Source: Nanobdellota archaeon
Lineage (GTDB): Archaea > Nanobdellota > Nanobdellia > Pacearchaeales > GW2011-AR1
Direction: 5' to 3'
Length of the DNA: 64,000 bases
Assembly: GCA_013329055.1 (NCBI GenBank)
Contig: DUKY01000011.1
Location: 16,096-80,095 of the forward strand
Shown here: in pieces, positions 1 to 64,000 of the stretch
Layout of the letters: each line of letters opens with the position of its first letter
Numbering within the stretch: the first letter of the stretch is position 1
The notes under the pieces: generated by a model
Database searches by the model: none
What the model was told of the DNA's origin: nothing
What the model saw: the letters and a program-made list of their open reading frames with translations, nothing else
Program-made: the position numbers and the translations under genes

Positions 1-5
1 TTACT

Positions 6-830
6 ATGTTTGAACCATTTAGTTCTGAACCGGAAAGGATAAATGAATATCTTAAATGGCAGGAAATTTTTAATTTTGAAGGCGGGGAATTTTATCAAAA
101 TAATCCTATTCTTCAAGAACATATGTCAGATAAACCTTTGAATATGAGGAATTTTCTTTTATATCATGGGGATTATGCCAGAGCTAATAAAGTTTTAACT
201 AAATTTGGGGTTAAAGCTCTTGACAAAATTCCAGATAGGTATACTATTTCTGGAAATAAAATTACATTTAATTATGTTACTCCTTTTTTTGAAGTAAGAG
301 TTAATCCAAATTTATATGTTCAAACAATTTATGAAATTTATCAGATTCAATTTTTTCCGGATGTGATTAAAAAATTAATTATTAAAGGTAATGGTCGAGG
401 AATATTTTATAATGGAAAACCTACTGATTTAGCAGAGTTTGCTGAATTTAGAGGTAAAAAAACAAATTATGAGCCTTATTATCCTTTTGATGACTGTTGG
501 GGGATTTGTGATTTTGGATCAAAAACTTTTGTTGCACAACCTCATAATAATATTGGATTTCATGAATTTGCACATTTATCGGATTATTTTGTTGGAAAAG
601 TATTATTCGGTGATTTCCTTTCTGAAAATTCTTTAGTAAAATCTGATTTTAATAAGCTTCAGGGTGGCAAGTTTTTTGGGGAATTTTGTGAAACTTCATG
701 TGAATTTTTGGCTCGTTTTATGGAGAAATATTTTAGCAGAGATTTTGAAAAAAAGATTTTATATAATCAATTTTCGCATACTACTAAATTTTTAGATGAT
801 GTTTTAGATTCGTTAGTGAAGAAATATTAA
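6..830 (+). CDS. hypothetical protein with a single HExxH motif (possible metallopeptidase-like)
   Basis: 274-aa ORF containing GFHEFAHLSDY (HExxH). No other family signature recognised. Confidence 0.35.
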   Translation: MFEPFSSEPERINEYLKWQEIFNFEGGEFYQNNPILQEHMSDKPLNMRNFLLYHGDYARANKVLTKFGVKALDKIPDRYTISGNKITFNYVTPFFEVRVNPNLYVQTIYEIYQIQFFPDVIKKLIIKGNGRGIFYNGKPTDLAEFAEFRGKKTNYEPYYPFDDCWGICDFGSKTFVAQPHNNIGFHEFAHLSDYFVGKVLFGDFLSENSLVKSDFNKLQGGKFFGEFCETSCEFLARFMEKYFSRDFEKKILYNQFSHTTKFLDDVLDSLVKKY

Positions 831-867
831 AAAAATTAGATTTAAAAATGATAAATCTCATACTAAG
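803..867. repeat. 65-bp direct repeat, copy 1 (3' end of ORF 6-830 plus intergenic leader)
   Basis: Identical by eye to 1223-1287 (offset 420 bp). Confidence 0.9.
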
Positions 868-869
868 TT

Positions 870-1187
870 ATGAGCCAAACATATTTTGCAAAATTTCCAA
901 AAAAAAGAATTAGTCCTGAAGCTTTTTCTAAAGGTAAATCTCTTGCGTTTAAATTAGATGAAATGATTATTAGCCAAATTGCTAAAAACGGTTCTATTGA
1001 TGAGGAATTAGGACATAATTATTATGGTGTTGGAGTAGCAAGAGTAGATAATGGTTTAGTTGATATTCCTGAAAATTATAAAAATGATATTTATCTAGAA
1101 GTTATGTTTGGTAAAGAAAAACCGGATTATTTAGAGATTCCTAATGAACTTGAGGGGATATTAATTTTTGAAAAAAAATCGTTTTAA
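870..1187 (+). CDS. small hypothetical protein, paralog A
   Basis: 105-aa ORF. The N-terminus M-x-x-T-[YF]-x-x-x-FPKK and overall pattern are shared with ORF 1290-1628. Confidence 0.5.
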   Translation: MSQTYFAKFPKKRISPEAFSKGKSLAFKLDEMIISQIAKNGSIDEELGHNYYGVGVARVDNGLVDIPENYKNDIYLEVMFGKEKPDYLEIPNELEGILIFEKKSF

Positions 1188-1231
1188 TTTCTTTTTTTAT
1201 CTAATAATTCACTTGTTGAATCTTTAGATTC
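1184..1231 (-). repeat. relic copy of the 3' end of the SNF2 helicase gene
   Basis: About 47 nt nearly identical to 1631-1677, the last codons of the helicase. The relic would read ...STSELLDKKRN* versus the genuine ...STSELLDEKRN*. Confidence 0.8.
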
Positions 1232-1287
1232 GTTAGTGAAGAAATATTAAAAAAATTAGATTTAAAAATGATAAATCTCATACTAAG
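1223..1287. repeat. 65-bp direct repeat, copy 2
   Basis: Identical to 803-867. Here it is not attached to a full ORF. Confidence 0.9.
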
Positions 1288-1289
1288 AT

Positions 1290-1628
1290 ATGGCTGAAAC
1301 ATTTATTTGTGGATTTCCTAAGAAAAAACTTAATGCAGAAGAAAATGAAAAAAGAGAAATGGATTTTAGGCAAGCTAAAAATCTTTCAACAAAACTATAT
1401 AAAATGATTGATTATCAAGTTGGAGATAATAGAGGATTTCTTGTTGGTGTTATTACAAGAAGAGTAAACCCAGAAAAAAATCAAATTCCTAAAGGTTATA
1501 ATCAGAATGTTTATCTCACCGTTTTGCATACAACTGAATTTAAACAGTACAGAGATTTAATTATTCCTAAAAAATATAATGATTTATTAGTTCTTAGAGA
1601 AGAATCGGATCCTTGCACATTTGGTTAA
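1290..1628 (+). CDS. small hypothetical protein, paralog B
   Basis: 112-aa ORF, a diverged homolog of 870-1187, preceded by the same leader sequence. Confidence 0.5.
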   Translation: MAETFICGFPKKKLNAEENEKREMDFRQAKNLSTKLYKMIDYQVGDNRGFLVGVITRRVNPEKNQIPKGYNQNVYLTVLHTTEFKQYRDLIIPKKYNDLLVLREESDPCTFG

Positions 1629-1630
1629 TT

Positions 1631-3418
1631 TTAATTTCTTTTTTCATCTAATAATTCACTTGTTGAATTTTTAGATTCTTCATAATGACTTATTCCTTCC
1701 TGAATTACTTTTGTAATTTCTTTAATATCCCTTGCAAAAATATCCAAATTATTTTTGGAGTCAATGAATGAATTTAATAAATATTCTTCAATTTTTGTTG
1801 CTCCTGTTTTTCCTTGCGAATCTAAACCTAAATTAAATAATATAATTGGTAATTCTCCAATTACTAATCCTACGCAACACATTTTATTTATAATTAAATC
1901 AACTACATATTCTTCCATTGTGTCTTTTGTCGCAAGGCTGTAAATATTCATGTCTTTTTCCTGACCGATTCTGTCTAATCTTCCGATTCTTTGTTCAACT
2001 GACATTGGATTCCATGGCAAGTCATAGTTAATCAATGTATAACAAAATTGCAAGTTAAGTCCTTCGGCTCCTGTGTCTGTACTTATTAAAATTTGAGAAT
2101 TTTCTTTAAATTCTTTAATCTTTTCAGATTTTTCTTCACGAGTTAATCCTCCCATAAATTCTGTAATTTTAATATTCTTAGGGATTTTTTCTATCATATA
2201 TTTTAATGTTATCGGATGTTTTGTATAAATTAGTATTTTTGCTTTTGGGTCTTCTTTTAATGTTTTGTCAATAATTTCTATTAATTTTTCCATCTTGGAA
2301 TCTTTTTTTAATTCTTTATAATCCTGTAAAATTTCGTTTGCAAAGTTTCTTGTTTTTCTATGATATTTTTCATCATTTGCAATTCGTTCTAAACTTTCCA
2401 TTGCTGATTTTGATGAACTTGTTATTTTTGGTAATAAAGCGAAAAGAATTAATCTTGCATTTATTTCTCTTCCGCTGCATGCAAAATATTTTTCTTTTAA
2501 TAAAGAACAAATTTTATTATAAATTTTTTTTTCTTCGTCTGTTTGATTTATAGCAACAATTCTTGGAATTCTTTTTTTATAATTTATTCCTGTTTCATAT
2601 CTTCTTCTTCTTACCATTACTTCATCAAGTTTATTTTTTAGTTCTTTAGGATTTAATGGATATCTTTTATTTCCCTGATTAAGAAATTTTTTTCTAAATT
2701 CTTTTATTGTCCCTAAATGTCCTTTTTTTAATAGATGTAATAAATTGTATAACTCAATTAAATCATTTTGAAAAGGTGTTGCTGTAAGAAGTAAAAATCT
2801 TTTTTTTTGCAGTTTATCGACGAATCTCCATCGAACTGTATTTTTTTCTTTGAGTTTATGGGCTTCATCAACCATTACTAAATCCCATGAAATATTATGA
2901 ATTTCTTTGTATCTGAATTCTTTTGATTCTTTATCATAATTTTTTAATCTGTCCATTGAAGCTATTCCAAATGTGATGTTATCAAGGTCTGATTCATTTT
3001 CAATAATTTTAAAATCCAGTTCAAATTTTTCTTTTAATTCTGCAACCCATTGGTCTACTAATGACGGAGGTGTTAAAATTAAGACTTTTTTTACAAATCC
3101 TCTCATAATACATTCTTTTAAGACCAACCCTGCGGTAATTGTTTTTCCAAGTCCTACTTCGTCGGCTAAAAGTGCTGAGCCATTAAAATCTCTTAGTATG
3201 TTTATTGCTCCGTCAATTTGATATTGTAATTTATACGATAAATTTTTTTTAATTGATTCATAAGAAATTAATTCTGTTATTTGTGAGCCTTCTGAAACTT
3301 TATCTGCTTCTACTCGTAAATCCAGTAAATTTGATGAATCAAATTGTTTATTTTCTAATTTTTCAAATAATGAAAATTCTTCATTAGAAAATGATTCGTT
3401 TATTATAATTTCTACCAT
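1631..3418 (-). CDS. SNF2/RAD54-family helicase
   Basis: Motifs LADEVGLGKT (I), MVDEAHKLK (II, DEAH), LLLTATPFQNDL (III), STDTGAEGLNLQ and QRIGRLDRIGQ (VI). Confidence 0.85.
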   Translation of the reverse strand: MVEIIINESFSNEEFSLFEKLENKQFDSSNLLDLRVEADKVSEGSQITELISYESIKKNLSYKLQYQIDGAINILRDFNGSALLADEVGLGKTITAGLVLKECIMRGFVKKVLILTPPSLVDQWVAELKEKFELDFKIIENESDLDNITFGIASMDRLKNYDKESKEFRYKEIHNISWDLVMVDEAHKLKEKNTVRWRFVDKLQKKRFLLLTATPFQNDLIELYNLLHLLKKGHLGTIKEFRKKFLNQGNKRYPLNPKELKNKLDEVMVRRRRYETGINYKKRIPRIVAINQTDEEKKIYNKICSLLKEKYFACSGREINARLILFALLPKITSSSKSAMESLERIANDEKYHRKTRNFANEILQDYKELKKDSKMEKLIEIIDKTLKEDPKAKILIYTKHPITLKYMIEKIPKNIKITEFMGGLTREEKSEKIKEFKENSQILISTDTGAEGLNLQFCYTLINYDLPWNPMSVEQRIGRLDRIGQEKDMNIYSLATKDTMEEYVVDLIINKMCCVGLVIGELPIILFNLGLDSQGKTGATKIEEYLLNSFIDSKNNLDIFARDIKEITKVIQEGISHYEESKNSTSELLDEKRN

Positions 3419-3522
3419 CTTTTATTAAACCTAAAATTGAAGTTGTTTTTTAAGGATTATGGATGTTTAGAAGAAGAAAACATAAAATAGAATGGGGATG
3501 ATTATTTTTTATGCTTGTGATT

Positions 3523-4971
3523 TTATACTAACTTTTCAAGTTCTTCAAAACCTTCTAAAAGTTCTTTAACTTCTTTCTTGGCTTCTTTTATTATTTCCTT
3601 ACTATTTCGATGAATTACTTCTTCGTGCTTTTCTTTTCTATATTTGTTAATTGATAAATCAAAGTCGTTAGCCTTTATTTCATCAATTGAAACAAAAAAG
3701 GATTTTTTAGAAATATCTTTATTATCTTCCTTTTTTCTTTTTTCAAATCTTTCTAAAATATCTGGTATATCGTTTTCTTTTATCTCGTTTCTCTTATCGT
3801 CTAAACTATAACCGTCCGCTTCCATATCGTAAAACCAAACTTTCTCTGTTGGTTCCCCTTTTGTAAAATAAAGAACTGCTGTGGAAACCCCTGCGTAAGG
3901 TTTGAATATCCCTGAAGGCATAGATATAACAGCATCAAGACGGCACTTTTCTAATAAAAGTTTTTTTATGGATTTATGTGCATTAGAGTTACCGAATAAA
4001 ACACCTTCTGGAACAATTACAATGCATCTTCCTCCCACGGAAAGAGAATTATACATAAGTTCTAAGAAAAGTAATTCTGTTTTACTTGTGCTTATAGTTA
4101 GTTCATCTGATTTCTCACTTTCATTTATGGATCCTTTAAATGGTGGATTTGCTAAGATTAAATCATAAATTCCATTCTCGTTATATCTTTTTGATAAAGT
4201 ATCTTCTCCAACAATCTTTGGATTAGTTATTCCGTGCATCATTAAGTTCATGACTGCAATTCTAACCATAGTCCTATCGATATCATATCCATATAGAGAT
4301 TCTTCATCAAGAATTTTCTTCTTTTGAGGAGTTAGAGTGCTTACTCCATTCTTTTGATTTGTCCTTAAAATATATTCATAGGCATTAACCAAGAAACCCG
4401 CAGTTCCACAGGCGGGATCTAAGATTCTATCTCCAAATTCAGGTCTTGCTAAATCAACCATCATTCTAATTATATGTCTTGGAGTTCTAAACTGCCCGTT
4501 TTTTCCTGCTGATTGTAGCTCTGATAAAAGATACTCGTATATATCCCCTTGAGTATCCTGATTTTGTTCTTTAATATGTAAATCATTAATTATATTTACT
4601 GCTTCAATCAAAAGAGACGCTGTTGGAAGAGAAAAACTTGCATCTTTCATATATTTAGCATAAGAAGAATTTGCTTCTCCTAAATTTCTCATAAAAGGAA
4701 AGACAACATCTCTGACATGAGCTAAGATTTTATCGGAAGAATATTCACTCCAAACAGACCACCTGCAATTTTCGTGCCCTATAAAAACAGATTTATATTT
4801 GACCCCCTTAAGAACTGCATTTTGTTCATCTAAAATATCTTTATCTTCCATTTTCTTCATGAAAATTAAATAAGATATTTGTTCTATTGCTTGAAGGGGG
4901 TTACTAATTCCTCCACTCCAAAATTTATCCCATAACTTTCTTATCTTTGATTTTAGTTCCGTGTGTAACAT
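3523..4971 (-). CDS. hsdM: type I restriction-modification N6-adenine DNA methyltransferase subunit
   Basis: SAM-binding motif DPACGTAGFL and catalytic motif NPPF (LANPPFKGS). The N-terminal HsdM-like helical region begins LWDKFWSGGISNPLQAIEQISYLIF. Confidence 0.9.
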   Translation of the reverse strand: MLHTELKSKIRKLWDKFWSGGISNPLQAIEQISYLIFMKKMEDKDILDEQNAVLKGVKYKSVFIGHENCRWSVWSEYSSDKILAHVRDVVFPFMRNLGEANSSYAKYMKDASFSLPTASLLIEAVNIINDLHIKEQNQDTQGDIYEYLLSELQSAGKNGQFRTPRHIIRMMVDLARPEFGDRILDPACGTAGFLVNAYEYILRTNQKNGVSTLTPQKKKILDEESLYGYDIDRTMVRIAVMNLMMHGITNPKIVGEDTLSKRYNENGIYDLILANPPFKGSINESEKSDELTISTSKTELLFLELMYNSLSVGGRCIVIVPEGVLFGNSNAHKSIKKLLLEKCRLDAVISMPSGIFKPYAGVSTAVLYFTKGEPTEKVWFYDMEADGYSLDDKRNEIKENDIPDILERFEKRKKEDNKDISKKSFFVSIDEIKANDFDLSINKYRKEKHEEVIHRNSKEIIKEAKKEVKELLEGFEELEKLV

Positions 4972-4974
4972 GTT

Positions 4975-6387
4975 TTATTTAAAAACCTCCCAATGTCCTC
5001 TACCACCAGTTTGAGGACCTATTCTCTTAATTTTTCCTTCTTGCTTCAATATGTCTATATCTCTCTTTATAGTCTTTTCATTGGCTTTTAGTTGAGACGA
5101 TATCTCAGATATTGCAACTTTATTATTACTTTTTATCATTGCAAGAATATCTTCTCTTCGCTTATCGGGGACATTATCGGGGACATTATCGGGGACATTA
5201 TCCCACTTAGTCTTTAGAGGAAACTCTATTTTATAGAAGGTAATCTCATTCTCAACAATAGGCTCAATTTTATAATAAGACTTCCAGCCATTAAACATCT
5301 TATCAAAACCATAGCCTGCATTTTCAGCAAGTTTGAGTATTCTAAATATTTTTATTAGAATAGGATTTCTCGGAAGAGTAAGTTCTTGTTTTCTTAAAAC
5401 CTCGACAGTAGCTGGCAAACTTCCAGGATTCATAAATTCAAGTCTATCTGAGAATACCCTTACTCTGGGCTTCATTGTGCCAAAATAGTCTGAATGTGCT
5501 AGAAGATTTACTAATGCTTCCCTTATTGCCAAAACTTGAGGTTGATTTTCATCTCTAAAAGCTCCTTTTGTTTTAAATGGAATGTCTATTCTTGTCAGAA
5601 GTCTTTCAAAGATACTAAAGAAGTAGTTGTAAAGATTCTTTTGTAATGGCATTCTATAGGTATATCTTTCAGGAGCATCTGAATAAGATGTCCCCCTTAT
5701 TTCTAAATAATCAATCATAAAATCAGAAAATACCTTACCTATTGAATCTTCATTTCCAAACATTAAAAGTCCCGCAATAGTTACTTTGCCATCAATTGTA
5801 ACTCTTAATTTTTCAAATAATTCTGCTTCGGAAAGATCGCCGTAAGGATTAGCAGAATCAAGATTTTTTATGTAATTCCTAAATCTATCTAGTGTTTCTT
5901 TGTCTAAGTCTTTTAATTTAAATTTTGTTGTTTCTTTGTCTTTAGTTCCAAATGCCGAGTCTCTAAATAATGCATTAAGTTCTTCATAAGTCGCTCTTTG
6001 ATCTCCACTACCTGTTCTTATAAAAGTATTTTTGGGATTATCATAAAAAATAGGCTTGCTCTCTGCAACAGGTATATAAAAAGCAAGAACTGTTTTACTA
6101 TCGAAATTATACTTTTTACATTTAACTTCTAATTTCTTATTAAACTTCTGACCATTTCTTAAGACCCCTATAAAATCTTGTTCTACTTTTTCAGGATTTG
6201 AAACTCCAAGGATAGTGTATTCTTTTCCTTCTTTCTTTACTCCAAAGACAAGCCAGCCTCCAGCAGTATTTGAAAAAGCACTTACAGTCTCCCAGCTATT
6301 TTTTGGAACTTCAGATTTTGCTTCTTTAACCTCAAAGTCTTCCCATTCAATATCCTCTAATTTTTTTATTAATTCTTGTTTGTTCAT
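4975..6387 (-). CDS. AlbA_2/Schlafen-like DNA-binding protein with C-terminal winged-HTH
   Basis: N-terminal EWEDFEVKEAKSE...SAFSNTAGGWLVFGV is typical of the AlbA_2 domain. C-terminal DeoR-like HTH (ISEISSQLKANEKTIKRDIDILKQEGKI). Genes of this kind are frequent passengers in type I R-M loci. Confidence 0.65.
   Translation of the reverse strand: MNKQELIKKLEDIEWEDFEVKEAKSEVPKNSWETVSAFSNTAGGWLVFGVKKEGKEYTILGVSNPEKVEQDFIGVLRNGQKFNKKLEVKCKKYNFDSKTVLAFYIPVAESKPIFYDNPKNTFIRTGSGDQRATYEELNALFRDSAFGTKDKETTKFKLKDLDKETLDRFRNYIKNLDSANPYGDLSEAELFEKLRVTIDGKVTIAGLLMFGNEDSIGKVFSDFMIDYLEIRGTSYSDAPERYTYRMPLQKNLYNYFFSIFERLLTRIDIPFKTKGAFRDENQPQVLAIREALVNLLAHSDYFGTMKPRVRVFSDRLEFMNPGSLPATVEVLRKQELTLPRNPILIKIFRILKLAENAGYGFDKMFNGWKSYYKIEPIVENEITFYKIEFPLKTKWDNVPDNVPDNVPDKRREDILAMIKSNNKVAISEISSQLKANEKTIKRDIDILKQEGKIKRIGPQTGGRGHWEVFK
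5163..5202. repeat. 12-nt tandem repeat x3.3 inside a CDS, encoding (DNVP)3
   Basis: tatcggggacat is repeated back to back. It translates to DNVPDNVPDNVPD on the minus strand. Confidence 0.9.
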
Positions 6388-6390
6388 TTT

Positions 6391-6669
6391 TCACTTCTTA
6401 ATTCTTTCAGTTTTATATTTCTTATATTCTCGTAACCTTAATTTATTTATTTTCAGATTTTTTAACTCTTCCCATAATTTTTTATTTATCTTTTTGTAAT
6501 CAATAAAGATTCTCCCTCTTTCACCACCAAATTCACAATAACAATAAGGCATTCCTCCTTGAGAAGCTTCTTCTAATTGTTTACTATAAGTTGATAGCTC
6601 TCCACATGACGGACAGATGTAATATTTTTCTTTGAAATTCTTTGAAAGGTTTTTTGCTTTTTTATTCAT
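6391..6669 (-). CDS. small hypothetical protein, possible zinc-ribbon
   Basis: 92-aa ORF with CPSCG ... CYCEFGG. 4-nt overlap with the upstream ORF. Confidence 0.4.
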   Translation of the reverse strand: MNKKAKNLSKNFKEKYYICPSCGELSTYSKQLEEASQGGMPYCYCEFGGERGRIFIDYKKINKKLWEELKNLKINKLRLREYKKYKTERIKK

Positions 6670-7076
6670 TTTTTTGATCCAATCCTTTTATTTAAACAGA
6701 ATAATCCTTTTTCTCTAACTATTAATTCATTATCATTAACTTTTATTGTTTTATTTGATAAAATATCTTTATACTCTTCTCCCCTATTTTTTAAAAAATA
6801 TTTACATCCCTCTTTTAGAAAATGGGTTGAAATAAAATAAACATTATTCTTTGATTGATCACCAGAGCAAATATAGATTTCCATTCTAAAATCACGATTA
6901 TAATCTTTTAAAAAAATAGTTTCATTATCAATTAATATTCCGGATTCATTGATTAAAAAATTACTGATTCTTTCGGAATCACAAAGAGTATAAGATACCA
7001 CACTAACAGAGATTATGCTTACCCCAATAAAAAACCCAATAATTAGTAAAATTATTTTTTTCATATTATAATTCAC
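6666..7076 (-). CDS. membrane-anchored hypothetical protein
   Basis: 136-aa ORF with an N-terminal hydrophobic helix (KKIILLIIGFFIGVSIISVSVV). Overlaps the hsdS stop. Confidence 0.4.
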   Translation of the reverse strand: MNYNMKKIILLIIGFFIGVSIISVSVVSYTLCDSERISNFLINESGILIDNETIFLKDYNRDFRMEIYICSGDQSKNNVYFISTHFLKEGCKYFLKNRGEEYKDILSNKTIKVNDNELIVREKGLFCLNKRIGSKK

Positions 7077-8235
7077 CCCTAAATGCTTTTTGCATTAGCG
7101 AATCAAATAATTCTTCGGAGCTTTGTTTAGTTTTCTTTTGCTTTTCTTTCATCTTTTCAACTTTCTCGACGATGTTTGCGAATTTTTGTTGGAGGGGAAG
7201 TGGCGGGAGGGGGATTTTAAAATTATCAACAAAATATTTTGGCAATCTTCTAAGCCCCCCAGTTCCAGTTAATTGTTTTTCGCCTAATTTAATAAAAGTT
7301 TCACTGGAAATAACATAGTAAACAAGTTCTGGCAAAATATTTTTTGTTGGACGTAATACGTGATATTCGCTTGAGCCAAACCCAATTCTATTTTTTAAGT
7401 TCTTACATATTCCAGATTTACCATTTTCAAAGCAAGGAGTTACCTTAGCCAATAAAATATCTCCTTCCATAAAGTAAGTATATCCCTTATACACTTCCTT
7501 TATCCTTCGTATTTCTTTGGGTTTAAAATGAATACTGTGTTCTGAAATATCCGCCATTGGAACAAAAGAAACTTCTAAATTATTATCTTCTTTCCCAATT
7601 TCAGATTTTTTAGGATTGATTTCACAAATATCCCCTAGCTTAACTTTTTCAAAATCTTTCTTCAAAAACATCTCATTAAAAATAGCCTTAAGATATTCAT
7701 CAAGTAATTCACTGGCTTTCTTACTTTTTTCTTTCTGCTTTTCTGCTTTTTCTAAAATTGCGACGATTTGTTTTTGTGTTTCGAGGTCTGGTTTTCCTTC
7801 GGGGTTTTCAAGGGTCGGGGGGAGATAAGGGAGGAGGATTTTTTTCTCTTTAAGAAATTTATAATGTCTGCTATATCCTGCCGAAGAAATCTTTAATTTT
7901 TTTAGGGCGTAATAAAAATATTTTTGGGAAATATTTTCTTTTGGAACTAATATTTTAACTCCATCTGCACCAAGAGCAAATGGGAAATTAATAAATTTTA
8001 AAATTCTTGTATGGTCTCCAAAGATAATCACAGGTAATTTTTCATCATAAACTTTTGATTTGTCATTAGTATATCCTGCAATAAATTCTTCTCCTTGATC
8101 AATTATGGGATATTTGCCCTTTTTCAAAAAATCCTTTCCTTGAATTTTAAGATTATTGCTTGAAGCTTCTTTTTCAAGACAATCTAAGAAATTGATGTCT
8201 CTCCATTCAATTTTATTGGTTTGTTGGATTTTCAT
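7066..8235 (-). CDS. hsdS: type I restriction-modification specificity subunit
   Basis: Two target-recognition halves separated by conserved helical spacers (LPPLPLQQKFANIVEKVEKMKEKQKK; EKQKEKSKKASELLDEYLKAIFNEMF). Size and context match HsdS. Confidence 0.85.
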   Translation of the reverse strand: MKIQQTNKIEWRDINFLDCLEKEASSNNLKIQGKDFLKKGKYPIIDQGEEFIAGYTNDKSKVYDEKLPVIIFGDHTRILKFINFPFALGADGVKILVPKENISQKYFYYALKKLKISSAGYSRHYKFLKEKKILLPYLPPTLENPEGKPDLETQKQIVAILEKAEKQKEKSKKASELLDEYLKAIFNEMFLKKDFEKVKLGDICEINPKKSEIGKEDNNLEVSFVPMADISEHSIHFKPKEIRRIKEVYKGYTYFMEGDILLAKVTPCFENGKSGICKNLKNRIGFGSSEYHVLRPTKNILPELVYYVISSETFIKLGEKQLTGTGGLRRLPKYFVDNFKIPLPPLPLQQKFANIVEKVEKMKEKQKKTKQSSEELFDSLMQKAFRGEL

Positions 8236-8701
8236 TTTTTGATAGATGCTTCTTAAATTTTTTTAATTCACTTATAGTCCTTTTAGAAATATAAGGAGTA
8301 AAATTAATTTTCAGATGACCTTGACTAAATTTAGCCCTTAGGGTTACTCCATTATTATGCCCTCCAATCTCAAGATATTTCTTTTTTGTGATTTTGTAAT
8401 AATTTTTAAAATTATTATCTATGAAATAAGATACTAAAACGATTTCAGGGTCTATATCCTTCATGGTATCTTCATTTAGATCAAGCATCTTTGGGTGAGG
8501 GGACCACCATGCCATTTCCAAACCTAATAATTTTACTATAAATTTATTATATAAAAAATAAACTCCGATAAATACAATAAATATTATAATAATGATAAAT
8601 CCCTTTGGCAAAAGAGTTATCATTAAAGCAAATAATATACCAATAAGAAAGAAAAAGAATCCCATAATAGCCGATTTTTGAATACTGTTTAATTTTTTCA
8701 T
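8213..8701 (-). CDS. hypothetical two-TM membrane protein
   Basis: 162-aa ORF with two N-terminal hydrophobic helices. 23-nt overlap with the hsdS start. Confidence 0.4.
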   Translation of the reverse strand: MKKLNSIQKSAIMGFFFFLIGILFALMITLLPKGFIIIIIFIVFIGVYFLYNKFIVKLLGLEMAWWSPHPKMLDLNEDTMKDIDPEIVLVSYFIDNNFKNYYKITKKKYLEIGGHNNGVTLRAKFSQGHLKINFTPYISKRTISELKKFKKHLSKNENPTNQ

Positions 8702-8847
8702 TTTCTTTTTTTAGCATAAAAACTTACTTTTACTTTTTGAGTTTTTCGAACTTTAAAACAAACTTTTCTTCCATCTTTTGTTTTAAAACAAATATTTTTC
8801 TTTATTGGTTTTTTAGCCATAAAACTAACTCTTTTTCTTTGTGCCAT
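8698..8847 (-). CDS. possible 49-aa very basic peptide (below the ORF-track cut-off)
   Basis: Hand translation: MAQRKRVSFMAKKPIKKNICFKTKDGRKVCFKVRKTQKVKVSFYAKKRK. Its ATG abuts the TAA of the upstream ORF, and its TGA overlaps the ATG of the downstream ORF (ATGA). Confidence 0.3.
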   Translation of the reverse strand: MAQRKRVSFMAKKPIKKNICFKTKDGRKVCFKVRKTQKVKVSFYAKKRK

Positions 8848-9390
8848 TTATATCAACCTCTCAATAATTTTAATTGTGATATTCAAAATCATAACAGCAT
8901 CCAATTCACTAACTTCTTTTAAAATTTCATGAACAGAATTATTTCTTTGACTTCTTAGTCCATGAAGGAAATGATAATCTGATTCTTCAATAAGATTTGT
9001 TTTTTTTGCTTCTTCAATTAAGTTGTAAAAATTCTTTTTATTTACTTTTTCTTTTGTTAAAGCTTCAGCAAATAAGTTAGCTAGACTATTCTCAAATCTT
9101 TCTTTTAATATATTTTCTATTAAAGCAGATGCAACAACCACAGAACTTCTAAATAATCCGTAAGAATAGGCCCTATATGATTCAACAAACGCAGAATAAT
9201 ATTCTGGTTTTTTTCCTAATTTAGAAATAAAATCCTGTGTTAAAGGAACTCTCTGAGCTTTGCTATTAATCTGCGACTGAAATGCTTTATAATTTTCTAA
9301 TGCTTGTTTATCCGCAGGATTTGGTGCAGAAATTGCTGCTCCGACAAATCCTCCAAGAATCATTGCTAAAAGTTTATCATTTTGTGTCAT
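8848..9390 (-). CDS. hypothetical protein with C-terminal Rx4H motif (HEPN/DUF4145-like)
   Basis: 180-aa ORF. The C-terminal LHGLRSQRNNSVHE contains R-NNSV-H. The N-terminus is hydrophobic and Gly-rich. Confidence 0.35.
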   Translation of the reverse strand: MTQNDKLLAMILGGFVGAAISAPNPADKQALENYKAFQSQINSKAQRVPLTQDFISKLGKKPEYYSAFVESYRAYSYGLFRSSVVVASALIENILKERFENSLANLFAEALTKEKVNKKNFYNLIEEAKKTNLIEESDYHFLHGLRSQRNNSVHEILKEVSELDAVMILNITIKIIERLI

Positions 9391-9394
9391 TTTT

Positions 9395-11566
9395 TTAAAA
9401 TATAATCTCCTTTAATTTTTTAATCTCTTCTACAGTAGGCTGATTGACTGCATAGGGGTTTAATATAATATCCCCGACTAAGATAAATTTAACCTTGCCA
9501 TCTAAATTTACTAATTGTTTTTTGAAATAAATTAATCCACTAACAATTTGTTTATCTTTGGCAATTGCATCATCTTTTCTTATTAGTTCGGGCTTTGTTG
9601 TTTCTCCAGTTTCATTATTCCTATAAAATTGGTAAGTCAATGTTCCAAAAAAACTATTTGCTATCATGTATTCATCTATAACCGAAGAACTTGCATCAAC
9701 GACAATAAAATACAAATCATTTCTAATACCCTTTTTCATTTCTTCAAAAGATTCCAGAGAATAAAATTGACTTGATTTTTCTTTGAGAATTTTATCAACC
9801 TTATTATTTATCGTAACTGCACCGTTATCTAAATGTAAACTTCTATCTCCTTTAGAGTTTTTAATCTCAAAAAAAACATTCTTATTATTTAATTTAATAT
9901 ATAAATCTGCATTATTGTTTTTATTCGGAATCTTTGGTTCAAGAATTGAATTTAAGTTCTCTTCCAAAAAAATAAATTTGTTTGTAAAGATAATCTCGCT
10001 AAAATCATCCCAAAACTTATCTTCATTTTCAAGACCCCTAATTAATGACGTGCGATTATCTTTATTCCGTTCATTAGAAATATTTTTTGAGTAACTAAGA
10101 AAATTCTCTATTTCATTCAAATATGCCTTTTTTAGTTCTTTATCTCTTTGTTGGCTACCTAACCAAAATAAAGGACTATATCTTTTTTTGTTATATAACT
10201 CTTTTAATTTATGTTTAATTATCTTGTCTAATTCGGAAAATTCTTTTAAAGATTCATCAATTTCATTAAATTCAAAATCAATAATTCTAAATCTTAATTG
10301 TTCCAATAATCCATTAATATAATTAATTAGTTCATCAAAATTATTTTTGTTAACCAATTCATCAAATGTTTTTTTATTTTCATTAATAAAATCTTTATTC
10401 TCGGATATTTCTTCTATCTTTTTAGCTAAGGGGAAAAATAAATTAAACGCCTTCTTTTTATCCTGGTCTTTGTAGATTATTCCAATAATTTTACTAACAA
10501 GTTCATAATAGAGTTTAGGATCCTTGTCAAAAATCTTTTTTTCCATCAATTCTCTTGAAGCAAATTCAACATTTTGAGAAGCCATTTTTTCAAAAATCCT
10601 TGGAAAGATATACTTATAATCTAACTTCTCAGTTTTTACTTTTTCAAAATTATCTAAAAAATAATCTATAAACTTCTCATTCTTTTTTACCAACTCTTGA
10701 ATAGCCCAATCAAAATGCTGAACTTTGAATTCTAAATCTTTATTTATCCAATAGATAAATAGCTTAGATATTTTTTCAATTTCGTCAGGGTAATCTATCA
10801 ACGGATACATCATATCGTTGATAATGGTTTCTTCTGAATTCTTATATAATTCTATTAATTCCAAAATGTGTTCTTTATCTAATTTAATTCCAATTGTTTT
10901 CCAAAATAGTAATCTATTCACTGAAATAATTTTTCTTTCGGCAAGTGATTTTATTTTCTCATAAAAATAACTTTTCTCGTTTTTATAGAATGACAAATAA
11001 AGATTCATAAGTTCGGTTAATATCCTCTCATCATGAGATAACATTGTCTTATTAAGACACTCTTTAACTTCAGTAGGTAAAATTTCTTTTTCATATTTTA
11101 CCAAAATTGCTTTAAGAATAGTATTTTTCGTTGGATATTCCAAATTTCTTTTAATTAAATCCTTTAATAATCCTTCATTGTAAAATGAATATCCCCCAAG
11201 TATTAACCCAGAGATTATTTTAAGATCTATATTATTAGATTTATTTTGGATTATATAATATAATTTTATTGCTACTTCTTGCTTTTCTTTTCCAACTTTT
11301 ATTAACATCTCAAAAAAAGGTCCACTTGCCATATCTCCTTTTACTTTTAAAAAGACACTATCTAAATATTCCAGATATTTTTCACTATCAGAAGCTAAAT
11401 CAAATAAGATTTCTATAGATAATTGAAAATAATTCCAAATAGACTCTTTATTTATTTCATCTAATAAGACATATTTGTTTTCTTCAGTTATATCTCCCTT
11501 TATCTTAGAATATTCTTCTTTTTGTTTATCAAATTCAAATCTAAATTGTTTAAATTTTTCAATCAT
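9395..11566 (-). CDS. large helical protein with C-terminal PD-(D/E)xK-like nuclease motif
   Basis: 723-aa ORF. About 500 aa are Lys/Glu/Leu-rich and predicted helical. The C-terminus has FSEII...ADLYIKLNNKNVFFEIKNSKG (E ... D ... ExK spacing). Confidence 0.35.
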   Translation of the reverse strand: MIEKFKQFRFEFDKQKEEYSKIKGDITEENKYVLLDEINKESIWNYFQLSIEILFDLASDSEKYLEYLDSVFLKVKGDMASGPFFEMLIKVGKEKQEVAIKLYYIIQNKSNNIDLKIISGLILGGYSFYNEGLLKDLIKRNLEYPTKNTILKAILVKYEKEILPTEVKECLNKTMLSHDERILTELMNLYLSFYKNEKSYFYEKIKSLAERKIISVNRLLFWKTIGIKLDKEHILELIELYKNSEETIINDMMYPLIDYPDEIEKISKLFIYWINKDLEFKVQHFDWAIQELVKKNEKFIDYFLDNFEKVKTEKLDYKYIFPRIFEKMASQNVEFASRELMEKKIFDKDPKLYYELVSKIIGIIYKDQDKKKAFNLFFPLAKKIEEISENKDFINENKKTFDELVNKNNFDELINYINGLLEQLRFRIIDFEFNEIDESLKEFSELDKIIKHKLKELYNKKRYSPLFWLGSQQRDKELKKAYLNEIENFLSYSKNISNERNKDNRTSLIRGLENEDKFWDDFSEIIFTNKFIFLEENLNSILEPKIPNKNNNADLYIKLNNKNVFFEIKNSKGDRSLHLDNGAVTINNKVDKILKEKSSQFYSLESFEEMKKGIRNDLYFIVVDASSSVIDEYMIANSFFGTLTYQFYRNNETGETTKPELIRKDDAIAKDKQIVSGLIYFKKQLVNLDGKVKFILVGDIILNPYAVNQPTVEEIKKLKEIIF

Positions 11567-12227
11567 CTTTTTTTACCTCATAATTATCTGATTTGTGTAT
11601 ATCAAATTTATCTGAATATATTCTATTTTTTAATTTTATTTTGAATTTTCTTATCTTTCCCTCTTCTATACAGAAAATTTCTACCGGGAATAAAGCAGGA
11701 TGTCCCGTCATTGCATCATGTTTTCCTAAAAAATCAAAACATTCAAAAAAATTTTCAAAAATTTCTTTTTCATAATCTGTCACCAAAAATAGTTTCTCTT
11801 GACATTGTCCAATAAATTCAGAATTTGGGGAGCCAATCATTGCAAAATTAACCTCTTCATTATGTTGTTCCTTAAGATTTACAAATTTTTTATAAGTTAA
11901 ATTGGTAATATCTATCACGAGAATTCCAGACCCCATATTCAAATATTTAATATGTTGCTCCGTCTCTATAGATGGTGCATAATTCTCATTACTCATTGCA
12001 TTTTCAATCCTTGCTTTAAAATCTTCAAGATTAATACAGCTAATGGATTGATTATACACATGATTGATTATTAAATCACTCCCCGATCCAGCAAATAAAA
12101 ATTTCCCAGCAATTAAGGGAAATATCTTTGTTTTTGAATAAGTAGATACATCATAAGCATGTTGAGTATCTCCTGCCAAGAACAATCTTTCTCCATTTTT
12201 TGTTTTAAACAATATTATTGAAGTCAT
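11559..12227 (-). CDS. proteasome-beta/HslV-like Ntn hydrolase (Thr1 after Met)
   Basis: MTSIILFKTKNGERLFLAGDTQ...KTKIFPL...FAGSGSD aligns by eye with the genuine PsmB in this window (TTILGIVCKNGIVMAGDNR...EKVYQI...FSGCGSATEA). Thr1, the Asp of AGD, the Lys and the GSG block are all present. Confidence 0.55.
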   Translation of the reverse strand: MTSIILFKTKNGERLFLAGDTQHAYDVSTYSKTKIFPLIAGKFLFAGSGSDLIINHVYNQSISCINLEDFKARIENAMSNENYAPSIETEQHIKYLNMGSGILVIDITNLTYKKFVNLKEQHNEEVNFAMIGSPNSEFIGQCQEKLFLVTDYEKEIFENFFECFDFLGKHDAMTGHPALFPVEIFCIEEGKIRKFKIKLKNRIYSDKFDIHKSDNYEVKKDD

Positions 12228-12358
12228 CCCCTTCCACCCCCAATCAAAAACTTCTTATCATAAGAAAGTTCCTCTTTATCTAACAGCTTTTCAACTATCT
12301 CTTTGTAAGTCTTAACTTTCTTTTTCAATGTAATCATAGCCCAATCATCTCCAAACAT
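12224..12358 (-). CDS. possible 44-aa ORF (below the ORF-track cut-off)
   Basis: Hand translation: MFGDDWAMITLKKKVKTYKEIVEKLLDKEELSYDKKFLIGGGRG. Its TGA overlaps the ATG of the Ntn-hydrolase ORF. Confidence 0.2.
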   Translation of the reverse strand: MFGDDWAMITLKKKVKTYKEIVEKLLDKEELSYDKKFLIGGGRG

Positions 12359-12527
12359 ATAACTTTTCTCCATTAAATCCGAAGACCAAAACATTTTTAT
12401 ATTCCATATTCCTGTATTTTATTGTAAGCGGACCGGTTCCGTAAAAGGTTTGATTATTCAAACTGACCAACGCTTTATGCGTGTGATTGGTTGGGAAGAC
12501 CGCTAATCGCTTACATTTTATTTTCAT
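12345..12527 (-). CDS. doubtful 60-aa ORF overlapping a GC-rich structured patch
   Basis: Listed in the ORF track, with no motif. It overlaps both neighbouring ORFs and may be spurious or a frameshifted fragment. Confidence 0.2.
   Translation of the reverse strand: MKIKCKRLAVFPTNHTHKALVSLNNQTFYGTGPLTIKYRNMEYKNVLVFGFNGEKLYVWR
12424..12514. other. GC-enriched 91-nt element closed by a 7-bp stem
   Basis: GTAAGCG (12424-12430) pairs with CGCTTAC (12508-12514). Internal hairpins are TTTGA-TTAT-TCAAA and CCAACGC-TTTAT-GCG..TTGG. By hand count about 46% G+C in a much more AT-rich context. Confidence 0.3.
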
Positions 12528-13023
12528 TTAATTCCTCCCAATAATTTTTAATTGAACTAAATGGAACATCAACAATATTTAACTTCTTTCCTCTAATCTG
12601 CCTATTTGTCTTTAATGCTCTTCTTCGGTATATTCTCGCATAATTATCCGCTAAAGAACCAATATTTCTTCCAAGTCTTTTCCTGAACTCAGAGATATTA
12701 ATAATTTCAAAAGAATAATTTTTTAACAAATAATCCAAAATATTTTTAACAACTTGAAAATCTTCATCATTACAAATTATCAAGGTTTTAAGATCTTTTT
12801 CAACATTTTTAACCAAAAGATAAATACAAATGGCATATAATTTTGCAGAATCCTCATAAATATTTTTTTTAAATAATCTTCTCTTAATTAACTCTAGTAA
12901 ATTTCCCTTCAAAGCACATCCATAATTAACTTTTGTTTTTGAGCCTACAAGAGCAATACCTATAGTTTTCTTCCAATAGATTCTTCCACTCATATCAACA
13001 TGAAAATCATCTTTTTCTATCAT
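12511..13023 (-). CDS. hypothetical protein
   Basis: 170-aa ORF with no recognisable motif. Its start overlaps the stop of the RHH-like ORF (ATGA). Confidence 0.45.
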   Translation of the reverse strand: MIEKDDFHVDMSGRIYWKKTIGIALVGSKTKVNYGCALKGNLLELIKRRLFKKNIYEDSAKLYAICIYLLVKNVEKDLKTLIICNDEDFQVVKNILDYLLKNYSFEIINISEFRKRLGRNIGSLADNYARIYRRRALKTNRQIRGKKLNIVDVPFSSIKNYWEELNENKM

Positions 13024-13193
13024 TCCTCCTCCCCCAATCCAGTTTCTTTTCTTATCATCTCTCTAAGTTTTGTATTTACAGTTTTGCCTTCCTGATCACA
13101 AAGTTTTTTGAAAAAAAGAAATTCACTTTTATACAATCTTGTAGAAACAATTTTCCTCTCTTCACCGCTTAAATCATGATTTTTTAAAACCAT
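13020..13193 (-). CDS. 57-aa ribbon-helix-helix (CopG-like) protein (below the ORF-track cut-off)
   Basis: Hand translation: MVLKNHDLSGEERKIVSTRLYKSEFLFFKKLCDQEGKTVNTKLREMIRKETGLGEEE. The pattern is a beta-strand (KIVSTRL) followed by two helices, as in RHH regulators or antitoxins. Confidence 0.45.
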   Translation of the reverse strand: MVLKNHDLSGEERKIVSTRLYKSEFLFFKKLCDQEGKTVNTKLREMIRKETGLGEEE

Positions 13194-13253
13194 AGAAAAA
13201 ATAAAAATAAGAACTATTTAAATATTTAGGTAGTTACCTGTATACACCTTTTT

Positions 13254-13279
13254 GTTCATAAATTGTATAATTTATGAAC
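13254..13279. promoter_or_regulatory. perfect 11-bp inverted repeat upstream of the RHH ORF (candidate operator)
   Basis: GTTCATAAATT-GTAT-AATTTATGAAC, about 60 nt upstream of the RHH start. An AT-rich TATA-like TTTAAATATTT lies at 13217-13227. Confidence 0.35.
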
Positions 13280-13394
13280 TATTTCCACTTTTCCATTTTT
13301 CCACAAGTATTATATACCATAACCATCTATATATTTTATCTGGGTAAGTCCTAGGGAGGTTTGTGTACCGGAATGGTGCACCTTGTCTTAATCT

Positions 13395-14033
13395 CTAGGG
13401 TCCGGATAACTTTTCAAACACTTCTTTCTTTATTACTATTTTATCCTTTATTGTGTTCATAAAATTGGAATCTTTGAATTCATAATTTCTAAAAATTGCC
13501 CATGAAATAAAATCTAAAACCTGCAAACAACCTTCTTTCTGAGAATCCTCGTGTCTTATGTCTATTTTACAATTAGAATTATTCTGAACTAAGCTAGATC
13601 TAATATAATTATCAAAATCCTCCCTCAAGGAACGATTGGTCTTGGACTTATCAACAATTAAACAAACATGATTATTATCCAAAGAGCATTCGTTTAAAAT
13701 AAGATTTGAAATGTAATTGTACAACTTATCTTTTTTGTTTTTTAGATATTCATAAACTTTGGATTTTTCAAGAATTATAACAAATACTTCTGAGTTTGTT
13801 TCCACAAATCTTTTTAAGATCTCTGCTCTTATTTTGTCTGTACTGTTATTTCCCTTTAGTTCAGGATACTTTTTCATTTTCTTTTTGATTATTTTTTGTC
13901 TGACTTTTTTCATTATTCTTCTTAAAGAATAAACTTCTTCCTCATCACAAGATAATAGAGCTATAACAAAATATTTGCTTGAAGTTGATTTAAATCCAAG
14001 TTCTCCACTCTCATCAAGAAAGATATATTTCAT
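13395..14033 (-). CDS. DUF3800-family protein
   Basis: N-terminal YIFLDESGELGF is characteristic of DUF3800. The ORF starts 1 nt after the hsdR stop. Confidence 0.65.
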   Translation of the reverse strand: MKYIFLDESGELGFKSTSSKYFVIALLSCDEEEVYSLRRIMKKVRQKIIKKKMKKYPELKGNNSTDKIRAEILKRFVETNSEVFVIILEKSKVYEYLKNKKDKLYNYISNLILNECSLDNNHVCLIVDKSKTNRSLREDFDNYIRSSLVQNNSNCKIDIRHEDSQKEGCLQVLDFISWAIFRNYEFKDSNFMNTIKDKIVIKKEVFEKLSGP

Positions 14034-14034
14034 C

Positions 14035-16782
14035 TTATTTCCACTTCAATTCATTGCATTTTTGAACAATTGTCTCCAATTGTTCCTTACTAAAAGCATC
14101 TAAAGGTCTTCCTTCTGCCAAAGGATGTTCTGCAAAATTCTTTAATTCAATATGTTTCGCCCGAACAAAAACCTGCTCTAACATCCTTAAAAATTTCAAT
14201 TGTTGAGAATTATAATGTTCATTTTTATCCATAACAAATTTATCAAATTCCCATTTAATCATTTCTTGGGGATCAGGTAATCCCTTTATTTCTAATAATC
14301 CTCTCAAGAATAAAATAAAATCTTGACTCTGTTGAATGTTATCAATAGTCCATCTAGGATTTAAGCCTCTTAAATTTTTTTCAATTTCCAATAGTTCTTT
14401 AGATGTGACTCCATCTCCATTTTTAATTTTTTCTAATAGCTTATTACTGTTAACAAAATAAGAATAGTTTTCACCTTCTTTAACTTTCATTATTTCTTTT
14501 TTAACATCAATAACTATATCTGGAGCATTGATTTTTAACATATTTTTTCTTTCTTGTTCGTAGAATATCATTAAAGGAGAAATTTCTCTAACTAAGAAAT
14601 CAACATCTTCAAAAGTTATTTCTTCCCAAAATTGCTCTTTTTGGATTCTTACTAAATCATTCCTTTTCTGTTTTACAGCATCTAAGTTCTTATCCCAAAT
14701 AGAATCTACCCTTTCTACAACAAACTCTTCAATCTTAGCAATTTTATTTTTATTTCCGGTTTTTATGCAATCAAAAAGTTTAACGCACTGAGAAATGAAA
14801 CCATAAACTTTTGCATTTTCAGAAGGAGTATAAATCAAAAGAGGAGCTATTTCATTTCTTAATTCCTCAACATGTTCTCGCAAATCAAATTTAGAAGAAA
14901 CAACTTTTGTTATAATATTTTTCTTCTCAATAACCAATGGAGATTCAACATCAATTTCTTTAATTGTATCACGAATTTGTTTTTCAACAATTTTTCTCTC
15001 CTTCTCATCTAAATTTTTCTCCAAAGCATCAACTTGTTCTAAAAATATTCTTGTTTTAGCGTCAGTTCCAGAAGATTTTTGTTTAAAAATGTTTAATTTA
15101 TGTTGCATCACATTAGACCAATCTCCAAATTTAAAATCCAATATCAAAAAATCTTCTTTTATGTGTTGTCCATCTTTATTTGTTGGCAACCATTCTTTAT
15201 TTTCACAGGCAGATAAACTCCTTGTTCCTCTTCCTAACATCTGCCAAAATCTAATTGAAGACATTACGGGTTTAACAAAAACTAAATTCATTACTTCAGG
15301 AACATCAACCCCAGTATCTAAAACTCCAACAGATAAAGCAATTCTTGGGCTATCTCTTTTCTCAAATCTTTTAACCTCATCCATGTAACGAGATTTATCA
15401 GAAGTAATAACTTTTACATCCTTTGCTAAAGAGGGGTAAAGTTTTTGAAATAATTTTTCTAAAGATTCCGCATGTTTTACACTTGCACAGAAGAAAATAC
15501 TTTTACATGGCCTATTATCATCTGATTTATAACACCTATCAACAAATTCTCTAATGATTAATTCGTTAGTTTTTTCATCTGTAAAAAATCTTTCAAATTT
15601 AGAACCTGGTGTTTGAAATTTCTCTGGGTCTTCCTCTTGTTGCTTTAATGCTTGTTGTAATTCTTTATTCAATTTTTTTCCTTCAATTCCTAATGAAAGA
15701 ACACTTGTTTCAATAATTTCTGCTACATAAGGAGCTAAAATTTTGTCTCTTACTGCAGAATCATAATCATATCTAAAGGTAGGTTTTCCATTATCACAAT
15801 TAAAGAGATCAAAAGTATTTCTTGTTTCTTCTGAAGAAGGAGTGGCAGTTAATCCAACTTTTAAAGCATCAAAATATTTGAAGATATCATTATTTTTATC
15901 ATAGTAAGAACGGTGTGCTTCATCAAAAATAATTAAGTCAAATGCTCCAGGACCAAATTTTTCATAAAATTTCCCTCTTGGTTTTTGAGGAGACATTAAA
16001 GTTTGAATTGTAGAAACATAAAATCTTGCACTACTTGAATATCCTTCTTCATTCAACTCACAAACTGGAGATTCAGGAAAAAATTTCTTAAATCCTTTTT
16101 CTTTTGCCTGATTTCCTAGAGAAATTCTATCAACAACAAATAGGACTTTTTGTACATATTCTGCTTTTATTAAACAATCTATTAAAGCCATTGCTACTCT
16201 TGTTTTTCCAGTTCCAGTAGCCATATTAATAAGAGCCTCTCTATGTCCATCAGAGAAATGTTCTAATACTGTTTTAACTGCCTCAACACACATCTTTCTG
16301 TTTAAAATAGTAGAACTCACCTTAACATTTGCTGGGTCTTTTCTTTGTTTCATTAAGCTAATTATTCTATGCAAATCTTGTTGAGAAAAAGGCAAGAGAA
16401 TTTTTCTTCTTCTATCTAAGTCATCAACATAATACCAATTTGTTCCGTTAGTTAAGAATATAGGGATTTTAATTTTAATTTGTTTTTCAATATCATCTCT
16501 ATAAGTTCGTGCTTGAATTTCCCCTTTTTCAATGTCAATAGAAGTTTTTTTTGCTTCTACAATTGCAAGGGGACTTCTATCTTCATCTAATAATAGATAA
16601 TCAATAAAATGATCCACTCCTTTTTCTATTCCAGCTTCACGACCAATATATTCTTTAGTTTTAAATTTGGATTTAACTGGATTAATTTCTTCTTTGACAT
16701 AATGTCCTTTAACTTTCCATCCTGTCCTTTCTAAAATTGGATCTATCAAGTTTTTTCTTGTTTGTTCCTCAGTAAGCCCCAT
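14035..16782 (-). CDS. hsdR: type I restriction enzyme R subunit (nuclease-helicase)
   Basis: N-terminal PD-(D/E)xK (DYLLLDED...AIVEAKK), Walker A MATGTGKT, DEAH box IFDEAHRS, helicase motif VI QMLGRGTR, and a long C-terminal helical domain as in EcoEI-type HsdR. Confidence 0.85.
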   Translation of the reverse strand: MGLTEEQTRKNLIDPILERTGWKVKGHYVKEEINPVKSKFKTKEYIGREAGIEKGVDHFIDYLLLDEDRSPLAIVEAKKTSIDIEKGEIQARTYRDDIEKQIKIKIPIFLTNGTNWYYVDDLDRRRKILLPFSQQDLHRIISLMKQRKDPANVKVSSTILNRKMCVEAVKTVLEHFSDGHREALINMATGTGKTRVAMALIDCLIKAEYVQKVLFVVDRISLGNQAKEKGFKKFFPESPVCELNEEGYSSSARFYVSTIQTLMSPQKPRGKFYEKFGPGAFDLIIFDEAHRSYYDKNNDIFKYFDALKVGLTATPSSEETRNTFDLFNCDNGKPTFRYDYDSAVRDKILAPYVAEIIETSVLSLGIEGKKLNKELQQALKQQEEDPEKFQTPGSKFERFFTDEKTNELIIREFVDRCYKSDDNRPCKSIFFCASVKHAESLEKLFQKLYPSLAKDVKVITSDKSRYMDEVKRFEKRDSPRIALSVGVLDTGVDVPEVMNLVFVKPVMSSIRFWQMLGRGTRSLSACENKEWLPTNKDGQHIKEDFLILDFKFGDWSNVMQHKLNIFKQKSSGTDAKTRIFLEQVDALEKNLDEKERKIVEKQIRDTIKEIDVESPLVIEKKNIITKVVSSKFDLREHVEELRNEIAPLLIYTPSENAKVYGFISQCVKLFDCIKTGNKNKIAKIEEFVVERVDSIWDKNLDAVKQKRNDLVRIQKEQFWEEITFEDVDFLVREISPLMIFYEQERKNMLKINAPDIVIDVKKEIMKVKEGENYSYFVNSNKLLEKIKNGDGVTSKELLEIEKNLRGLNPRWTIDNIQQSQDFILFLRGLLEIKGLPDPQEMIKWEFDKFVMDKNEHYNSQQLKFLRMLEQVFVRAKHIELKNFAEHPLAEGRPLDAFSKEQLETIVQKCNELKWK

Positions 16783-16907
16783 GTTAAACTAATGAAACAC
16801 TACCTTAAAAAGTTATTCTCAAATAAACTTTATTGTTGATATAAATCCCTGTGAGATGGACTTCATGTCCATTCGAGTTTGTAAAAAAAATAAGAAAATT
16901 TGAAAAT

Positions 16908-17270
16908 TTATCCTGCCATAGGACAATTACCTTGGTGCATTCCTCTTCCCATACCTTTTTTGTTATTTTCCGGGAATCCATTTTGTTTCATTTCGTTATG
17001 TTTTTCCTGAATTGCCTGAAAATTTTCTTCTGTAAGACTATCTTGCATTTTAGCAATTTGTTCTTCCATTAATGCTTTCCATGTTGCAAAATCTCCTTCT
17101 TCTATAGCTGTTCTTATTGCATCCCTATTAGCTTTCATGTCGGCTTTTTCTTCTTCAGAAAGGTTTTGATTCATAAATCCCATTCCAAAACCATTAGCTG
17201 AAATCAAACTTACACCTAGTAATGCAATTATCGCTAAAGCTATTGAACCTAATACTAATTTATTTGCCAT
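16908..17270 (-). CDS. small secreted helical protein
   Basis: 120-aa ORF with an N-terminal signal-like helix, a charged helical body and a C-terminal GMGRGMHQGNCPMAG. Confidence 0.4.
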   Translation of the reverse strand: MANKLVLGSIALAIIALLGVSLISANGFGMGFMNQNLSEEEKADMKANRDAIRTAIEEGDFATWKALMEEQIAKMQDSLTEENFQAIQEKHNEMKQNGFPENNKKGMGRGMHQGNCPMAG

Positions 17271-17385
17271 TTATTTTTTATAACCTCCTTTCATTTTTTT
17301 CATAATAATTAATGCAAAAAATCTTTTTTAAAGAAGGTGGACTGATAATCCATTCCTTTTATAAATCTAAAAATTCTTTACTTTT

Positions 17386-18120
17386 ATGCCAATTAATCAT
17401 ATTACTGGAAATGCTATAATGGGCAAGCAAATGATTTCTCAGTTTGCATCTTGTGGTTTTATGCTTGAAATTTTATATTCTTTTGTAATTATTGTTTGCA
17501 GTTTAATGATTTATTTTGGTACAAAAGAATTATACGAATTAAGTTCTCATAAAGGAATTAAATATTTTAGATTATCTTTTCTTTTTTTTGCTATTGCTTA
17601 TTTTTTCAGGTCTTTTATTAAATTTGTAGTTATTTATTTTAATATTGAATCAATTTTTAATTTTTCTCCTAAGACTTTTGGAATTTTATTTGGTTCTGCT
17701 ACAATGTTTGTTTTTATGTATTTTAGTGCTATGGCAATTTTTTATCTTCTTTATAGTGTAATGTGGAAAAAATTAGAAAAATCACCGAATAAAATTTATT
17801 TGTTTCATTTTTTTGCTTTTATTATTTCTTTGATTACTATAATTTTTATGAATCCGTTTGTTTATCTGTGGATGAATTTATTGTTGCTTTCTTGTGTTAT
17901 TTTTATTTATTATCTTTCAAGAAAACAATCAAAAGTTAAAAAGTCTAAACATAATCTTCACATAATTTATACTTTGCTTTTTTCATTTTGGGTTTTGAAT
18001 ATTATTGATATTTTAATTCCTACTTTTTTCAAGACTTTTCAGTTATTCATTTATCTTGCTTCTATTTTCTTATTTTTATTAATGCTTTACAAAGTTATTA
18101 AGAAAACAGGTGCAAATTAA
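17386..18120 (+). CDS. polytopic membrane protein
   Basis: 244-aa ORF with about 7 hydrophobic segments. The start codon is uncertain. Confidence 0.5.
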   Translation: MPINHITGNAIMGKQMISQFASCGFMLEILYSFVIIVCSLMIYFGTKELYELSSHKGIKYFRLSFLFFAIAYFFRSFIKFVVIYFNIESIFNFSPKTFGILFGSATMFVFMYFSAMAIFYLLYSVMWKKLEKSPNKIYLFHFFAFIISLITIIFMNPFVYLWMNLLLLSCVIFIYYLSRKQSKVKKSKHNLHIIYTLLFSFWVLNIIDILIPTFFKTFQLFIYLASIFLFLLMLYKVIKKTGAN

Positions 18121-18394
18121 AATGGTTGTTAAAAGAAATAAATTAGAAATTATTAAGGATATTTTGAATTTGATTAATAAAAATCATAATTTGATAAAAT
18201 ATACTCCTTTACTCCGGCAGTCAAATATTTCTTCTTCTCGTTTTAAAGAATATTACATTGAGCTTTTGAAAAAAGATTTTGTTAAAGAGGTTCATCAAAA
18301 AAGAGAGAAATTTGTTTCTTTAACTGAAAAAGGGTTTAAGTTTTTAGAAAAATACGAAGTTATTGTTAATTTTATTGAAGAGTTTGAACTTTGA
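18110..18394 (+). CDS. small winged-helix DNA-binding protein
   Basis: 94 aa. The pattern RNKLEIIKDIL...YTPLLRQSNISSSRFKEYYIELLKKDFV...LTEKGFKFL resembles archaeal HTH_45/COG3432-type regulators. Confidence 0.5.
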   Translation: MQIKMVVKRNKLEIIKDILNLINKNHNLIKYTPLLRQSNISSSRFKEYYIELLKKDFVKEVHQKREKFVSLTEKGFKFLEKYEVIVNFIEEFEL

Positions 18395-18436
18395 AGTCAT
18401 CAAAACACTTATAATTCCATTTGATTATTAATTATA

Positions 18437-19933
18437 ATGAATAAAACATTTAAGGAACTTGGATTGTCTCCTCAATTTATTGAAATTTTAGAAAAGAATA
18501 AAATTATTGTTCCTACTGAGATTCAAGAGAAAGCAATTCCTTTAGCTATGAAGAGAATTGATATTATCGGAGTCTCTTCTACAGGGAGTGGTAAAACATT
18601 GGTTTTTGTTGCCCCGATTATCGAACAAGCTAAGGCTGGTGAAGGTATTATTGCGTTAATTTTAGTTCCGACCCGTGAATTGGCTGAACAAGTAGCGACG
18701 GAATTTCGTAAATTTTCGAATAAAAAGAATTTCCAGATTGGAAATTCTTTTGTATTCCCTACTTCTACGCAGCAAAGCTGCGAAAAGAAACAATCAGTAG
18801 GGAATAAAAAACTGAAAATATTTTCTGTATATGGCGGGGTTAGTATTGAAGAACATGTTAAAAAAATTGTAAATGCTGATGTTGTTGTTGCGACTCCCGG
18901 AAGATTATTAGATTTGATGAATCGTAATGCTGTTGATTTAACAAAAATTGAAACTTTAGTTATTGATGAATTTGATCGTATGCTTGATATGGGTTTTGTT
19001 CCGGATGTGGATTTAATTGTTAAAAAATGTCCAACTAAAAGACATACCATGCTTTTTTCTGCTACGGACTCAAAAAAAATTAGTTCTATTGTTCAGGAAT
19101 ATGTTATGAACCCAAAAAGAATATTTGCTCAGGCTCATGTTGAAGCATCAAAACTTGAACAAAGTTATTATTATACAAAAAATGATTCAAAACTTTCGCT
19201 TTTAGTTTATCTATTAAATGATAAAAAGCCGGAAAGTTCTATTATATTTTGCTCTACTCGTACTGATACTGATTTTGTAGGAAAGGGTTTAGAGTCGCTG
19301 GGTTTTAATGTTAAGATTCTTCATGGCGGGCTTGATCAGAAAAAAAGAACCAGAATTTTAAAAGAGTTTCATAAAAATGCCGGTATTTTAGTTTGCACTG
19401 ATGTTGCTTCTCGTGGTCTTGATATTAAAAATGTTAATTATATTTTTAATTATGATATTCCTCGAACAAGAGAGGGTTATATTCATCGTATTGGACGAAC
19501 AGCCAGGGCTGGAAAAGGCGGTCATGCTATAAGTATTATTTCCACTAAAGATATGCCGTTATTTCGTCAAATTTTAGAAATTAAAGAATTTGAAATTGAA
19601 GAGAAGGAACTTCCTTTTCTTGAGAAAATTATTGATTTTAGTGATTTTGAAAATCCTGAAAAAAAGAAAAAAAAGAGTCGTGGTGCTGGTCGGAAAAAAA
19701 TTAAGGAAAGGAGAAGAAAAAAAGGTTTAAGATGGGTTTCTATTGATGATCCTAATTTGAGTAATCGTGAAAGAAAAAGAAGTGTTAATCATTTTGAAAA
19801 TGATGAGCCTGAATTTACGAAAAGGAAATATAAAAAAATTAAACGTAAATTTGGTAGTTATGGTGGAAAGCGTGGATTTAAGAAAAAATCTAATAGACCG
19901 AAGGGGCGAGCCAATAGAAAGACGAGGAAATAA
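18437..19933 (+). CDS. DEAD-box RNA helicase with basic C-terminal tail
   Basis: Q-motif region, SSTGSGKT (I), PTRELA (Ia), TPGR, VIDEFDRM (II, DEFD variant), SAT (III), HRIGRTARAG (VI), and a Lys/Arg-rich tail. Confidence 0.9.
   Translation: MNKTFKELGLSPQFIEILEKNKIIVPTEIQEKAIPLAMKRIDIIGVSSTGSGKTLVFVAPIIEQAKAGEGIIALILVPTRELAEQVATEFRKFSNKKNFQIGNSFVFPTSTQQSCEKKQSVGNKKLKIFSVYGGVSIEEHVKKIVNADVVVATPGRLLDLMNRNAVDLTKIETLVIDEFDRMLDMGFVPDVDLIVKKCPTKRHTMLFSATDSKKISSIVQEYVMNPKRIFAQAHVEASKLEQSYYYTKNDSKLSLLVYLLNDKKPESSIIFCSTRTDTDFVGKGLESLGFNVKILHGGLDQKKRTRILKEFHKNAGILVCTDVASRGLDIKNVNYIFNYDIPRTREGYIHRIGRTARAGKGGHAISIISTKDMPLFRQILEIKEFEIEEKELPFLEKIIDFSDFENPEKKKKKSRGAGRKKIKERRRKKGLRWVSIDDPNLSNRERKRSVNHFENDEPEFTKRKYKKIKRKFGSYGGKRGFKKKSNRPKGRANRKTRK
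18727..18810 (+). other. 84-nt hairpin-rich in-frame insertion flanked by 9-nt direct repeats
   Basis: GAATAAAAA occurs at 18718-18726 and 18802-18810. Perfect hairpins: 18727-18735/18739-18747 (9 bp), 18753-18763/18796-18806 (11 bp), 18768-18773/18777-18782 (6 bp). Confidence 0.6.
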
Positions 19934-20091
19934 AAATATTTAAAAATTTATTTGGTGATGTGGGGTTTTTGTAACTGTTTGATGTATTTTTATCCTTCCT
20001 AATTGCCTGTCTATATCCTCTACACTTTAAATGCAATAATCAATAGATTGTCAAATCTAATAATTCAATAATCATCTTACTTTTTTCAAAA

Positions 20092-20583
20092 TTAATATAA
20101 GAAAAATCTTAAATATGTTTTTGTTGGGTCTAATTTTATTTCAAAAGGATTTAATCTTTCAGTAAATCTTTCTTTTGCTGAATTTATTAAATTTTCTAAT
20201 TCTCCCTGTTGAACATCAATAATTCTTCCGGAATGATTAAGATAATTAAAAGTATTTACGTCATCAATCATATCTCTTCCTGAAAATTCTTTGAATAAAT
20301 AAATCAGTGAAACCGGAACTATTGTGTCATCATTCGCTTTTGTTAAATCTAAATGGAAATCAGAATTTGTTAATACAGATTTGTGATTAACAGATTTTAC
20401 TTCAAAACCAAAATCTTTTTGTGAGGGATAAATTATATGCCCATTAATAGTTAAATATTTGCTTGGCTTTACTTGATATAATTTTTGGGTCAATTCATCC
20501 GGCACATAATTATGTGCTTGCGTATCTATATCTGTAACTAAAGATAAATACAAATCCCAATTAGTGGTTTTTTTTATATTCAT
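20092..20583 (-). CDS. hypothetical protein
   Basis: 163-aa ORF, no motif recognised. Confidence 0.4.
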   Translation of the reverse strand: MNIKKTTNWDLYLSLVTDIDTQAHNYVPDELTQKLYQVKPSKYLTINGHIIYPSQKDFGFEVKSVNHKSVLTNSDFHLDLTKANDDTIVPVSLIYLFKEFSGRDMIDDVNTFNYLNHSGRIIDVQQGELENLINSAKERFTERLNPFEIKLDPTKTYLRFFLY

Positions 20584-20776
20584 AAAAAAATAAAATATAT
20601 TGGGTATATAAATTTTGCTTCTGTGGACAGAACAGGTGGTTGGAAGACAATATCGTATAATTATGTTAGTTTCTCGTTTCGAAGTGACTGAATTAGAAAA
20701 TTTAAAGCTTTCGAAGAGTAAAAAAGAACTTGGAGGGTAGGAAAATTCGGTTTTCGCTAAGAGATTGCTTCTTAGA

Positions 20777-21313
20777 TTAGATCAGATCAGAATAATGTAC
20801 ATAAGGAATTATTGATTCTTCATCATGAAGAGTATTACCCTCTGTAGTCAGGGAGGCAGGAATAACCTCCTCACCTTCTAGATTACAAATCCTTATTAGA
20901 TAATTATTATCCCCAGCAAAATTTAGACAATCTTGTTTTTCCATTTCATTTTCAGCATTTCCTCGAAGACACCATGCTGTTGATCCCTTAAATGCAAATT
21001 TGTAACATAGTTCTACTTTTTCTTCATGAGTTAGATTAGTATTAGCAAAAGTGCTAATTAATAGCCCCTCATAAAATTTTAGTTTGCCAGTATAGTAACA
21101 TCCCCTATCATAATATCTGTAAGGAAAACAACTATCTTTCAAATTACTGCTAATAATATATTTGTTACCTCTTTCTATTTCATCAAGAAGTGTTTTATAT
21201 TCAGCACTATAAATTTTTTCTGGTTGTTTTTGTGAATTATTAAATAAAATAAATCCAACGGTAATAATTACTATTAAAACTATTATAGAAGTTATTATGA
21301 TCCTATTCTTCAT
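20777..21313 (-). CDS. membrane-anchored Cys-containing hypothetical protein
   Basis: 178-aa ORF with an N-terminal TM helix (RIIITSIIVLIVIITVGFILF). Confidence 0.4.
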   Translation of the reverse strand: MKNRIIITSIIVLIVIITVGFILFNNSQKQPEKIYSAEYKTLLDEIERGNKYIISSNLKDSCFPYRYYDRGCYYTGKLKFYEGLLISTFANTNLTHEEKVELCYKFAFKGSTAWCLRGNAENEMEKQDCLNFAGDNNYLIRICNLEGEEVIPASLTTEGNTLHDEESIIPYVHYSDLI

Positions 21314-21432
21314 AAGTCGTTAAATATTTGTGTGTTTTAAAGCTTTTTGTATTTTTGGGCTTTGTGTATAAATTCAAGAATTAACTTCTAACAACAATAT
21401 AAATTTTTTTGCCAAACTTAGTAATATTATTT

Positions 21433-21795
21433 TCAAGGAAGAATTTCATATCCATCTTTTGTTGATTGAAGAATTATTTGTTTTGGTTTTTCAGGAGATT
21501 TATCTAAAAAGTGTGGCATTACAACTAATTTATCGATTGTTCTTAAATTAACAGTATCTATATGTTTTCCATTTACTTGCCTTGCAATTTCTTCTCCAAT
21601 ATCATGAGATACTCCAATATATGCTCTTTCAACGGGATATTTGACATCTCCGACACCAGTTAAATAAACAAATTCTTCTGAAAGTATTGGATATAGAAAT
21701 ACATTGTAGGATTCTTCTTTGTTTTGTCTTGTGATTACAGTAGCTAATTCTCCTCTATGATTCTCTTGTATTTGTCCCCCAAAAAAAGCTCTCAT
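21433..21795 (-). CDS. hypothetical protein
   Basis: 120-aa ORF, no motif recognised. Confidence 0.4.
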   Translation of the reverse strand: MRAFFGGQIQENHRGELATVITRQNKEESYNVFLYPILSEEFVYLTGVGDVKYPVERAYIGVSHDIGEEIARQVNGKHIDTVNLRTIDKLVVMPHFLDKSPEKPKQIILQSTKDGYEILP

Positions 21796-21905
21796 AAAAA
21801 CAAAAACGAGGATTAATTTATAAATCTTTCTTAAAAAAATAAAATAAAAAAAATCCCCCAGGATTTCTCCTTGAGGTTTTTATTATAAAAAAATAAATTA
21901 AAATT

Positions 21906-22661
21906 TTATTTTAATTCAAAAGTTGCACTAACACTTGCTGTTACTTCTTTTTCTCCAGGTTGAATATTTGTTGCTTCAACTTTTGCAAGAGCATAATCTT
22001 CTGCAACTCCCATTCCTCTTGTTGAATAAACATTCCATGGATAATAACCGAAATCATTAACGCTTGTAGAGATTAAATCTCCTACTTCTTTGTTAAATCC
22101 TTCTGCAACAGCTTCTGCTTTAATTCTTGCATCTTCTGCTGCAAGTTTCATAGCTTCTGCTTTATATTGGTTTTGAAGTTTTTGACTTAATTCAAAATTA
22201 ATGTAACTTATTCCTGCACCTGCGTTAGCACCTGCATCAATAATGCTACCTAATTTATCTGAATCTTCTGAATCAATTTCAACTCTTATTGAATGAGTTG
22301 CTTTGAATCCTTTATCAATTTGCTTGCCATCTTTATCCCATTCATAATTAGGATAAATATTGTAATTTTCAGTTACAATGTTTTTTCTTTCAAAACCTTG
22401 TTTTAATAATTCAGTAATTAATTCATCTAATATCAAAGAATTTGCATCTTTTGCTTCTTCACTTGTATTTCCTGTTGTTTCAATGTTAAAATAAACACTG
22501 ATTACATCCGGCATTGCTTTTACTGTTGCCAAACCTTGAACATTAACACTATTCTTTCCAGGATTAACTGCTGAATTAAAAATATATAATGTTGAAAAAG
22601 CAATTATTAGTACAACTACTGAAATTATTGTTGTTATTTGTACTGCTGTATTTTTTATCAT
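21906..22661 (-). CDS. SIMPL/DUF541-family secreted protein
   Basis: N-terminal anchor followed by GLATVKAMPDVISVYFNIETTG... The length and pattern are typical of the SIMPL (26-kDa periplasmic immunogenic protein) family. Confidence 0.65.
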   Translation of the reverse strand: MIKNTAVQITTIISVVVLIIAFSTLYIFNSAVNPGKNSVNVQGLATVKAMPDVISVYFNIETTGNTSEEAKDANSLILDELITELLKQGFERKNIVTENYNIYPNYEWDKDGKQIDKGFKATHSIRVEIDSEDSDKLGSIIDAGANAGAGISYINFELSQKLQNQYKAEAMKLAAEDARIKAEAVAEGFNKEVGDLISTSVNDFGYYPWNVYSTRGMGVAEDYALAKVEATNIQPGEKEVTASVSATFELK

Positions 22662-22676
22662 GTATCTTTAACCTCC

Positions 22677-23294
22677 TTACAATTTTCTCCAATTTAATAT
22701 TGTAAAAATTAAGATCGCCGTTAATGAACCAGCTAAAAACCATGTCCATAATGGATTTATCGGGGAATACACAAAATTTTCTATTGAATTTATTGTTACA
22801 TCTCTTGCTGTATCTGTTGCAATTTGCGGTGTTCCTGCAAAAGAACCTTTAGCCATTTCCGAAGAACTTAATGTTTGAATATTCGCTAATGAATTTGTTA
22901 TTTTTTCATAAACATAAACTGCAAATGTTAATGAACCGGTTAATAAGAAAACAGGTAATAATGATTTAAGTTTTGAAAATATTTCAGTTGTATCTTTTGG
23001 AGCAATTATTATTGATTTATTTGATAGTTCATACATTATAATCTTTTTACCTTTACTGCTCCAAAAAAAGTTTTTTCTTTTTTGGATTATTTGTGATTCA
23101 AGAAGTTTTTTTAAGTTGTAATCTACAGTATTCATTGCTAAACCTAATTTGTCAGAAATTTCTTTTGCATTTGCTTCTTTTACTGTTGTTAGATAACTAA
23201 TTATTTTTTTAGAGGTTTCACTGCTTAGAACTTCTGCAATTTTTTTGAGTTTAGAATCTTTTAAAGATACTAACATAAAATTTTCATCTGTCAT
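22677..23294 (-). CDS. ArsR-like winged-HTH protein with C-terminal TM segments
   Basis: KIAEVLSSETSKKIISYLTT..ANAKEISDKLGLAMNTVDYNLKKLLESQII, plus two hydrophobic helices. Confidence 0.5.
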   Translation of the reverse strand: MTDENFMLVSLKDSKLKKIAEVLSSETSKKIISYLTTVKEANAKEISDKLGLAMNTVDYNLKKLLESQIIQKRKNFFWSSKGKKIIMYELSNKSIIIAPKDTTEIFSKLKSLLPVFLLTGSLTFAVYVYEKITNSLANIQTLSSSEMAKGSFAGTPQIATDTARDVTINSIENFVYSPINPLWTWFLAGSLTAILIFTILNWRKL

Positions 23295-23337
23295 GAATAT
23301 ATTTTAGATAATATACTTTATAAATAATTTGAAAGAT

Positions 23338-24186
23338 TCAATTTGATTTGAAGTTATTACACACAATCTCTGAAATAAAAGGTCTGGATTTATGAATATT
23401 TATTTTTTTTATTTTTTTTATTTTTTTTGAAATATTTTTTGAATTTCCTTCAACTGAAGCAAAAAATAATTTTCTTGGTTTTAATGGCAAAATTGAAAAA
23501 ATAACACTACTTGCTGTTTTGCCTGTATCAATACAATCATTAATTATTAATATTTCTTTTTTAATTTTTTCTTTAAAATCTTTTTTTTGTTGATAATCTG
23601 GGATCATTAATTGAGAATCATTTTCTTTAACATGAGAATATCTTGCAACTATTAAATCATCAATATTTGTTAAATTCATTGCTAAATAAGCGGGTTCAAA
23701 ACCACCGTTAGCAATGCACATTAGACTGGTTGGATCTATAGTTTTTGCTTTTAATTCTTCCTGAAGAATCAATCCAAAATTTTGAATATCTCCTTCACGA
23801 TAATTTAAATATCTTGATTTAGCTTTTCTTGAAGTATTACCATATTCTAAAATTTGTTCTGCAGAAGGTAAAATAATTTCTCTAACCTGATTCATATCAA
23901 TTCCTTCTCCACTATAAAATTGTCTAATTGATATTTTCCCTGCTTTTATTAATTTGTCCAATGTTTCTCTTTGTGATTTCCATTTTTGTTCCTGAACTGG
24001 TGAAGAAATTAATCCATCATGATATAATTGAGTAATAGCCAGTAGTTGTTCTTTAAAATCAATTATATTTTCTTCCCCTTCAATTTTTCGAATTAAATTT
24101 TCTAAATAATCTCTATTCTTTTCATTTGAGAAATTTATTTCTGTGTTATAATAATCATATAAATTTATTTTTGCTAATTTTATCAT
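23338..24186 (-). CDS. phosphoribosyltransferase-domain protein, paralog 1
   Basis: PRPP-binding loop ILIINDCIDTGKTA. The N-terminal roughly 150 aa are shared with paralog 2. Confidence 0.55.
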   Translation of the reverse strand: MIKLAKINLYDYYNTEINFSNEKNRDYLENLIRKIEGEENIIDFKEQLLAITQLYHDGLISSPVQEQKWKSQRETLDKLIKAGKISIRQFYSGEGIDMNQVREIILPSAEQILEYGNTSRKAKSRYLNYREGDIQNFGLILQEELKAKTIDPTSLMCIANGGFEPAYLAMNLTNIDDLIVARYSHVKENDSQLMIPDYQQKKDFKEKIKKEILIINDCIDTGKTASSVIFSILPLKPRKLFFASVEGNSKNISKKIKKIKKINIHKSRPFISEIVCNNFKSN

Positions 24187-24250
24187 ATCATAAACATTAT
24201 TTTAATAATTTATAAATCTTTCGTAATGTTATTCCTTAATAATAGTTACA

Positions 24251-24295
24251 ATATTAAAACTTCATCAATTTGCACTTTTTACAGGTATTATTTCT
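24251..24295. repeat. relic copy of the 3' end of the PP-loop ATPase gene
   Basis: 45 nt with 2 mismatches versus 25205-25249 (the last codons ...CKKCKLMKF* of ORF 25208-26029). Confidence 0.85.
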
Positions 24296-24298
24296 TGA

Positions 24299-25144
24299 CT
24301 ATTGTACTTCTATTATCATCGGTTCATAAGGACTAAAGACTTTTTGGATTTTTATTTTTGTATCTGCTATTTTCCCGTTTGTATCACCCCTAATTGATGT
24401 GAAAAATATTTTTTTGGGTTTTAATTCTCCTACTGATTTAATTACTTTTTCTGCAGTTTTACCACTGCAACACCAATCATCAACAATTAAAACTTCTTCT
24501 TGATTTTCAATTCTATTTTGTAGATAATTTTTTGGTGATAGTTTTGGTAGCATTAATTCTGAATCATTTTTTGAAGTCTGCGAGTATCTTACTACAGTCA
24601 AATCATTTAACCCAGTTAATCCCATTGCTAAATATGCAGGTTCAAAACTTCCATTTGCAATAGCAATTATCTCTGTTGGTTTTATATTTTCTCTATATAA
24701 TTCTTGCTGTAATTTAAATCCAAAAGTTTGAATTTCTTTTTCTAATTCAAATAAATGTCTAATTTTTGATTTTATTCTTGTTTCACCAAATTTTAAAATA
24801 TTTTCTGTATAAGGTAAAATTATTTCTCTTATTTGATTCATATTTATTCCTTCTCCACTATAAAATTGTCCTATTGAAATTTTTCCTGCTTTTATTAATT
24901 GATCTAATGTTTCTTTTTGAGATTCCCAAACAGAACTTTGGGTTATATTTTCTTCAACTTGCTTAGAAATTAAACCGTCATGATATAACTGTGTTATTCC
25001 AAAAATATGTTCTTTAAAACTAATTATATTTTTTTCTTTTTCAAAATCCAGAATTAAATTTTCCAGGTAATTACGCTCAATTTTTGAAGAATTAATTTCT
25101 TTTTCATAAGAGCTATACAAATCTATCTGGGGTAATATTTGCAT
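24299..25144 (-). CDS. phosphoribosyltransferase-domain protein, paralog 2
   Basis: PRPP-binding loop VLIVDDWCCSGKTA. Shares blocks with paralog 1 (ITQLYHDGLIS, LIKAGKISI.QFYSGEGI.MNQ.REIILP, ANG.FEPAYLAM). Confidence 0.55.
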   Translation of the reverse strand: MQILPQIDLYSSYEKEINSSKIERNYLENLILDFEKEKNIISFKEHIFGITQLYHDGLISKQVEENITQSSVWESQKETLDQLIKAGKISIGQFYSGEGINMNQIREIILPYTENILKFGETRIKSKIRHLFELEKEIQTFGFKLQQELYRENIKPTEIIAIANGSFEPAYLAMGLTGLNDLTVVRYSQTSKNDSELMLPKLSPKNYLQNRIENQEEVLIVDDWCCSGKTAEKVIKSVGELKPKKIFFTSIRGDTNGKIADTKIKIQKVFSPYEPMIIEVQ

Positions 25145-25207
25145 AAATCTGCTATTAGCTTAAAATTTATAAACCTTTCTATTTGTCACTTCTATTAAAT
25201 AGTAATA

Positions 25208-26029
25208 TTAAAACTTCATCAATTTGCATTTTTTACAGATATTATTTCTGGAAGGCTCACCACAGTATTGACAATATTGAATTATATTTTCTTTGCTTTT
25301 TTGTAATTTTTTCATAGTTATTTCCATATTTTTTACAATATTTTCTTTCTCTTTTGTAGAAAGTGTATTTAAGAATTTTCTTACTTCTATTCTATATGAA
25401 TCTAATGCACAAGGGCATTTATCATAAATTACAGGCAAGTTTAGTTTTTTTGTATAAGCTCTTATATCATTTTCTGCTACATAGAATAGAGGTTTTATTC
25501 GTGGAATAAATTTTTCATCCTGAATATTTTGTGTTATTGCACCGGAATTTGCACTTAATTTAGGATTGCCTTTAAAAAAGTTCATTAAAAATGTTTGAGC
25601 TTCATCGTCTAAATTATGACCCGTTGCAATTTTATCTGCTTTTAAATTTCTTGCACATTTATTAAAAATCCATTTTTTTAATACTCCGCAAATTGCACAA
25701 TTTTTAAGATTTCCTTTTGCTTGTTTTGATTGTATTGATGTTCTAAGATAGCACATTCCTGCACCCATTTCTTTTTTCATGTCATAAACATGAAGTTTTA
25801 TGTCTAAATCTTTACAGAGTTGCTCAACAGATTCTCTGCATCTTTTACTATATGTTCCAATTTCTAAATCAATATGAAAACCTTCTATATTATATCCTAA
25901 TTTTTTTAATAAATAAGCTGTAAGAGTTGAATCTTTTCCCCCTGAAAGTGCAACTAAGACTTTTTCTTTTTTATTGCACAATTTGTTTTTTTCAATCGTA
26001 TTTTTTATTTTAAGTTCTATTTTATCCAT
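25208..26029 (-). CDS. PP-loop ATPase, TtuA/NcsA/TtcA-type tRNA thiolation enzyme
   Basis: SGGKDS PP-loop, GHNLDDEAQTFLMN block, and Cys clusters (CAICG, CPC, CQYCG...CKKC). Confidence 0.8.
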   Translation of the reverse strand: MDKIELKIKNTIEKNKLCNKKEKVLVALSGGKDSTLTAYLLKKLGYNIEGFHIDLEIGTYSKRCRESVEQLCKDLDIKLHVYDMKKEMGAGMCYLRTSIQSKQAKGNLKNCAICGVLKKWIFNKCARNLKADKIATGHNLDDEAQTFLMNFFKGNPKLSANSGAITQNIQDEKFIPRIKPLFYVAENDIRAYTKKLNLPVIYDKCPCALDSYRIEVRKFLNTLSTKEKENIVKNMEITMKKLQKSKENIIQYCQYCGEPSRNNICKKCKLMKF

Positions 26030-26107
26030 GATTAATCTAAAAAAGGGTAGTTTTTAGGGTTTGTGATTTAGGTTAAATTTAAAAGAATAATATTCTTTGA
26101 ATTACAT

Positions 26108-27385
26108 ATGTGGGGTGAAATATATAAAAAAGGTCTTTCAACAGTTATCATAACTATTCTCCTGATTGGATTTGCGTTAGTAGCGATTGGAATTGTATGG
26201 ACGATTATTTTTAATATTGTCAATGAAGAATCTGAAAGAATAGGTGCTAATCAGTTATCTTTAGATTTAAATTTTGGTAAAATTGATGTTGAATTTCCTA
26301 ATAGTTTGAATGTTTCTGTAAAAAGGGACGTTGGTGAAGGTAAAATAGATGGCATTAAAATTGTTGCTGATGATGGCAAAACTTCAGAGATATTTTCATT
26401 TAATGAATCAATAGATGAATTAGAAACAAAAGTTTTCACTTTAAATTTTGTTGATTTATCTATTTTAAATGCTGAGAAACTTACTCTTTCTCCATACTTT
26501 TTAACAATTACCGGTAAAGAAGAAATTTTAGGTGTTGCAGATGTTAGAAATTTAGATTTATTTAATATTGGCTCTTTTAAAACCGGACAATTTATTACTA
26601 ATGGTGATGCAGAAATGGGTGATACTACTAATTGGGTGAATATTGACGGTATTGATTCAGAATTTTATTCCGGCAGTTATTCCTTTGTTGATGCTGGTGG
26701 AGGAACTATTTATTCAAAAGAATTAATACCTGTAGATAAAAATTATCTTTATCATTTAGAAGGAATGTTTAAATCAGATGGTATTGATCAAAGTCGTCTT
26801 TATTATGGATTTCTTCCTTATGATGAAAATTTAAAATTTATACCTCCTCAATCAGTTGATGCAATTCTAAATACTGAAACAACTCTTTATGAAGAGGTTC
26901 ATTCAACAGATACTTCTATAAAATTAACCAGTTGCAATAATTGGATAATTTTATGGTATGCAGTTGTTGCTTTTGATATAGATGATTCCGGAAATTATAA
27001 TGACCTTCCAAATTATAAAACAAGTGATTACAATATCAGTAAAATCACAAATTACCCTAATTATTGTGAAATTGAAATTGGAACTGGATATGGAGTTCAG
27101 CATTATGCAAAATTTAATGCTCCTGCAGGAACAAAAGTTAGACAACATCAATCCGGAGGAACTTATATGTACACTGCGGCTAGTAATTCATTGGTTCCAT
27201 TTTCCTGGACAAATTATCAAGGTGATGTTACTGGCATGTTTAACGAGGGTACATCTAGTACTAAATGGAGAAAAAACTCTACTTATGCCGTTGTTTTAAT
27301 CTTGCCTAATTATAATCAAACTTATGCTGGTTCACCTCTTCAACCAAGATTATTATTTGATGATTTAAAATTAACTATCAGTTAA
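26108..27385 (+). CDS. secreted protein with archaeal class III (pilin-like) signal peptide
   Basis: KGLSTVIITILLIGFALVAIGIVWTIIFNIV N-terminus. The following domain (VKRDVGEGKIDGIKIVADDGKTS) is shared with ORF 51775-52221. Confidence 0.55.
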   Translation: MWGEIYKKGLSTVIITILLIGFALVAIGIVWTIIFNIVNEESERIGANQLSLDLNFGKIDVEFPNSLNVSVKRDVGEGKIDGIKIVADDGKTSEIFSFNESIDELETKVFTLNFVDLSILNAEKLTLSPYFLTITGKEEILGVADVRNLDLFNIGSFKTGQFITNGDAEMGDTTNWVNIDGIDSEFYSGSYSFVDAGGGTIYSKELIPVDKNYLYHLEGMFKSDGIDQSRLYYGFLPYDENLKFIPPQSVDAILNTETTLYEEVHSTDTSIKLTSCNNWIILWYAVVAFDIDDSGNYNDLPNYKTSDYNISKITNYPNYCEIEIGTGYGVQHYAKFNAPAGTKVRQHQSGGTYMYTAASNSLVPFSWTNYQGDVTGMFNEGTSSTKWRKNSTYAVVLILPNYNQTYAGSPLQPRLLFDDLKLTIS

Positions 27386-27429
27386 TTAATTTTATAAAAC
27401 TTTAAAAAAATAACTCTATTAAACTATAT

Positions 27430-27846
27430 ATGGATTACAAAAAATTATCATTATTGGTGTTAATTATTCTTGTTTTAAATCTTATTTGGGAATTTTCTCA
27501 TTATAAACTTTATTTTGATTTAACCGGTATTCCTTCAAATTTACATTTAGTTTTAGCTTCGTTTGTTGATGTTATATTAATTTTTATTATTATTTTATTA
27601 ATTGCTTCAATTAAAAAGAAATTATCCTGGATAAATAATCCTTCAAAAGGGGATTATGTATTTTTTATAATTGTAAATTTTGTATTGGCATTTATTTGGG
27701 AATTAATTAATATTAATCTTGGAAGATGGGCATATAAAGAAATAATGCCTACAATTTTTGGTGTTGGTTTAAGTCCTATTTTGCAATTGCCTATTACTGC
27801 CGGATTAAGTTTGTTTTTGTTTAATTGGTTGAGTAAAAAATTTTAA
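27430..27846 (+). CDS. small four-TM membrane protein
   Basis: 138-aa ORF that is hydrophobic throughout. It lies immediately upstream of the type III PKS. Confidence 0.45.
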   Translation: MDYKKLSLLVLIILVLNLIWEFSHYKLYFDLTGIPSNLHLVLASFVDVILIFIIILLIASIKKKLSWINNPSKGDYVFFIIVNFVLAFIWELININLGRWAYKEIMPTIFGVGLSPILQLPITAGLSLFLFNWLSKKF

Positions 27847-27861
27847 ATCTGGATAAAATTT

Positions 27862-28968
27862 TTGAATAAAGAATATAAACTGGATTTTATTAGAAATCAT
27901 ATGAATATAATTAATAATATTTCAATGTTTTTTCCTGTAGCTCCTATTTCTCAGGAAAAATTAATTTTTCTTTTGAAAAATAAAGTGATTACTTCAAAGT
28001 ATTTAAACAGAACAAAAGAAGATATCGAAGCTGAAATTGATAAATATTCAGTTAATTCATCTAAAATCAATCAAAGAGCTTTAACAACTCAAATTAAAAA
28101 ATTTGATGAGTTAATGGCTGTTCCGGAAATTTGTGATGAAATTATTTATGGGTTATTAGAAAGAATATATCAAGGCAAAAAACAACCGAATCATATTGAA
28201 TATGTAACAAGTACTGAACATTCAATACCAACATCATTGCAAAGATTTTTAGCTTATAAGGGCTGGAATAATACTTATATAAATAATTTTTTTGACAGAG
28301 GTTGTGCCGGTGCACTTCCCGCAATACATAATGCATTAAATTTACCTTATGCAACAGATATTTTTTGTGCAGAAATATTTTCTCCATATGTAGATTTAAT
28401 TGCACAAAATTTAGCACAAAAACCTAATCCTCAATTAGTTATCGAAGGAACACTTTTTAGTGATGCTTCTGTTTTATGTTCAACAATTCCTCAAAAAAAT
28501 TTTAAAAAAGCAAAATCAAATGGATTGGAATTGTTAGCATATAATGAAATAATCATTCCGGATACCCATAAAGGAATTCATTTTAGATCATCAACAGATA
28601 AATTAAATTTATCTGTTTTACCGTATGTTCCTGCAAAAATAAAAGAATATGTTCTGGATTTTACAAAAGAACTTTGCAAAAAAGCAAATCTTGATTTTGA
28701 AAAAGAAAAAAATTCTTTTGTTTACGCAGTTCATCCCGGGGGTCCTAAAATTTTGACAAATATTCAGGAAGAATTTAATTTGCCATTAAGTTATTTTCAA
28801 AATAGTATTGATTTATTATATAATTATGGAAATTTTTCTTCTCCGACTTGTCCGGTTTTATTAAAGAATATTTTAGAAAATCCTGCAATTAAGAAAGGAC
28901 AAAAAATATTGGCTATTGCCGCAGGTCCTGGAATAACTATAAATGGTTTGGTATTAAATAAAATTTAA
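27862..28968 (+). CDS. type III polyketide synthase (chalcone/stilbene synthase superfamily)
   Basis: The Cys-His-Asn triad sits in the canonical contexts: RGCAGALPA, AVHPGGPKIL, YGNFSSPTC. A C-terminal AAGPGIT loop is also present. The track start is TTG, and an internal ATG at 27901 is an alternative. Confidence 0.8.
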   Translation: MNKEYKLDFIRNHMNIINNISMFFPVAPISQEKLIFLLKNKVITSKYLNRTKEDIEAEIDKYSVNSSKINQRALTTQIKKFDELMAVPEICDEIIYGLLERIYQGKKQPNHIEYVTSTEHSIPTSLQRFLAYKGWNNTYINNFFDRGCAGALPAIHNALNLPYATDIFCAEIFSPYVDLIAQNLAQKPNPQLVIEGTLFSDASVLCSTIPQKNFKKAKSNGLELLAYNEIIIPDTHKGIHFRSSTDKLNLSVLPYVPAKIKEYVLDFTKELCKKANLDFEKEKNSFVYAVHPGGPKILTNIQEEFNLPLSYFQNSIDLLYNYGNFSSPTCPVLLKNILENPAIKKGQKILAIAAGPGITINGLVLNKI

Positions 28969-28973
28969 TTAAA

Positions 28974-29618
28974 ATGAATAAAAAATTAACACAATCTCAA
29001 ATTTATAATGAATTTATGCTAAAATTTTATGATTTGACAGTTTTACAAATTTCTAATCAATTTATTTGGCGATGTCCTACAAAAAATTTACTTGATTTTT
29101 TTAACAAACATATTACTTCAAATCATTTGGATATTGGTGTTGGAACCGGATATTACCTTGATAAATGTATTTTTCCTTCTAAAAATCCACGAATAGGATT
29201 AATGGATATTAGTTCAGGAAGTATTAAAGCAACACAAAAACGAATTAATAGATATTCTCCGGAAAGTTATCATCAAAATATACTTGAAGAAATAACTGCA
29301 GAAATAGAGCCATTTCAATCTATTTCAATGAATTATCTTATTCATTGCATTCCTGGAAATATGGACGAAAAATTAAAAATTTTTGAAAATGTTCAGAAAA
29401 TACTTTTGCCACATGGAATTATTTTTGGTTCAACATTAATTTTTGATGAAAATCAAAACAGAATTGCAAAAAAATTAATGCAAAAATATAATGAAAAAGG
29501 TATATTCTATAATTATCATGATTCAAAAGAAGGACTAGAAAAAAATTTAGCAAAATATTTTAATAATTTTGAAACACAAAAAATCGGTTCGGCAATACTT
29601 TTTTTAGGACAAAATTAA
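28974..29618 (+). CDS. class I SAM-dependent methyltransferase
   Basis: Motif I LDIGVGTGYYL. 214 aa, starting 5 nt after the PKS stop. Confidence 0.75.
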   Translation: MNKKLTQSQIYNEFMLKFYDLTVLQISNQFIWRCPTKNLLDFFNKHITSNHLDIGVGTGYYLDKCIFPSKNPRIGLMDISSGSIKATQKRINRYSPESYHQNILEEITAEIEPFQSISMNYLIHCIPGNMDEKLKIFENVQKILLPHGIIFGSTLIFDENQNRIAKKLMQKYNEKGIFYNYHDSKEGLEKNLAKYFNNFETQKIGSAILFLGQN

Positions 29619-29629
29619 TTCTTAATTAA

Positions 29630-30571
29630 TTACGAAAAAGAAACAGGCAGTTGATTTGTTATAATTTTTTTAAAAAAATCTTCAAACATTTTTTCTTTAT
29701 TAACTTCTACAATTAAACACCATCTTGGACTTAAAATAATATTGTAAATCCCAATAACTTTGTCACCGCTATAAGTAATGTATTCAATAATTTCACCGGA
29801 AGATTGATTGATTTCTTTATTTTGTTTTATAGCTTCAATATTATTTATACATTGCGATACTGTTGAAGTATTAATTACCTGAGTTAATACTCCGCTATTT
29901 TCTTTTTTTAAAATTTTAGAAGGAGTTAATAAAAATAAATTTTCATTTACTAAATAACTTTCTATGAAACTGCTTTCTCCATTTAAGTCCATTAAGAATT
30001 GAACCATCTCTTCATCCGGAACTCTGTAAGAAAAATAACCCAAAAATTCTCCATTTTTGTTGAATATTTTTTTCATTATTAATAAATAAAATATCCCTGA
30101 ATCCGGATGAGGGAGAATCATGTATGTATTTTTTTTTTCATAAAAATCTTCTTTTAAGTACATTATTGATTCAGGATAAGATTCAGTAGTATCATATCCT
30201 ATCAACCATCTTTCTTTATCTGCAACGATTATTCCTTTGCTGTCAATTACTCCCATTGAAGTTGTAGGAAATTTTTCAAAATAATTTATTGTTTCATTTA
30301 ATGTTCGATTATACTCTAAATCCTGTTTATTTGTCTCTAATAATTTTATAAATAAATTTTGATTATAAGCCTGCCAAAAGAACTTTTCCTGTTTTGTAAT
30401 AAATTTTTCTATTTCCTGACTTTTATTTTCTAAGATTATATCCATTTTTGAATAAACATTTCTTTTTTGTTCATTATATTTTATTATGGCATTAACTGAA
30501 GAAACAACTAAAAGCATTATAAAAATAAATACTATAAATAAAAAATGATATTTATTTCGCTTAATTTTCAT
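29630..30571 (-). CDS. membrane-anchored extracytoplasmic protein (possible Cache-like sensor fold)
   Basis: N-terminal TM helix followed by about 280 aa of mixed alpha/beta composition. No output domain. The domain call is weak. Confidence 0.3.
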   Translation of the reverse strand: MKIKRNKYHFLFIVFIFIMLLVVSSVNAIIKYNEQKRNVYSKMDIILENKSQEIEKFITKQEKFFWQAYNQNLFIKLLETNKQDLEYNRTLNETINYFEKFPTTSMGVIDSKGIIVADKERWLIGYDTTESYPESIMYLKEDFYEKKNTYMILPHPDSGIFYLLIMKKIFNKNGEFLGYFSYRVPDEEMVQFLMDLNGESSFIESYLVNENLFLLTPSKILKKENSGVLTQVINTSTVSQCINNIEAIKQNKEINQSSGEIIEYITYSGDKVIGIYNIILSPRWCLIVEVNKEKMFEDFFKKIITNQLPVSFS

Positions 30572-30657
30572 ATTATGGTAAATTAAATGATTTTTATTAA
30601 TTAAAATACGAATCTATTCGGTTGTAATTTTATTACAAACTGATTAATATTTACTTT

Positions 30658-31566
30658 ATGAATAAATCTTTGTCTGATGTTGAATTAAAACAAATTCTTA
30701 ATGTTAATCAACAGACATTAAATATTTTTAAAAAAATTCAAAAAGAAACAATTAAAGAAGCTAATAATTCCAATAAAAGATCAAAAAAAATTCATGTTCT
30801 TGGAATTTCCGGAAGTGCACGAGATGAATTTGATATGGCACAGCAAAAATCAAATTCCGAAGAGCTTTTAGAAACTTGTTTAGAACATTGTAAAAAGTTA
30901 GGTGCAACTACCGAATTAATTCCCTTAAGAAAATATAATATTCAACATTGCAAAGCCTGTTATTCAACGACAAATACTCAATGTCATTTTTATTGCTCAT
31001 GCTATCCAAAAGGAACTAAACAAGGCGATGACATGACTAATATACTTTATGATAAAATAATTAAGGCAGATGTAATAATTTTTGCTACTCCTGTGAATAA
31101 TTTCAAGATGTCAACATTAATGGCGACATTTATTGATCGGTGCATTAGTTTAGATGGTAGTTTAAAACCTGCAAATTCTAAAACTCCAAAAGATAAGGAA
31201 TTAAATATTAAACATACAAAATTTATTGAATTAACTGCTGACAATAATATTCCGGGTAGTGGATTTTTAAAAAGATTTTCTGGTAAAGTTGCTGGTGTTA
31301 TTGTTACGGGTCATGAGGAAGGTGCATCGATGGTTATTTCAAGCTTATTTATGACATTAAGTCATTTTGGCATGCTTTTTCCTCCATTTAATAATATGTA
31401 TGCTATGTCTTCTGTTTGTAATTCAACTTACAAAGATAAAAAAATTGTTGTAAGTGAATGTTATAAAAAAGAAGCAAGATTATTGGCTCAAAATTTAATT
31501 GTTGCTGCAAAAATTTCAAAAAAATGTAAATTAACTGATTGGAAATATGATTATTCTATTGATTAA
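30658..31566 (+). CDS. flavodoxin-fold NAD(P)H-dependent FMN reductase-like (iron-sulfur flavoprotein-like) protein
   Basis: IHVLGISGSARDE start of the flavodoxin fold, VIIFATPVNNFKMS, and several Cys (CKACYS...CHFYCSC). Confidence 0.55.
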   Translation: MNKSLSDVELKQILNVNQQTLNIFKKIQKETIKEANNSNKRSKKIHVLGISGSARDEFDMAQQKSNSEELLETCLEHCKKLGATTELIPLRKYNIQHCKACYSTTNTQCHFYCSCYPKGTKQGDDMTNILYDKIIKADVIIFATPVNNFKMSTLMATFIDRCISLDGSLKPANSKTPKDKELNIKHTKFIELTADNNIPGSGFLKRFSGKVAGVIVTGHEEGASMVISSLFMTLSHFGMLFPPFNNMYAMSSVCNSTYKDKKIVVSECYKKEARLLAQNLIVAAKISKKCKLTDWKYDYSID

Positions 31567-31580
31567 AAGGAGGTAATAAA

Positions 31581-31823
31581 ATGATTAAAGAAAATATGCA
31601 AGAAATGAAAAAAAAAGTTTTATTTATGTGCATTTGTAAAAGCTGTCCGAGCTGGATTGAGTGCAAGGAAAAAGGTGGATTTTGTTTTCCAACCATCGGT
31701 AAAAGTAAATGTATTAAAAAAGAAAATGGATGTATTTGTGGAAATTGTCCTGTTACAAAAGAGATGGGGCTAAAGCATGGATATTATTGCACAAGAGGTT
31801 CAGAAAAAGAGCAATCTAGTTAA
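31581..31823 (+). CDS. small Cys-rich protein (DUF2769-like)
   Basis: 80 aa with CICKSCPSW, CICGNCPV and YYC. Confidence 0.45.
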   Translation: MIKENMQEMKKKVLFMCICKSCPSWIECKEKGGFCFPTIGKSKCIKKENGCICGNCPVTKEMGLKHGYYCTRGSEKEQSS

Positions 31824-32383
31824 TTATAATAATTTTTTGCAAGGGGTAAAAGATTTGTTAAATAATTTTTACCTGTTTGAGTTTTAAATAATGGAATTCT
31901 ATTTTCATTAAAAAAATCAAACCATTGTAAAAAGTTCTCTTTATTAAAATTTGGAGGGACTTGTTTAAAATCAATTTGAGCTAAAGAATCAGCTTCGAAA
32001 ACTTTTTGTGCATCAAGAGTTTTTATCTCTTTAAGATTATCATGAATACTGATAAGATAAGCAATTTGTTCAATTTCATCATTTGAAAATTTGCCGATTT
32101 TTGCAAGAAGAGTTTTACTCATTTTTGCACCTTTTTGCATATGCAAAATTTTAACTTTATCATTATCTTTAAAAGTATATCCTTCTTTTAACATTCCAGC
32201 ATATCCAATATCATGAAAATAAATTGTTGGCAATAAAATTCTTGGATTTCCACCTTCGTTATTAATTAATTCTTTCATGTAAAAAACTGCTGCATAAAGA
32301 TGAGGAATATTCCAATTCGGTCTTGATTGTGCCATATAACATTCTGCTTCTTTTCTTATTTGTTCTTCTATTCTCTTATTCAT
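31820..32383 (-). CDS. HD-domain phosphohydrolase
   Basis: H...HD (IYFHDIGY) and a downstream SIHDN. Confidence 0.65.
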   Translation of the reverse strand: MNKRIEEQIRKEAECYMAQSRPNWNIPHLYAAVFYMKELINNEGGNPRILLPTIYFHDIGYAGMLKEGYTFKDNDKVKILHMQKGAKMSKTLLAKIGKFSNDEIEQIAYLISIHDNLKEIKTLDAQKVFEADSLAQIDFKQVPPNFNKENFLQWFDFFNENRIPLFKTQTGKNYLTNLLPLAKNYYN

Positions 32384-32494
32384 TAATTTTTTAATGATGT
32401 AAGATTTTTAAATCTAATTTTTTCTTCTTATAATTACTTACAATTATTAAATTTTACATAAATATTTATATATTAAAAATTAATTCAAAAAATT

Positions 32495-33253
32495 ATGAAT
32501 CCTGATAATAAAGGAATTAAAGAAGAAAGAAAAAATTTAATTGACTTAGTTTTAGGAGCATATCTTTCCATAAGACATCCAATTGCTTATGTAAGTATGC
32601 CTATTACTTCGGGAAAAATATTATATGATGTTTTAGAAAAAAAAGGTGTTAGAAACATAGAAGAATTAATTAAGCAAGACCCAAATTCTCTTTATAATGA
32701 TATAATAAAACCGAATGTTGAAATGGGAATCATGGCTGCTGATAATCTTGACACAAAACTTCCTCCTATTGCCCCTTCTGTTTTTGAAGCTAAAAAATTT
32801 AGATGGTCTCAGGAAGATTATATGTCTTTATGGCTTAAGGTTATTGAAGAAAGAGCTGAAGAGATGCATATGACTGATGGCTGGGAATATTCAAACGGAG
32901 GGGTTCAGGAATTTGTTAGGGCAATGCAAATGCAATTTTTATTTGCCCATGTACCAAATGCATCTCCAGAATTTTATCAAAGAATGAGAAAAATAACTGT
33001 TTTTGATTTAAATAAAAAAGAATTAAGATTAAATGATGGTTTTAACAAAATCAAAGAATCAATTTTAGATTTGAATAAAAGAGGATTTCCAAATAATTCT
33101 TTAAGAGAATCTGTCAGAGATCTTTATAATATTAATGGATTTTTTATATCACATGGAACAAGTGCTAGTGAATGGCATATGCACATGAAATATCATTTAG
33201 ATTTTGCAAGATTAGATAAAGAAATGGAAGAAATTATTAATTTGAAAAATTAA
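32495..33253 (+). CDS. hypothetical protein
   Basis: 252-aa ORF, no confident motif. Confidence 0.4.
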   Translation: MNPDNKGIKEERKNLIDLVLGAYLSIRHPIAYVSMPITSGKILYDVLEKKGVRNIEELIKQDPNSLYNDIIKPNVEMGIMAADNLDTKLPPIAPSVFEAKKFRWSQEDYMSLWLKVIEERAEEMHMTDGWEYSNGGVQEFVRAMQMQFLFAHVPNASPEFYQRMRKITVFDLNKKELRLNDGFNKIKESILDLNKRGFPNNSLRESVRDLYNINGFFISHGTSASEWHMHMKYHLDFARLDKEMEEIINLKN

Positions 33254-33259
33254 AGAATC

Positions 33260-35440
33260 TTAAATTCTTTTTCTTCTTAATAAATTTGCATTACTTACAA
33301 CAGATATACTCGATAATGCCATTGCTAATTCAGCGAAAATCGGATTTAATGTTCCTGCAACTGCTAATGGAATCGCTACTGTATTATAGAAAAATGCCCA
33401 AAATAAATTTTGCTTTATTTTTGAAAATGTTGCTTTTGATAAATTTATTGCTTGCACTACTCCTATTAATGAGCCTTTTGCTAAAACAATATCTCCTGCT
33501 TCAATTGCAATATCTGTTCCTGTTCCCATTGCGATTCCGACATTAGATTGTTTTAATGCAGGAGCATCGTTAATACCATCTCCCACAAAAGCTACAAAAC
33601 CTTTTTTTTGCAATTCCATTACTTTTTTTGATTTATCTTCAGGTAAAACTTGTGCTAAAACTTCTTTAATTCCAACTTGTTTTGCAATTGCTTTAGCTGT
33701 TCTTTCATTATCCCCAGTCAGCATTACTGTTTTGTATCCTTGTCTATTAAGAGCTTGAATTGCTATTTTAGAATCTTCTTTAATTGCATCAGATACACCC
33801 ATTATTCCTAATATTTTCTTTTCTTCAATAATAATCATTGTTGTCTGACCTTTTTCTTCATATTCCCGGATTTCTTTTTCTAATCCTTTTAATGATATTT
33901 GTTTTTCTTCGATAAATGTTGGGTTGCCGATTATAATTTTTTTATTTTTAATGATTCCTTCTACTCCTTTTCCTCTTATAATTTTGAAATTTTTGACATT
34001 TTGATATTTGCTTAAATTTGCTTTATTTACTATTGCTTTAGCTACAGGATGCTCACTTAATTTTTCTAAACTTCCTGCAAGTTCCCAAAAATATCCTTCA
34101 TTTTTTTTGTCTTTTATGAAATAATCTGTAACTTCAGGTTTACCTTTTGTGATTGTTCCGGTTTTATCGAATACAACAATTTTAACTTCTTTCATTGTTT
34201 GAATTGCTTCTCCTTTTCTAATTAATATTCCTCTTTTTGCACCCATTCCTGAACCAACAGTTAAAGAAATTGGAACTGCAAGACCCAATGCACAAGGACA
34301 GGCAATAACTAAGACCGAAATAGCAACTCCTATTGATCTTCCTAAATCAAATGATGTTATATACATCCAAGAGATAAAAGTTAAAAATGATAATACCAAA
34401 ATAATTGGTACAAAAATTCCTGTGATTTTATCTGCAACTTCTTGTATCGGAACTTTTGTTCCCTGGGCTTCTTCAACTAATTTTATTATGTGTGATAAGA
34501 ATGTATCTTTTCCGATTTTTGTTGCTTTTATATATAATATTCCGTCTTGATTTATTGTAGCACCGATAACAGGACTTTTTACTATTTTGTCCACAGGTAA
34601 AGATTCTCCGGTAATCATACTTTCATCAACACTACTTTCTCCTTTGGTTACAATTCCATCAATTGGAATTTTTTCACCTGGTTTAACAATGATTATATCC
34701 CCTATTTTAACTTCTGATATTGGAATTTCTATTTCTTCTGTTCCTCTTAATATTCTGGCATTTTTTGCACCTAATTCTAATAATTTTTTGATTTCACTTG
34801 TTGCTTTTCCTTTTGCTTTATCTTCGATATATTTTCCTGTAATAAAAATTGTCATTATCATTCCTGAAACTCCGGAATAATCTTGTATTTCCATAAAAAA
34901 ACTTAGAATTCCTGTAAAATACGCAACCAAAGTTCCTAAAGCGATTAGTGAATCCATTGTAAATTGCAATTTCACAAATCCTCTTAAACCAGATTTAATT
35001 ATAGAAAAACCAAAAATAAAAAGTATTGGAAATGATGATATTAATAATAAGGGAGTCATAACTTCTTCTGAAACAATCATCATACCAAGAATTTTAGGAC
35101 CATACATTAATGTTGCAATTATAAATGTAAACATCCATACCCCAATTAATTTTTTCTTCCATGTAAGAATCTCAGGATGTTTTTTTGGATTTGGAGAATT
35201 GGGAGAATTTGAAGAGTTTTTAGTCTCTTCAAATTCTACTGCTACCGGGTTATAACCTGCATCTTTTACAGTTTTTTTCAATCTACCTTCTGTAATTGAA
35301 TCTTCAACTTCTGCAAAAGCACTTCCCATAATAGCATTTACAGCTATTTTTTTTGCACCAATTTTTTGCAAAGCTTTGTCTACGTGCGATGCACAAGATG
35401 CACAGGTCATTCCTTCTATTGTTATTTTGACTTTTTTCAT
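33260..35440 (-). CDS. copA: copper-translocating P1B-type ATPase
   Basis: N-terminal [17 protein letters not shown] (ACPCALGLA), DKTGTIT, TGDN and GDGINDAP. Confidence 0.92.
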
Positions 35441-35495
35441 TTCTTATTCCTCCTATGAAATTTATAGAATTTTGAAGAGTATAATATTTATAACT

Positions 35496-35513
35496 GCTTT
35501 GGCGAAACTAGTT
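35496..35513 (-). promoter_or_regulatory. 18-nt motif abutting a TATA-like box upstream of copA
   Basis: GCTTTGGCGAAACTAGTT matches 39216-39233 at 17 of 18 positions. In gene sense it reads AACTAGTTTCGCCAAAGC, followed by AGTTATAAATA. Confidence 0.4.
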
Positions 35514-36234
35514 ACTTGGAGTTGAGGATTTTTTTATCACGAACTAAATTTATAAATTGTATGAGCAATTTATAAAATATTTCTATTTCTTTTCTAACTT
35601 CAATTAAGTATTTATTAACATCAAATTTATTTTTTTTATTTGAATTGCAGATAAATTCTTGAAAATAAATTCCATTATGATGAATGATATTATCCCTATA
35701 TTTTTTAATATTCGTTACATTTATAGATTCAACCAATTTTTGAAAATCTTGATAATCAATTAATTTTTTTATAAGATTCTTTTTTTTCTTTTCAAAACTT
35801 TTACCATCTGTAGAATTAAACAATTTCATTAAACATAAAAGAAGTCTTTCATATCCAATTCTCAATAAAATAGTTAAATTAATTAAATGATAGATTGCTG
35901 GTTGACTTTTTATTAATAAATTCATTTTTTGCCAATCATTTATTGGTTCAGTGTATTCTTCTTTTTTACAATCAAAAGAATTCAAAGTTAATATAGATTC
36001 TTTAAGAGCTAAAATCATAGACAGATCATTAAGATAAATATCCAGAAAAATAGAAAATGTTTCATTTTTATTCCCTAAAAAAGAATTCCAATTTTTATAA
36101 ATCTCTACAAGATCGTATTGAATTAGTTTTGTTTCTGGCATTATCATATCCATTATTTGAACACAAAAAGGATACCTAAGATCATAAATTTCTTTTGCCA
36201 TTTTTTTCAAATTTATATCTAAGTCAGATTCCAT
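35512..36234 (-). CDS. hypothetical protein
   Basis: 240-aa ORF, helical composition, no motif. Confidence 0.4.
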   Translation of the reverse strand: MESDLDINLKKMAKEIYDLRYPFCVQIMDMIMPETKLIQYDLVEIYKNWNSFLGNKNETFSIFLDIYLNDLSMILALKESILTLNSFDCKKEEYTEPINDWQKMNLLIKSQPAIYHLINLTILLRIGYERLLLCLMKLFNSTDGKSFEKKKKNLIKKLIDYQDFQKLVESINVTNIKKYRDNIIHHNGIYFQEFICNSNKKNKFDVNKYLIEVRKEIEIFYKLLIQFINLVRDKKILNSK

Positions 36235-36293
36235 AATTAATTTAAAAAATTCAAATTTATAACAATTTCTATTATCTATTAGTCGTTAATTCT

Positions 36294-36674
36294 TCACAAC
36301 TCACATCCACTTAAATCTGATAAGAACTCTAATGTTTGAACCCCTAAATATTCTTTACCTTCATATTTCCATGTCGGATATCCTTGAATTCCTTCTGTCA
36401 TGCATATTTCTTTATTTTCATCACAATCTATATAATTGGCAAATTGAAATGATTCACCAAATAATTTTTTTTGTTCTTTGCAATGTGAACACCATTCTGT
36501 TCCATACATTTTCACGCCTGTTTCGTTTAAACATTTTGCAAATTCATCTAAATTCAATTGACCTGTTTGCCGTGGATAAGAATTAAATATTGTATAAGCC
36601 ATAAAAGTTATAACTATTAAAGCTAACACCATTAAAGCGATATTCTTCATATTCTTTTTTATGAAATTATTCAT
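36294..36674 (-). CDS. membrane-anchored thioredoxin-fold protein
   Basis: N-terminal TM helix, then WCSHCKEQK (CxxC) in a glutaredoxin/thioredoxin-like context. Confidence 0.6.
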   Translation of the reverse strand: MNNFIKKNMKNIALMVLALIVITFMAYTIFNSYPRQTGQLNLDEFAKCLNETGVKMYGTEWCSHCKEQKKLFGESFQFANYIDCDENKEICMTEGIQGYPTWKYEGKEYLGVQTLEFLSDLSGCEL

Positions 36675-37491
36675 TTTTTTCTCCCCTAAATTTACAAATC
36701 ATTTTTGCTTCTTTTAAAATTATTTTCAATGTCTCTTTTGAAAGTTTTGTTTTTATTTTTAATTCTTCAATATCATATAATGCTAAATCTTTAGCAAGTA
36801 CAATATCTGCTTCGTGCAATTTTTGTTTTGAACTTTCATCTATTGATCTTATTATTGTTATTGGATATAAAGCTTTCTCTTCGATTAATGCTTTTAAATT
36901 TTCTTTTTTGGGATATTGCCAGCTAGTAATTTTCATATTTATACCATTTGCATAACTGATTAAATCAGTTGTACATTTTGTATTTGTTGCTAACCAAGGA
37001 TAATCAAATTGATTTTTTAAATCCAGAAATCTTGCATATGTGTGCATTGCAACATTTACTTTTGTGTGTATTCCTAATTTATTATGATATTTGCATTCAA
37101 TCATATATCTTAATTTATTTTCTGCGACAATATCTACCTCTTGCGTGATGTTTTTCCCTTGCAGGATTTGTCCGACTTTTACTTGATATCCGTGATTTTC
37201 TAATATTTTTGAAAAATAAACTTCAAACGGAAATCCACTGGGTCCAAGATTCATTATTGCCCGTTTAAGATCATATCTTGCTGCAATGTCCGGATTTTTT
37301 TCCTGCAATAAGTCAATTATTTTATTTAAAATAGCCTTTGATTGAACTTTATTTTTATCTTTATATTCATCCAAAATTTTTTTTAAAACATCTTTAGCTA
37401 ACTTTTCAGAAGCTCCTGCCTGCATTATAGTATTTTGAATTTTTAATGGTTCAAACTCCTCTTTTTTTCCGGAAGCTTTTATTATTTGCAT
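36667..37491 (-). CDS. ATP-cone domain protein fused to a restriction-endonuclease-like (Mrr_cat-type) domain
   Basis: N-terminal MQIIKASGKKEEFEPLKIQNTI (ATP-cone). Central VDIVAEN...YMIECKYH (D...ExK). Confidence 0.6.
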   Translation of the reverse strand: MQIIKASGKKEEFEPLKIQNTIMQAGASEKLAKDVLKKILDEYKDKNKVQSKAILNKIIDLLQEKNPDIAARYDLKRAIMNLGPSGFPFEVYFSKILENHGYQVKVGQILQGKNITQEVDIVAENKLRYMIECKYHNKLGIHTKVNVAMHTYARFLDLKNQFDYPWLATNTKCTTDLISYANGINMKITSWQYPKKENLKALIEEKALYPITIIRSIDESSKQKLHEADIVLAKDLALYDIEELKIKTKLSKETLKIILKEAKMICKFRGEKNE

Positions 37492-37546
37492 TTTATTTTT
37501 ATAATGAATTATTATTTAAATATATATCTTAAGTTTTTTTAAAAAC

Positions 37547-37771
37547 TTATTTTGCAGATTTTATAAACCAATAAATTCCGGAGATAATTAATGCAATTAA
37601 TAATATGGAGATAATCCAACTAAGTATCATTGCTCCTGAACCATAGCTTCCATTAAAACCGTACATTACTCCTGGGCAAGTGTTAACATTATTTTCTAAT
37701 GCTGAAATATTTGCAATCAAATTCATTAATATTAATAATCCAAGTGCAATGATGAAATTAATTTTTTTCAT
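37547..37771 (-). CDS. small secreted/membrane protein (trimmed from track ORF 37547-37879)
   Basis: Internal start MKKINFIIALGLLIL... gives 74 aa with a signal-like N-terminus and a C-terminal TM helix. The longer track ORF overlaps the upstream gene. Confidence 0.4.
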   Translation of the reverse strand: MKKINFIIALGLLILMNLIANISALENNVNTCPGVMYGFNGSYGSGAMILSWIISILLIALIISGIYWFIKSAK

Positions 37772-37772
37772 T

Positions 37773-39185
37773 TTATCCCCCACAACTTCCGCTACTTCCT
37801 CCACCACAACCACAACCCCCTGAAGAAGCGGTTTTTGTATTCGCTGTTTTAATTTCTTCTTTTGTCGCAGTACCGTCATCTGTGACTATAAATGTTCCAG
37901 GAATCATTCCCATCCAACAACTCCAAGGGATAACTCCAACTTCAGTTGGAGTAAATTCAATTGTCTGTTTTCCTTTTTGAATTGGGAAATTTAAATTTAA
38001 TTTTGGAACCTGAATTGCATTATTACAATTAGTTATTTCCTGTCCGTCAATAACCCATCTGACAGGAATTCCTTTTTGCAAGACAAATGTATCCGGAGTC
38101 CAACCACTTCCATCAACAGTCATTTCAATTACTTGATATCCTTCTGAATCTATAACAATATTATTAGTTGCACCTGGATTATTAGTTGCTAATAAACTTT
38201 TTACATCATATCCTGAACCAATTAATGAAAACCCTCGGTTTAACATTATTAATCCTAAAATTAAAACAATAATTGCTGAAATTTTTAATATCTTTTTTGT
38301 TGTATTTTTACTTATTACATTCGTTATTCCTCCAAAACCTAACATTACTGGCATTGTTCCAAGTCCAAATGCCATTAAACTTAATCCTCCCTGAATCATA
38401 CTCCCTGTTCCTGCTGCATAAATATACAATGCCTGTAATGGACCGCAAGCAATAAATAGACCATTAAGTAATCCTGTTGTCATTGGTGCAATATAATGAC
38501 CTGAATATTTTTTTGTTGCAATTTTTGTTAAAAATTTTGGATTAAATTGAAATTTTTTAAAAAAAGATATACCAAACATTGATAAAGAATATGCTATCAT
38601 AAATATTCCGGCAAAGATTGCAATTGTTCCTCGTAATTGGGGTGTAAAAAAGAATATACTACCGATTAAACCAAAGAAAGCACCAATAATTGTATAAGAA
38701 ATTGTTTTACTTGTTCCATAAATTAAATGTTGTAAAAAAGATTTATGTCCATTTATTGCATTTTTTGCAGTATATGAAACCATGAATCCTCCGCACATTG
38801 CAATACAATGAAAACCTGTTAAAAGACCTGCGAAAAAGAGTAATAATAATGAAACATTTTCTAATTCATTAAAATTAATCTCTGGTATAGTTAATCCTAA
38901 ATTTTTAAAGAAAATGAATAAAACTGCTAATGTTATTATTGATAATAAACCAATATGCCAGTATATAGTATTTGATTTTTTTACTGTTGTATTTATTTCA
39001 TATCCTAAATCTTTTATAATTTCTTCAATTTTGTTTTCTGAAATTTTATCACTTTCAAAATCAATTTCTGCCTGACCTTTTGCAAAATTAACTGTGATGC
39101 TATTTACTTTATCTTTTAATGCATCTTCAATTTTACTTGCGCAAGAATTGCAATGCATTCCATTAATCTTAAATATTTTTTTCAT
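37773..39185 (-). CDS. HMA-domain / DsbD-TauE-like permease / cupredoxin-like fusion protein
   Basis: N-terminal HMA GMHCNSCASKI, about 6 TM helices with a CIAMCGG motif, a C-terminal beta-rich domain (IPVRWVIDG...CNNAIQVP...WSCWMGM), and a Gly/Cys tail GGCGCGGGSSGSCGG. Confidence 0.65.
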   Translation of the reverse strand: MKKIFKINGMHCNSCASKIEDALKDKVNSITVNFAKGQAEIDFESDKISENKIEEIIKDLGYEINTTVKKSNTIYWHIGLLSIITLAVLFIFFKNLGLTIPEINFNELENVSLLLLFFAGLLTGFHCIAMCGGFMVSYTAKNAINGHKSFLQHLIYGTSKTISYTIIGAFFGLIGSIFFFTPQLRGTIAIFAGIFMIAYSLSMFGISFFKKFQFNPKFLTKIATKKYSGHYIAPMTTGLLNGLFIACGPLQALYIYAAGTGSMIQGGLSLMAFGLGTMPVMLGFGGITNVISKNTTKKILKISAIIVLILGLIMLNRGFSLIGSGYDVKSLLATNNPGATNNIVIDSEGYQVIEMTVDGSGWTPDTFVLQKGIPVRWVIDGQEITNCNNAIQVPKLNLNFPIQKGKQTIEFTPTEVGVIPWSCWMGMIPGTFIVTDDGTATKEEIKTANTKTASSGGCGCGGGSSGSCGG

Positions 39186-39215
39186 ACTTAAATCAGATAA
39201 ATCTTCTTTATATGA

Positions 39216-39233
39216 GCTTTGGAGAAACTAGTT
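39216..39233 (-). promoter_or_regulatory. 18-nt motif abutting a TATA-like box upstream of the HMA-permease gene
   Basis: GCTTTGGAGAAACTAGTT. In gene sense it reads AACTAGTTTCTCCAAAGC, followed by TCATATAAAG. 17 of 18 positions match the copA upstream motif. Confidence 0.4.
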
Positions 39234-39598
39234 TCATGAAAGACACCCGCTGGTTTCTTTCAAACTTCCTCAAATTGCGGAGCGGTGGTATCTTTATGAG
39301 CCTTTGTGGATACCACATAGAATGTGAACCCGTTGGTTCTTTTTGAATCTCCTCGAATACTTGAACGGTGGCATTTATTTGAGCCTTCGTGAATGCCATG
39401 TAGAATGTAACACCCGCTGGTTCCCTTCAACCCTCCTCGAAATCTGGAAGGGTGGCATCTCTAAACTCAAGCCCACACTCGTGTCAAGGGCTATCATGAA
39501 AACTCGTGTAAACTTTCGGAGCCTCCTGTGGATGCCACGTAGAATGTGACACCCGCTGGTTTCCTCGGAAAATTTGTAAAATTAAATTTTCTGGAATT

Positions 39599-39667
39599 CA
39601 GAGATTAAAAATCTCTGAAACTTCAGGAAACCTGAAGTCTTCAAAAGGCGATACTTTTGAAGTTTTT
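39599..39667 (+). other. three consecutive perfect hairpins followed by T5
   Basis: CAGAGAT-TAAAA-ATCTCTG (39599-39617), CTTCAGG-AAA-CCTGAAG (39621-39637) and CTTCAAAAG-GCGATA-CTTTTGAAG (39639-39662), then TTTTT. Confidence 0.5.
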
Positions 39668-39761
39668 AAACTTCCTCAAATTGCGGAGCGGTGGCATTTA
39701 TTTTTTATATAATATAAATGAGTAAATAAAAATTTAAAAATAATTAATACTTGATGAATAG

Positions 39762-40064
39762 ATGGATCCAGAAGTTCAAAAAGTAATTGATTATTTATCG
39801 TCAAAAGAATATATAGAAAAAAGAGATAGGGCAATTTTAGTTTTTAATGAGAGAAATATTGAATGTGATTTAAATGGGCATTTAAATTCGAATATAGAAG
39901 ATAACACTTGTAATTATTGTTATAGAAGATTAGAATATTCTACTTCAAGATATGATTCAGTTACTAATAAACAAAAAAATCTTAGTAATTTTGAAATAGG
40001 ATTACAAAAATTGGAAGATTATTTTAAAGGGATTTCAAAAATATTCAAAGGATTAGATATTTGA
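39762..40064 (+). CDS. small hypothetical protein, paralog 1 (C..H...CxxC)
   Basis: 100 aa. Shared block ECDLNGHLNSNIEDNTCNYCYRRLEYST. Confidence 0.45.
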   Translation: MDPEVQKVIDYLSSKEYIEKRDRAILVFNERNIECDLNGHLNSNIEDNTCNYCYRRLEYSTSRYDSVTNKQKNLSNFEIGLQKLEDYFKGISKIFKGLDI

Positions 40065-40121
40065 TATTTAGAATTTGCATTCTTCAAGAAGATTTAAAAA
40101 TAATTAAACTTTTGTTAAAAG

Positions 40122-40496
40122 ATGGATTTTACAAATTCATTTTTAAATAATTTAGAGAAATATTTCGAATCAAAAGAGTTTAAAAGATATCTTAAAAAAA
40201 GAAGTAGAATAAATACTATATTAAATGCTAGATATACACGATGCGATGAAAAGGGACATTTAAATCCTAATCTCGAAGATAATTCTTGTAGTTATTGTTA
40301 TAGAAGACTAAAATATTCCACCCCAATAGATGATGCAATTACTGAGAGTAGAAAAAATCTCAGTATTTGGGAGCAACCTTGTGATTTACCTATTCGAATG
40401 GAAAATCGTAAACTTGAAATTTCAATACAGGAAATGGATGATAATTTTAAAGGTTTTAAAGAGCTCTCAAAGAAATTAGAAGAATTAGGGATTTAA
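40122..40496 (+). CDS. small hypothetical protein, paralog 2
   Basis: 124 aa. Shared block RCDEKGHLNPNLEDNSCSYCYRRLKYST. Confidence 0.45.
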   Translation: MDFTNSFLNNLEKYFESKEFKRYLKKRSRINTILNARYTRCDEKGHLNPNLEDNSCSYCYRRLKYSTPIDDAITESRKNLSIWEQPCDLPIRMENRKLEISIQEMDDNFKGFKELSKKLEELGI

Positions 40497-40534
40497 TTGA
40501 TAAACTTTATAAGTTTAAAAAAAATAACTTTTTT

Positions 40535-40963
40535 ATGAGTTCATATCTATATCATATTTCTCCAAAAGAATCAAAGGATTCTATTTTAGAAAGAGGAATT
40601 TTGACTCCTAATGAAGTTAATGATTTAATTGATAAAGGAGAGTTATCTTCAAATGTTTTAGGCATATCCTTTGATTCTTATACCATCTCAAATTTTCCTG
40701 AATATGTATCTTTATTAGAAGATTATTCTTTTATAGAATTTGTTGCTGAGCAGATTTGTTTTTCTAGATTTAAAAGATATTACGACCCAAACTTTATGGC
40801 AATTGGATATCTTATAAATGGAGAAATAAAAAAGCATAATGAATTTATTAATGCAATAAAAGTTAAAGAGATGAATTCTGAAGCTTTTCCTTCAGAAGCA
40901 TTATATCATGGAAGAATTCCTCGGAAATTTATTGAGAGATGTTTTGCAACAAGAACTTTTTAA
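40535..40963 (+). CDS. hypothetical protein
   Basis: 142-aa ORF, no motif recognised. Confidence 0.4.
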   Translation: MSSYLYHISPKESKDSILERGILTPNEVNDLIDKGELSSNVLGISFDSYTISNFPEYVSLLEDYSFIEFVAEQICFSRFKRYYDPNFMAIGYLINGEIKKHNEFINAIKVKEMNSEAFPSEALYHGRIPRKFIERCFATRTF

Positions 40964-41454
40964 CTTCTCAATACTACAAGATTATTCATTCCTCTTCTTT
41001 TTCTTTCAATTAATTGTTTTGCTTCAAGTTTGTCTAATAATCTTGTTGCCTTAACTTTTCCAATTTCTAATTTTTCCATTAAATCTGCCTGAAACATTCC
41101 GCCATTTTCTTCCTGCAATAATTTAATTACTTTTTTTTCATCTTGATCTAAATTTTCAAGATTTAATTTTTTCTTTTTTTCTTTTATTGTTTTTGTTTGA
41201 ATTACAATTTTTTCTTTTGGTTTAGTAAACATTATAATTATACCGATTATAATTATTATCGCCACAATACTAAGACTTATCCATGTTTGAATAGAAAGTG
41301 TATCATACATTCCACATGTTGGTCCATGAGTACAAGTTGAATAAATTAAATCTTTTAAGATTGTATTAAAAATTAATACCATTAAACCGATAACTAACCC
41401 AATTCCTACAATTAATCCTCCAACGTTTTTATTTTCCATTATTTTTTCCTCCAC
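40960..41454 (-). CDS. membrane-associated winged-HTH protein (COG2512-like)
   Basis: Two TM helices, then EKKVIKLLQEENGGMFQADLMEKLEIGKVKATRLLDKLEAKQLIERKRRG. Confidence 0.55.
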   Translation of the reverse strand: MEEKIMENKNVGGLIVGIGLVIGLMVLIFNTILKDLIYSTCTHGPTCGMYDTLSIQTWISLSIVAIIIIIGIIIMFTKPKEKIVIQTKTIKEKKKKLNLENLDQDEKKVIKLLQEENGGMFQADLMEKLEIGKVKATRLLDKLEAKQLIERKRRGMNNLVVLRS

Positions 41455-41818
41455 TTTTAGTTTTATAATCTATTATTGCTTTTTTTAATGCTTTAGTTGC
41501 CATACTTGAACAATGCATTTTAATTGGGGGTAAACCTTTTAATGATTCTGCAAGATTTTCATAGGTTATATTATCTGCTTCTTCAAGAGTTTTTCCCATT
41601 GCAAGTTGAGTTACCATTGAAGAAGTTGCAATTGCTGCTGCACATCCAAAGGTTTTAAATTTAATATCTTCAATTTTATTATCTTTAACTTTGATATGAA
41701 CCTGCATTATATCTCCGCAGGTAGGATTACCAACTTTACCCACTCCGTCGGGATTTTTAAGTTCTCCAATATTTTTTGGATTCATAAATTCTTCCATTAC
41801 TTTTTTTGAATATTGCAT
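41429..41818 (-). CDS. iscU: Fe-S cluster assembly scaffold
   Basis: GNPTCGDIM, FGCAAAIATSS and HCSSMA, the three conserved Cys contexts of IscU/NifU. Confidence 0.9.
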   Translation of the reverse strand: MQYSKKVMEEFMNPKNIGELKNPDGVGKVGNPTCGDIMQVHIKVKDNKIEDIKFKTFGCAAAIATSSMVTQLAMGKTLEEADNITYENLAESLKGLPPIKMHCSSMATKALKKAIIDYKTKSGGKNNGK

Positions 41819-42035
41819 TTTTTGTTTGTTGTTTTTTATTTGTATTATTTAATTCGTTAATTCGTTTTAAAATGCAATGCTAGAAATCTTTTGATTTCTT
41901 TGTATTACATTTTTTGTTTGTTATTTTTGTCGTTGTTTGAGTTTATTTAATTCGTTTAAAATGCAATGCTAGAAAATTTTGAATTTTCTTTGTATTGCAT
42001 TTTTTGTTTGTTACTTTTATCGTTGTTTATTTAAT
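41811..42035. repeat. tandem repeat of about 90 bp (x2.5) that includes the iscU start codon region
   Basis: TATTGCATTTTTTGTTTGTT at 41811 and 41993, and TATTACATTTTTTGTTTGTT at 41903. Each unit carries an imperfect long hairpin (AATGCAATGCTAGAAA ... TTTCTTTGTATTGCATT). Confidence 0.8.
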
Positions 42036-42067
42036 ATAAAAAAATAAATTAATTCTTTAAGGTTTAA

Positions 42068-42235
42068 TTAAAAACCTCTACAGCATCCAGGGCAAGAGCT
42101 ACAATCGCTACATCCTGATTCTTCATCATCCATGAAATTGTCTTTATCATCACATTCACATGGATAACACATACATTTTTCACAAATCTTGTTCTTTTCC
42201 TTTTCCTTTTCCTTTTTTTCTTCTTTTTTAGCCAT
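42068..42235 (-). CDS. 55-aa Cys-rich peptide (below the ORF-track cut-off)
   Basis: Hand translation: MAKKEEKKEKEKEKNKICEKCMCYPCECDDKDNFMDDEESGCSDCSSCPGCCRGF (12 Cys). It starts 24 nt after the iscS stop. Confidence 0.4.
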   Translation of the reverse strand: MAKKEEKKEKEKEKNKICEKCMCYPCECDDKDNFMDDEESGCSDCSSCPGCCRGF

Positions 42236-42258
42236 TTTATATTTTATCCTCCTAAAAT

Positions 42259-43404
42259 TTAATTAATTAATGGACTGAGTCTCCTTAATTTAGTTACGAT
42301 TTTCGGTAATTCTTTTAAGAAGTAATCAACTTCTTCTTCAGTAGTATATTTACTTATACTTATTCTTAATGAACTATTTCCTTCTAAGGGTGTAAGTCCT
42401 ATTGCTTTTAAAACATGACTTGTCTTTAAAGTATTTGACATGCACGCTGATCCTGTTGAAGTTGCAATACCTAAATTTTCTAAGTATCCCCCGATTGCTT
42501 CTCCTTCAATATTCATAAATGAAATATTAATATTGTTGCATAATCGATTATTTCGTGGTCCACTTAATTTTGTATTTGAAATTTTTAATATTCCTTCAAT
42601 TAATTTGTCTCTCATTTCAGTCATTTGTTTTATATCTTTAGATTTTACAATTTCTACTGCTTTTGCAAAACCAATTATCCCTGCCGGATTTTCTGTTCCA
42701 CTTCGAATATTTCTTTCCTGACCTCCACCATGAAGTAAAGGTGTTAACATTATCCCATCTTTAATATATAATGCTCCTACTCCTTTAGGTCCATGAATTT
42801 TATGAGAGTTTAATGTCACCAAATCTAAATTTTGCTTCTTAACATTTAAATCAACTTTTGTATAACTCTGGCAGGCATCAGTATGAAATAAAACATTTTT
42901 TTCTTTACAAATTTTACCAATGGTTTCTAAATCTTGAATTGTTCCAATTTCATTATTTCCGTGTATTACTGACACAAGTATTGTCTTATCTGTAATCGAT
43001 TCTTTTAATTGATTCACGTCAATAAAACCTTCTTTATTTACATCCAGATAAGTTATTTTTGCTCCTTGTTTTTCTAACCAGCTACAAGTTTTTAAAATAC
43101 AATCATGTTCTATTTTTGTTGTGATTATATGATTTTTTTTTGGATAATTATTAAAAAATAATCCTTTTAATGCTAAGTTATTACTTTCTGTTCCTCCGGA
43201 AGTAAAAACAATTTCAGAAGTTTTAGCATTAATTGATTTTGCAATTATTTTTCTTGCTTCTTCAATTGCTTGTTTTGCTTCTTGACCTACAAAATGTTGT
43301 GAAGATGGATTCCCAAATTTTTCAGTTAAATAAGGCATCATAGCTTCAACTACTTTTTCATCGGTTTTTGTTGTAGCAGCGTTATCAAAATATACTAATT
43401 TCAT
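42259..43404 (-). CDS. iscS: cysteine desulfurase (IscS/NifS class)
   Basis: PLP-lysine context SHKIHGPKG, active-site Cys loop STGSACMS, N-terminal YFDNAATT. Confidence 0.92.
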   Translation of the reverse strand: MKLVYFDNAATTKTDEKVVEAMMPYLTEKFGNPSSQHFVGQEAKQAIEEARKIIAKSINAKTSEIVFTSGGTESNNLALKGLFFNNYPKKNHIITTKIEHDCILKTCSWLEKQGAKITYLDVNKEGFIDVNQLKESITDKTILVSVIHGNNEIGTIQDLETIGKICKEKNVLFHTDACQSYTKVDLNVKKQNLDLVTLNSHKIHGPKGVGALYIKDGIMLTPLLHGGGQERNIRSGTENPAGIIGFAKAVEIVKSKDIKQMTEMRDKLIEGILKISNTKLSGPRNNRLCNNINISFMNIEGEAIGGYLENLGIATSTGSACMSNTLKTSHVLKAIGLTPLEGNSSLRISISKYTTEEEVDYFLKELPKIVTKLRRLSPLIN

Positions 43405-43556
43405 ATTGTTTCCTCATTATTTTGAAATTTATATGCTTGAGAATTGGTAAAATTCTCATTGTATACTAATTTCATTTTTGTTTCCTCATTATTGAAATTT
43501 GTATGCTTGAGAATCTGTGATTCTCATTGTATACTAATTTCATATTGTTTCCTTTG
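43391..43556. repeat. tandem repeat of 68-71 bp (x2.4) containing the iscS promoter-like region, RBS and start codon
   Basis: TATACTAATTTCAT at 43391, 43462 and 43530. Each unit contains the palindrome GAGAAT-N-ATTCTC and a TATA-like GCATATAAAT (in gene sense). Confidence 0.85.
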
Positions 43557-43974
43557 TCATTAAGCAACTATCTTTGTTTTTGCATTTAATTAATTTATAT
43601 CCTAATTTTTTATAAAATCCTATTGCAGGATAAAGAGCATGAACATAGGTTTCTTTCTTTTTTTTCTTTTTAGCCAGAGATTCCAAGAATTGCATCATTT
43701 TTGTTCCATTCTTTTTTCTTTGAAAATTTGGGTTTACATATATCATTCCAATTTCATTAGTATTTTTAGATAATTTACCAGTACAAATAATTTTATCATT
43801 ATATTTTATAATAAACATTTCAGAAGTTTTAAACAAACGTTGAATTCCAAAAGGAGAATACCTTTTTTTAATAAATTCTTTCATCTTTGGAGTAGCTTTT
43901 GAATTTTTGATTACATCTCTGATAAAAAGAGAACATTTTTCAAAATCGGATTTATTAATTTTTCTTATTGTCAT
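43540..43974 (-). CDS. GNAT-family N-acetyltransferase
   Basis: 144 aa. The acetyl-CoA-binding block VNPNFQRKKNGTKMM and size fit GNAT. Confidence 0.7.
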   Translation of the reverse strand: MTIRKINKSDFEKCSLFIRDVIKNSKATPKMKEFIKKRYSPFGIQRLFKTSEMFIIKYNDKIICTGKLSKNTNEIGMIYVNPNFQRKKNGTKMMQFLESLAKKKKKKETYVHALYPAIGFYKKLGYKLIKCKNKDSCLMTKETI

Positions 43975-44291
43975 TTTTTACCTTTACAATCTTTCATTGT
44001 ACAGCATTTACAATCACAATGCATTTTTGAATGCCGATCTATTAATTTTAGCATCGGCACAATTGTATTTTTATTTAAGGAGTATATTCTTTTTTTTCCA
44101 TCCTGAATTACATTCACAATATTGCATTTTTTTAAAGCAGATAAAGCATGAGAAACTTTACTTTGTTCAACATTTAATTCTTTAACTAATTCTTTAACAC
44201 TTTTTGATGTTTTTTTTAATGAACCAATTATTTCTATTTTTAGAGGATTGGCTAGATTATTAAAAAATATATGATATGAATTGTTTTTCAT
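43971..44291 (-). CDS. ArsR/SmtB-family transcriptional regulator with Cys-rich tail
   Basis: LANPLKIEIIGSL...SVKELVKELNVEQSKVSHALSALKKCNIV, with a C-terminal HCDCKCC. Confidence 0.75.
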   Translation of the reverse strand: MKNNSYHIFFNNLANPLKIEIIGSLKKTSKSVKELVKELNVEQSKVSHALSALKKCNIVNVIQDGKKRIYSLNKNTIVPMLKLIDRHSKMHCDCKCCTMKDCKGKK

Positions 44292-44345
44292 ATGAATTAT
44301 GATTCATATAGCTTTATAAATTTTATTATATTTGAATTTAAAGAT

Positions 44346-44585
44346 TTATTCTTTTTTAGAATCATCTTTTTTTCTAGAATTTTTGTAAAAAGCACTAAGC
44401 CCAAATCCGATTGATACAAGTGCTAAATATGGAGATTTCAAAACATTAACATATGGTTTAAAATTTTGGTTTATTATAATCTCTTCACTCACATTTTGAT
44501 TTATTATTGGAGCAACACCATAAATAAATGAAGCACAAAGTAATCCCTTGACTAACCCTTCTTTAATTCTTTTTTCTAATGTCAT
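44346..44585 (-). CDS. small membrane protein
   Basis: 79 aa with two hydrophobic segments. Confidence 0.35.
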   Translation of the reverse strand: MTLEKRIKEGLVKGLLCASFIYGVAPIINQNVSEEIIINQNFKPYVNVLKSPYLALVSIGFGLSAFYKNSRKKDDSKKE

Positions 44586-45223
44586 TTTTTAGATTCTTTC
44601 TTTTTTTCTTCAAGTTTTAATTCTAATCCGAATAAATCTTTATATTTATCTTTAAAAAGATTAACAAATTGAACAAATGGTTTTTCAACTTCTACAGTTA
44701 AAGTTTTATCTTTTATATCAAATTTTAAATCCTGTTTAAATAAAAAATCATTAAATGCTTTAATTTTTTCATTTAAATCTTCAATTTTTCTGGATATTTT
44801 AACATTGTAAACAACATCTTTTCCGGCTAATAAATGATTAAAATCTACCATTACCCTTCCACCTGAAACAGTTAAAACTTTTGCCATCCGATTATCAAAA
44901 TTAAATACTGCTCCAGCATAAGGCATTAAATTATGTTGTTTAAAGACTTTGATTGGAATCATTTGCAATTGTTTTGGATCTCTTAAGCCGAAAGCTTTTT
45001 TTGACTCTAGTTCAATTTTATGTTCTCCTATCTCTTTTCCGATTAAATATTCATCAACTCCGGATAAAAACATTCCTTCACCAAGTGCAAAAATAAAAGG
45101 TTTTGCTTCAAGTTTTAAACCTGCTTTCTCAATATCTTTTTTAATATTTGAATCAAAGATTTCTCCATCTTTAGTTTTTCCTGTAAATTCTATTTCAATG
45201 AAATCTTTTTTTTGTAAACTCAT
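44582..45223 (-). CDS. FKBP-type peptidyl-prolyl cis-trans isomerase (start trimmed to an internal Met)
   Basis: MSLQKKDFIEIEFTGKTKDGEIFDSN..., an insert-in-flap region, and LAGKDVVYNVKI, typical of archaeal FKBP/SlyD. The track ORF extends 35 codons upstream without support. Confidence 0.8.
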   Translation of the reverse strand: MSLQKKDFIEIEFTGKTKDGEIFDSNIKKDIEKAGLKLEAKPFIFALGEGMFLSGVDEYLIGKEIGEHKIELESKKAFGLRDPKQLQMIPIKVFKQHNLMPYAGAVFNFDNRMAKVLTVSGGRVMVDFNHLLAGKDVVYNVKISRKIEDLNEKIKAFNDFLFKQDLKFDIKDKTLTVEVEKPFVQFVNLFKDKYKDLFGLELKLEEKKKESKK

Positions 45224-45413
45224 GAAAGAATGATAAATATATGATTTAAAAAAGTTTGGTTTACAATTTACAATCAATAAATTCTTCATAGAAAGAAAAT
45301 TAGATAACTTCTTTCCATGCAAAAGCATAAACGTCCCATCCGAAACATTTAAATAATCTATTACTATCAGAATATTATAAATCTGGTAGTATTATCGAGT
45401 TATTCTAAAAAAA

Positions 45414-46040
45414 ATGGATCAAGAATCAAAAAATATTTTAAAAACAGGAACAACAATCTTAGGAATTGTTTGCAAAAATGGAATTGTAATGGCAGGGGAT
45501 AATCGAGTATCACTTGGGCAAAGCATAATAATCGACAAAGACATGGAAAAAGTGTATCAAATAAATGATTACTTAGTTTTCTCTGGCTGTGGTTCAGCAA
45601 CAGAAGCACAAAAAGTAGCAAAAGTCTTAACCGCAGAATTAAAATTAAAAGAATTAAAATCCAGATCAAGACCAAGCGTAAGACAATCTGCTTCATTACT
45701 TTCTAATTTTCAAGTTTCACAAAGTGCATTTATCTTAGCAGGATTTGATGAAGACGGAGAAACATCACTATATGAAATAACAGGTGGATTTCTAAAAAAA
45801 GTTAAAGATTATACCGCAAGTGTCGGTTCAGGAATGCCTTATGTATTAGGACTTTTAGAAAGACAATACAAAAAAGATTTAACTCTAAAAGAAGGAATTG
45901 AACTAGCATCAGAATCCATAAAAGCATCTTCAGCAAGAGATATGGCATCAGGAAATGGAATAGACATTTATACCATAACAAAAGAAGGAATTAAAAAAGT
46001 AGTAACTCAAAGAACAGAACAAAACTACAAAGACGAATAA
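45414..46040 (+). CDS. psmB: proteasome subunit beta
   Basis: Short propeptide, then GTTILGIVCKNGIVMAGDNR. The length and the GSGMPY block are typical. Confidence 0.9.
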   Translation: MDQESKNILKTGTTILGIVCKNGIVMAGDNRVSLGQSIIIDKDMEKVYQINDYLVFSGCGSATEAQKVAKVLTAELKLKELKSRSRPSVRQSASLLSNFQVSQSAFILAGFDEDGETSLYEITGGFLKKVKDYTASVGSGMPYVLGLLERQYKKDLTLKEGIELASESIKASSARDMASGNGIDIYTITKEGIKKVVTQRTEQNYKDE

Positions 46041-46069
46041 AGAGAAATATTATTCTATAATATTAAAAA

Positions 46070-47956
46070 ATGACAGATATTTTAAAGACAATAACAGAAA
46101 AACTTCACGGAAAAATAACCGAAGCAAACTTTGAAGGTGCAAATATAGTTCTATATACTGACAATGAAAAATTTTTCAAAGATGATGAAGGGAAAATCAG
46201 AGAAATTGTAAATGAAATTAAAAAAAGAATAGAATTAAGAGCAGATCAAAAAATCTTAAAAGATCAAAAAGAAGTAGAAAAACAAATCAAAGAGATTGTC
46301 CCAATAGATGCAGAAATCAGCGAAGTAATTTTTGATTATCATAGAAGTATCGTAATAATCGAAGCAAAAAAACCAGGTTTAGTAATTGGCAAGCAAGGCT
46401 CAATTCTGGAAGATATTCGAAAAGCAACTTTATGGGTGCCACAAATACAAAGAACACCGGCAATCAAAAGTAAAATTACAGATAATATAAGAGAAGTTCT
46501 TTATGCAAATAATAATTATAGAAGAAAATTCTTAAATGAAATTGGACAAAAAATCTACAAAGAATGGAACCCAGACAAATCTAAAGGATGGGTAAGACTA
46601 ACAATGCTTGGAGGAGCAAGACAAGTTGGAAGAAGCTGTATGCTGTTACAAACACCAAATTCAAGAATACTTTTAGATTGCGGTATTGATGTCGCATCAA
46701 ACGGACAAGATAAATTTCCGTTCTTTGATGTACCAGAATTTGATATCTCACAATTAGACGCAGTAATAATCAGCCACGCTCATCTTGACCATGTAGGACT
46801 ATTGCCTTATTTATTTAAAATGGGTTATAGAGGACCAGTTTACATGACACCACCAACAAGAGATATTGCAGCATTAATGTCATTAGATTTTATTGGCGTA
46901 GCATATAAACAGGCAGCAACACCATTATTCAGTTCAACAGACATTAAAGAGATGGTAAAACATAGTATTTGCTTAAATTATAATGAAGTTAGCGATATAA
47001 CACCGGATATCAGATTAACATTTTATAACGCAGGACATGCTTTAGGAAGTGCATTAGTACACTTAAATATTGGAAATGGATTTCATAATTTATTATACAC
47101 AGGAGATTACAAATACGGAAAATCAAGATTATTAGACCCGGCAGTTACAAATTTCCCAAGGGTAGAAACAGTAATAACAGAATCAACTTATGGAGCTAAA
47201 CAAGATATATTACCACCAAGACAACAATCTGAAGCAGAATTAATAGATAAAATCACAACAATCATTAATAGGGGCGGAAAAATATTAATCCCGGAATTAG
47301 GTCTTGGAAGAGCACAGGAAACAATGCTTATTTTAGAAGATGCAATGACATCAGGAAAATTACCAAAAATCCCAATATATATTGATGGTATGATTTGGGA
47401 TATTAATGCAATTCATACAGCTTATCCGGATTTTTTAAGCGGACAAGTAAAATCACAAGTGTTCCAGGATAATAATCCGTTTGTATCTGAAACTTTTTCA
47501 AGAGTGGGTTCACCTCAGGAAAGAAAAAAAGTCGTTGAAGGGGGACCATGTATAGTTTTAGCAACTTCAGGTATGCTTGTTGGAGGAGCATCAGTAGAAT
47601 ATTTAAAAGAATTTGCAGGCAATGAAAAAAATGCAATAATATTTGTATGTTATCAAGGAGTAGGTTCTTTAGGAAGACAAGTTCAAGACGGGGTAAAAGA
47701 AACAAAAATGATTGTTGATGGCAGAGAAGAGATTGTTAAAATAAATCTTGAAGTCCATACAATTCAAGGATTGACTGCTCACGCAGGAAGAAACGAAATA
47801 ATAGGTTTCTTCAATAACATGAGACCAAAACCAAAAAGAATAATTATCAATCACGGAGAAATTTCAAAATCATTAGATTTAGCTTCAGCAATTTACAAAC
47901 TTAACAAAGTTGAAACAAATGTTCCAAGATTATTAGAAACATTAAGATTACAATAA
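46070..47956 (+). CDS. aCPSF1-type KH-domain / metallo-beta-lactamase / beta-CASP ribonuclease
   Basis: N-terminal KH repeats (VIGKQGS), HAHLDH and the beta-CASP region. 628 aa is the canonical size. Confidence 0.9.
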   Translation: MTDILKTITEKLHGKITEANFEGANIVLYTDNEKFFKDDEGKIREIVNEIKKRIELRADQKILKDQKEVEKQIKEIVPIDAEISEVIFDYHRSIVIIEAKKPGLVIGKQGSILEDIRKATLWVPQIQRTPAIKSKITDNIREVLYANNNYRRKFLNEIGQKIYKEWNPDKSKGWVRLTMLGGARQVGRSCMLLQTPNSRILLDCGIDVASNGQDKFPFFDVPEFDISQLDAVIISHAHLDHVGLLPYLFKMGYRGPVYMTPPTRDIAALMSLDFIGVAYKQAATPLFSSTDIKEMVKHSICLNYNEVSDITPDIRLTFYNAGHALGSALVHLNIGNGFHNLLYTGDYKYGKSRLLDPAVTNFPRVETVITESTYGAKQDILPPRQQSEAELIDKITTIINRGGKILIPELGLGRAQETMLILEDAMTSGKLPKIPIYIDGMIWDINAIHTAYPDFLSGQVKSQVFQDNNPFVSETFSRVGSPQERKKVVEGGPCIVLATSGMLVGGASVEYLKEFAGNEKNAIIFVCYQGVGSLGRQVQDGVKETKMIVDGREEIVKINLEVHTIQGLTAHAGRNEIIGFFNNMRPKPKRIIINHGEISKSLDLASAIYKLNKVETNVPRLLETLRLQ

Positions 47957-47970
47957 TTTTAAGACAAAAT

Positions 47971-48366
47971 TTACTCTAAAGGAAATATCTTTTCATCAAA
48001 ATAAATGTTCCCATCGTGTTCTTTTAATGAATTCACAATACATCTTTCAATTAATCCTGTATAAGAATATCTCCCGCCTAAATCCATAACAACATCTTTT
48101 CCTTTTGAATCCTTGCCAATATATAAATAAATAACATCTAAAGTACTATCTTTCCAAATTTCACCACTTTTATATTCTCCGTCTTTAACCCCAACAACAT
48201 CTTCATTAAAATTATAAATAACTCTTTTAGAATTAAAAATCTCACAAGGATTTAACCTAGGATAACTTAATGATTTTTTCGGGATAGAAAAATTATCATA
48301 ATAATCAGAACTAACACCCATAATTTTCAATAGATTACTAGCTTCCATTCGATTAGATTTAACCAT
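47971..48366 (-). CDS. hypothetical protein
   Basis: 131-aa ORF, no motif. Confidence 0.4.
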   Translation of the reverse strand: MVKSNRMEASNLLKIMGVSSDYYDNFSIPKKSLSYPRLNPCEIFNSKRVIYNFNEDVVGVKDGEYKSGEIWKDSTLDVIYLYIGKDSKGKDVVMDLGGRYSYTGLIERCIVNSLKEHDGNIYFDEKIFPLE

Positions 48367-48459
48367 GCACGTTTGATATTAAATAATCTTTTAAAGATTT
48401 ATATTTAAGAAAACATTATAAACATATATTCTTTTTTATATATTATGAAGTTCCAAATT

Positions 48460-48539
48460 CCATGTGGTATCCCAGGAGGCTCAGAAAAGATGCCACCCTT
48501 CAGTACTTTGAGGAGGGTCAAAGGGAACCAGGGGGTTCC
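48460..48539 (+). other. solo inverted copy of the 39.2-39.7 kb GC-rich repeat, directly upstream of a start codon
   Basis: The reverse complement matches the unit blocks (GAGCCTCCTGGGATACCACATG; CCCTCCTCAAAGTACTGAAGGGTGGCATC; CTGGTTCCC). Hairpins: ACCCTTC/GGAGGGT (48495-48518) and GGAACC/GGTTCC (48524-48539). Confidence 0.7.
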
Positions 48540-48545
48540 TTTTAA

Positions 48546-49481
48546 ATGAAGCACAATCTAAAGATAACATTCATTCTTTTAGCAATGTTTATCTTAACGC
48601 AATTTATAGGACTTTATGTTGTGAGTTATTATTCTCCTGTTAAAATTATAGAAGGAGAAATTCAAAATGTAACAGAACCAAAAATATTGCCCTTTGGAAT
48701 GGATTCACCGAAAGTAGAAAAAGAATCAGATTATTACAATTTTTTTTCTTCAATAATAATATCGTTTATAATAGCAATTTTATTATTAACATTTTTAACA
48801 AAATTTAAAGCAGAATTCATCCTCAAATTATGGTTTTTTATTGTAGTTATGATTGCACTGGGTATTTCATTAAAGACAATTCTTCCTGATATAAAATACA
48901 TAACATTAATTTCATTAATTATTGTTCTGCCTTTAGCATATATTAAGATTTATCAAAGAAATTTCTTAGTTCATAATTTAACTGAATTATTTATTTATCC
49001 GGGAATTGCAGCAGTTTTTGTCCCGATTCTAAACATTTATACAATCATTGCATTATTAATTGCAATTTCAATTTATGACATGTGGGCAGTTTGGCATTCA
49101 GGAATAATGCAAAAAATGGCAAAATATCAAATTAATGAATTAAAGATATTCTCAGGATTTTTTATACCATATGCATCAAAAAAAGTAAAGCTGCAAATTC
49201 AAAAGATAAAAGAATCAAAAAAGAAATTAGGTAAAAAAATCAAAGTTAATGTAGCAATTTTAGGAGGAGGGGATATAATTTTCCCAATAATTACATCAGG
49301 AGTGATGCTAAAAACATTAGGGTTTATTCCGGCAATATTTGTAATAATTGGAGCAACAATAGGATTAAGTTATTTATTCTTCTTCGCAAAAAAGAAAAAA
49401 TTCTATCCTGCAATGCCATTTATTACTGCAGGAATATTCTTAGGGATTATTATAGGATATTTATTTGATAAATTTATATAA
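48546..49481 (+). CDS. presenilin/signal-peptide-peptidase-type intramembrane aspartyl protease homolog
   Basis: Polytopic protein with YD (SIYDMWAV), GxGD (LGGGDIIFP) and a PAL-like YPAMPF, in the canonical order. Confidence 0.7.
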   Translation: MKHNLKITFILLAMFILTQFIGLYVVSYYSPVKIIEGEIQNVTEPKILPFGMDSPKVEKESDYYNFFSSIIISFIIAILLLTFLTKFKAEFILKLWFFIVVMIALGISLKTILPDIKYITLISLIIVLPLAYIKIYQRNFLVHNLTELFIYPGIAAVFVPILNIYTIIALLIAISIYDMWAVWHSGIMQKMAKYQINELKIFSGFFIPYASKKVKLQIQKIKESKKKLGKKIKVNVAILGGGDIIFPIITSGVMLKTLGFIPAIFVIIGATIGLSYLFFFAKKKKFYPAMPFITAGIFLGIIIGYLFDKFI

Positions 49482-49935
49482 TTTACCATTTATTACTGCA
49501 GGAATTCCAACAAAACTTTTAATATAAGGCGAGTGAAGACGAGCAGAAGTTTTGTGGCACCAAAATTTTTTATAAAAATTTTTAGTGTTCTTAGGAATTA
49601 TTATAGGATATTTATTTGATAAATTTATATAATTTACCATTTATTACTGCAGGAATACCGACAAAACTTTTAATATAAGGCGAGTGAAGACAAGCAGGAA
49701 GTTTTGTGGCACCAAAATTTTTTATAAAAATTTTTAGTGTTCTTAGGAATTATTATAGGATATTTATTTGATAAATTCATCTAACTTGCCATTTATTATT
49801 GCAGGAATTCCAACAAAACTTTTAATATAAGGCGAGTGAAGACGAGCAGAAGTTTTGTGGCACCAAAATTTTTTATAAAAATTTTTAGTGTTCTTAGGAA
49901 TTATTATAGGATATTTATTTGATAAATTCATCTAA
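49482..49935. repeat. three tandem units of 151-152 bp, each a copy of the last ~58 nt of ORF 48546-49481 interrupted by an 82-nt insert
   Basis: Units are 49482-49632, 49633-49784 and 49785-49935. The flanks match 49424-49481. The insert carries a CCAACAAAACTT/AAGTTTTGTGG stem and an AT-rich palindrome. Confidence 0.85.
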
Positions 49936-49978
49936 CAATAAAACAAAAGAATAAAAAGTACAAAAAGATATTTTTGTT

Positions 49979-50503
49979 ATGGATTTTGGAACACATTTAC
50001 TATCAGGAATTATTTTAGCTTATATCTTAACAGATTTTAATTCATGGATGTGGGTTTTAATTATTATTTTTGCATTATTACCTGATTTAATCGGAGAATT
50101 ATTTTATCAGATAGGAAGAATCACAAAAGGATATAAAATAAAACTTATCTATGACCAAGAAATTACATCTTCAAGTTTATATTTAAAAAATAGTAAATAT
50201 ATGATTCCTTATAACTTTTTACATTCGTTATTGGCAATAGGATTGCTATATATTTTTTCTTTGCCATTTGAATTAATAATTGCATATGCAATCCATATAG
50301 TTTTAGACCTCGTCTCTCATTCAAGAGATTCATGGGGAATTATGATCTTTTGGCCATTTAATAAAAAAAGATTTGGACCAAAAAAGAATTGGTGGGAATG
50401 GAAATTTTTAAAAAATACCAGCGTATTTTATTTTAATTTAATAACATATATAATAACAATTATTATCTTTTTAATACTCAAATTTTTTTTAAATAAATTT
50501 TAA
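49979..50503 (+). CDS. YdjM/DUF457-family membrane-bound metal-dependent hydrolase
   Basis: MDFGTHLLSGIIL N-terminus, HSLL and HIVLDLVSH His motifs, and about 5 TM segments. Confidence 0.65.
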   Translation: MDFGTHLLSGIILAYILTDFNSWMWVLIIIFALLPDLIGELFYQIGRITKGYKIKLIYDQEITSSSLYLKNSKYMIPYNFLHSLLAIGLLYIFSLPFELIIAYAIHIVLDLVSHSRDSWGIMIFWPFNKKRFGPKKNWWEWKFLKNTSVFYFNLITYIITIIIFLILKFFLNKF

Positions 50504-50559
50504 AATTAATAATTTATCAAATTATTAATATATATAAACTATTAATTCAAATTATTAAT

Positions 50560-51732
50560 ATGAAAAATAAATATGAACTTTTAGCACCAGTAGGAGACTT
50601 CCCGATGTTAGTAACAGCAGTTAATGCCGGAGCAGACGCAGTTTTTTTCGGATTAAAAGAATTTAGCATGAGAACATCACCAAAAAATTTCACATTAAAT
50701 GATTTAAAAAAGATAAATACAATATGTGGAAAGAAAGTAAAAAAATACTTAACATTAAATACAATAATTTATGATAACGAATTAAACAAAATAGAAAAAA
50801 TAATTCAAAAAATAAAAGGAAAAATTGATGCAATAATCTGCTGGGATTTATCAGTAATTGAATTATGTAAAAAATATAAAATACCGTTTCATATATCAAC
50901 GCAAGCATCAGTTGCAAATTCAAAAACTGCAGAATTTTATAAAAAACTTGGAGCAGAAAGAATAGTCCTTGCACGAGAATTAAATCTAAAACAAATAAAA
51001 AAAATTTCAAAGATTATAGACATTGAATGTTTTGCACATGGAGCAATGTGCGTCGCAGTTTCAGGAAGATGTTTTACATCACAATTTTTATTTAATAAAT
51101 CTGCAAATAGAGGAGAATGCATACAACCCTGCAGAAGAACTTACAAAGTAGAAGATGTAGAAGGAAACCAGCTAAAAATTCAAAATAACAAAATATTTTC
51201 AGCCAAAGATTTATGCACATTACCTTTTATCGAAGAAATGAAAAAAGCAGGGATAAAAAGTTTTAAAATTGAAGGAAGAAGCAGAGATCCCAGATATGTA
51301 GATATAGTAATCAGAGTTTACAGAAAAGCATTAGACAAAAAATTAACAAAAGAAGAATTAGAAGAAAATCTTAATGAATTAAAAAAAGCATATAACAGAG
51401 ACTTCTCGTCAGGTTTTTACATAAGACTGCCGACATCAGATGATTTTACAAAAGTAGAACATAGTGCAGCAACAGAAAAAAAACATTTTGTTGGAAAAGT
51501 CACACATTATTATCCAAAAATAAATGTCGCTACAATAAAATTAGTTTCAAATTTAAAATTAAACGATAAAGTAATTATTCTAGGAAATACCACAGGATTA
51601 ATAGAATCAAAAATTGAATATCTTGAACACAAGAAAAAATCAATTAACACTGCAGAAAAAGGAATGGAAATCGGATTAAAACTTCCAAAAGTCAAAAAAA
51701 ATGATGAAATCTATGTAATTCAAAAAAAATAA
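50560..51732 (+). CDS. peptidase U32-family protein
   Basis: ELLAPVGDFPMLVTAVNAGADAVFFG N-terminus and the signature E-x-C-x-QPCR (RGECIQPCRR). Confidence 0.85.
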   Translation: MKNKYELLAPVGDFPMLVTAVNAGADAVFFGLKEFSMRTSPKNFTLNDLKKINTICGKKVKKYLTLNTIIYDNELNKIEKIIQKIKGKIDAIICWDLSVIELCKKYKIPFHISTQASVANSKTAEFYKKLGAERIVLARELNLKQIKKISKIIDIECFAHGAMCVAVSGRCFTSQFLFNKSANRGECIQPCRRTYKVEDVEGNQLKIQNNKIFSAKDLCTLPFIEEMKKAGIKSFKIEGRSRDPRYVDIVIRVYRKALDKKLTKEELEENLNELKKAYNRDFSSGFYIRLPTSDDFTKVEHSAATEKKHFVGKVTHYYPKINVATIKLVSNLKLNDKVIILGNTTGLIESKIEYLEHKKKSINTAEKGMEIGLKLPKVKKNDEIYVIQKK

Positions 51733-51774
51733 TTACAAGAAAAAATAAAAAAAATAAAAAAAATAAATTCTTAT

Positions 51775-52221
51775 CTAAGATAAGGTTTTAGTATTTGTTC
51801 TAGGACAAAGTTGTTGATCACCAGCTTTACCAATAAAGTAGGGAGTAATTCCAACTTCAATAGGATTATTTACACCAACATTAGCCCAAGATTGACTTAC
51901 TGTTGCAAGAGGAACAATGTTTCCAGGTCTATCTAATACAGTTCCTGAAATAGTACCATCATTAAAAACAACCTTTATACCGTCAATATCTCTACCACCA
52001 GCTTTTCTTTCAACAAAAAGATTACAAGCAGTACCAGTACAATTAGTAGCAGTTGTTGATTCAATTTGAATATCTAAACATTCAAGTTGCAAATTAATTT
52101 CATCAGATTTACCACCGATTAAATTATTAATTACAGTCCAAACAACTCCAACAGCAACTAAAGCCAAAGCAACCATTATTACAGTAATAACAATTGCTGA
52201 CATTCCTTTTTTTGTTTCCAT
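51775..52221 (-). CDS. small secreted protein with archaeal class III (pilin-like) signal peptide
   Basis: KGMSAIVITVIMVALALVAVGVVWTVINNLI. The body shares VERKAGGRDIDGIKVVFNDGTIS with ORF 26108-27385. Confidence 0.6.
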   Translation of the reverse strand: METKKGMSAIVITVIMVALALVAVGVVWTVINNLIGGKSDEINLQLECLDIQIESTTATNCTGTACNLFVERKAGGRDIDGIKVVFNDGTISGTVLDRPGNIVPLATVSQSWANVGVNNPIEVGITPYFIGKAGDQQLCPRTNTKTLS

Positions 52222-52339
52222 TTTTTAAACCTCCTTTTAGATAATATAATATGAATATAAATAAAATTAATTATTTAAATCTTATTGTTATTAATTATTA
52301 TCAGTTTAATAACACAACCAATTAGTTATTAAAAATTTT

Positions 52340-53446
52340 TTATTGAACTTTTAAAATAATCTCATTTCGTGGGATACTCTTATAACCACAACCAGTAATT
52401 TTTGGGATTAATTTTTCCATTATTCCTCTTGACTTCTTAAAATTTTCATCGAGCCCTTTTTGAAAAATTTCTAACTGTAATCCCCTTTTATCAAGACGAT
52501 TTCTAATAGGTTCATAGATCTTCAACGGAATAATCCAAGTTTTCAATGCAAATTCTTCACCAAATTTTTTAACACCTTTTTCTAAAAAATATTTAAGGGT
52601 CTTAGGATTCGGGTCATAAATAAAAGGATAAACATCAATTCCTGCCTTAACCATAGTCTCAAAAGTATTCCATCTCTCTTTATCTAAAAATTTATATTCA
52701 GGATTCACAGTACCATCTTTTTGGGAAAATCCAATTGCCCTTAAATTACTTTTCCAATCTGTTCCCTTAAAAGAACATAAAACACCAAAATTATTATACT
52801 CGGCAATTTTTTCCCAAAAATTTTTATCTAATCTCCCTTCATTTTGTAATTGTCGAATAAAACTTCCTGTAGTCAGATTAGTTTCTCCCTGAAAATAAAC
52901 ATCCTCAGATAATCCTCTTCTTTTTAATTCTTCTAAATTTTCCAGCCATTGCCATGGAACAAGTAAAGGCTCACCGCCTGAAAGCCTCATAACATGCATT
53001 TCTTTAGCAAGACCTTTTCTTGCATCTAAAAAAGCATCAATAACTTCTTTATTAGAAAAATATGCACCATCTTCTTTTCTCCCATTTTTATTATAATCAT
53101 CAACAAAACACCAAGGACAATAAACATTGCAAGTTTTTGTCTGAGGCATAAAAGTCATATTGCAAACCTGTAAAGGCAAGTTCAAAGATTTATAAGCCCA
53201 TAAAGGCATATCAAAACCAGTATCTGAAATCGCAGCCTTATATAATTCAGAAGGATTTCCGGATTTGCATTTAAGATTATCTTTAGTACGATAAAAATCA
53301 TCAATTACCACAGCACTTTTTTTAATATCATTCGCTTGAGAAGTCCCGGAAAGTCTTGCAAAAAGATACTTTTTTACACCATCCTCTTCGATAAAAGTTC
53401 TCTTGCTTAAAGAATCGCATCGTTTAATCCATTTTTCTAAATTCAT
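52340..53446 (-). CDS. radical SAM protein
   Basis: CNVYCPWC (Cx3Cx2C) and SGGEPLL. There is an N-terminal extension of about 95 aa before the cluster motif. Confidence 0.8.
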   Translation of the reverse strand: MNLEKWIKRCDSLSKRTFIEEDGVKKYLFARLSGTSQANDIKKSAVVIDDFYRTKDNLKCKSGNPSELYKAAISDTGFDMPLWAYKSLNLPLQVCNMTFMPQTKTCNVYCPWCFVDDYNKNGRKEDGAYFSNKEVIDAFLDARKGLAKEMHVMRLSGGEPLLVPWQWLENLEELKRRGLSEDVYFQGETNLTTGSFIRQLQNEGRLDKNFWEKIAEYNNFGVLCSFKGTDWKSNLRAIGFSQKDGTVNPEYKFLDKERWNTFETMVKAGIDVYPFIYDPNPKTLKYFLEKGVKKFGEEFALKTWIIPLKIYEPIRNRLDKRGLQLEIFQKGLDENFKKSRGIMEKLIPKITGCGYKSIPRNEIILKVQ

Positions 53447-53494
53447 AAAATTAACAAAATTAAACTCTTTAAAAAGATTATATTAATAAAATAT

Positions 53495-53764
53495 CTATTT
53501 TAAACCCTTTAATGTTCCACTAACTTTAATCACTTCCATTTTTTTAGGATAAACACACAAGGAAGCTCTGACTGAATCAACCATCTCTCGATTAATGCAA
53601 ATAATACAATCTTCATTTGATTTAATAAAACTCAAACCAACTTTTGACATCCCAAGAACCCCAATAAAATCTAAAATAGCTTTTTCAATATCAGAATTAA
53701 TATTTTTTCCTTTAATTAAAAGATACCTTTTATTTTCCTTAAGACTTGGTTTTAAACTACGCAT
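53495..53764 (-). CDS. RNase P protein component 2 (Pop5/Rpp14-like)
   Basis: LKPSLKENKRYLLIKG N-terminus, typical of archaeal Pop5. It is short (89 aa). Confidence 0.55.
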   Translation of the reverse strand: MRSLKPSLKENKRYLLIKGKNINSDIEKAILDFIGVLGMSKVGLSFIKSNEDCIICINREMVDSVRASLCVYPKKMEVIKVSGTLKGLK

Positions 53765-53788
53765 AATTATATATAATTTTTAACTTAT

Positions 53789-56700
53789 TTAATCTTTTCT
53801 TAAATAAATTAAATAATAAATTCCAAGAATCAACAAAATAGTAATTATTAAATTGTAAAATCCAAAAAATGGAAGCTGTATTTTTGCAGGGCAAGAAATA
53901 GCATTAGAACCCCCAACACAAACTCTGGATAACTTAAGAGGATCATAATAATAAAGCCCATTTTGTAAAAAGTAATTATCAATATTATTTGACGGACCAT
54001 CATTAAAATCTGCATATCCATTATCAGCTCCCCAAGACCAGATAGTTGTCCATGAATATTCTAAAAATCCATCCTCACAATTATCATTAGAACTTTCAGA
54101 ATAAGAACAAAGACCAATAATTGGAGTTGATCCACAATCTAAACCAGGTATAAATTCCCAAGTATATGAACAAGCATTCAAAATATCATCCCATACACAT
54201 TTGCACTGCATTAAATAATTACATAAACCAGACACTAAAATCTCATCACCACATCGTGTATTATTCCAAACTTCAGGATAAGCCTTAAACACTTTTTCAT
54301 TCACATTATTTTCTGCAGCATTGCAACCAAAATTATCACAACTATTACAAGAAAGTTTATTTTCATAATCTTTGCATTCTGCAGTTGAATCTTGAACTAA
54401 AACAGTTAATTTACCACTTTCATATCCATTAATTTTAAAATAAAATCCATCATAATCATTAGTTTTTGCATAATCTTCTTCGGTAATTGTCCATTCACCA
54501 ATAATAATTCCCCAACCAACATTGCTAAATGTTCCAGAGATAGCATTTGAACCTGTTCGAATTTCATCATCAAAAACAGAATCATCTTCAAAGATTTCAA
54601 AATTAAATGAACCATTTAATATCCCGGTATTATTAAGCACTAACTTAACTGTTTCACCGATATAGGCTTCAGTTATTCTTAATCCATTAGAGTCAACAAA
54701 ATAAGCTTCTGGTTGAAGAATGCAAACATTTGAACAACCATCGCCATTAATTAAATTTTTATCATCACATTCTTCTGGAGATTCCTTAATACCATTACCA
54801 CAATTATTAGAAGTATTAACTAAATCACAAGAAAGATTATTTGAAGAATAGGATGAAATATCTGTAGTTAATGTTGGAATAAATAATTCATTAGTATTTC
54901 CAGTGCCTAATTGTCCATCATCATTTAATCCCCAGCATAAAATACGGGTATCATTTAATCTCGTTCCACAAGAATAATAACTTCCTGCACTTATTTGAAT
55001 ATATGCAGATATATCTGAAGTCAATGTTGGTTTATTTAAATTTGTAAAACCTCCATTTCCAAGTTCTCCATCTCCACCGTCTCCCCAACATAAAACTCTT
55101 GAGTCATTTGCTCGAATTCCACAAGAATGATAATCTCCAGTAGCAATTTTTTTATAAGCCGAAGTATCTGTTGTTAAAGTTGGAATTAAATTATCTTCTG
55201 TTTCACCATCCCCTAATTGTCCTTCACCACCATATCCCCAGCATAACACTCTTGAATCATTTTTTCTAATTCCGCAAGTATGACCATCAGAATAAATAGA
55301 TTTATATTCAGATGTATCAGTTGTAACATTTGGATTTAATTGAACAATTAAAGTTCGCCCATCTCCTAATTGCCCTTCACCACCATATCCCCAGCATAAC
55401 ACTCTTGAATCATTTTTTCTGATTCCACACGTATAATAATCACCAGCACTAATACTTTTATAAGCAGAAGTATCATTAATTAATGTTGGATTTCCTAAAT
55501 TTGAAAATCCCCCATTTCCAAGTTGTCCAAAATTACTATATCCCCAACATAAAACTCTTGAGTCATTAGCACGAATACCACAAACATGATTATAATCACC
55601 AACACTTACAGCAAGATATGCAGAGGAATCAGTTGTTAATGTTGGATTCATAACATTATGCCCATCAATATCACCATCTCCTAAAGCACCATACTTTCCA
55701 TAACCCCAGCATAATACTCTTCTATCACTTGTTCGAATTCCACAAGTCTGATAACCTCTAGCACTTACACTAATATATCCAGAAATATCAGAAGTTGTAT
55801 ATGGACTAAGTCTATCAAGTATATTTTGTCCATCTCCAAGTTGTCCATATACTGAATTACCCCAGCATAAAACCCTTGAATCATTTTTTCTAATACCACA
55901 AGTATGAGACCATCCTGCTGAAATTTTAATGTCATCACAAGAAGCACTAAAATTAAAAACTTCAATAATACAACTAGCTGAACAGCCATCACCATTAACT
56001 AAATTTTTATCATCACATTGTTCAGAACCTTCTTTTATACCATCACCGCAAACAGCAATAGAAACAGAAGGACAAAAATTTTCTGAAACATTATATCCTG
56101 AAGAATCAATGGTTACATTAGGATTTAATGACATATGATCCATAATTATACCATCTCCTAATTGTCCATAAAGAGATCTTCCCCAACATAATACTCTTCC
56201 ATCAATAAATCGAGTAGCACAACTATGATATAATCCTACACTAACCTGAGTATATCCTGAAGCCTCACTTATTAATTTAGGATTTCCGGTATCTAATGTG
56301 CCACCATTTCCTAACACACCATATTCCCCTCTACCCCAACATAATATACGACTGTCATTTGCACGAATTCCACAAGTATGATACCTATAAGGACTAATTT
56401 GTTTATATTCAGATGTATCTGTTGTTAAAGTAGGATTTCGAGCAAGATGTTCAATAGTAATTCCATCCCCTAAAATTCCAAATATTCCCCTTCCCCAACA
56501 CAAAACACGACTATCATTTGCACGAATTCCGCAAGTAGAATAAAATCCGGCATTTACTTGTTTATACGCACTTTTATCTGTTGTAACATTTGGATTAGGA
56601 TTACTAATAAAACTATTTTGTCCATTTCCTAATTTTGCATTTTCCATATCTCCCCAACATAATACTCTTGAGTCATTTGCACGAATTCCACAAGTATAAA

Positions 56701-58540
56701 TCCATCCTGCACTTATACTTGAATAAGCTGAAGTATCTGTTGTTAATGTTGGTACTGCTTTAAAACCACCAACAGTTCCATTTCCTAACTGTCCATAATC
56801 ATTAAGCCCCCAACATAATACTCTGGAATCACTTGCTCTAATTCCACAAGTATGGTCTAATCCTGTACTTATACTTAAATAAGCTGAAGAATCAACAGTT
56901 AAATTTGGATTTCCTACATTATGATTTCCAAGAATTCCATCTCCTAATGCCCCAGAATTTCCAGACCCCCAACATAATACCCTTGAGTCATTTGCACGAA
57001 TTCCACAAGTATGAAATCCTCCTGTACTTATACTTAAATATGGTGAAACATCAGTTGTAAGATTTGGACTAAATGTTTTATGATTTGACGTAATACCATC
57101 CCCTAAAATACCATACCATCCATATCCCCAACATAAAACACGAGAATCATTTGCACGAATTCCACAAGTCTGATAACTTCCTGCTGAAAGTTTAAAATAA
57201 TCACAGGAATTAAAAACTTCATGCATACAAGTCGAAGAACAACCATCACTATTGATTAAATTCCCATCATCACATTCTTCACCACCAGTAATAATACCAT
57301 CACCGCAAGAATTAGAAATACAACTAAAACCACAAGTTTCATCAGTAGAATAACCAGAGGGGTCAATAATCAAATTCGGGGATAAAACTTTATGAACAAC
57401 AATTGACCCATCTCCCAATTGTCCATCATTGCCTTCTCCCCAACATAATACCTTTGAATCATTCGTTCGAATACCGCAAGAATGTTGTGCACCAGTTGTT
57501 AAAATAGTATATGAAAAAACATCAGTTGTTAATGTTGGAACAGATTTATCCGCAGTTCCACCATTACCTAATTGCCCTAAAAATCCATAACCCCAACATA
57601 ATACACGAGAATCACTTTTTCTAATTACACAATTATGTGAAAAACCTGAATTTAAATCTCGACTTGCCGATGAATCTTGAGTCAAAGTTGGATTTCCAAC
57701 ACTATGATCAGAAGCAATTCCATCACCTAATCTCCCGCTAATTCCTCTTCCCCAACATAATACACGAGAATCGCTTGTTCTAATACCACAAGTATGAAAT
57801 GCTCCAGTACTAATTTCACTATACATCGAAGAATCAGTAGTCAATATCGGATTTGGAACATTATGTACATTTGTGTTTCCATCACCCAATTTTCCATAAT
57901 CCCCTCTTCCCCAACATAATACTCTTGAATCATTTGCTCGAATACCACAAGTAAAATCACTAATAGTATCAAGACTTTTATACGCAGAAGTATCATTAAT
58001 TAAATTAGGAATTAATATAGAATGTATTAATACATTCCCATCCCCAAGCATGCCATATACACCTTCTCCCCAGCACAATACTCTTGAATCATTTGCTCGA
58101 ATACCACAAGTATGATACCCTCCTGCACTTATACTGCTATATGCTGATGAATCAGAGATTAATGTTGGAATTAAATTATCTCCTGTACTTCCATCACCTA
58201 ATTGCCCTAAATTCCCTTCACCCCAACAAAGAACTCTTGAATCATTTTTCCTAATACCACAAGTATGAAGATTACCAGAACTTACACTAACATATACCGA
58301 TAAATCTGTAGTTAATGTTGGAACTGAATTATAACCTGTTCCCCCATCACCTAATTGTCCAGAACTACCCCTCCCCCAACATAAAACCCTTGAGTCATTA
58401 GCTCGAATACCACAAGTATGATATTGACCTCCGGAAATCTTAGAATAATCACAAGAAATTAAAGTAGAACAAGAATCAGCACTAATAAATAAAATATTAA
58501 TCAATAACAAAAAAAATAAAATAAACAAACCTCTTTTCAT
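53789..58540 (-). CDS. giant surface protein: signal peptide, 3 x 7 RCC1-like blades separated by Cys-rich CxxGxxExxEECDDxN repeats, shared C-terminal module, C-terminal TM anchor
   Basis: 21 occurrences of the (R/K)(V/I)LCWG-x4-G-x-LG-x-G blade signature with HTCGIR strands. Three CG(D/N)GI...(E/Q)CDD(G/K)NL(I/V)N(G/S)DGCS..C repeats. C-terminal QLPFFGFYNLIITILLILGIYYLIYLRKD. Confidence 0.8.
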   Translation of the reverse strand: MKRGLFILFFLLLINILFISADSCSTLISCDYSKISGGQYHTCGIRANDSRVLCWGRGSSGQLGDGGTGYNSVPTLTTDLSVYVSVSSGNLHTCGIRKNDSRVLCWGEGNLGQLGDGSTGDNLIPTLISDSSAYSSISAGGYHTCGIRANDSRVLCWGEGVYGMLGDGNVLIHSILIPNLINDTSAYKSLDTISDFTCGIRANDSRVLCWGRGDYGKLGDGNTNVHNVPNPILTTDSSMYSEISTGAFHTCGIRTSDSRVLCWGRGISGRLGDGIASDHSVGNPTLTQDSSASRDLNSGFSHNCVIRKSDSRVLCWGYGFLGQLGNGGTADKSVPTLTTDVFSYTILTTGAQHSCGIRTNDSKVLCWGEGNDGQLGDGSIVVHKVLSPNLIIDPSGYSTDETCGFSCISNSCGDGIITGGEECDDGNLINSDGCSSTCMHEVFNSCDYFKLSAGSYQTCGIRANDSRVLCWGYGWYGILGDGITSNHKTFSPNLTTDVSPYLSISTGGFHTCGIRANDSRVLCWGSGNSGALGDGILGNHNVGNPNLTVDSSAYLSISTGLDHTCGIRASDSRVLCWGLNDYGQLGNGTVGGFKAVPTLTTDTSAYSSISAGWIYTCGIRANDSRVLCWGDMENAKLGNGQNSFISNPNPNVTTDKSAYKQVNAGFYSTCGIRANDSRVLCWGRGIFGILGDGITIEHLARNPTLTTDTSEYKQISPYRYHTCGIRANDSRILCWGRGEYGVLGNGGTLDTGNPKLISEASGYTQVSVGLYHSCATRFIDGRVLCWGRSLYGQLGDGIIMDHMSLNPNVTIDSSGYNVSENFCPSVSIAVCGDGIKEGSEQCDDKNLVNGDGCSASCIIEVFNFSASCDDIKISAGWSHTCGIRKNDSRVLCWGNSVYGQLGDGQNILDRLSPYTTSDISGYISVSARGYQTCGIRTSDRRVLCWGYGKYGALGDGDIDGHNVMNPTLTTDSSAYLAVSVGDYNHVCGIRANDSRVLCWGYSNFGQLGNGGFSNLGNPTLINDTSAYKSISAGDYYTCGIRKNDSRVLCWGYGGEGQLGDGRTLIVQLNPNVTTDTSEYKSIYSDGHTCGIRKNDSRVLCWGYGGEGQLGDGETEDNLIPTLTTDTSAYKKIATGDYHSCGIRANDSRVLCWGDGGDGELGNGGFTNLNKPTLTSDISAYIQISAGSYYSCGTRLNDTRILCWGLNDDGQLGTGNTNELFIPTLTTDISSYSSNNLSCDLVNTSNNCGNGIKESPEECDDKNLINGDGCSNVCILQPEAYFVDSNGLRITEAYIGETVKLVLNNTGILNGSFNFEIFEDDSVFDDEIRTGSNAISGTFSNVGWGIIIGEWTITEEDYAKTNDYDGFYFKINGYESGKLTVLVQDSTAECKDYENKLSCNSCDNFGCNAAENNVNEKVFKAYPEVWNNTRCGDEILVSGLCNYLMQCKCVWDDILNACSYTWEFIPGLDCGSTPIIGLCSYSESSNDNCEDGFLEYSWTTIWSWGADNGYADFNDGPSNNIDNYFLQNGLYYYDPLKLSRVCVGGSNAISCPAKIQLPFFGFYNLIITILLILGIYYLIYLRKD

Positions 58541-58575
58541 AACATCTAATTAGCTTAAATCTTTATAAAACTTAT

Positions 58576-60408
58576 TTAATCTTTTCTTAGAGAAATTAAT
58601 GAATAAATTCCAACAATTAAGAATATGGTAATTATTAAATTGTAAAATCCAAAAAATGGAAGTTGTATTTCGGCAGGACAAGGGATAATGTTTGAACCAC
58701 CGACGCATCTTTGGGATAATTTAAATGGATCATAATAATAAAGTCCATTTTCTAAAATATAATCAGCGACTTCATCAGAAGGACCATTACTATATATTGC
58801 ATATCCATTATCAGTCCCCCAAGCCCAAGTAGTTGTCCAGGAATATTCTAAAAATCCATCGTTACAATTATCAACAGTACTCTCACCATATTTACAACTA
58901 CCAACTGTTGGAATACTGCTATCTGTATCACAATCAAGTCCTGGAGAAGAACTCCAAGTATAATCACATTTACTTGTTGAAGAATTCCAAATGCATTTGC
59001 ATAACATTAAATATGAACATGAAGGATCAGGACCTGCGATTTCATCGCCACATTTAGTATCATTCCAAACATCAGGAAATGCTTCAAAGACTTTTTCATT
59101 AACGCTATTTTCTGCAGCATCACAACCAATATAATCACAATCATTACAACTTACTTCAGATTCATAATTTGAACACCAAGGAGTAACATCTTGAACTAAA
59201 ATTTCTAATCTGTTACTTTCATATCCATTAATTTTAAAATAAAAATCATCATAATCACCTATTTCAGTAATGGAGTAATCTTGTTCAGTTATTGTCCATT
59301 CGCCAATAATAATTCCCCAACCGACATTACTAAATGTTCCGGGAATAGCATTTATACCTGTCCGAATTTCATCATCAAAAGCAGGATCTTCCTCAAGAAT
59401 TTCAAAACTAAATGAACCATTTAAAATTCCGGTATTATTGAATACTAACTTAACAGTTTCACCAATATGAGCTTCAGTTATTTTTAATCCATTAGAATCT
59501 AAAAAATAAGCTTCAGGTTGAAGAACACAAGCATTTGAACAACCATCGCCATTAAATAAATTTTTATCATCACATTCTTCATAGCTCTTAAACCAAATTC
59601 CATCCCCGCAATAACTACTCTTATAAGTTTCAATTTCACAAATATTTGAACAACCATCAAATGAAATTAAATTACCATCATCACAATTTTCAGAACCAAT
59701 AAACAAAATACTATCCCCACAATAACTACTTGAATAAGTTTCTATATTACAAGTCGATGAACAGCTATCAAAATTAATTAAATTTCCGTCATCACACTCT
59801 TCAGAACCGACAAATAAAATATTATCACCACAATAATCATCATCATAAGTTTCTGTTAAACAAGTAGAAGAACAACCATCAAAAGAAATTTTATTACCAT
59901 CATCACAAGTTTCAAAAGACGGAAAAATAACATTATCCCCGCAATAATTACTTGAATAAGTTTCAGTTTTACAAGTTGATGAACAACTATCACCGGATTT
60001 AGTATTACCGTCGTCACATTCTTCAGGACCTTCTTTTAAACTATCACCACAAACAGAACAAGATGTTGAACATCCAGCAATACTATTTGGACTACAAGCT
60101 TGTGTACAACCACTACCAGCACAATAAAAATAATCAGTATAAGTTGTATATGAACCACTTGAAACGCAATTACCTTCATAACCTCCAGGTGTACCACCCC
60201 CTTGAGATGGAGAACATCCCCAACAACTTACACAGGTTCCACCACAACAGCAATTACCACAAGATAAAATAACACAACAACCAGTATACCAACCTGTACC
60301 AGTAACAGTCATTTTTTCATAAGTACCATAATCAACACAAGTATCAGCATTAATAAATAAAACATTAATTAATAATAAACCAAAAATAAGAAACACACAT
60401 CTTTTCAT
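58576..60408 (-). CDS. surface protein paralog: Cys/Gly-rich N-domain, 5 Cys-rich repeats, shared C-terminal module and anchor
   Basis: Signal peptide, then repeated YCGD(N/S)ILF.GSE.CDDGNLI.FD.CS..C units. The C-terminal ~310 aa are collinear with the other three paralogs. Confidence 0.75.
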   Translation of the reverse strand: MKRCVFLIFGLLLINVLFINADTCVDYGTYEKMTVTGTGWYTGCCVILSCGNCCCGGTCVSCWGCSPSQGGGTPGGYEGNCVSSGSYTTYTDYFYCAGSGCTQACSPNSIAGCSTSCSVCGDSLKEGPEECDDGNTKSGDSCSSTCKTETYSSNYCGDNVIFPSFETCDDGNKISFDGCSSTCLTETYDDDYCGDNILFVGSEECDDGNLINFDSCSSTCNIETYSSSYCGDSILFIGSENCDDGNLISFDGCSNICEIETYKSSYCGDGIWFKSYEECDDKNLFNGDGCSNACVLQPEAYFLDSNGLKITEAHIGETVKLVFNNTGILNGSFSFEILEEDPAFDDEIRTGINAIPGTFSNVGWGIIIGEWTITEQDYSITEIGDYDDFYFKINGYESNRLEILVQDVTPWCSNYESEVSCNDCDYIGCDAAENSVNEKVFEAFPDVWNDTKCGDEIAGPDPSCSYLMLCKCIWNSSTSKCDYTWSSSPGLDCDTDSSIPTVGSCKYGESTVDNCNDGFLEYSWTTTWAWGTDNGYAIYSNGPSDEVADYILENGLYYYDPFKLSQRCVGGSNIIPCPAEIQLPFFGFYNLIITIFLIVGIYSLISLRKD

Positions 60409-60430
60409 AATATTTAATTAATTTTAAACC

Positions 60431-62287
60431 TTATAAAGATTTCTTTGGTTTTGTTAAATAAATTAGAGAATAAACTCCAAAAATTAAGAAGAAAGTAATT
60501 ATAAAATTATAAAATCCAAAGAATGGAAGCTGAACTTGTTCAGGACATAAAATAATATTTGCTCCACCAATACATTTCTCAGACAACTTAAATGGATCAT
60601 AATAATAAGTTGTTCCTTCTAAAGCATAATCATTGATATTGCTTGATGGACCATTATTATAATCTGTATAACCATTATCAGCTCCCCAAACCCAATTAGT
60701 TGTCCATGAATATTCCAAAAATCGATCTTCACAATCATCAAAAACATTTCGATTATATAAACAAATTCCGATTTTAGGATAAGAACTATTGCAATCAATT
60801 ACCGGATTTAAACCCCATGCATAATTACATTTATTTGCAAGATTATCCCAAATGCAATTGCATGATAATTGGTAAATGCAAGAAGTAAGATTATCTTCTA
60901 TGTAATCCCAGCAACGAGTATTATTCCAAAGATCAGGATTTTCTTGAAAGATATCTTCATTAAGACTATTTTCTGCAGCACTGCAACCAACATAATTGCA
61001 ATTATTGCAACTGCTTTCATCAACATAATTACTACACCAAGGGGTAATATCGGGAATAAGAATTTTTAAAAAATCACTCTCATATGAACCAATAACAAAA
61101 TAAAAATTATTATAATCTCCGACTTCAGTTTTTTTATAATCCTCTTCAGTAATTGTCCATTCTCCGATTATTTTACCAAAACCTTCATTATAATATATTC
61201 CAAAGATTGCATTGTCTCCTGTTCGAATTTCATCATTCAAAAATAAATCTTTTTCATAAACTTCAAAAGAATAATCATCAGTCAAATGGTATATCCCTAA
61301 ATTATCTCCGAGATTATCAAAAACTAACCTTATAGTCTCACCAATATGAGCCTGATTTATTCTTTCCCCATTAAGATTTTCCCAATAAACTTTAGTCTCT
61401 AAATCACATATACTTGAACAACCATCACCTGAGAGAGTATTACCATCATCACATCTTTCTTCACCCATAAATAAAATATTATCCCCGCACATATCTAAAG
61501 AATAAACTTCCTTTTTGCAGGAAAAACAACCATCAGAAGAATCATTATTGCCATCATCACACTTTTCAGGAACTTCAATGATTCCATTCCCGCAAACAGA
61601 ACAAGGCAATTCACCAATGTCTTGTGCAATTTGTTTGTAAATATCAATTAATCCATTATTTTCTCCATAGTAAACTTTACCTAATCCACAATTTGCAATA
61701 CTTGTCAAAGTATCCATATCAGCATTACTTCCAAAACCAACTGCATAAACAATTATACCATAATTGTTATATGCATCGCATGCAGATTTAATTGCATCTT
61801 CTGTAGCACTGCCAGTCCCTTGTTCTTCGCATTTAACATTTGCTTTTCCATCACTCATAATAACTATCGACTTAACTCCTTCACCTTCAAATTCTAAAAG
61901 TGTTTTATTAACAGCTTGATTTATACCGCAACAAATGCATGTTCCTTCACCAAGATACCACTCATCAATTTTATTCTTTAATGAAATACTATCGTAAGAT
62001 AATGGATAAGAGTTTACATCATCAACTTCCCGAGAATATCCAATTAAACCAACTTTATTTCCTGAAAAATTTAAAAGAATATCTATAAAGACCTTATTTG
62101 CATCTCTGGCAATATCAATCATCTTTCCACCTTGTTCAGAACAATTTGCGACACATTGATTCATGCTTCCAGATAAATCTGTTAAAGAAAAAACACCAAT
62201 ATTCTCGCATGCTTGTGCAAAAATTAAATTAAATTGAAAGATAAAACTAATTAATAAGATAAAAATAATATACATACACCTCTTCAT
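60431..62287 (-). CDS. surface protein paralog: vWA domain, Cys-rich repeats, shared C-terminal module and anchor
   Basis: Signal peptide, MIDAS DLSGSM, VIMSDGKAN, two Cys-rich repeats and the shared C-terminal module. Confidence 0.75.
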   Translation of the reverse strand: MKRCMYIIFILLISFIFQFNLIFAQACENIGVFSLTDLSGSMNQCVANCSEQGGKMIDIARDANKVFIDILLNFSGNKVGLIGYSREVDDVNSYPLSYDSISLKNKIDEWYLGEGTCICCGINQAVNKTLLEFEGEGVKSIVIMSDGKANVKCEEQGTGSATEDAIKSACDAYNNYGIIVYAVGFGSNADMDTLTSIANCGLGKVYYGENNGLIDIYKQIAQDIGELPCSVCGNGIIEVPEKCDDGNNDSSDGCFSCKKEVYSLDMCGDNILFMGEERCDDGNTLSGDGCSSICDLETKVYWENLNGERINQAHIGETIRLVFDNLGDNLGIYHLTDDYSFEVYEKDLFLNDEIRTGDNAIFGIYYNEGFGKIIGEWTITEEDYKKTEVGDYNNFYFVIGSYESDFLKILIPDITPWCSNYVDESSCNNCNYVGCSAAENSLNEDIFQENPDLWNNTRCWDYIEDNLTSCIYQLSCNCIWDNLANKCNYAWGLNPVIDCNSSYPKIGICLYNRNVFDDCEDRFLEYSWTTNWVWGADNGYTDYNNGPSSNINDYALEGTTYYYDPFKLSEKCIGGANIILCPEQVQLPFFGFYNFIITFFLIFGVYSLIYLTKPKKSL

Positions 62288-62330
62288 AATAATTAATTGA
62301 TTTTAATGCTTATAAAACTTATTCTAATTT

Positions 62331-64000
62331 CTAATTTTTTCTAAGAACAAAATAAACACCAGCAATCAATAAGATAGTAATAATTAGATTATAAAATCCA
62401 AAGAATGGAAGCTGAACTTTTGCAGGACACAAAATTGTATTAGAACCTCCAACACAATTTCGAGATAATTTAAGAGGATCATAAAAATATGTATTGCTAC
62501 CATTAATACTCATGTTAAAATAATCATTAATATCATTTGACGGACCATCATTAAAATCTGCATATCCATTATCAGTTCCCCAAGTCCAAATAGTTGTCCA
62601 AGAATATCCTAAAAATCCATCATCACAAGTATCTGCAGTGCTTTCAGAATAAGTACAAGCACCAATATCCGGAGTACAGTTTAAAGGAACCAATTCCCAA
62701 GAATATGAACAAGAATTCAAAATATCATCCCATACACATTTACATTGTATTTCATAAATACATGAAGAATTAGAATCAATAATTTCATCACCACACCTAT
62801 AATCCCCCCAAACTTCAGGATAAGCTTCAAAAACTTTTTTATTCACACTTTTTTCAGCAGCTATACAACCAGAATTATCACAACTATTACAAGAAAATTC
62901 ATCAACATAATATTTGCATTCTTCAGTTAAATCCCTTGTTAAAATTGTTAAATTATTACTTTTATATCCATTAATAGTAAAATAAAAACCATCATAATCA
63001 CCAACATCGGTCTTAGCATAATCTTCTTCTGTGATAGTCCAATTTCCAAGAACATTTCCAAAACCTACGTTACTAAATACTCCCGAGATACCCCCTGCAC
63101 CAGTTCGAATATTATCATCTGGATTCAAAAAAGAATCTTTTTCAAAAATTTCAAAATTAAATGGACCAGTTAAATTTAATCCGGAATTATTTAAAATTAA
63201 TTTAACTGTATCACCAACATGAGCCTGTGTAATTCTTACCCCATTAGAATTTAACCAATAAACTTCTGGTTGAAGAATACAAACATTTGAACAGCCATCG
63301 CCATTAACTAAATTTTTATCATCGCATTCTTCTGGAGATTCCTTAATACCATTACCGCAAATAGTCTCATTCTTGCAAATCGAAGAGCAACCGTCACCAT
63401 TAATTGAATTGTTATCATCACATTCTTCGCCACTTTCAAGAATACCATTACCACAAACATTGCAAGACATATTAAGCATAATATCCTGCGAGATTTGCTT
63501 ATACACATCAACTAAATCAAAATCCCCAGAGTAATATCTTCCATGACCGCAATCAGCCATTTTCTGTAAAGTTTTTTTACCAGCATCAGCTCCAAAACCT
63601 ACAGTATGCACAACAATACCATAATCTTCATATGCATCACATGAAGCTTGAATTGCAGCATTTTCCGAACTTAAACTAGGATATTTATCAAGACACTGTA
63701 TATTTGCTTCTCCGTCACTCATTACCACCAGAACTTTATAAGCAGAAGAATCTGATTCATTAAACATTTTATCTATTGCATTAAGAACCCCACAACAAAT
63801 GCAAGTTCTACCATAAGAAGCCCAAGAATCAATTGTATTAATCAAAGAAACTGAATTATTTGATAATTCATGATAACCAGTATCATTTGAAACAGTTGCA
63901 TAAGTAACTAAACCAACTTCATTACCGGAAACTTTAAAAAGATTTTCAATAAATGCCTTATTTGCTCTTTGTGCAAGATCCATTCTTTGATAATAAGTTC
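62331..64000 (-). CDS. surface protein paralog (vWA type), 5'-truncated by the window edge
   Basis: The reading frame stays open upstream of the track Met to position 64000. The sequence aligns from about residue 55 of ORF 60431-62287. VVMSDGEAN, two Cys-rich repeats and the shared C-terminal module are present. Confidence 0.75.
   Translation of the reverse strand, partial: TYYQRMDLAQRANKAFIENLFKVSGNEVGLVTYATVSNDTGYHELSNNSVSLINTIDSWASYGRTCICCGVLNAIDKMFNESDSSAYKVLVVMSDGEANIQCLDKYPSLSSENAAIQASCDAYEDYGIVVHTVGFGADAGKKTLQKMADCGHGRYYSGDFDLVDVYKQISQDIMLNMSCNVCGNGILESGEECDDNNSINGDGCSSICKNETICGNGIKESPEECDDKNLVNGDGCSNVCILQPEVYWLNSNGVRITQAHVGDTVKLILNNSGLNLTGPFNFEIFEKDSFLNPDDNIRTGAGGISGVFSNVGFGNVLGNWTITEEDYAKTDVGDYDGFYFTINGYKSNNLTILTRDLTEECKYYVDEFSCNSCDNSGCIAAEKSVNKKVFEAYPEVWGDYRCGDEIIDSNSSCIYEIQCKCVWDDILNSCSYSWELVPLNCTPDIGACTYSESTADTCDDGFLGYSWTTIWTWGTDNGYADFNDGPSNDINDYFNMSINGSNTYFYDPLKLSRNCVGGSNTILCPAKVQLPFFGFYNLIITILLIAGVYFVLRKN

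What the first reader, a model, noticed from the sequence alone, without database searches (positions are those of the whole stretch)
18718..18811. 84-nt hairpin-packed, in-frame insertion with 9-nt direct repeats inside a DEAD-box helicase gene
Between motif Ia and the conserved YGG segment, the helicase carries 28 extra residues (NFQIGNSFVFPTSTQQSCEKKQSVGNKK).

At the DNA level the extra segment is bounded by the perfect direct repeat GAATAAAAA (18718-18726 and 18802-18810, spacing 84 nt). It contains three perfect hairpins:
- 9 bp at 18727-18747
- 11 bp at 18753-18763/18796-18806
- a 6-bp hairpin nested inside the 11-bp one, at 18768-18782

Deleting one repeat plus the insert restores ...FRKFSNKKLKIFSVYGG, which matches the usual short linker of archaeal DEAD-box proteins.

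This looks like one of two things:
- a miniature transposable-element insertion with a target-site duplication, tolerated because it is in frame and free of stops
- an RNA-level intervening sequence in a protein-coding gene, which is rare in archaea
Basis: seen in the sequence. Interest (0 to 1): 0.65.

Follow-up and report, generated by a model that had tools for sequence, protein, structure and literature searches.

The report
Recent hairpin-rich insertion in archaeal helicase gene
One strain lineage of a tiny groundwater archaeon carries a recent 84-base, hairpin-forming DNA insertion with a 9-base target duplication in a surface loop of an otherwise ordinary DEAD-box RNA helicase; it is real and apparently tolerated, but it is a one-off with no detectable relatives, not an intron and not a demonstrable transposon family.

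Summary
The 9-nt repeat GAATAAAAA flanks 75 extra bases. The stems are longer than reported, and the segment is the most stable 94-nt fold in the 64-kb window.

Sister strains from the same aquifer population are about 95% identical in protein. They have an uninterrupted site with one copy of the 9-mer, so this is a recent DNA-level insertion with target duplication. In 106 of 107 homologues the loop is 6-7 residues; only here is it 34. AlphaFold places the extra 28 residues in a disordered surface loop.

The intron reading fails: none of the ten equivalent 84-nt excisions has a bulge-helix-bulge motif, and the insert is in frame and stop-free.

The transposon reading is only partly supported. 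There is a duplication, but no terminal inverted repeats, and no second copy in the window, sister contigs, species-representative genomes, JGI metagenomes, viral contigs, phages or plasmids.

The insert contains an inverted copy of its own target. It also sits in the loop of a pre-existing quasi-palindrome, where another strain carries the densest substitution cluster of the whole gene.

I favour a one-off, structure-driven break or template-switch insertion (about 0.5) over an orphan hairpin mobile element (about 0.3). Interest is modest.

The parts
18437..19933 (+). DEAD-box RNA helicase gene (498 aa, = P0001; Nanoarchaeota/DPANN MAGs including archaeon GW2011_AR13)
   Evidence: ORF; Pfam DEAD, Helicase_C; PDB sequence matches 1hv8 and 5ivl; the AF2 model superposes on RNA-bound DbpA and eIF4A; source names
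18718..18726 (.). Left copy of the duplicated 9-nt target GAATAAAAA (D1)
   Evidence: Exact repeat; empty alleles L006-L009 have a single copy
18727..18801 (+). 75 nt of inserted sequence with no detectable source. GC is 38.7% against 31.8% for the gene. With D2 it encodes NFQIGNSFVFPTSTQQSCEKKQSVGNKK.
   Evidence: Absent from sister alleles; no similarity to the flanks, the window or sister loci; GC
18802..18810 (.). Right copy of the duplicated target (D2)
18723..18751 (.). Hairpin 1: 13-bp perfect stem with a GAT loop. It can extend to 18718-18757 (18 bp, G18752 bulged), pairing all of D1. On the minus strand it looks like a terminator (stem + UUUUUAU).
18748..18811 (.). Hairpin 2: 16-bp stem with one mismatch that pairs D2, enclosing the nested 6-bp hairpin 18768-18782
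18748..18757 (.). Internal inverted copy of the target (TTTTGTATTC = reverse complement of GAATAAAAAA with one mismatch). It is shared by both long stems, so it can pair with either D1 or D2.
   Evidence: chance 0.012 (shuffled insert) to 0.048 (natural 75-mers)
18712..18819 (.). Pre-existing inverted repeat in the flanks (ATTTTC 18712-17 / GAAAAT 18814-19; 9-10 bp quasi-palindrome AAATTTTC..GAAGATTT in the sister alleles). Its loop is the insertion target.
   Evidence: The same loop in L010 carries the densest substitution cluster of the gene (7 of 12 nt, corrected P about 5e-4).

Best explanation
Shown: this is a recent, strain-specific DNA insertion into the chromosome. It consists of 75 bp of foreign or novel two-hairpin sequence plus a duplication of the 9-bp target.

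Inferred from frame, openness and the structure model: the insert is translated as a 28-residue disordered excursion of a surface loop. That loop joins the helix after motif Ia to the strand before the GG doublet. It lies on the face of the RecA-like domain away from the ATP and RNA sites, so the helicase still works. The allele persists and recombines among co-existing strains.

Inferred mechanism: the event was a one-off, not the jump of a repeat family. The target is the single-stranded loop of a small quasi-palindrome, a fragile spot. A break or stalled fork there was repaired by template switching or fold-back synthesis. That process copied the target once inverted and once direct, and joined in a short hairpin-forming stretch of unknown template. 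Only an in-frame, stop-free product in a tolerant loop could survive selection.
For: Filled and empty sites:
- The empty site has one GAATAAAAA; the filled site has two, flanking 75 nt.
- All outgroups lack the insert, so it is a gain.
- The insert is identical in many independent assemblies (47 collection blocks; ENA, JGI, Logan, NCBI), so it is not an artefact.

Tolerance:
- The AF2 core has pLDDT >90. Residues 95-127 are coil with pLDDT ~45, between H80-94 and E128-131.
- The core superposes on RNA-bound DEAD-box structures at 2.4-2.6 A (DbpA) and about 3 A (eIF4A).
- In frame and open has a chance of only 0.04-0.09.
- The insert is identical in L038, a mosaic allele lying between sister-type flanking genes, so it spreads by recombination.

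One-off, structure-driven origin:
- There are no terminal inverted repeats.
- No second copy was found anywhere searched.
- There is an internal inverted copy of the target (p 0.01-0.05).
- Both long stems use the duplicated target.
- The target is the loop of a 9-10-bp quasi-palindrome. L010 has a 7-of-12-nt substitution cluster at exactly that spot (corrected P about 5e-4), including a paired G>A / C>T change that keeps the stem.
- Fold-back and templated inverted insertions at breaks are an established class (PMC11724301; PMC5728401 and PMC2943611 abstracts).
Against: - About 44 of the 84 nt have no local template. The insert shows no similarity to +/-150 nt of flank, the window or sister loci.
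- A formal parse of the insert as copies of upstream sequence is not significant in this AT-rich genome: 32 of 500 natural windows do as well.
- A perfect 9-bp duplication is the classic footprint of a DDE transposase cut.
- Fold-back insertions described so far are mostly 5-34 bp and come from eukaryotes.
- No repair pathway was examined in this organism.
- The internal inverted target copy is only moderately improbable by chance.
Confidence: 0.5

Rival explanations
1. An orphan copy of a small hairpin-type mobile element, comparable to Rickettsia palindromic elements, MITEs or IS200/IS605-derived palindromic elements. It was inserted by a transposase acting in trans, which made a 9-bp staggered cut, and it survived because it is in frame in a tolerant loop.
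For: - Clean filled/empty site with a perfect 9-bp duplication.
- Extreme palindromic structure.
- GC is higher than the host gene, 38.7% against 31.8%.
- It is in frame and open in two of six frames, as for RPEs and the archaeal palindromic coding repeats (PMC10969869; PMC2229807 citing Suyama 2005).
- Two independent stem-loops without terminal inverted repeats are known for CIR elements (PMC2229807).
- IS200/IS605 is the most widespread IS family in archaea (PMC13343696).
- The searches needed exact 20-23-mers, and one excluded copies followed by A, so diverged copies could have been missed.
Against: - No terminal inverted repeats for any choice of boundaries.
- No second copy in the 64-kb window (<=3 mismatches) or in about 20 kb of sister strain.
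- None in 185,579 species-representative genomes; the arm pattern gave only chance bacterial hits.
- None in JGI metagenomes that contain this organism's genome, IMG/VR, phages or plasmids.
- No cluster representative among 1.84 billion proteins carries the peptide.
- No transposase, integrase or TnpB among the window ORFs scanned (the >=100-aa ORFs of the 3.5-14 kb island and ten of the larger ORFs beyond 20 kb).
- IS200/IS605-type elements make no duplication, and their hairpins sit 10-19 nt from the ends, not at the junction (own knowledge of IS608).
Confidence: 0.3
2. An RNA-level intervening sequence: an archaeal bulge-helix-bulge intron removed from the mRNA, which restores the ancestral helicase.
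For: - Precise excision anywhere within the 9-nt repeat would restore FSNKKLKIF.
- The segment is highly structured.
- Protein-gene BHB introns exist in some archaea (Cbf5; own knowledge).
Against: - None of the ten equivalent 84-nt excisions has a BHB; the central helix is <=2/4 pairs.
- The only canonical in-frame motif (18748/18832) would delete the conserved strand and YGG.
- The minimum-energy fold is two independent hairpins with no pairing between the junctions.
- In frame and stop-free would be an unexplained coincidence (0.04-0.09).
Confidence: 0.02
3. A translational bypass ('hop') element. Ribosomes take off at AAT AAA (N95-K96) and land at the identical AAT AAA (N123-K124), skipping the hairpins, as in T4 gene 60 or the mitochondrial 'byp' inserts.
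For: - Identical take-off and landing codons lie in the same frame, because 84 is a multiple of 3.
- A very stable hairpin starts inside the take-off codons.
Against: - There is no stop or rare codon after the take-off site to stall the ribosome.
- The segment is open and in frame, so bypass is unnecessary.
- No precedent in archaea is known to me.
- It is a single copy.
Confidence: 0.02
4. A selected functional addition: a new protein loop (for example an interaction surface) or an mRNA or DNA structure with a regulatory role. This is not exclusive of the origin hypotheses.
For: - The insert is invariant across all ten cluster variants and in a recombinant background.
- The allele is widespread (47 collection blocks).
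- The central segment can pair with either neighbour, giving alternative hairpins, and there is a weak shape match to a leader/attenuator model (Phe_leader 38.5 bits).
Against: - Invariance is expected for a very young insertion.
- The Phe_leader match is below the gathering score (55) and is carried only by the terminator-like hairpin.
- The L037 variant breaks a stem pair without compensation.
- The peptide is predicted to be disordered.
- 106 of 107 homologues manage with a 6-7-residue loop.
Confidence: 0.1
5. An assembly or sequencing artefact.
For: Palindromes can cause chimeric joins.
Against: Identical sequence was recovered by different assemblers and projects: NCBI GW2011_AR13 and TPA MAGs, JGI, ENA and Logan.
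Confidence: 0.01

Closest known systems
Rickettsia palindromic elements (RPEs) and the palindromic coding repeats of Methanocaldococcus jannaschii (Suyama et al. 2005, as cited in PMC2229807; RPEs in PMC10969869)
   Same: Short palindromic DNA inserted in frame into conserved housekeeping genes. It is translated as an extra surface segment compatible with fold and function.
   Different: Those are multicopy families (tens of copies) with conserved sequence and peptide, and RPEs have ~12-bp terminal inverted repeats. This insert is a single copy with no relatives and no terminal inverted repeats. It is shorter (75+9 nt against ~100-150) and has a clear 9-bp duplication.
Prokaryotic MITEs (for example Correia, ERIC, RUP; archaeal SM-type MITEs)
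   Same: Small size, no coding capacity for a transposase, strong stem-loop potential, target-site duplication, occasional in-frame fusion to genes.
   Different: Two defining features fail here: terminal inverted repeats and multiple copies. No partner IS was found.
CIR elements of Caulobacter and IS200/IS605-derived palindromic elements
   Same: No terminal inverted repeats. Two independently folding stem-loops, one towards each end. In IS200/IS605, a short internal guide base-pairs with the target or cleavage site, as the internal TTTTGTATTC could with GAATAAAAA.
   Different: IS200/IS605 elements insert next to a 4-5-nt target without duplication, and their hairpins are set back from the ends. 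Here a 9-nt repeat abuts the hairpins directly. No TnpA or TnpB gene and no further copies were found.
Fold-back / templated insertions at repaired breaks (SD-MMEJ snap-back synthesis; foldback inversions, PMC11724301) and quasi-palindrome template-switch mutagenesis
   Same: A one-off event that leaves inverted and direct copies of the sequence next to the junction, gives perfect new hairpins, and occurs at structure-forming sites. A neighbouring strain shows a clustered multi-base change at the same hairpin loop.
   Different: Described events are mostly shorter (5-34 bp) and largely templated locally. Here more than half of the insert has no identifiable template. The pathway is undocumented in DPANN archaea.
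Archaeal bulge-helix-bulge introns in protein genes (Cbf5)
   Same: A short structured intervening segment in an archaeal protein-coding gene.
   Different: There is no BHB at any junction that would restore the reading, and the segment is in frame and open.

Membership tests
DEAD-box RNA helicase (host gene) | DEAD and Helicase_C domains with motifs Q, I, Ia, GG, Ib, II (DEFD here), III (SAT), VI | tested here: met
   Pfam 1.5e-43 and 4.5e-30; 1hv8 1e-72; fold match to DbpA and eIF4A
MITE | Terminal inverted repeats | tested here: not met
   All start/end combinations around the insert were tested. The best is 10/15 at positions that are not the junctions. The two stems are internal and side by side.
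MITE | Target-site duplication | tested here: met
   9-bp GAATAAAAA, single in the empty alleles L006-L009
MITE | Multiple copies in the genome or in related genomes | tested here: not met
   No copy in the window, sister loci, GTDB representatives, JGI metagenomes, IMG/VR, phages or plasmids. Limits: collection scans need exact 20-23-mers, one scan excluded copies followed by A, and the complete source genome was not available.
MITE | Related autonomous IS or transposase in the genome | tested here: inconclusive
   None among the 20 ORFs of the 64-kb window that were scanned with Pfam. The other ORFs and the rest of the genome were not examined.
RPE-like palindromic coding element | In-frame insertion of a palindromic segment in a conserved gene at a structurally tolerant site | tested here: met
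RPE-like palindromic coding element | Repeat family sharing a conserved sequence or peptide inserted in many unrelated genes | tested here: not met
   Exhaustive phmmer against 1.84e9 representatives gave only a repeat-driven false positive. DNA scans were negative. Two indexed protein searches were uninformative because their positive control failed.
Archaeal BHB intron | Bulge-helix-bulge (3-4-3) motif placing both splice sites in the bulges | tested here: not met
   For the ten equivalent 84-nt excisions the central helix has <=2/4 pairs
Archaeal BHB intron | Absence of the segment from mature RNA | not testable with these tools
   No transcript data available
IS200/IS605-derived palindromic element | No terminal inverted repeats; a subterminal hairpin at each end | tested here: met
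IS200/IS605-derived palindromic element | Insertion 3' of a 4-5-nt target without duplication; hairpins set back from the cleavage sites | tested here: not met
   A 9-nt direct repeat abuts both hairpins. The criterion comes from my own knowledge of IS608/ISDra2.
Fold-back / templated repair insertion | Inverted and/or direct copies of junction-adjacent sequence inside the insert | tested here: met
   TTTTGTATTC is the inverted target with one mismatch, and D2 is a direct copy; chance 0.012-0.048
Fold-back / templated repair insertion | Most of the insert traceable to local or identifiable templates | tested here: not met
   No similarity to the flanks, window or sister loci; the parse statistic is not significant
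Translational bypass element (gene 60 / byp) | Matched take-off and landing codons with a hairpin at take-off | tested here: met
   AAT AAA on both sides in frame; hairpin 1 starts at 18723
Translational bypass element (gene 60 / byp) | Stop or hungry codon after take-off; gap not translatable | tested here: not met
   The segment is open and in frame

The most novel reading that the evidence does not exclude
The segment could be the first seen copy of a structure-guided single-strand DNA element. In this reading it carries an internal 10-nt guide (TTTTGTATTC) complementary to its target. It inserts into the exposed loop of chromosomal hairpins and leaves the target on both sides. That would be a targeting logic related to, but distinct from, IS200/IS605, in a DPANN archaeon. 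A variant of this reading is that the element is skipped by ribosomal hopping between the identical AAT AAA codons.
Probability: 0.06. Interest if true: 0.75.

Novelty: new variant of a known kind. Interest (0 to 1): 0.35.

Why it matters
It is an unusually clean natural experiment. Two co-existing, recombining alleles of an essential-type helicase in an uncultivated DPANN archaeon differ by an 84-bp hairpin cassette. The empty site, the filled site and a third mutated version of the same hairpin loop are all available.

It shows how conserved proteins can acquire new surface segments in one step. It also points to a small quasi-palindrome as a mutational hotspot.

If more such inserts were found, it would define either a new hairpin-type mobile element in archaea or a repair signature not yet described in them. 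As a single event with no relatives, its general importance is limited.

Tried and rejected
**Rejected explanations**
- Tandem duplication or local templating: the insert scores at the shuffle mean against +/-150 nt of flank on both strands. blastn-short against the masked window and sister loci gave only 9-13-nt AT-rich matches.
- Membership of the ~84-90-nt dispersed repeat family found at 39.2-39.7 kb, at 48.47-48.55 kb and in L010: the length and the 'short + long hairpin' look are the same. But nhmmer finds no hit at 18.7 kb, and pairwise scores are at null apart from one z = 3.0 among 12 comparisons.
- Known RNA family: nothing at gathering threshold. The sub-threshold Phe_leader match is shape only.
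- 'Flank copied back and forth' as a formal statistic: not significant, so it is not used as evidence.
- CRISPR-repeat-like reading of CGCAGCAAAGCTGCGAAAAGAAAC: no array with this 23-mer in JGI metagenomes or IMG/VR.
- Integron attC: no GTTRRRY / RYYYAAC cores in the sequence (by inspection).
- Intein: far too short and lacks the terminal residues (own knowledge).
- Retro-insertion: there is no 3' A-tail distinct from the target A-run.

**Searches that gave no usable answer**
- Two indexed protein searches (six-frame composite; 41-aa peptide) returned nothing. They also failed to propose P0001, which contains the query and scores E = 1.8e-5 locally. They are uninformative, not negative.
- The single exhaustive-search hit, P0130, is a 24-fold PAN-repeat protein whose score is the sum of weak matches.
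- The genome-collection hits, including a recurrent 58-59-nt inverted-repeat element in Bacteroidales MAGs, share only the 10-nt arms I specified.
- The six metagenome hits to hairpin 1 are unrelated loci that share only the 21-nt palindrome.

**Design flaw to note**
The metagenome scan for the Y core required a non-A base 24 nt downstream in order to skip the helicase locus. A donor whose stem continues with A would have been skipped too.
Full report
**1. What is there**

The window is AT-rich (28.3% GC). Its genes are archaeal: FttA/aCPSF1, FKBP26 and a presenilin-type peptidase.

The ORF 18437-19933 (+) encodes a 498-aa DEAD-box helicase (Pfam DEAD 1.5e-43, Helicase_C 4.5e-30). The identical protein (P0001) is recorded from Nanoarchaeota MAGs, and a near-identical cluster member (P0121) from 'archaeon GW2011_AR13'. 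It occurs in 47 blocks of the public assembly collection.

The stems are longer than reported:
- Hairpin 1 is 13 bp perfect.
- Hairpin 2 is 16 bp with one mismatch.
- Hairpin 1 can alternatively extend through the whole left repeat as an 18-bp stem with G18752 bulged.

The 101-nt region folds at -37.7 kcal/mol (z = -8.5; minus strand z = -7.1). It is the single most stable 94-nt window of 6,391 in the 64 kb.

**2. It is a recent DNA insertion with a target duplication**

- PDB alignments to MJ0669 and CshA break across residues ~98-121.
- Among 107 homologues down to ~45% identity, the loop between the motif-Ia helix and the strand before YGG is 6-7 residues in 106 and 34 residues only here.
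- The closest relatives (466 aa, about 95% identical outside the insert) read FRKFSNKKLKIFSAYGG.
- Their DNA (L006-L009) reads AAATTTTC GAATAAAAA ACTGAAG, with one copy of the 9-mer. The window has the 9-mer on both sides of 75 extra bases.
- All outgroups lack the segment, so it is a gain.

The two forms belong to one recombining population:
- L008 is 99.2% identical to the window just upstream yet has the insert-less gene.
- L038 is a mosaic gene that carries the insert, base for base identical, between sister-type flanking genes.
- All ten variants in the 90% cluster carry the insert. One variant (L037) has a T>A at 18749 that breaks a stem pair without compensation.
- In about 20 kb of aligned sister sequence, the other indels within the aligned blocks are only 5-15-nt slippage events. 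Larger gene-sized differences lie between the blocks.

**3. Consequence for the protein**

- The AlphaFold model (107-sequence alignment) has a confident core. It places residues 95-127 as coil with pLDDT ~45, between helix 80-94 and strand 128-131.
- The core superposes on RNA-bound DbpA at 2.4-2.6 A and on eIF4A at about 3 A.
- In a RecA-like domain, helix-to-strand connections lie on the face opposite the nucleotide and RNA sites. This is established fold knowledge, and an inference here. A disordered polar excursion there should be tolerated.
- A random insert of this composition is a multiple of three and stop-free in this frame only 4-9% of the time. That fits translation as the selective filter.

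**4. Not an intron**

- I scored every pair of positions around the insert for a 3-4-3 bulge-helix-bulge. The ten equivalent excisions that restore the ancestral sequence have at most 2 of 4 central pairs.
- The only canonical in-frame motif would delete the conserved strand and YGG.
- The minimum-energy fold has no pairing between the junctions.

**5. Is it a transposable element?**

The duplication says 'staggered cut', but the other hallmarks fail.

- No choice of boundaries gives terminal inverted repeats. The insert is two hairpins side by side.
- No other copy was found:
  - in the window, allowing up to 3 mismatches;
  - by blastn-short in the masked window and sister loci;
  - in IMG/VR;
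  - in 185,579 species-representative genomes, where 16 bacterial hits shared only the specified arms;
  - in JGI metagenomes that contain this organism: the Y core gave none, and the X hairpin gave six unrelated loci;
  - in phages or plasmids.
- An exhaustive phmmer of the translated insert against 1.84 billion cluster representatives gave one hit, a PAN-repeat protein whose score sums weak repeats.
- Two indexed protein searches failed their positive control and are uninformative.
- The strain-specific 13.4-kb island nearby is a type I restriction-modification and defence island without a transposase. The other larger ORFs scanned are housekeeping.
- Limits: collection scans need exact 20-23-mers, one scan excluded candidates followed by A, and the complete genome was not available.

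**6. Clues to the mechanism**

- The insert reads D - X - d' - Y - D. X and Y are self-complementary. d' (TTTTGTATTC) is the inverted target with one mismatch, so d' can pair with either copy of D.
- The chance of such an inverted target copy is 0.012 (shuffled insert) to 0.048 (natural 75-mers).
- The target lies in the loop of a quasi-palindrome: ATTTTC/GAAAAT here, and 9-10 bp in the sister alleles.
- In L010, the closest insert-less allele, the densest cluster of differences in the whole gene (7 of 12 nt) falls exactly on this loop (corrected P about 5e-4). It includes a paired G>A / C>T change that preserves the stem, and a rare CGG codon.
- So one hairpin loop suffered two independent complex mutations in sister lineages.
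- A more ambitious statistic, parsing the insert as copies of upstream sequence, is not significant in this low-complexity genome. More than half of the insert has no identifiable template.
- On the minus strand the insert resembles 'long hairpin + terminator hairpin + U-run'. That explains a sub-threshold Phe_leader match (38.5 bits against a gathering score of 55). This is shape, not homology.

**7. Verdict**

Near-certain: this is a real, young, strain-polymorphic 84-bp insertion (75 bp plus a 9-bp duplication) in a tolerant surface loop, very probably translated.

For its origin I favour a one-off, structure-driven break or template-switch event at a hairpin-loop hotspot (about 0.5). The main rival is an orphan copy of a hairpin-type mobile element without terminal inverted repeats (about 0.3). 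Splicing or ribosomal hopping are each about 0.02.

The closest known phenomena are:
- the in-frame palindromic inserts of Rickettsia and Methanocaldococcus (PMC10969869, PMC2229807), from which it differs by being single-copy and lacking terminal repeats;
- fold-back and templated insertions at breaks (PMC11724301), from which it differs by size and by its mostly untemplated content.

Noticed in passing
window 39222-39705; window 48469-48547 (minus strand); L010 3280-3459: A dispersed family of structured ~84-90-nt units. There are four tandem units upstream of the minus-strand HMA/DsbD gene (37773-39185). One unit lies between a TATA-like box and the ATG of the presenilin-type peptidase gene (48546) and ends in a stem + UUUU. 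Copies also sit right after the helicase gene in strain L010. nhmmer E-values are 1e-9 to 1e-22, with no Rfam match. It looks like an undescribed 5'-leader or regulatory RNA motif, or possibly a small repeat element.
   Followed up: partly
window 39565-39667: The fourth unit of that array is split by a ~100-nt block of consecutive perfect hairpins (10, 8, 9 and 6-7 bp). The block repeats the flank motif CTTCA/TGAAG in alternating orientation, and the whole region folds at -56.9 kcal/mol. This is a second 'hairpin-packed' block in the same window. It is identical in all strains retrieved, so no empty site is available.
   Followed up: partly
L010 2146-2160 (= window 18716-18726/18811-18816 equivalent): The closest insert-less allele has TCAAATCGGATGTTG where the others have TCGAATAAAAAACTG. 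That is 7 changes in 12 nt, the densest cluster in the gene, exactly at the insertion point. It includes a rare CGG codon and a compensatory stem change.
   Followed up: yes
window 3477-16855: A 13.4-kb island absent from the sister contigs L002, L006 and L008. It holds type I restriction-modification genes (HsdM 3523-4971, HsdS 7066-8235, HsdR 14035-16782), a Schlafen/AlbA_2-HATPase protein (4975-6387), DUF4145, DUF3800 and several proteins with no family (for example 723 aa at 9395-11566).
   Followed up: partly
window 16855-19933 versus L008, L038, P0124, P0128: Helicase alleles are mosaics of the two strain types. L008 has a 99.2% identical upstream region with a sister-type gene. L038 has a window-type middle between sister-type ends and flanks. 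Both indicate frequent homologous recombination within this DPANN population.
   Followed up: partly
window 49558-49890: Three copies, about 151-152 nt apart, of a repeat that contains the palindrome CACCAAAATTTTTTATAA/TTATAAAAATTTTTAGTG, just downstream of the peptidase gene.
   Followed up: no
window 26108-27385: A 425-aa ORF with no Pfam match that is absent from the sister strain L006, giving a gene-content difference next to the tRNA-modification-type gene.
   Followed up: no
L012, L016, L017, L018, L019, L022, L024 (Bacteroidales MAGs): A recurrent 58-59-nt element bounded by ATTCCCTACTA ... TAGTAGGGAAT in several gut Bacteroidales/Rikenellaceae genomes. It was picked up only because it shares the 10-nt arms, and it is unrelated to the insert.
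   Followed up: no
P0010 (source 'src'): A protein-level assembly reads FSNKKNFQIVNSDVVVATPG. It joins the first four insert residues to residues ~145 onward, and is most likely a chimeric protein assembly through the similar strings QIGNSFVF and KIVNADVV.
   Followed up: no
window 18523-19050 (minus strand): A 175-aa antisense ORF stays open through the insert, because the palindromes give similar codons on both strands. It is probably spurious.
   Followed up: no

Follow-up and report, generated by a model that had tools for sequence, protein, structure and literature searches.

The polyketide synthase and its archaeal host

The window considered here, a stretch of 64,000 nucleotides, carries three consecutive co-oriented genes on its forward strand. 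A small protein with four transmembrane helices (4-TM protein; 138 aa, 27430..27846) is encoded directly 5′ of a type III polyketide synthase (PKS) of the ArsB/ArsC-like group (27862..28968), which is followed by a class I SAM-dependent methyltransferase (MT; 214 aa, 28974..29618). The opposite strand encodes a membrane-anchored extracytoplasmic double-Cache-like protein of 313 aa (29630..30571). The original prediction for this locus had described a cassette of PKS and MT preceded by the 4-TM protein. Their coordinates stand as given, and so do the four helices of the small upstream protein, which the AlphaFold (AF2) model shows as four long helices with a pLDDT of 95.

The PKS reading frame encodes 368 aa when read from a TTG at 27862 and 355 aa when read from an ATG at 27901; the latter is the more likely start, and other members of the cluster are called at 355 aa. 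The motifs originally quoted for this protein are all present and in order. RGCAGA (residues 146-151) carries the catalytic Cys148 (nt 28303-28305), HPGGPKIL (residues 291-298) the catalytic His291 (nt 28732-28734), and YGNFSSP (residues 322-328) the catalytic Asn324 (nt 28831-28833), with a GPG loop at residues 355-357 (nt 28924-28932). The three catalytic residues are correctly aligned with the triad of ArsC, and they are invariant in all four homologue alignments (n = 16 and n = 47 among them). Besides the triad, a gatekeeper-type Phe199 and Arg72 are conserved.

The assignment of this open reading frame to the type III PKSs rather than to the KAS III/FabH family is confirmed. The Pfam profile PF02797 (Chal_sti_synt_C) matches at 67.1 bits (E 2.3e-18, cut-off 27) over profile positions 7-149 of 151, whereas the FabH models of NCBIfam, whose cut-offs lie at 249-437 bits, reach 18-27 bits and align with no more than the final ~75 residues. 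The protein is shortened and divergent in its N-terminal half; PF00195, the N-terminal CHS domain, has no match in it at E ≤ 0.01, and several homologues do match it. When the PDB is searched with phmmer, ArsC (3VS8/3VS9) is the top match (E 1e-40 over residues 95-368) and the next match stands at 4e-11; the 60 matches listed consist of type III PKSs, without a single FabH among them. The AF2 model of the PKS (pLDDT 91.6) also places ArsC on top in Foldseek, with a TM of 0.87-0.88 over a full-length alignment of ~390-410 columns, and the top 50 fold matches are again type III PKSs throughout, with no FabH. Matches of this strength are far beyond chance expectation. The GenBank record of archaeon GW2011_AR13 already annotates the gene as "chalcone/stilbene synthase".

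The contig is archaeal, of the Pacearchaeota type. It encodes aCPSF1 (840 bits, cut-off 580), an archaeal proteasome beta subunit, FKBP26, and a presenilin-type SPP, which settles the question of bacterial contamination raised along with the original prediction. The exact PKS protein is indexed in 27 collection blocks, independently assembled, and 24 carrying contigs were read; the same gene order is found in many independent assemblies, contigs of 200-257 kb included. The contig of L115, a more distant locus of the same kind, includes genes for CDC48 and a type II methionyl aminopeptidase.

The archaeal PKS clade is very rare, in line with the expectation that such genes are seldom seen in archaea: three more full-length representatives were found among 1.84 billion, the L009 lineage being one of them. 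No characterized archaeal type III PKS was found in the literature searched, whose surveys go no further than antiSMASH "PKS" clusters listed for Nanoarchaeota MAGs. In a neighbour-joining distance tree, the only kind of tree on which this placement is based, the clade is nested within the bacterial ArsB/C-like enzymes, with a bootstrap of 79/100 for its core and 60/100 for all six members. The lateral transfer proposed at the outset is therefore plausible as far as a bacterial origin is concerned. As a recent event it does not hold: the GC content, GC3, and codon usage of the locus are typical of the window (z-scores -0.4 to -1.7), and its codon divergence is below the mean of genes of similar length. 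With a composition so fully host-like, any transfer must be old.

A conserved module of three genes

The MT is recognized by PF08242 (38 bits) and by a SAM motif I, LDIGVGTGY, at 29127-29153. Its gene starts after a spacer of 5 nt (28969-28973) from the PKS stop codon, as first noted, and the two genes are likely to share a transcript and to be coupled in translation. The pairing recurs in two other lineages, where the MT orthologues overlap the PKS stop by 8 nt (L116, 51% identity) and 4 nt (L115, 45% identity). Outside these loci, close MT relatives (44-54% identity) are bacterial, stand by themselves, and lie in unrelated surroundings, and no PKS lies beside the MT homologues at the six loci examined. 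Solved structures gave no lead to the substrate and no close characterized relative, since profile searches of the PDB returned only generic matches to class I enzymes, NodS (E 1e-4) and a tRNA MT, besides spurious PPR repeats. Monophyly of the archaeal MTs was also set aside as evidence of co-inheritance, because they group together in the MT tree with a bootstrap of merely 18/60.

Of all neighbours, the Cache-like gene is the one most regularly associated with the PKS, in all four lineages, and the original prediction had left it out of the cassette. It is convergent with the MT gene, from which it is separated by 11 nt, and its product has an N-terminal TM helix, two invariant Cys residues, and no output domain. 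The dCache_1 profile is matched at 24.4 bits by the window protein and at 32.1 bits by its L009 homologue, both below the cut-off of 45 and both spanning profile positions 2-239 of 240; a profile built from four homologues weakly matches the ectodomain of the NagS sensor kinase (E 0.009). Homologues of 37-41% identity lie tail-to-tail with the PKS or MT gene in L009, L115, and L116. A C-terminal TM helix has been lost from the window copy, and none is hidden in the other frames of the gene.

The order PKS, MT, and convergent Cache-like gene is thus seen in the window, L115, and L116, between which PKS identity is just 34-36% and further neighbours differ. In the fourth lineage, L009, the PKS is present without the MT, and the PKS and Cache-like genes are the only ones shared between its 13-kb locus and the 64-kb window. 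One further contig, P0176, may be another instance of the module. No MT or Cache-like homologues occur in the flanks of ~95 bacterial PKS loci. Comparison at the DNA level with strains L007 and L095, which are 93-95% identical to the window, gives dN/dS values of 0.24-0.26 (PKS), 0.19-0.23 (MT), and 0.07 (Cache-like gene); since these values are low and the frames are intact in both strains, the function of the module appears to be retained. The true conserved unit, ~2.7 kb with three genes, consists of PKS, MT, and the convergent dCache-like protein.

The 4-TM protein does not belong to this unit. Its family counts more than 139 homologous clusters (46-66% identity), spread over Pacearchaeota, Woesearchaeota, Nanoarchaeota, and a single CPR bacterium, with no PKS in their surroundings, and the gene is missing from the three other PKS loci, L009, L115, and L116. 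Resident in DPANN genomes, it is a bystander to the module, and its family is in its own right a widespread and uncharacterized group of DPANN membrane proteins. A PDB fold search with its model returned nothing significant, the best match being the Insig homologue MvINS (E 0.08), and an identity as a Pyr4-like terpene or lycopene cyclase was rejected, as its matches are sub-threshold only (PF25129 at E 2e-5 in one homologue; TIGR03462 at 17.6 bits versus 39.4). A TATA-like TTTATAAA lies ~35 nt upstream of the 4-TM ATG, an observation of little meaning in DNA of 27% GC. A promoter and terminator scan, using a model of bacterial type, performed no better than on shuffled sequence, and Rfam and tRNA scans of the window found nothing.

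Beyond the Cache-like gene lie two forward-strand genes, one for an FMN_red/flavodoxin-like flavoprotein (30658-31566; PF03358, 70 bits) and one for a Cys-rich DUF2769 protein (31581-31823; PF10967, 60 bits). Both are kept in L007 and L095 and missing from L009, L115, and L116. That an oxidoreductase acting on the product comes from this pair is conceivable but not supported.

Proposed pathway and competing readings

What the PKS might make can be approached through its specificity residues. Phe241 (nt 28582-28584) occupies the cyclization-specificity position of ArsB Trp281 and ArsC Gly284, and the column aligned to it is the sole difference between the 3VS8 and 3VS9 sequences. According to a review (PMC6274091), the residue at this position switches between resorcinol and pyrone formation. 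Within the archaeal clade and its relatives, the column holds Trp in L009, P0296, and P0297 and Phe in P0295. An alkylresorcinol-type product is somewhat more likely than an alkylpyrone, because an aromatic residue fills the ArsB Trp281 position associated with aldol closure; as this residue is Phe and not the Trp of ArsB, the call is a weak one. Furthermore, the cavity-lining motifs of the archaeal clade depart from consensus (TSTEH versus TCSGY, Cys330 versus Ile/Leu, and AAGPG versus GFGPG), and Ars-like chemistry is therefore not to be assumed.

On present evidence, it is fairly probable that PKS, MT, and Cache-like protein form a three-gene module of a few DPANN-type lineages, in which the product of an Ars-like PKS is methylated by the MT and handled or sensed by the Cache-like protein. 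The PKS would load an acyl-CoA starter on Cys148 and extend it by decarboxylative condensation with malonyl-CoA, most likely in three rounds as in Ars enzymes, before the chain is cyclized to a phenol of the alkylresorcinol type or, with a slightly lower chance, to an alkylpyrone. The soluble class I MT would then add a methyl group to this product, either at a phenolic O or at a carbon of the ring, making it more hydrophobic. The Cache-like protein, with its predicted membrane anchor and its domain outside the cell, may act in the same pathway or on its product, which it would bind and handle at the outer face of the membrane, or sense. In the cell, such a compound could serve as a membrane or surface lipid or as a signal; the membrane or cell-surface role suggested in the original prediction is a putative one. 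Several observations count against this explanation, namely the altered cavity-lining motifs of the PKS and its Phe in place of Trp, the free-standing bacterial relatives and low bootstrap of the archaeal MTs, the missing MT of L009, the sub-threshold match of a Cache-like protein that has no output domain and, in the window, no C-terminal TM helix, and the bootstraps of 79/100 and 60/100 in a distance tree. The supply of starter and malonyl-CoA in a reduced genome is a further point against it: no acyl-CoA ligase, fatty-acid synthase, acetyl-CoA carboxylase, or ACP was found among the Pfam-annotated open reading frames of the window, and FAS, ACP, and acyl-CoA ligase domains are likewise missing from the gene tables of L115 and L116.

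The same absence of fatty-acyl supply genes nearby would suit a different reading, which we regard as unlikely, namely that the three genes form a signal-and-receptor module. PKS and MT would in that case turn a short starter, such as acetyl- or malonyl-CoA, into a small methylated aromatic polyketide able to diffuse, and the extracellular Cache-like domain would be its binding protein or receptor, the compound acting as a cue between cells or between symbiont and host and not as a membrane lipid. The Cache-like protein is indeed the most constant partner, present in 4 of 4 lineages, its matches are to ligand-sensing domains (dCache_1 and the NagS ectodomain), and the altered cavity-lining motif of the PKS contains a charged Glu (TSTEH / TSTTET). 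However, a receptor of this kind would have to signal without a cytoplasmic output domain, its assignment relies on a Pfam match below threshold, and its gene, being convergent with that of the MT, is not co-transcribed with PKS and MT. In addition, the proteins that match the PKS best in sequence and in fold (ArsC, CylI, PKS11, PKS18, and ORAS) all use long-chain acyl starters.

It is less probable still, and indeed quite improbable, that the PKS acts alone beside an MT that works on another substrate, with their adjacency reflecting inherited synteny without functional coupling. Such a reading would account for the stand-alone bacterial genes among the closest MT homologues outside the module, for the L009 lineage that keeps the PKS without an MT, and for the weak support of the MT clade. 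It accords poorly with the 4- and 8-nt overlaps or 5-nt gap, kept in three lineages that have no other neighbours in common and whose PKSs have diverged to 34-36% identity, and with the fact that PKS-MT operons are a well-documented functional unit in bacteria.

Two last readings are effectively refuted. A mislabelled KAS III/FabH-type or other thiolase-fold enzyme of primary metabolism, to which the detection of PF08541 (ACP_syn_III_C, 35 bits) and the lack of PF00195 would point, conflicts with the higher score of PF02797, the feeble FabH matches, the uniform PDB sequence and fold matches, and a Cys-His-Asn triad set in HPGGP and GN.SS motifs. The idea that the cassette stems from contamination by bacteria, mis-binning of the contig, or very recent transfer, or that it is a decaying relic, could appeal to the bacterial nature of all close characterized PKS relatives, but is contradicted by the archaeal markers on the same 64-kb contig, by the gene order repeated across assemblies, by the host-like composition, and by intact frames with dN/dS values of 0.2-0.26.

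DPANN archaea such as Pacearchaeota are viewed as metabolically minimal, with lipids and the majority of building blocks obtained from their hosts. A conserved PKS module under purifying selection implies that at least a few DPANN lineages invest in a specialized aromatic or phenolic-lipid compound. Returning to the three-gene module that we favour, a more far-reaching version of it, in which DPANN lineages hold a dedicated pathway unseen in bacteria for a methylated phenolic lipid displayed or sensed at the cell surface, is tentative and on balance doubtful. If true, this version would describe the first pathway to a polyketide lipid in Archaea, one that would provide a self-made amphiphile for the membrane or for symbiont-host contact in organisms unable to build ordinary membrane lipids. 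A precedent for phenolic lipids in membranes is found in Azotobacter cysts, in which phospholipids are replaced by alkylresorcinols.

Relation to known polyketide systems

The closest known relatives of the archaeal PKS are ArsB and ArsC of Azotobacter vinelandii (3VS8, 3VS9), to which it is tied by its best sequence and fold matches and by the same Cys-His-Asn triad; with ArsB it also shares an aromatic residue at the Trp281 position, Phe here and Trp in ArsB. A number of differences can be noted. First, identity to these enzymes is ~26-31% at full length, and the archaeal protein is ~30 residues shorter at its N-terminus and has a 6-residue insertion near residue 185. Second, it carries TSTEH instead of TCSGY, a Cys at position 330, and an AAGPG loop. 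Third, it lacks the adjacent ArsA/ArsD type I fatty-acid synthases that hand over the starter, and has as partners an MT and a Cache-like protein in an archaeal host. The next-best fold matches, CylI, PKS18/PKS11, and ORAS (TM 0.75-0.80), are type III PKSs primed with long-chain acyl groups, but they are 17-21% identical to the archaeal PKS and belong to other subfamilies and other genomic contexts.

With respect to gene clusters, SrsABC from Streptomyces griseus, FtpA from Myxococcus, AgqA-D from Actinoplanes, and the mycobacterial polyketide-quinone operon tailor a PKS-derived alkylresorcinol into membrane phenolic lipids or quinones (PMC10896814). Hydroxylases or prenyltransferases are found in these clusters, whereas the archaeal module has no conserved tailoring oxygenase. 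Several clusters of this type also use membrane MTs of the ICMT type, in contrast to the soluble class I enzyme of the archaeal module.

The operons nearest in composition are hidABC from picocyanobacteria, responsible for hierridin, and the MT-oxidoreductase-PKS operons from planctomycetes, in which one operon unites a type III PKS with a SAM-dependent MT, HidA or the planctomycetal Mtr, and which make methylated alkylresorcinols, the methyl group being placed on O or C (PMC10896814). The gene order is reversed with respect to these operons, the PKS coming first in the archaeal module, and their FAD oxidoreductase has no conserved equivalent, the FMN_red neighbour being restricted to the AR13 lineage. 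Finally, the constant third gene of the archaeal module encodes the Cache-like membrane protein. This constant pairing with a Cache-like ectodomain is without counterpart in bacterial PKS-MT operons, and may hint that the module acts at the cell surface or in sensing, in a way that bears on episymbiosis.

Identity of the synthase and its archaeal host

The ORF at 27862–28968 (+; 368 aa counted from a TTG codon) encodes a type III polyketide synthase (PKS) of the ArsB/C-like group. It is followed after a 5-nt spacer by the gene of a class I SAM methyltransferase (MT; 28974–29618, +, 214 aa) and preceded by that of a four-helix membrane protein (4-TM protein; 27430–27846, +, 138 aa), all three lying exactly where the original prediction had placed them. 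The PKS motifs that it quoted are also present and in the correct order, with Cys148, His291, Asn324, and a GPG loop at residues 355–357. From the 4-TM stop codon, 15 nt lead to the TTG and 54 nt to an ATG at 27901 (Met14). The latter appears the more likely start, because alignments of homologues begin at about residue 14–16 and annotation gives 355 aa for other members of the PKS's 90% cluster.

Assignment to KAS III/FabH finds little in its favor. Pfam recognizes Chal_sti_synt_C (67 bits, cut-off 27) and ACP_syn_III_C (35 bits), with no match to the N-terminal CHS model. No NCBIfam model comes near its threshold, the FabH models reaching 18–27 bits against cut-offs of 249–437 and covering the last ~75 residues only. 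Among all PDB sequences, the best matches are 3VS9 and 3VS8 (E 1e-40; next match 4e-11), which correspond to the G284W mutant of Azotobacter vinelandii ArsC and to ArsC, respectively (PMC6274091), and all 60 matches listed are type III PKSs. An AlphaFold2 model (47 homologues in the alignment; pLDDT 91.6, pTM 0.91) retrieves ArsC first in Foldseek (TM 0.87–0.88), then CylI, PKS11, PKS18, and ORAS, with FabH absent among the top 50. The Cys-His-Asn triad is correctly aligned and, like Phe199 of the LF.D motif and Arg72, kept in every alignment made. These profile, PDB, fold, and residue results therefore argue against both a FabH assignment and a misaligned triad.

Bacterial contamination and recent transfer of the PKS and MT genes are excluded. 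The window carries aCPSF1/FttA (TIGR03675, 840 bits, cut-off 580), an archaeal-type proteasome beta subunit, FKBP26, and a presenilin-type signal-peptide peptidase, and the GC (0.27), GC3 (0.125), and codon usage of both genes are typical of the window. The identical PKS recurs across many independent groundwater assemblies, and a GTDB genome under the label Candidatus Nanoarchaeia has a copy with 93% identity. The window PKS itself was also annotated previously in GenBank, as KHO50690.1, "chalcone/stilbene synthase protein [archaeon GW2011_AR13]" (JWKU01000049.1 of GCA_000805965.1), from an archaeon placed in Pacearchaeota (PMC5383146); a study of this gene was not found in the literature.

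Elsewhere, the window holds a defence-type island (1631–16782, −) with an SNF2-family helicase, a type I restriction-modification system (HsdM, HsdS, HsdR), a Schlafen/AlbA_2-HATPase protein, DUF4145, DUF3800, and a 723-aa ORF without Pfam match. Metal handling is represented at 33260–39185 (−) by a copper-type P1B ATPase with HMA domain (33260–35440) and a fusion of a DsbD_2 membrane protein with an HMA domain (37773–39185, −). At 53789–63983 (−) lie a 1583-aa protein of RCC1 repeats and DUF4215 modules and, after it, three DUF4215/VWA proteins; this region, with a GC of 0.31–0.35 versus ~0.27 for the rest of the window, looks like a cluster of large surface/adhesion-type proteins.

Rarity and ancestry of the archaeal PKS

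The rarity of type III PKSs in archaea is borne out by the searches. Among 185,579 species-representative genomes, 572 relatives were found, and the best 80 of these include only two from archaea: the 93% copy and that of "archaeon CG_2015-01t_29_47" (locus L009, 37% identity). The other 78 are bacterial ArsB/C-like enzymes, for instance from Azotobacter, Methylocystis, Flavobacterium, Polyangiaceae, and Bdellovibrionota. HMMER, run exhaustively against 1.84 billion cluster representatives, gave 1229 matches, only three of which are full-length at 36–39% identity (proteins P0295, P0296, and P0297), all others being at or below 35%. A clade-specific profile run over JGI metagenomes recovered nothing beyond the 93% variant, on a contig of 257 kb (L095), and a sequence of the L009 type (L096). 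One entry of the representative library, P0294, is a predicted 4818-aa protein with 12 separate stretches similar to the type III PKS (E 4e-69); the alternatives are a giant tandem multi-PKS protein and an artefact of assembly or gene calling.

In a neighbour-joining tree, the PKSs of the window, L008, and L009 group with P0295 (bootstrap 79/100), in a clade that P0296 and P0297 enlarge (60/100). The tree places this archaeal clade inside the radiation of bacterial Ars-like enzymes, close to a group with a Pseudodesulfovibrio member. Of the lateral transfer originally proposed, a recent event falls away on the host-like composition, and an old bacterium-to-archaeon transfer would fit the tree, a distance tree not being able to prove direction.

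Composition of the conserved module

Membership of the MT was in doubt, as the many homologues of the window MT at 44–54% identity are bacterial genes that stand alone, away from any PKS, none flanks the ~95 bacterial PKS loci, and the L009 PKS locus lacks an MT. The loci of P0297 and P0296 settle the matter in favor of the predicted PKS-MT pairing. In L115 (P0297), the PKS (6001–7092) and MT (7089–7742) overlap by 4 nt; in L116 (P0296), the PKS (2187–3278) and MT (3271–3924) overlap by 8 nt. Their MTs are 45% (E 5e-59) and 51% (E 8e-70) identical to that of the window, respectively. The 47.7-kb L115 contig is archaeal, since it carries CDC48, type II methionyl aminopeptidase, and family B polymerase. 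The closest MT homologue outside the window's own species, P0176 (JGI 3300042731, 54% identity), starts 1 nt after the preceding gene and is followed by a convergent gene; its contig probably holds a further module. The window MT has an intact SAM motif I (LDIGVGTGY), and profile and structure searches found no characterized close relative.

More constant in PKS loci than the MT is a convergent gene for a Cache-like protein (29630–30571, −). In 4/4 lineages it directly adjoins or runs into the 3' end of its neighbor, which is the MT gene except in L009, where it is the PKS gene; the homologues lie at L009:7122–8123, L115:7732–8736, and L116:3921–4901 (37–41% identity). Comparing the 13-kb L009 locus with the 64-kb window leaves the PKS and this protein as the only products of that locus with window homologues. 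Given this constancy and the MT overlaps, the conserved unit consists of PKS and MT on one strand and the Cache-like gene converging on them. The Cache-like proteins (~310–335 aa) have an N-terminal transmembrane helix and two invariant cysteines, and those of the window and L009 match the whole dCache_1 profile at 24 and 32 bits, respectively, below the cut-off of 45. A C-terminal transmembrane helix kept in L009, L115, and L116 is lost in the window lineage and is not encoded in other reading frames, although purifying selection on the gene there is strong.

The 4-TM protein, by contrast with the original prediction, is a bystander outside the module. More than 139 clusters (46–66% identity) make up its family, which spans Pace-, Woese-, and Nanoarchaeota as well as at least one CPR bacterium (Minisyncoccales); the PKS is absent from both contexts of homologues inspected, and the 4-TM gene from other archaeal PKS loci. 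It looks like a small membrane enzyme of an uncharacterized family, and it has invariant intrahelical polar residues (N17, W20, E21, Y28, H39, D47, E91, W100, Y102, P107, S115, P116, Q119). Its very confident AlphaFold2 model (pLDDT 95) has no significant PDB fold match, and the sole further leads are sub-threshold matches to Pyr4-like membrane terpene cyclases and a lycopene-cyclase domain.

Two further neighbors vary. An ORF of 425 aa (26108–27385, +), whose N-terminus weakly resembles that of archaeal type IV pilins, separates the 4-TM gene from a PP-loop ATPase gene; the strain of L007, at 95% identity, lacks this ORF, which is thus a strain-variable insertion beside the module. Beyond the Cache-like gene (30658–31823, +), a cysteine-rich FMN_red/flavodoxin-like protein (302 aa) and a Cys-rich DUF2769 protein (80 aa) are conserved only in AR13-type strains, with no PKS link in other lineages; the pair could be a quinone or phenol oxidoreductase.

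Comparison with strains 93–95% identical gave dN/dS values of 0.24–0.26 for the PKS, 0.19–0.23 for the MT, 0.07 for the Cache-like gene, 0.12 for the 4-TM gene, and 0.11 for the FMN_red gene, so that all are under purifying selection.

Predicted product and relation to bacterial systems

The type III active site of the PKS, set in an ArsC-like scaffold, is intact. By family analogy, Cys148 would accept an acyl-CoA starter, malonyl-CoA would serve as extender, and cyclization would yield a product for the MT to methylate, a reading that is somewhat more likely than not. Among the window genes, none is seen that would supply fatty-acyl or malonyl-CoA. Alkylresorcinols arise in ArsB because Trp281 enforces aldol closure; with Gly284, ArsC makes pyrones, and swapping the residue swaps the product (PMC6274091). 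3VS8 and 3VS9 differ exactly at the column matching Phe241 of the PKS, which is Trp in A. vinelandii ArsB, Gly in ArsC, and either Trp or Phe across the archaeal clade. Within the reading of a methylated phenol, this residue makes a resorcinol somewhat the better guess than a pyrone. As precedents, HidA O-methylates, and Gimesia Mtr probably C-methylates, alkylresorcinols (PMC10896814). The cavity-lining motifs of the archaeal clade are off consensus (TSTEH/TSTTET versus TCSGY; Cys330; AAGPG in the window), and there is an insertion near residue 185.

"Polyketide synthase" clusters have appeared in surveys of Nanoarchaeota MAGs (PMC9902471), and no characterized archaeal type III PKS was found in the searchable literature. 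Neither the enzyme family nor the annotation of the gene is new; what is unexpected is that minimal DPANN genomes should hold a polyketide module that is conserved, under selection, and paired with a sensor-like protein, and this module lends itself to direct testing. Its operon logic is that of bacterial PKS-MT systems such as hidABC, the planctomycetal operons, and srsABC. However, the order of PKS then MT is the reverse of hidABC, the ArsA/ArsD fatty-acid synthases of Ars systems are not found beside the archaeal PKS, and an oxidoreductase is not among the conserved genes, the FMN_red-like one (30658–31566) being lineage-specific. The constant third component is instead the Cache-like ectodomain protein, whose gene was not found beside any bacterial relative examined. 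The module is a rare, archaeal-specific three-gene variation on the bacterial type III PKS-methyltransferase theme.

Follow-up and report, generated by a model that had tools for sequence, protein, structure and literature searches.

A new ~80-nt RNA module with a conserved fold in intergenic DNA of DPANN archaea

The bacterial intergenic repeats REP/BIME, Correia/CREE (Neisseria), RUP/BOX, ERIC and mycobacterial MIRU are short (40–150 nt), multi-copy and able to form hairpins; they are often arranged in tandem and co-transcribed with their neighbours, may terminate, stabilise or promote, and vary in copy number between strains. The GC-rich repeats described here, from a window of 64 kb (the whole stretch of DNA that was analysed), share this general character, and at the loci of a conserved 184-aa gene they also recall the MIRU units, which carry small ORFs with stops that overlap gene starts. 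Unlike the bacterial repeats, they are archaeal, have no sequence relation to them, and are neither simple palindromes nor bounded by terminal inverted repeats. They contain a pseudoknot and a mirror-covarying purine strand, have a fixed polarity in which only the 3′ end abuts genes, and keep their orthologous positions down to 60% protein identity.

In their fold the repeats resemble SAM-II, preQ1-II, the telomerase RNA pseudoknot and ENE/MALAT1, where a segment farther upstream is paired with the loop of a 3′ hairpin and the linker occupies the groove of a long stem. As in these H-type triple pseudoknots, linker bases covary with stem pairs, and the end of the U-tract is held in the stem, which can be compared with 3′-end-protecting triple helices. 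The known triple pseudoknots use U·A-U (pyrimidine-motif) triples, whereas in the element the third strand would run antiparallel to the purine strand and match it as G=G and A=A, the geometry of the purine motif; its pseudoknot stem is only 2 bp long, and it has no coherent regulon. The triples of the element are suggested by covariation, part of which an alternative helix explains.

With respect to arrangement, the nearest parallel is CsrB/RsmZ together with the CsrA leader sites, where a motif is found singly at many start codons and in tandem in stand-alone RNAs that end in a terminator, with GGA in a hairpin loop. This analogy is functional only, as the repeated object here is a whole 80-nt fold and not a GGA hairpin, the hosts are archaea, and neighbour clustering gave no CsrA-like partner. 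At T4 genes 38 and 25, a hairpin lies between the AUG and a Shine-Dalgarno sequence more than 20 nt before it and brings the two together. The element, judged from sequence alone, has a comparable layout, with GAGGAGR 3 nt before and AUG 1–3 nt after a 24-nt hairpin, but bridging of the T4 type leaves its first helix (P1), pseudoknot, arrays and tRNA contexts unaccounted for.

Type III toxin–antitoxin loci consist of repeats, then a terminator, then a gene, with units of 34–45 nt that, as far as is known, always precede a ToxN/CptN-type endoribonuclease gene. The likeness to the element lies in the tandem direct repeats of ToxI and CptI, from which RNA units with a pseudoknot and a triplex core are made (PMC4627078). 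The units of the element differ in being ~83 nt long and in being followed by housekeeping genes, tRNAs or nothing. No ToxN-like gene was found at the window array, where an HMA-DsbD_2-cupredoxin membrane protein is encoded downstream, or among the neighbours of the family, and other arrays end at convergent genes.

In our best reading, each GC-rich repeat is a copy of a structured RNA module of ~80 nt that has not been described before and is specific to the Nanoarchaeia, a class of DPANN archaea (Woesearchaeota and Pacearchaeota relatives). The evidence for the fold is strong, and for the function we propose the graded readings given below.

Array and solo copy in the window

The element occurs in the window as a four-unit tandem array at 39237–39697 on the minus strand and as one solo copy at 48464–48544 on the plus strand. 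An earlier note on this DNA had pointed out that 39.2–39.7 kb is richer in GC than its surroundings, and the values bear this out (0.41–0.47 over 39200–39600 against a window mean of 0.283). The tandem array and inverted solo copy that it described are real: TRF reports a period of 83 with 2.6 copies at 39243–39460, and a covariance model built from related copies recovers the same places in the window with cmsearch. The solo copy is matched at 48462–48548 (+) with 95.8 bits (E ~1e-19) and, on the minus strand, unit 4 at 39233–39318 with 94.9 bits, unit 3 at 39319–39401 with 72.9 bits, unit 2 at 39402–39540 with 50.7 bits and the truncated unit 1, weakly, at 39638–39720. Within the 64 kb the conserved blocks are found only at 39.2–39.7 kb, in minus-strand sense, and at 48.46–48.54 kb (+), and the natural limits of a unit run from GTGGYAT to ...TTTYA. 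All copies in the window point toward the downstream gene, as had been observed.

The gene downstream of the solo copy belongs to the Pfam family SPP (presenilin/SPP) and has no TATA box of its own. A canonical TATA box, TTTATATA, assigned by the promoter rule of the genome (TTTAWAAA at −29 to −22), lies upstream of the copy at 48435–48442 (+), and, given the constant distance from TATA to start, transcription would begin at G48464, exactly the first base of P1. In P1 (48464–48496, from RNAalifold and pair counts), GTGGTATC at 48464–48471 pairs with GATGCCAC at 48489–48496 around a loop of 17 nt that contains GGAGGC. Just 3′ of this helix are the pseudoknot bases CC (48497–48498), whose partner GG (48532–48533) is in the loop of the second hairpin, P3, and they are followed at 48510–48517 by the Shine-Dalgarno-like purine strand GAGGAGGG, whose bases mirror the purine strand of P3. 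The terminator-like P3 with its U-tract (48520–48544) is made of AAAGGGAACC at 48520–48529, the loop AGGG, GGTTCCTTTT at 48534–48543 and the conserved A at 48544. This last A is separated by 1 nt from the ATG of the SPP gene at 48546, and not by the 6 nt reported previously.

Unit 1 of the array (39539–39697, minus strand, as are all four) is truncated at its 5′ end, lacking the 5′ strand of P1, and starts with ATGCCACC at 39697. It represents a long form, in which an AT-rich insertion of ~100 nt with several hairpins (39671–39567) separates the purine strand from P3; this type of insertion recurs in L129 (including the orthologue of the window solo copy), L049, L030 and L019. The internal unit 2 (39400–39538) forms P1 from GTGGCATC (39538–39531) and GATGCCAC (39459–39452), with an insertion of ~55 nt in the P1 loop that has counterparts in L036 and L026, and the 3′ strand of its P3 is replaced by GGGTGTTACATTC, which leaves it without a U-tract. 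The two sequences that had been read as unique spacers are these recurrent insertions inside units. Unit 3 (39317–39399, 83 nt), also internal, ends in GGGTTCACATTCTAT, again without a U-tract. The terminal unit 4 (39237–39316) is complete: its P1 (GTGGTATC/GATACCAC) has a compensatory U-A pair in place of the C-G of the other units, and its P3 ends in GGGTGTCTTTC, followed by A at 39237. In arrays of the lineage of the window, the U-tract is confined to the last unit.

A further unit had been placed at 39214, where we find the end of unit 4 together with the TATA box of the HMA-DsbD_2-cupredoxin gene (named from Pfam). This box, CATATAAA (39207–39214, minus strand), conforms to the promoter rule at −29 to −22 from the ATG at 39185. 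It sits between the array and the gene, a layout shared by L129 and L049, and because the gene has its own canonically placed TATA there, the array is probably not its leader. The divergent intergenic region upstream of the array contains a TATA-like box, TTTATATT (39711–39718, minus strand), from which transcripts would begin a few bases into the truncated unit 1. Single-sequence folding gave z = −3.65 for the array and was uninformative for the solo copy (z = −0.83). The array is found in two syntenic relatives with 92–97% identity (L129 and L049) and different unit numbers (4 versus 2), and the solo copy is identical in the independent contig L108, which shows that the repeats are not the assembly artefact that the earlier note had wished to see considered.

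Fold and covariation

P1 is a hairpin of 8 bp, GUGGYAUC/GAURCCAC, supported by covariation. Five of its eight pairs show changes on both sides among the 108 distinct sequences, and pair 7-30 is found as CG (30), UA (24), UG (31) and CA (1), so that the GTGGYAT/ATGCCAC pairing suggested earlier is confirmed as this helix. P3 has 10 bp, six of which show changes on both sides in the same sequences; its A-run pairs with the terminal U4–5, after which comes the conserved A. A pseudoknot of 2 bp joins the P3 loop to the two bases after P1, and its second pair, which was absent from the search model, occurs in the 108 sequences as CG (40), GC (37), UA (4), AU (1), GU (1), UG (1) and other combinations (18). 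Over the whole fold, 94.0% of cells are paired compared with 44–55% in slid controls, 12 of the 20 pairs show changes on both sides, and the observed covariation was reached by none of 500 shuffles; the proposal to look for covariation has in this way given a positive answer. The 65 G·U cells compared with 20 A·C cells constitute a strand signal. Repeated protein-binding sites on duplex DNA, which had been listed as a candidate, are disfavoured by this tolerance of G·U and not of A·C, and by the covarying pair between loop and linker.

The purine strand GAGGAGR mirrors the purine strand of P3, with identity covariation at 53=63 and 54=62 in 169 of 174 cells. The sequences include all four purine combinations, the alternative register accounts for 59 cells, and none of 10000 shuffles was as high. 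The pattern fits base triples in which this would be the third strand; alternatively, the strand may pair with the U-tract. The covariation suggests a position alongside the lower half of P3, or competition for that half. Helix sequences vary freely, whereas the single-stranded CCACC, UU, GAGGA, AACCA and GGGU are fixed, some of these bases being imposed by the search pattern. Two mutually exclusive pairings, CACCN/N′GGGUG and GGAGR/YUUUU, are possible on paper. A pseudoknot between GRAGG of the P1 loop and the CUUC after P1 was rejected for want of covariation. The 7-bp stem ACCCTTC/GGAGGGT of the earlier note is present in few copies only and is not conserved, and its GGAGG strand would act as the third strand or alternative partner of P3.

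Family, placement and promoters

A search for further copies in related MAGs, which had been recommended together with a covariance model, yielded 134 cmsearch matches at E<1e-6, with 108 distinct sequences, from Woesearchaeota, Pacearchaeota and Nanoarchaeia MAGs and groundwater metagenomes; pattern scans found 21 loci in DPANN genomes and, in metagenomes, at least 99. One MAG has at least 28 units in ten 8-kb pieces, there are about 30 copies per ~1 Mb genome, and arrays range from 1 to 9 units. The pattern scan of viral contigs gave two chance matches only (L001 and L002). Rfam 15 has no match at the gathering score across the whole window; at E≤10 it returned noise below 25 bits on the array and noise on the solo copy, and three other copies gave noise only at E≤5. 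The size of the family, its absence from Rfam 15 and its strong covariation favour a novel cis-regulatory or small-RNA family among the candidates proposed at first, and full-text literature searches found no description of the element.

Other identities were tried and rejected. ARAGORN found no tRNA or tmRNA gene in the window, and in related loci tRNAs adjoin the element with none inside it; the defining features of tRNA-like and C/D-box RNAs are missing. A small sense ORF (MPPF..RR..NQRV with an SD) would start at ATA or ATT in ~30% of copies, stops after 6–39 codons and suffers 1-nt indels. Of the 20 copies that abut a gene, 9 have ATA at the ATR "start" of this ORF, in-frame stops fall at varied positions, and its apparently synonymous CCN position is the pseudoknot pair. 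The variation lacks a 3-nt period, and on neither strand do all copies share an open frame; the antisense ORF, which is open in many copies and is a uORF at the 184-aa gene loci, is not conserved in frame across the family. A CRISPR array is rejected because the units are contiguous 83-nt repeats and the "spacers" are insertions inside units that recur elsewhere. VIPR vrRNA is defined by 9–16 tandem YNNGG pentanucleotide units and a conserved tail (bioRxiv 10.64898/2026.04.26.720920), and neither strand of the array or the solo copy has as many as two YNNGG units in a row.

Placement was counted over 78 non-redundant loci. The 3′ end of the element, found 0–3 nt from a start codon, a tRNA 5′ end or a convergent stop codon, abuts a gene boundary in at least 41 of them. 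A start codon is placed at 0 to +6 in 20 loci, at +1 in 13 of these (chance rate 3–7%), tRNA position +1 is directly next in at least three, with tRNAs beginning 1–2 nt after the conserved A, and a convergent stop codon lies at −2 to +3 in 18. Single-unit copies make up 16 of the 20 start-abutting loci, and arrays 13 of the 18 convergent-stop loci (Fisher p=0.003). P3 is accompanied by a T-run in 70 of the 78 terminal units (T4 in 42, T5 in 26, T6 in 2) and would there qualify as a stem-loop/oligo-U terminator.

The downstream genes, whose classes we checked as had been advised, are those of DNA ligase, MCM, SMC, Mre11-like, HerA-like, FttA, S3Ae, L10e, GTPase, SRP54, TFS and SPP, besides tRNAs. 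Across the family they do not bear out the link to membrane-protein genes that the two places in the window had suggested. Position and exact spacing are kept at orthologous genes down to 60% protein identity, as seen for SPP (window versus L061, 66% amino-acid identity), the GTPase (60%), FttA (70–83%) and ribosomal protein S3Ae (66–72%). Neighbour clustering returned orthologous loci only, with no recurrent gene beside arrays, no common partner gene and no transposase. At eight loci the element is antisense within the 5′ region of the conserved 184-aa gene and an antisense uORF reads through it, which means that orientation relative to the affected gene is not universal. These eight loci excepted, the abutment of gene boundaries and the conservation of orthologous sites disagree with the random positions and orientations that would have pointed to a selfish repeat.

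In the window, the promoter rule TTTAWAAA at −29 to −22 from the ATG was derived from 54 genes, and in relatives 68 of 281 genes have their predicted start site right at the ATG, a sharp peak; judging by this spacing, the host genomes normally make leaderless mRNAs. SD-like GGAGG is found before 12 of the 54 genes, a minority. A fixed promoter upstream of P1 holds for the window solo copy and its orthologue and was rejected as a general feature, there being no peak across 59 first units.

Possible working and alternative explanations

From family membership, fold, placement and conservation at orthologous genes, which are observed, we infer how transcription, termination and ribosome recruitment may involve the module, and whether it may have a trans-acting partner. 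Our leading reading, which we hold tentatively, is that the structured RNA module is a portable 5′ leader and transcript-end cassette in otherwise leaderless genomes. The module would be read on the strand pointing toward the abutting gene. A solo copy would be co-transcribed from an upstream promoter with the gene or tRNA that starts 1–3 nt after it, its U-tract acting as a leaky archaeal terminator (attenuator), and the read-through transcripts would be translatable, with the P3 hairpin bringing the GGAGG strand within Shine-Dalgarno distance of the AUG. A tandem array would form a stand-alone multi-module RNA ending at the hairpin and U-tract of the last unit, and this hairpin could, on the other strand, double as terminator for a convergent gene. 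The strand, ends and termination of these transcripts are predictions made from the DNA sequence.

Several points speak against parts of this mechanism. The 3′ end also abuts convergent stop codons, where it has no ribosome-binding role, so that spacing alone is no proof of a bridged SD, and if the purine strand were locked in base triples it would not be free for pairing with 16S rRNA. A terminator right before essential genes needs explaining. The missing promoter peak across the 59 first units and the eight antisense loci also weigh against the mechanism. P1 and the pseudoknot are given no role, U-tract length does not differ between the context classes, and some Pacearchaeota arrays retain T-runs in internal units (L028).

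Among the alternatives, the one that survives best, unlikely as we judge it, is that a protein or the ribosome recognises the fold, with solo leaders as a regulon and arrays as titrating decoys. A tertiary fold more elaborate and conserved than a terminator needs would then be expected, as would the division between solos at gene starts and stand-alone arrays (p=0.003), the GGA-containing motif in the P1 loop, helices free to vary while single-stranded bases are fixed, and the fast change in array size between strains (4 versus 2 units). However, the search pattern itself fixed some of these bases, neighbour clustering offers no candidate partner protein, and the exact ending at start codons, stop codons and tRNA ends is left unexplained.

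We consider it quite unlikely that the element is a selfish repeat (MITE-, REP- or PATE-like) that spreads and duplicates in intergenic DNA with hairpins serving its own mobility and is tolerated by genes. The high copy number in one MAG and the arrays of up to nine units are what such a repeat would produce, as are the gains and losses of units and the insertions of modules that separate strains of 92–97% identity, and the duplicated 32-nt flanks at the 184-aa gene loci; a census (PMC11602168) ranks one Woesearchaeal genome with the archaea densest in MITEs. The MITE-like repeat of the earlier note is nevertheless disfavoured: the ends GTGGYAT... and ...GGTTCTTTTTA are not complementary and form no terminal inverted repeats, the inverted repeats being internal hairpins, and no target-site duplications were found at ordinary copies, the flanks just mentioned being the exception. 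Moreover, position and spacing are held at orthologous genes, the compensatory changes, loop–linker pair and G·U tolerance point to selection on an RNA fold, and the element persists in small, deletion-prone genomes with no associated transposase.

Still less probable, in our view, is a terminator-promoter cassette acting as DNA, in which the 3′ half, GAGGAG-NTTCAAAAR, would be a BRE/TATA with a leaderless start right after the conserved A, and the fold would belong to the terminated upstream transcript. This would explain why the ATG or tRNA +1 follows at once, in genomes that are leaderless, and why tRNAs begin 1–2 nt after the A; leaderless tRNA transcription is known in Nanoarchaeum equitans. 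A promoter weight matrix made from the window genes gives the element a median of 5.0 at start positions 83–85, compared with 4.1 for real promoters (random 95th percentile 2.4 for the first version of the matrix), with the best matches of a 73-nt scan at +1/+2. The same matrix, however, predicts a start 1–2 nt inside the ATG at the commonest spacing (+1), and scores gene-start and convergent-stop copies alike. A TATA-like box is missing from copies with GGTCAAAGGG or GGTTGAAGGG, which nonetheless abut genes (that of SPP in the window, and those at L073 and L114); the HerA-like protein of L073 and L114 is 99% identical to its orthologue in L043, whose copy carries TTCAAAAG. The window solo copy has its canonical TATA upstream instead, and the pseudoknot, the G·U asymmetry and the mirror covariation are unexplained.

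Very unlikely is a ligand-sensing riboswitch or attenuator, in which the H-type pseudoknot with its groove triples would serve as an aptamer, as in SAM-II or preQ1-II, and govern either access to the start codon or termination at the U-tract. A pseudoknot with a triplex set directly on a terminator-like hairpin and start codon, and capable of two mutually exclusive pairings, could be built for this, but the downstream genes have no common metabolic theme, and about 30 copies per ~1 Mb genome, arrays of up to 9 units and 18 of 78 loci facing convergent gene ends are out of character. Least probable of all is a processing signal or self-cleaving RNA cut after the conserved 3′ A to free leaderless mRNAs and mature tRNA 5′ ends: the same junction does precede ATG (+1 in 13 of 20) and tRNA position +1 or +2, leaderless translation needs a 5′-terminal AUG and the conserved core is complex, but Rfam searches gave no likeness to any known ribozyme model, no small ribozyme is known to cut at its own 3′ edge without downstream sequence, and copies at convergent stops and in arrays would have no need of it.

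In a wider reading, which we regard as improbable and would rank between the DNA cassette and the riboswitch, the module would belong to a novel archaeal post-transcriptional control system. Here a purine-motif triple-helix pseudoknot of 80 nt would mark a regulon of replication, repair, transcription and translation genes and tRNAs and would be the target of a dedicated factor that binds it or cuts it exactly at its 3′ A, or would cut itself there, with the arrays as decoys. If cleavage of the module occurs, leaderless mRNAs and mature tRNA 5′ ends would arise from one shared mechanism.

The covariance model is ready for annotating DPANN genomes. In these symbiotic archaea, whose genomes are tiny, hardly any regulatory RNA has been described, and the structured RNA module would be the first handle on the control or insulation of core genes (MCM, DNA ligase, SMC, FttA, ribosomal protein genes and tRNAs) in organisms with leaderless mRNAs. 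It also bears on how leaders get translated in these organisms, and on whether natural RNAs use purine-motif base triples.

Copies in the window and size of the family

The segment at 39200-39700 has a GC content of 0.41-0.47, compared with a window mean of 0.283, and an 83-nt period at 39243-39460 (TRF). It holds four head-to-tail units of the element on the minus strand, pointing at an HMA-DsbD_2-cupredoxin gene (37773-39185; Pfam). Unit 1 (39697-39539) is 5'-truncated and carries a ~100-nt AT-rich insertion, unit 2 (39538-39400) has an insertion of ~55 nt, unit 3 spans 39399-39317, and unit 4 (39316-39237) is complete. The fifth copy in the window is a solo one, on the plus strand (48464-48544), with its 3' end 1 nt short of the ATG (48546) of a presenilin/SPP-family gene, and within the 64 kb the conserved blocks are found only in the array and this copy. 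The window (GC 28%) is archaeal, since it encodes FttA/aCPSF1. An assembly artefact, which the earlier note had considered, is excluded because an independent contig (L108) is 100% identical across the solo copy, and two relatives, L129 (a 257-kb metagenome contig) and L049 (MAG SMAG_U8054, 'Nanoarchaeia'), are syntenic at 92-97% identity. Array size shifts fast, with four units in the window versus two in L129 and L049, and the L129 orthologue of the solo copy has a 56-nt insertion that the window copy lacks.

Beside the array, and divergent from it, is a small cysteine-rich ORF of 100 aa (39762-40064, plus strand) with a weak PLATZ-like zinc-finger match under the Pfam cut-off, which also lies beside the array in L129 and L049. 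Other tandem repeats are also present. A 151-nt repeat (49437-49935; 3.3 copies, 95% identity), identical in L108, begins close to the 3' end of the SPP gene, within its final ~45 nt. It repeats that coding end, then TTTTAATATAAGG, which resembles a promoter, the GC-rich stretch GGCGAGTGAAGACGAGC and a T-run-bearing hairpin (TTTTGTGGCACCAAAATTTTTT), and may be a reiterated small transcription unit. Two AT-rich repeats lie in or beside minus-strand ORFs, at 41811-42035 (period 90, 2.5 copies, 82% matches) and 43391-43553 (period 70, 2.3 copies, 87% matches), while long degenerate repeats at 55023-58423 and 59526-59992 (periods of 153/159 nt and of 111 nt; 70-76% matches) presumably reflect domain repetition within large minus-strand ORFs. 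A perfect 12-nt repeat, TTATCGGGGACA, occupies 5162-5202 (3.4 copies).

Species genomes, metagenome contigs and viral contigs were scanned with one degenerate pattern, CCACC-N11-13-GAGGAR-N9-11-AACCANNGGGT, so that the conservation of CCACC, GAGGAR, AACCA and GGGT is partly set by ascertainment. With one genome per species, 51 loci were found, 21 of them in eight DPANN MAGs (labelled Nanoarchaeia, Pacearchaeota or Woesearchaeota), often several per MAG; the remainder are lone, chance-like matches in GC-rich bacteria. Metagenome contigs gave at least 99 loci, mostly from groundwater and sediment among the matches listed, and the two viral matches were judged to be chance. A covariance model seeded with 27 complete copies gave 47 matches at E<0.01 in the window and the 21 genome loci, and 134 matches at E<1e-6 (108 distinct sequences) in the window and 99 metagenome loci; SMAG_U8054 contains 28 units across ten 8-kb pieces. 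The family is large and lineage-restricted. Rfam 15 holds no matching family, either at gathering scores or at E<=10, ARAGORN finds no tRNA in the window, and a literature search did not retrieve a description of the element. A woesearchaeal genome is MITE-dense in one MITE census (PMC11602168); MITE features are absent from the element, and this identity is disfavoured. We are highly confident that it represents a genuine, previously undescribed family of structured RNAs.

A conserved fold with a pseudoknot

RNAalifold predicted two hairpins from the 27 seeds. P1 pairs model positions 3-10 with 27-34 (GUGGYAUC/GAURCCAC), P3 pairs 58-67 with 72-81 (an A-run and GAACC with GGUUC and a U-run) and is followed by a conserved A at 82, and a pseudoknot joins positions 35-36, directly 3' of P1, to 70-71 in the P3 tetraloop A-R-N'-G. 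The GTGGYAT/ATGCCAC pairing proposed in the earlier note is the P1 helix, conserved across the family; the 7-bp stem proposed there (ACCCTTC/GGAGGGT) is not conserved. Among the 108 distinct sequences, standard pairs fill 94.0% of cells, against 44-55% with the partners slid, although the P1/P3 counts lean on a model-fitted alignment. Twelve of the 20 pairs changed on both sides, and the observed covariation was reached in 0/500 shuffles, where the shuffle statistics, here and below, overstate independence because many copies are recent duplicates; the 27 seeds give the same picture. The pseudoknot pair, which is absent from the model, was CG in 40 cases, GC in 37, UA in 4, AU, GU and UG in 1 each and another combination in 18.

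In an HMM alignment of 87 full-length, non-redundant copies, P1 pair 7-30 was CG in 30, UA in 24, UG in 31 and CA in 1, and overall G.U cells outnumber A.C cells by 65 to 20. This asymmetry suggests that selection acts on a fold of the element strand as RNA, or at least as a single strand, rather than on duplex DNA sites. The first idea, of tandem small ORFs starting at an ATG inside P1, was discarded since variation has no 3-nt periodicity and neither strand has a conserved reading frame. The element is non-coding.

A mutual-information scan revealed that the end of GAGGAGR mirrors the P3 purine strand, base 53 being the same as base 63 and base 54 the same as base 62 (53=63: GG 57, AA 27, 3 exceptions; 54=62: GG 50, AA 35, no exceptions). 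Within P3, bases 63 and 62 form Watson-Crick pairs with 76 and 77, respectively. Each of the four purine combinations is found at the mirrored positions and is mirror-consistent, with agreement in 169/174 cells, a level as high in 0/10000 shuffles; the opposite register gives 59. The modelled topology is an H-type pseudoknot, in which the linker would have to follow the P3 groove, antiparallel to the P3 purine strand, the geometry of purine-motif G.G-C and A.A-U triples. An alternative helix, GGAGR (50-54)/YUUUU (77-81), displacing the lower half of P3, would also account for the 54/62/77 correlation. Triples are required only by the 53/63/76 correlation, for which the number of independent changes is about two or three. 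A second possible pairing, CACCN (32-36)/N'GGGUG (70-75), exists in the third of copies with G at 75, and with such alternatives the RNA may switch conformation.

Two sites take optional insertions: the P1 loop, with one hairpin, and the stretch from the purine strand to P3, with two to four hairpins that are AT-rich. The AT-rich helices show compensatory change (CAGAAAAUUU/AAAUUUUCUG versus CAGAGAAUUU/AAAUUCUCUG), and the insertions resemble the variable domains of structured RNAs. AT-rich multi-hairpin modules at 39567-39671 of the window and ~10030-10090 of L129 (AAAACTTCAAAAG..CTTTTGAAG; CAGARAATTT..AAATTYTCTG) differ in presence between otherwise orthologous copies of closely related strains, which suggests rapid modular gain and loss.

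Placement at gene boundaries

The matches were grouped into 118 arrays, 78 of them non-redundant with a complete last unit, and neighbouring genes were called approximately, from ORFs. At 20 loci the conserved A is followed by the start codon of an ORF on the same strand, 60 aa or longer (at 0 in 1, +1 in 13, +2 in 3, +3 in 1 and +6 in 2), and by chance a start codon would lie in this range at 3-7% of positions. A tRNA 5' end lies at +1 in 3 loci (ARAGORN), and two more loci, L051 and L115, apparently have further tRNA contexts, with an intron-containing tRNA. The stop codon of a convergent gene is found at 18 loci, at -2 in 11 (a TTA supplied by the end of the element itself) and at +1 to +3 in 7; the contig ends at 3 loci, and 34 have other contexts. 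Unlike the 3' side, the 5' side is ~20-800 nt from the next gene.

The genes abutted at their start encode SPP, ATP-dependent DNA ligase, MCM, SMC, an Mre11-like phosphoesterase, a HerA-like ATPase, ribosomal proteins S3Ae and L10e, an MMR_HSR1+TGS GTPase and a TFIIS-type zinc-ribbon protein (all by Pfam), as well as FttA/aCPSF1 (by homology to the window's Pfam-confirmed FttA) and SRP54 (read from sequence). Element-linked homologues are 66% identical for SPP (window and L061, with the element at +2 in both), 60% for a GTPase pair, 70-83% for three FttA genes and 66-72% for three S3Ae genes, and the linkage is old. Placement is polar, with the 3' end at gene boundaries and long-term retention at certain housekeeping genes and tRNAs. 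Arrays contain 1 (58 loci), 2 (15), 3 (6), 4 (4), 5 (2) or 9 (1) units, and solo copies and arrays form a dichotomy: the element is solo in 16/20 gene-start loci, while arrays occupy 13/18 convergent-stop loci (Fisher p=0.003).

In five loci (L033, L057, L112, L119 and L061) a common same-strand gene, which by eye we take to be proteasome beta subunit-like, precedes the element, and the downstream gene differs (FttA, Mre11-like, SPP), so the element can sit between co-oriented genes. In at least eight loci (L008, at 1680-1870, L031, L054, L076, L077, L102, L118 and L142) it is antisense to a conserved 184-aa gene (MITYNDIYEAARKERYSEQLQ...) with no Pfam match, in whose 5' region it lies, and therefore does not always point at the affected gene. 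Its flanks there carry a direct duplication of the first ~32 nt of this gene, identical or near-identical in each genome examined and different between genomes, as well as an inverted repeat (CGAAGCTGC/GCAGCTTCG). An antisense uORF, 44-56 codons long, begins with the duplicated codons and runs through the element, its TGA overlapping the real start codon in 5/7 cases (ATGA, or TTGA once); in L008, the one locus viewed upstream, its start overlaps the upstream gene's stop. This uORF looks like a translational relay accommodating the element.

Promoters and a possible leader/terminator mechanism

Most of the 54 window genes have, very regularly, TTTAWAAA at -29 to -22 and AAA at -34 to -32 from the ATG, and only 12/54 have an SD-like 4-mer, from which most window mRNAs should be leaderless. 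A weight matrix derived from these promoters, hence from one genome, predicts a start at the ATG, with a sharp peak, for 68/281 genes in other element-bearing loci. The SPP gene has GGTCAAAG instead of the box at the rule position, and a canonical TTTATATA at 48435-48442 (plus strand) predicts a start at G48464, the first base of P1, an arrangement also present upstream of the L129 orthologue. The HMA gene has its own box (39214-39207, minus strand) between array and ATG, so the array is probably a separate transcription unit. The 59 first units compared share no promoter position upstream of P1.

The element could alternatively be a terminator-promoter cassette, its own 3' half acting as promoter: GAGGAG-NTTCAAAAR scores as promoter-like, with a start at 83-85 (median 5.0, versus 4.1 for real promoters). 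We keep this only as a rival, because the predicted start is 1-2 nt off the ATG register, copies facing convergent genes score equally, and copies of the GGTCAAAGGG type lose the score although they, too, abut genes. Other rivals are a factor-binding module with the arrays as sponges, a selfish repeat, a riboswitch, and a processing or ribozyme element.

Our own reading, a leader/terminator mechanism, is offered tentatively, and in this specific form it may well prove wrong. The module would be transcribed, and its U-tract, a termination signal in archaea, would terminate or attenuate transcripts. In leader position, the P3 hairpin would bring GGAGG to Shine-Dalgarno distance of the AUG, so that a gene without its former leaderless promoter could still be translated.
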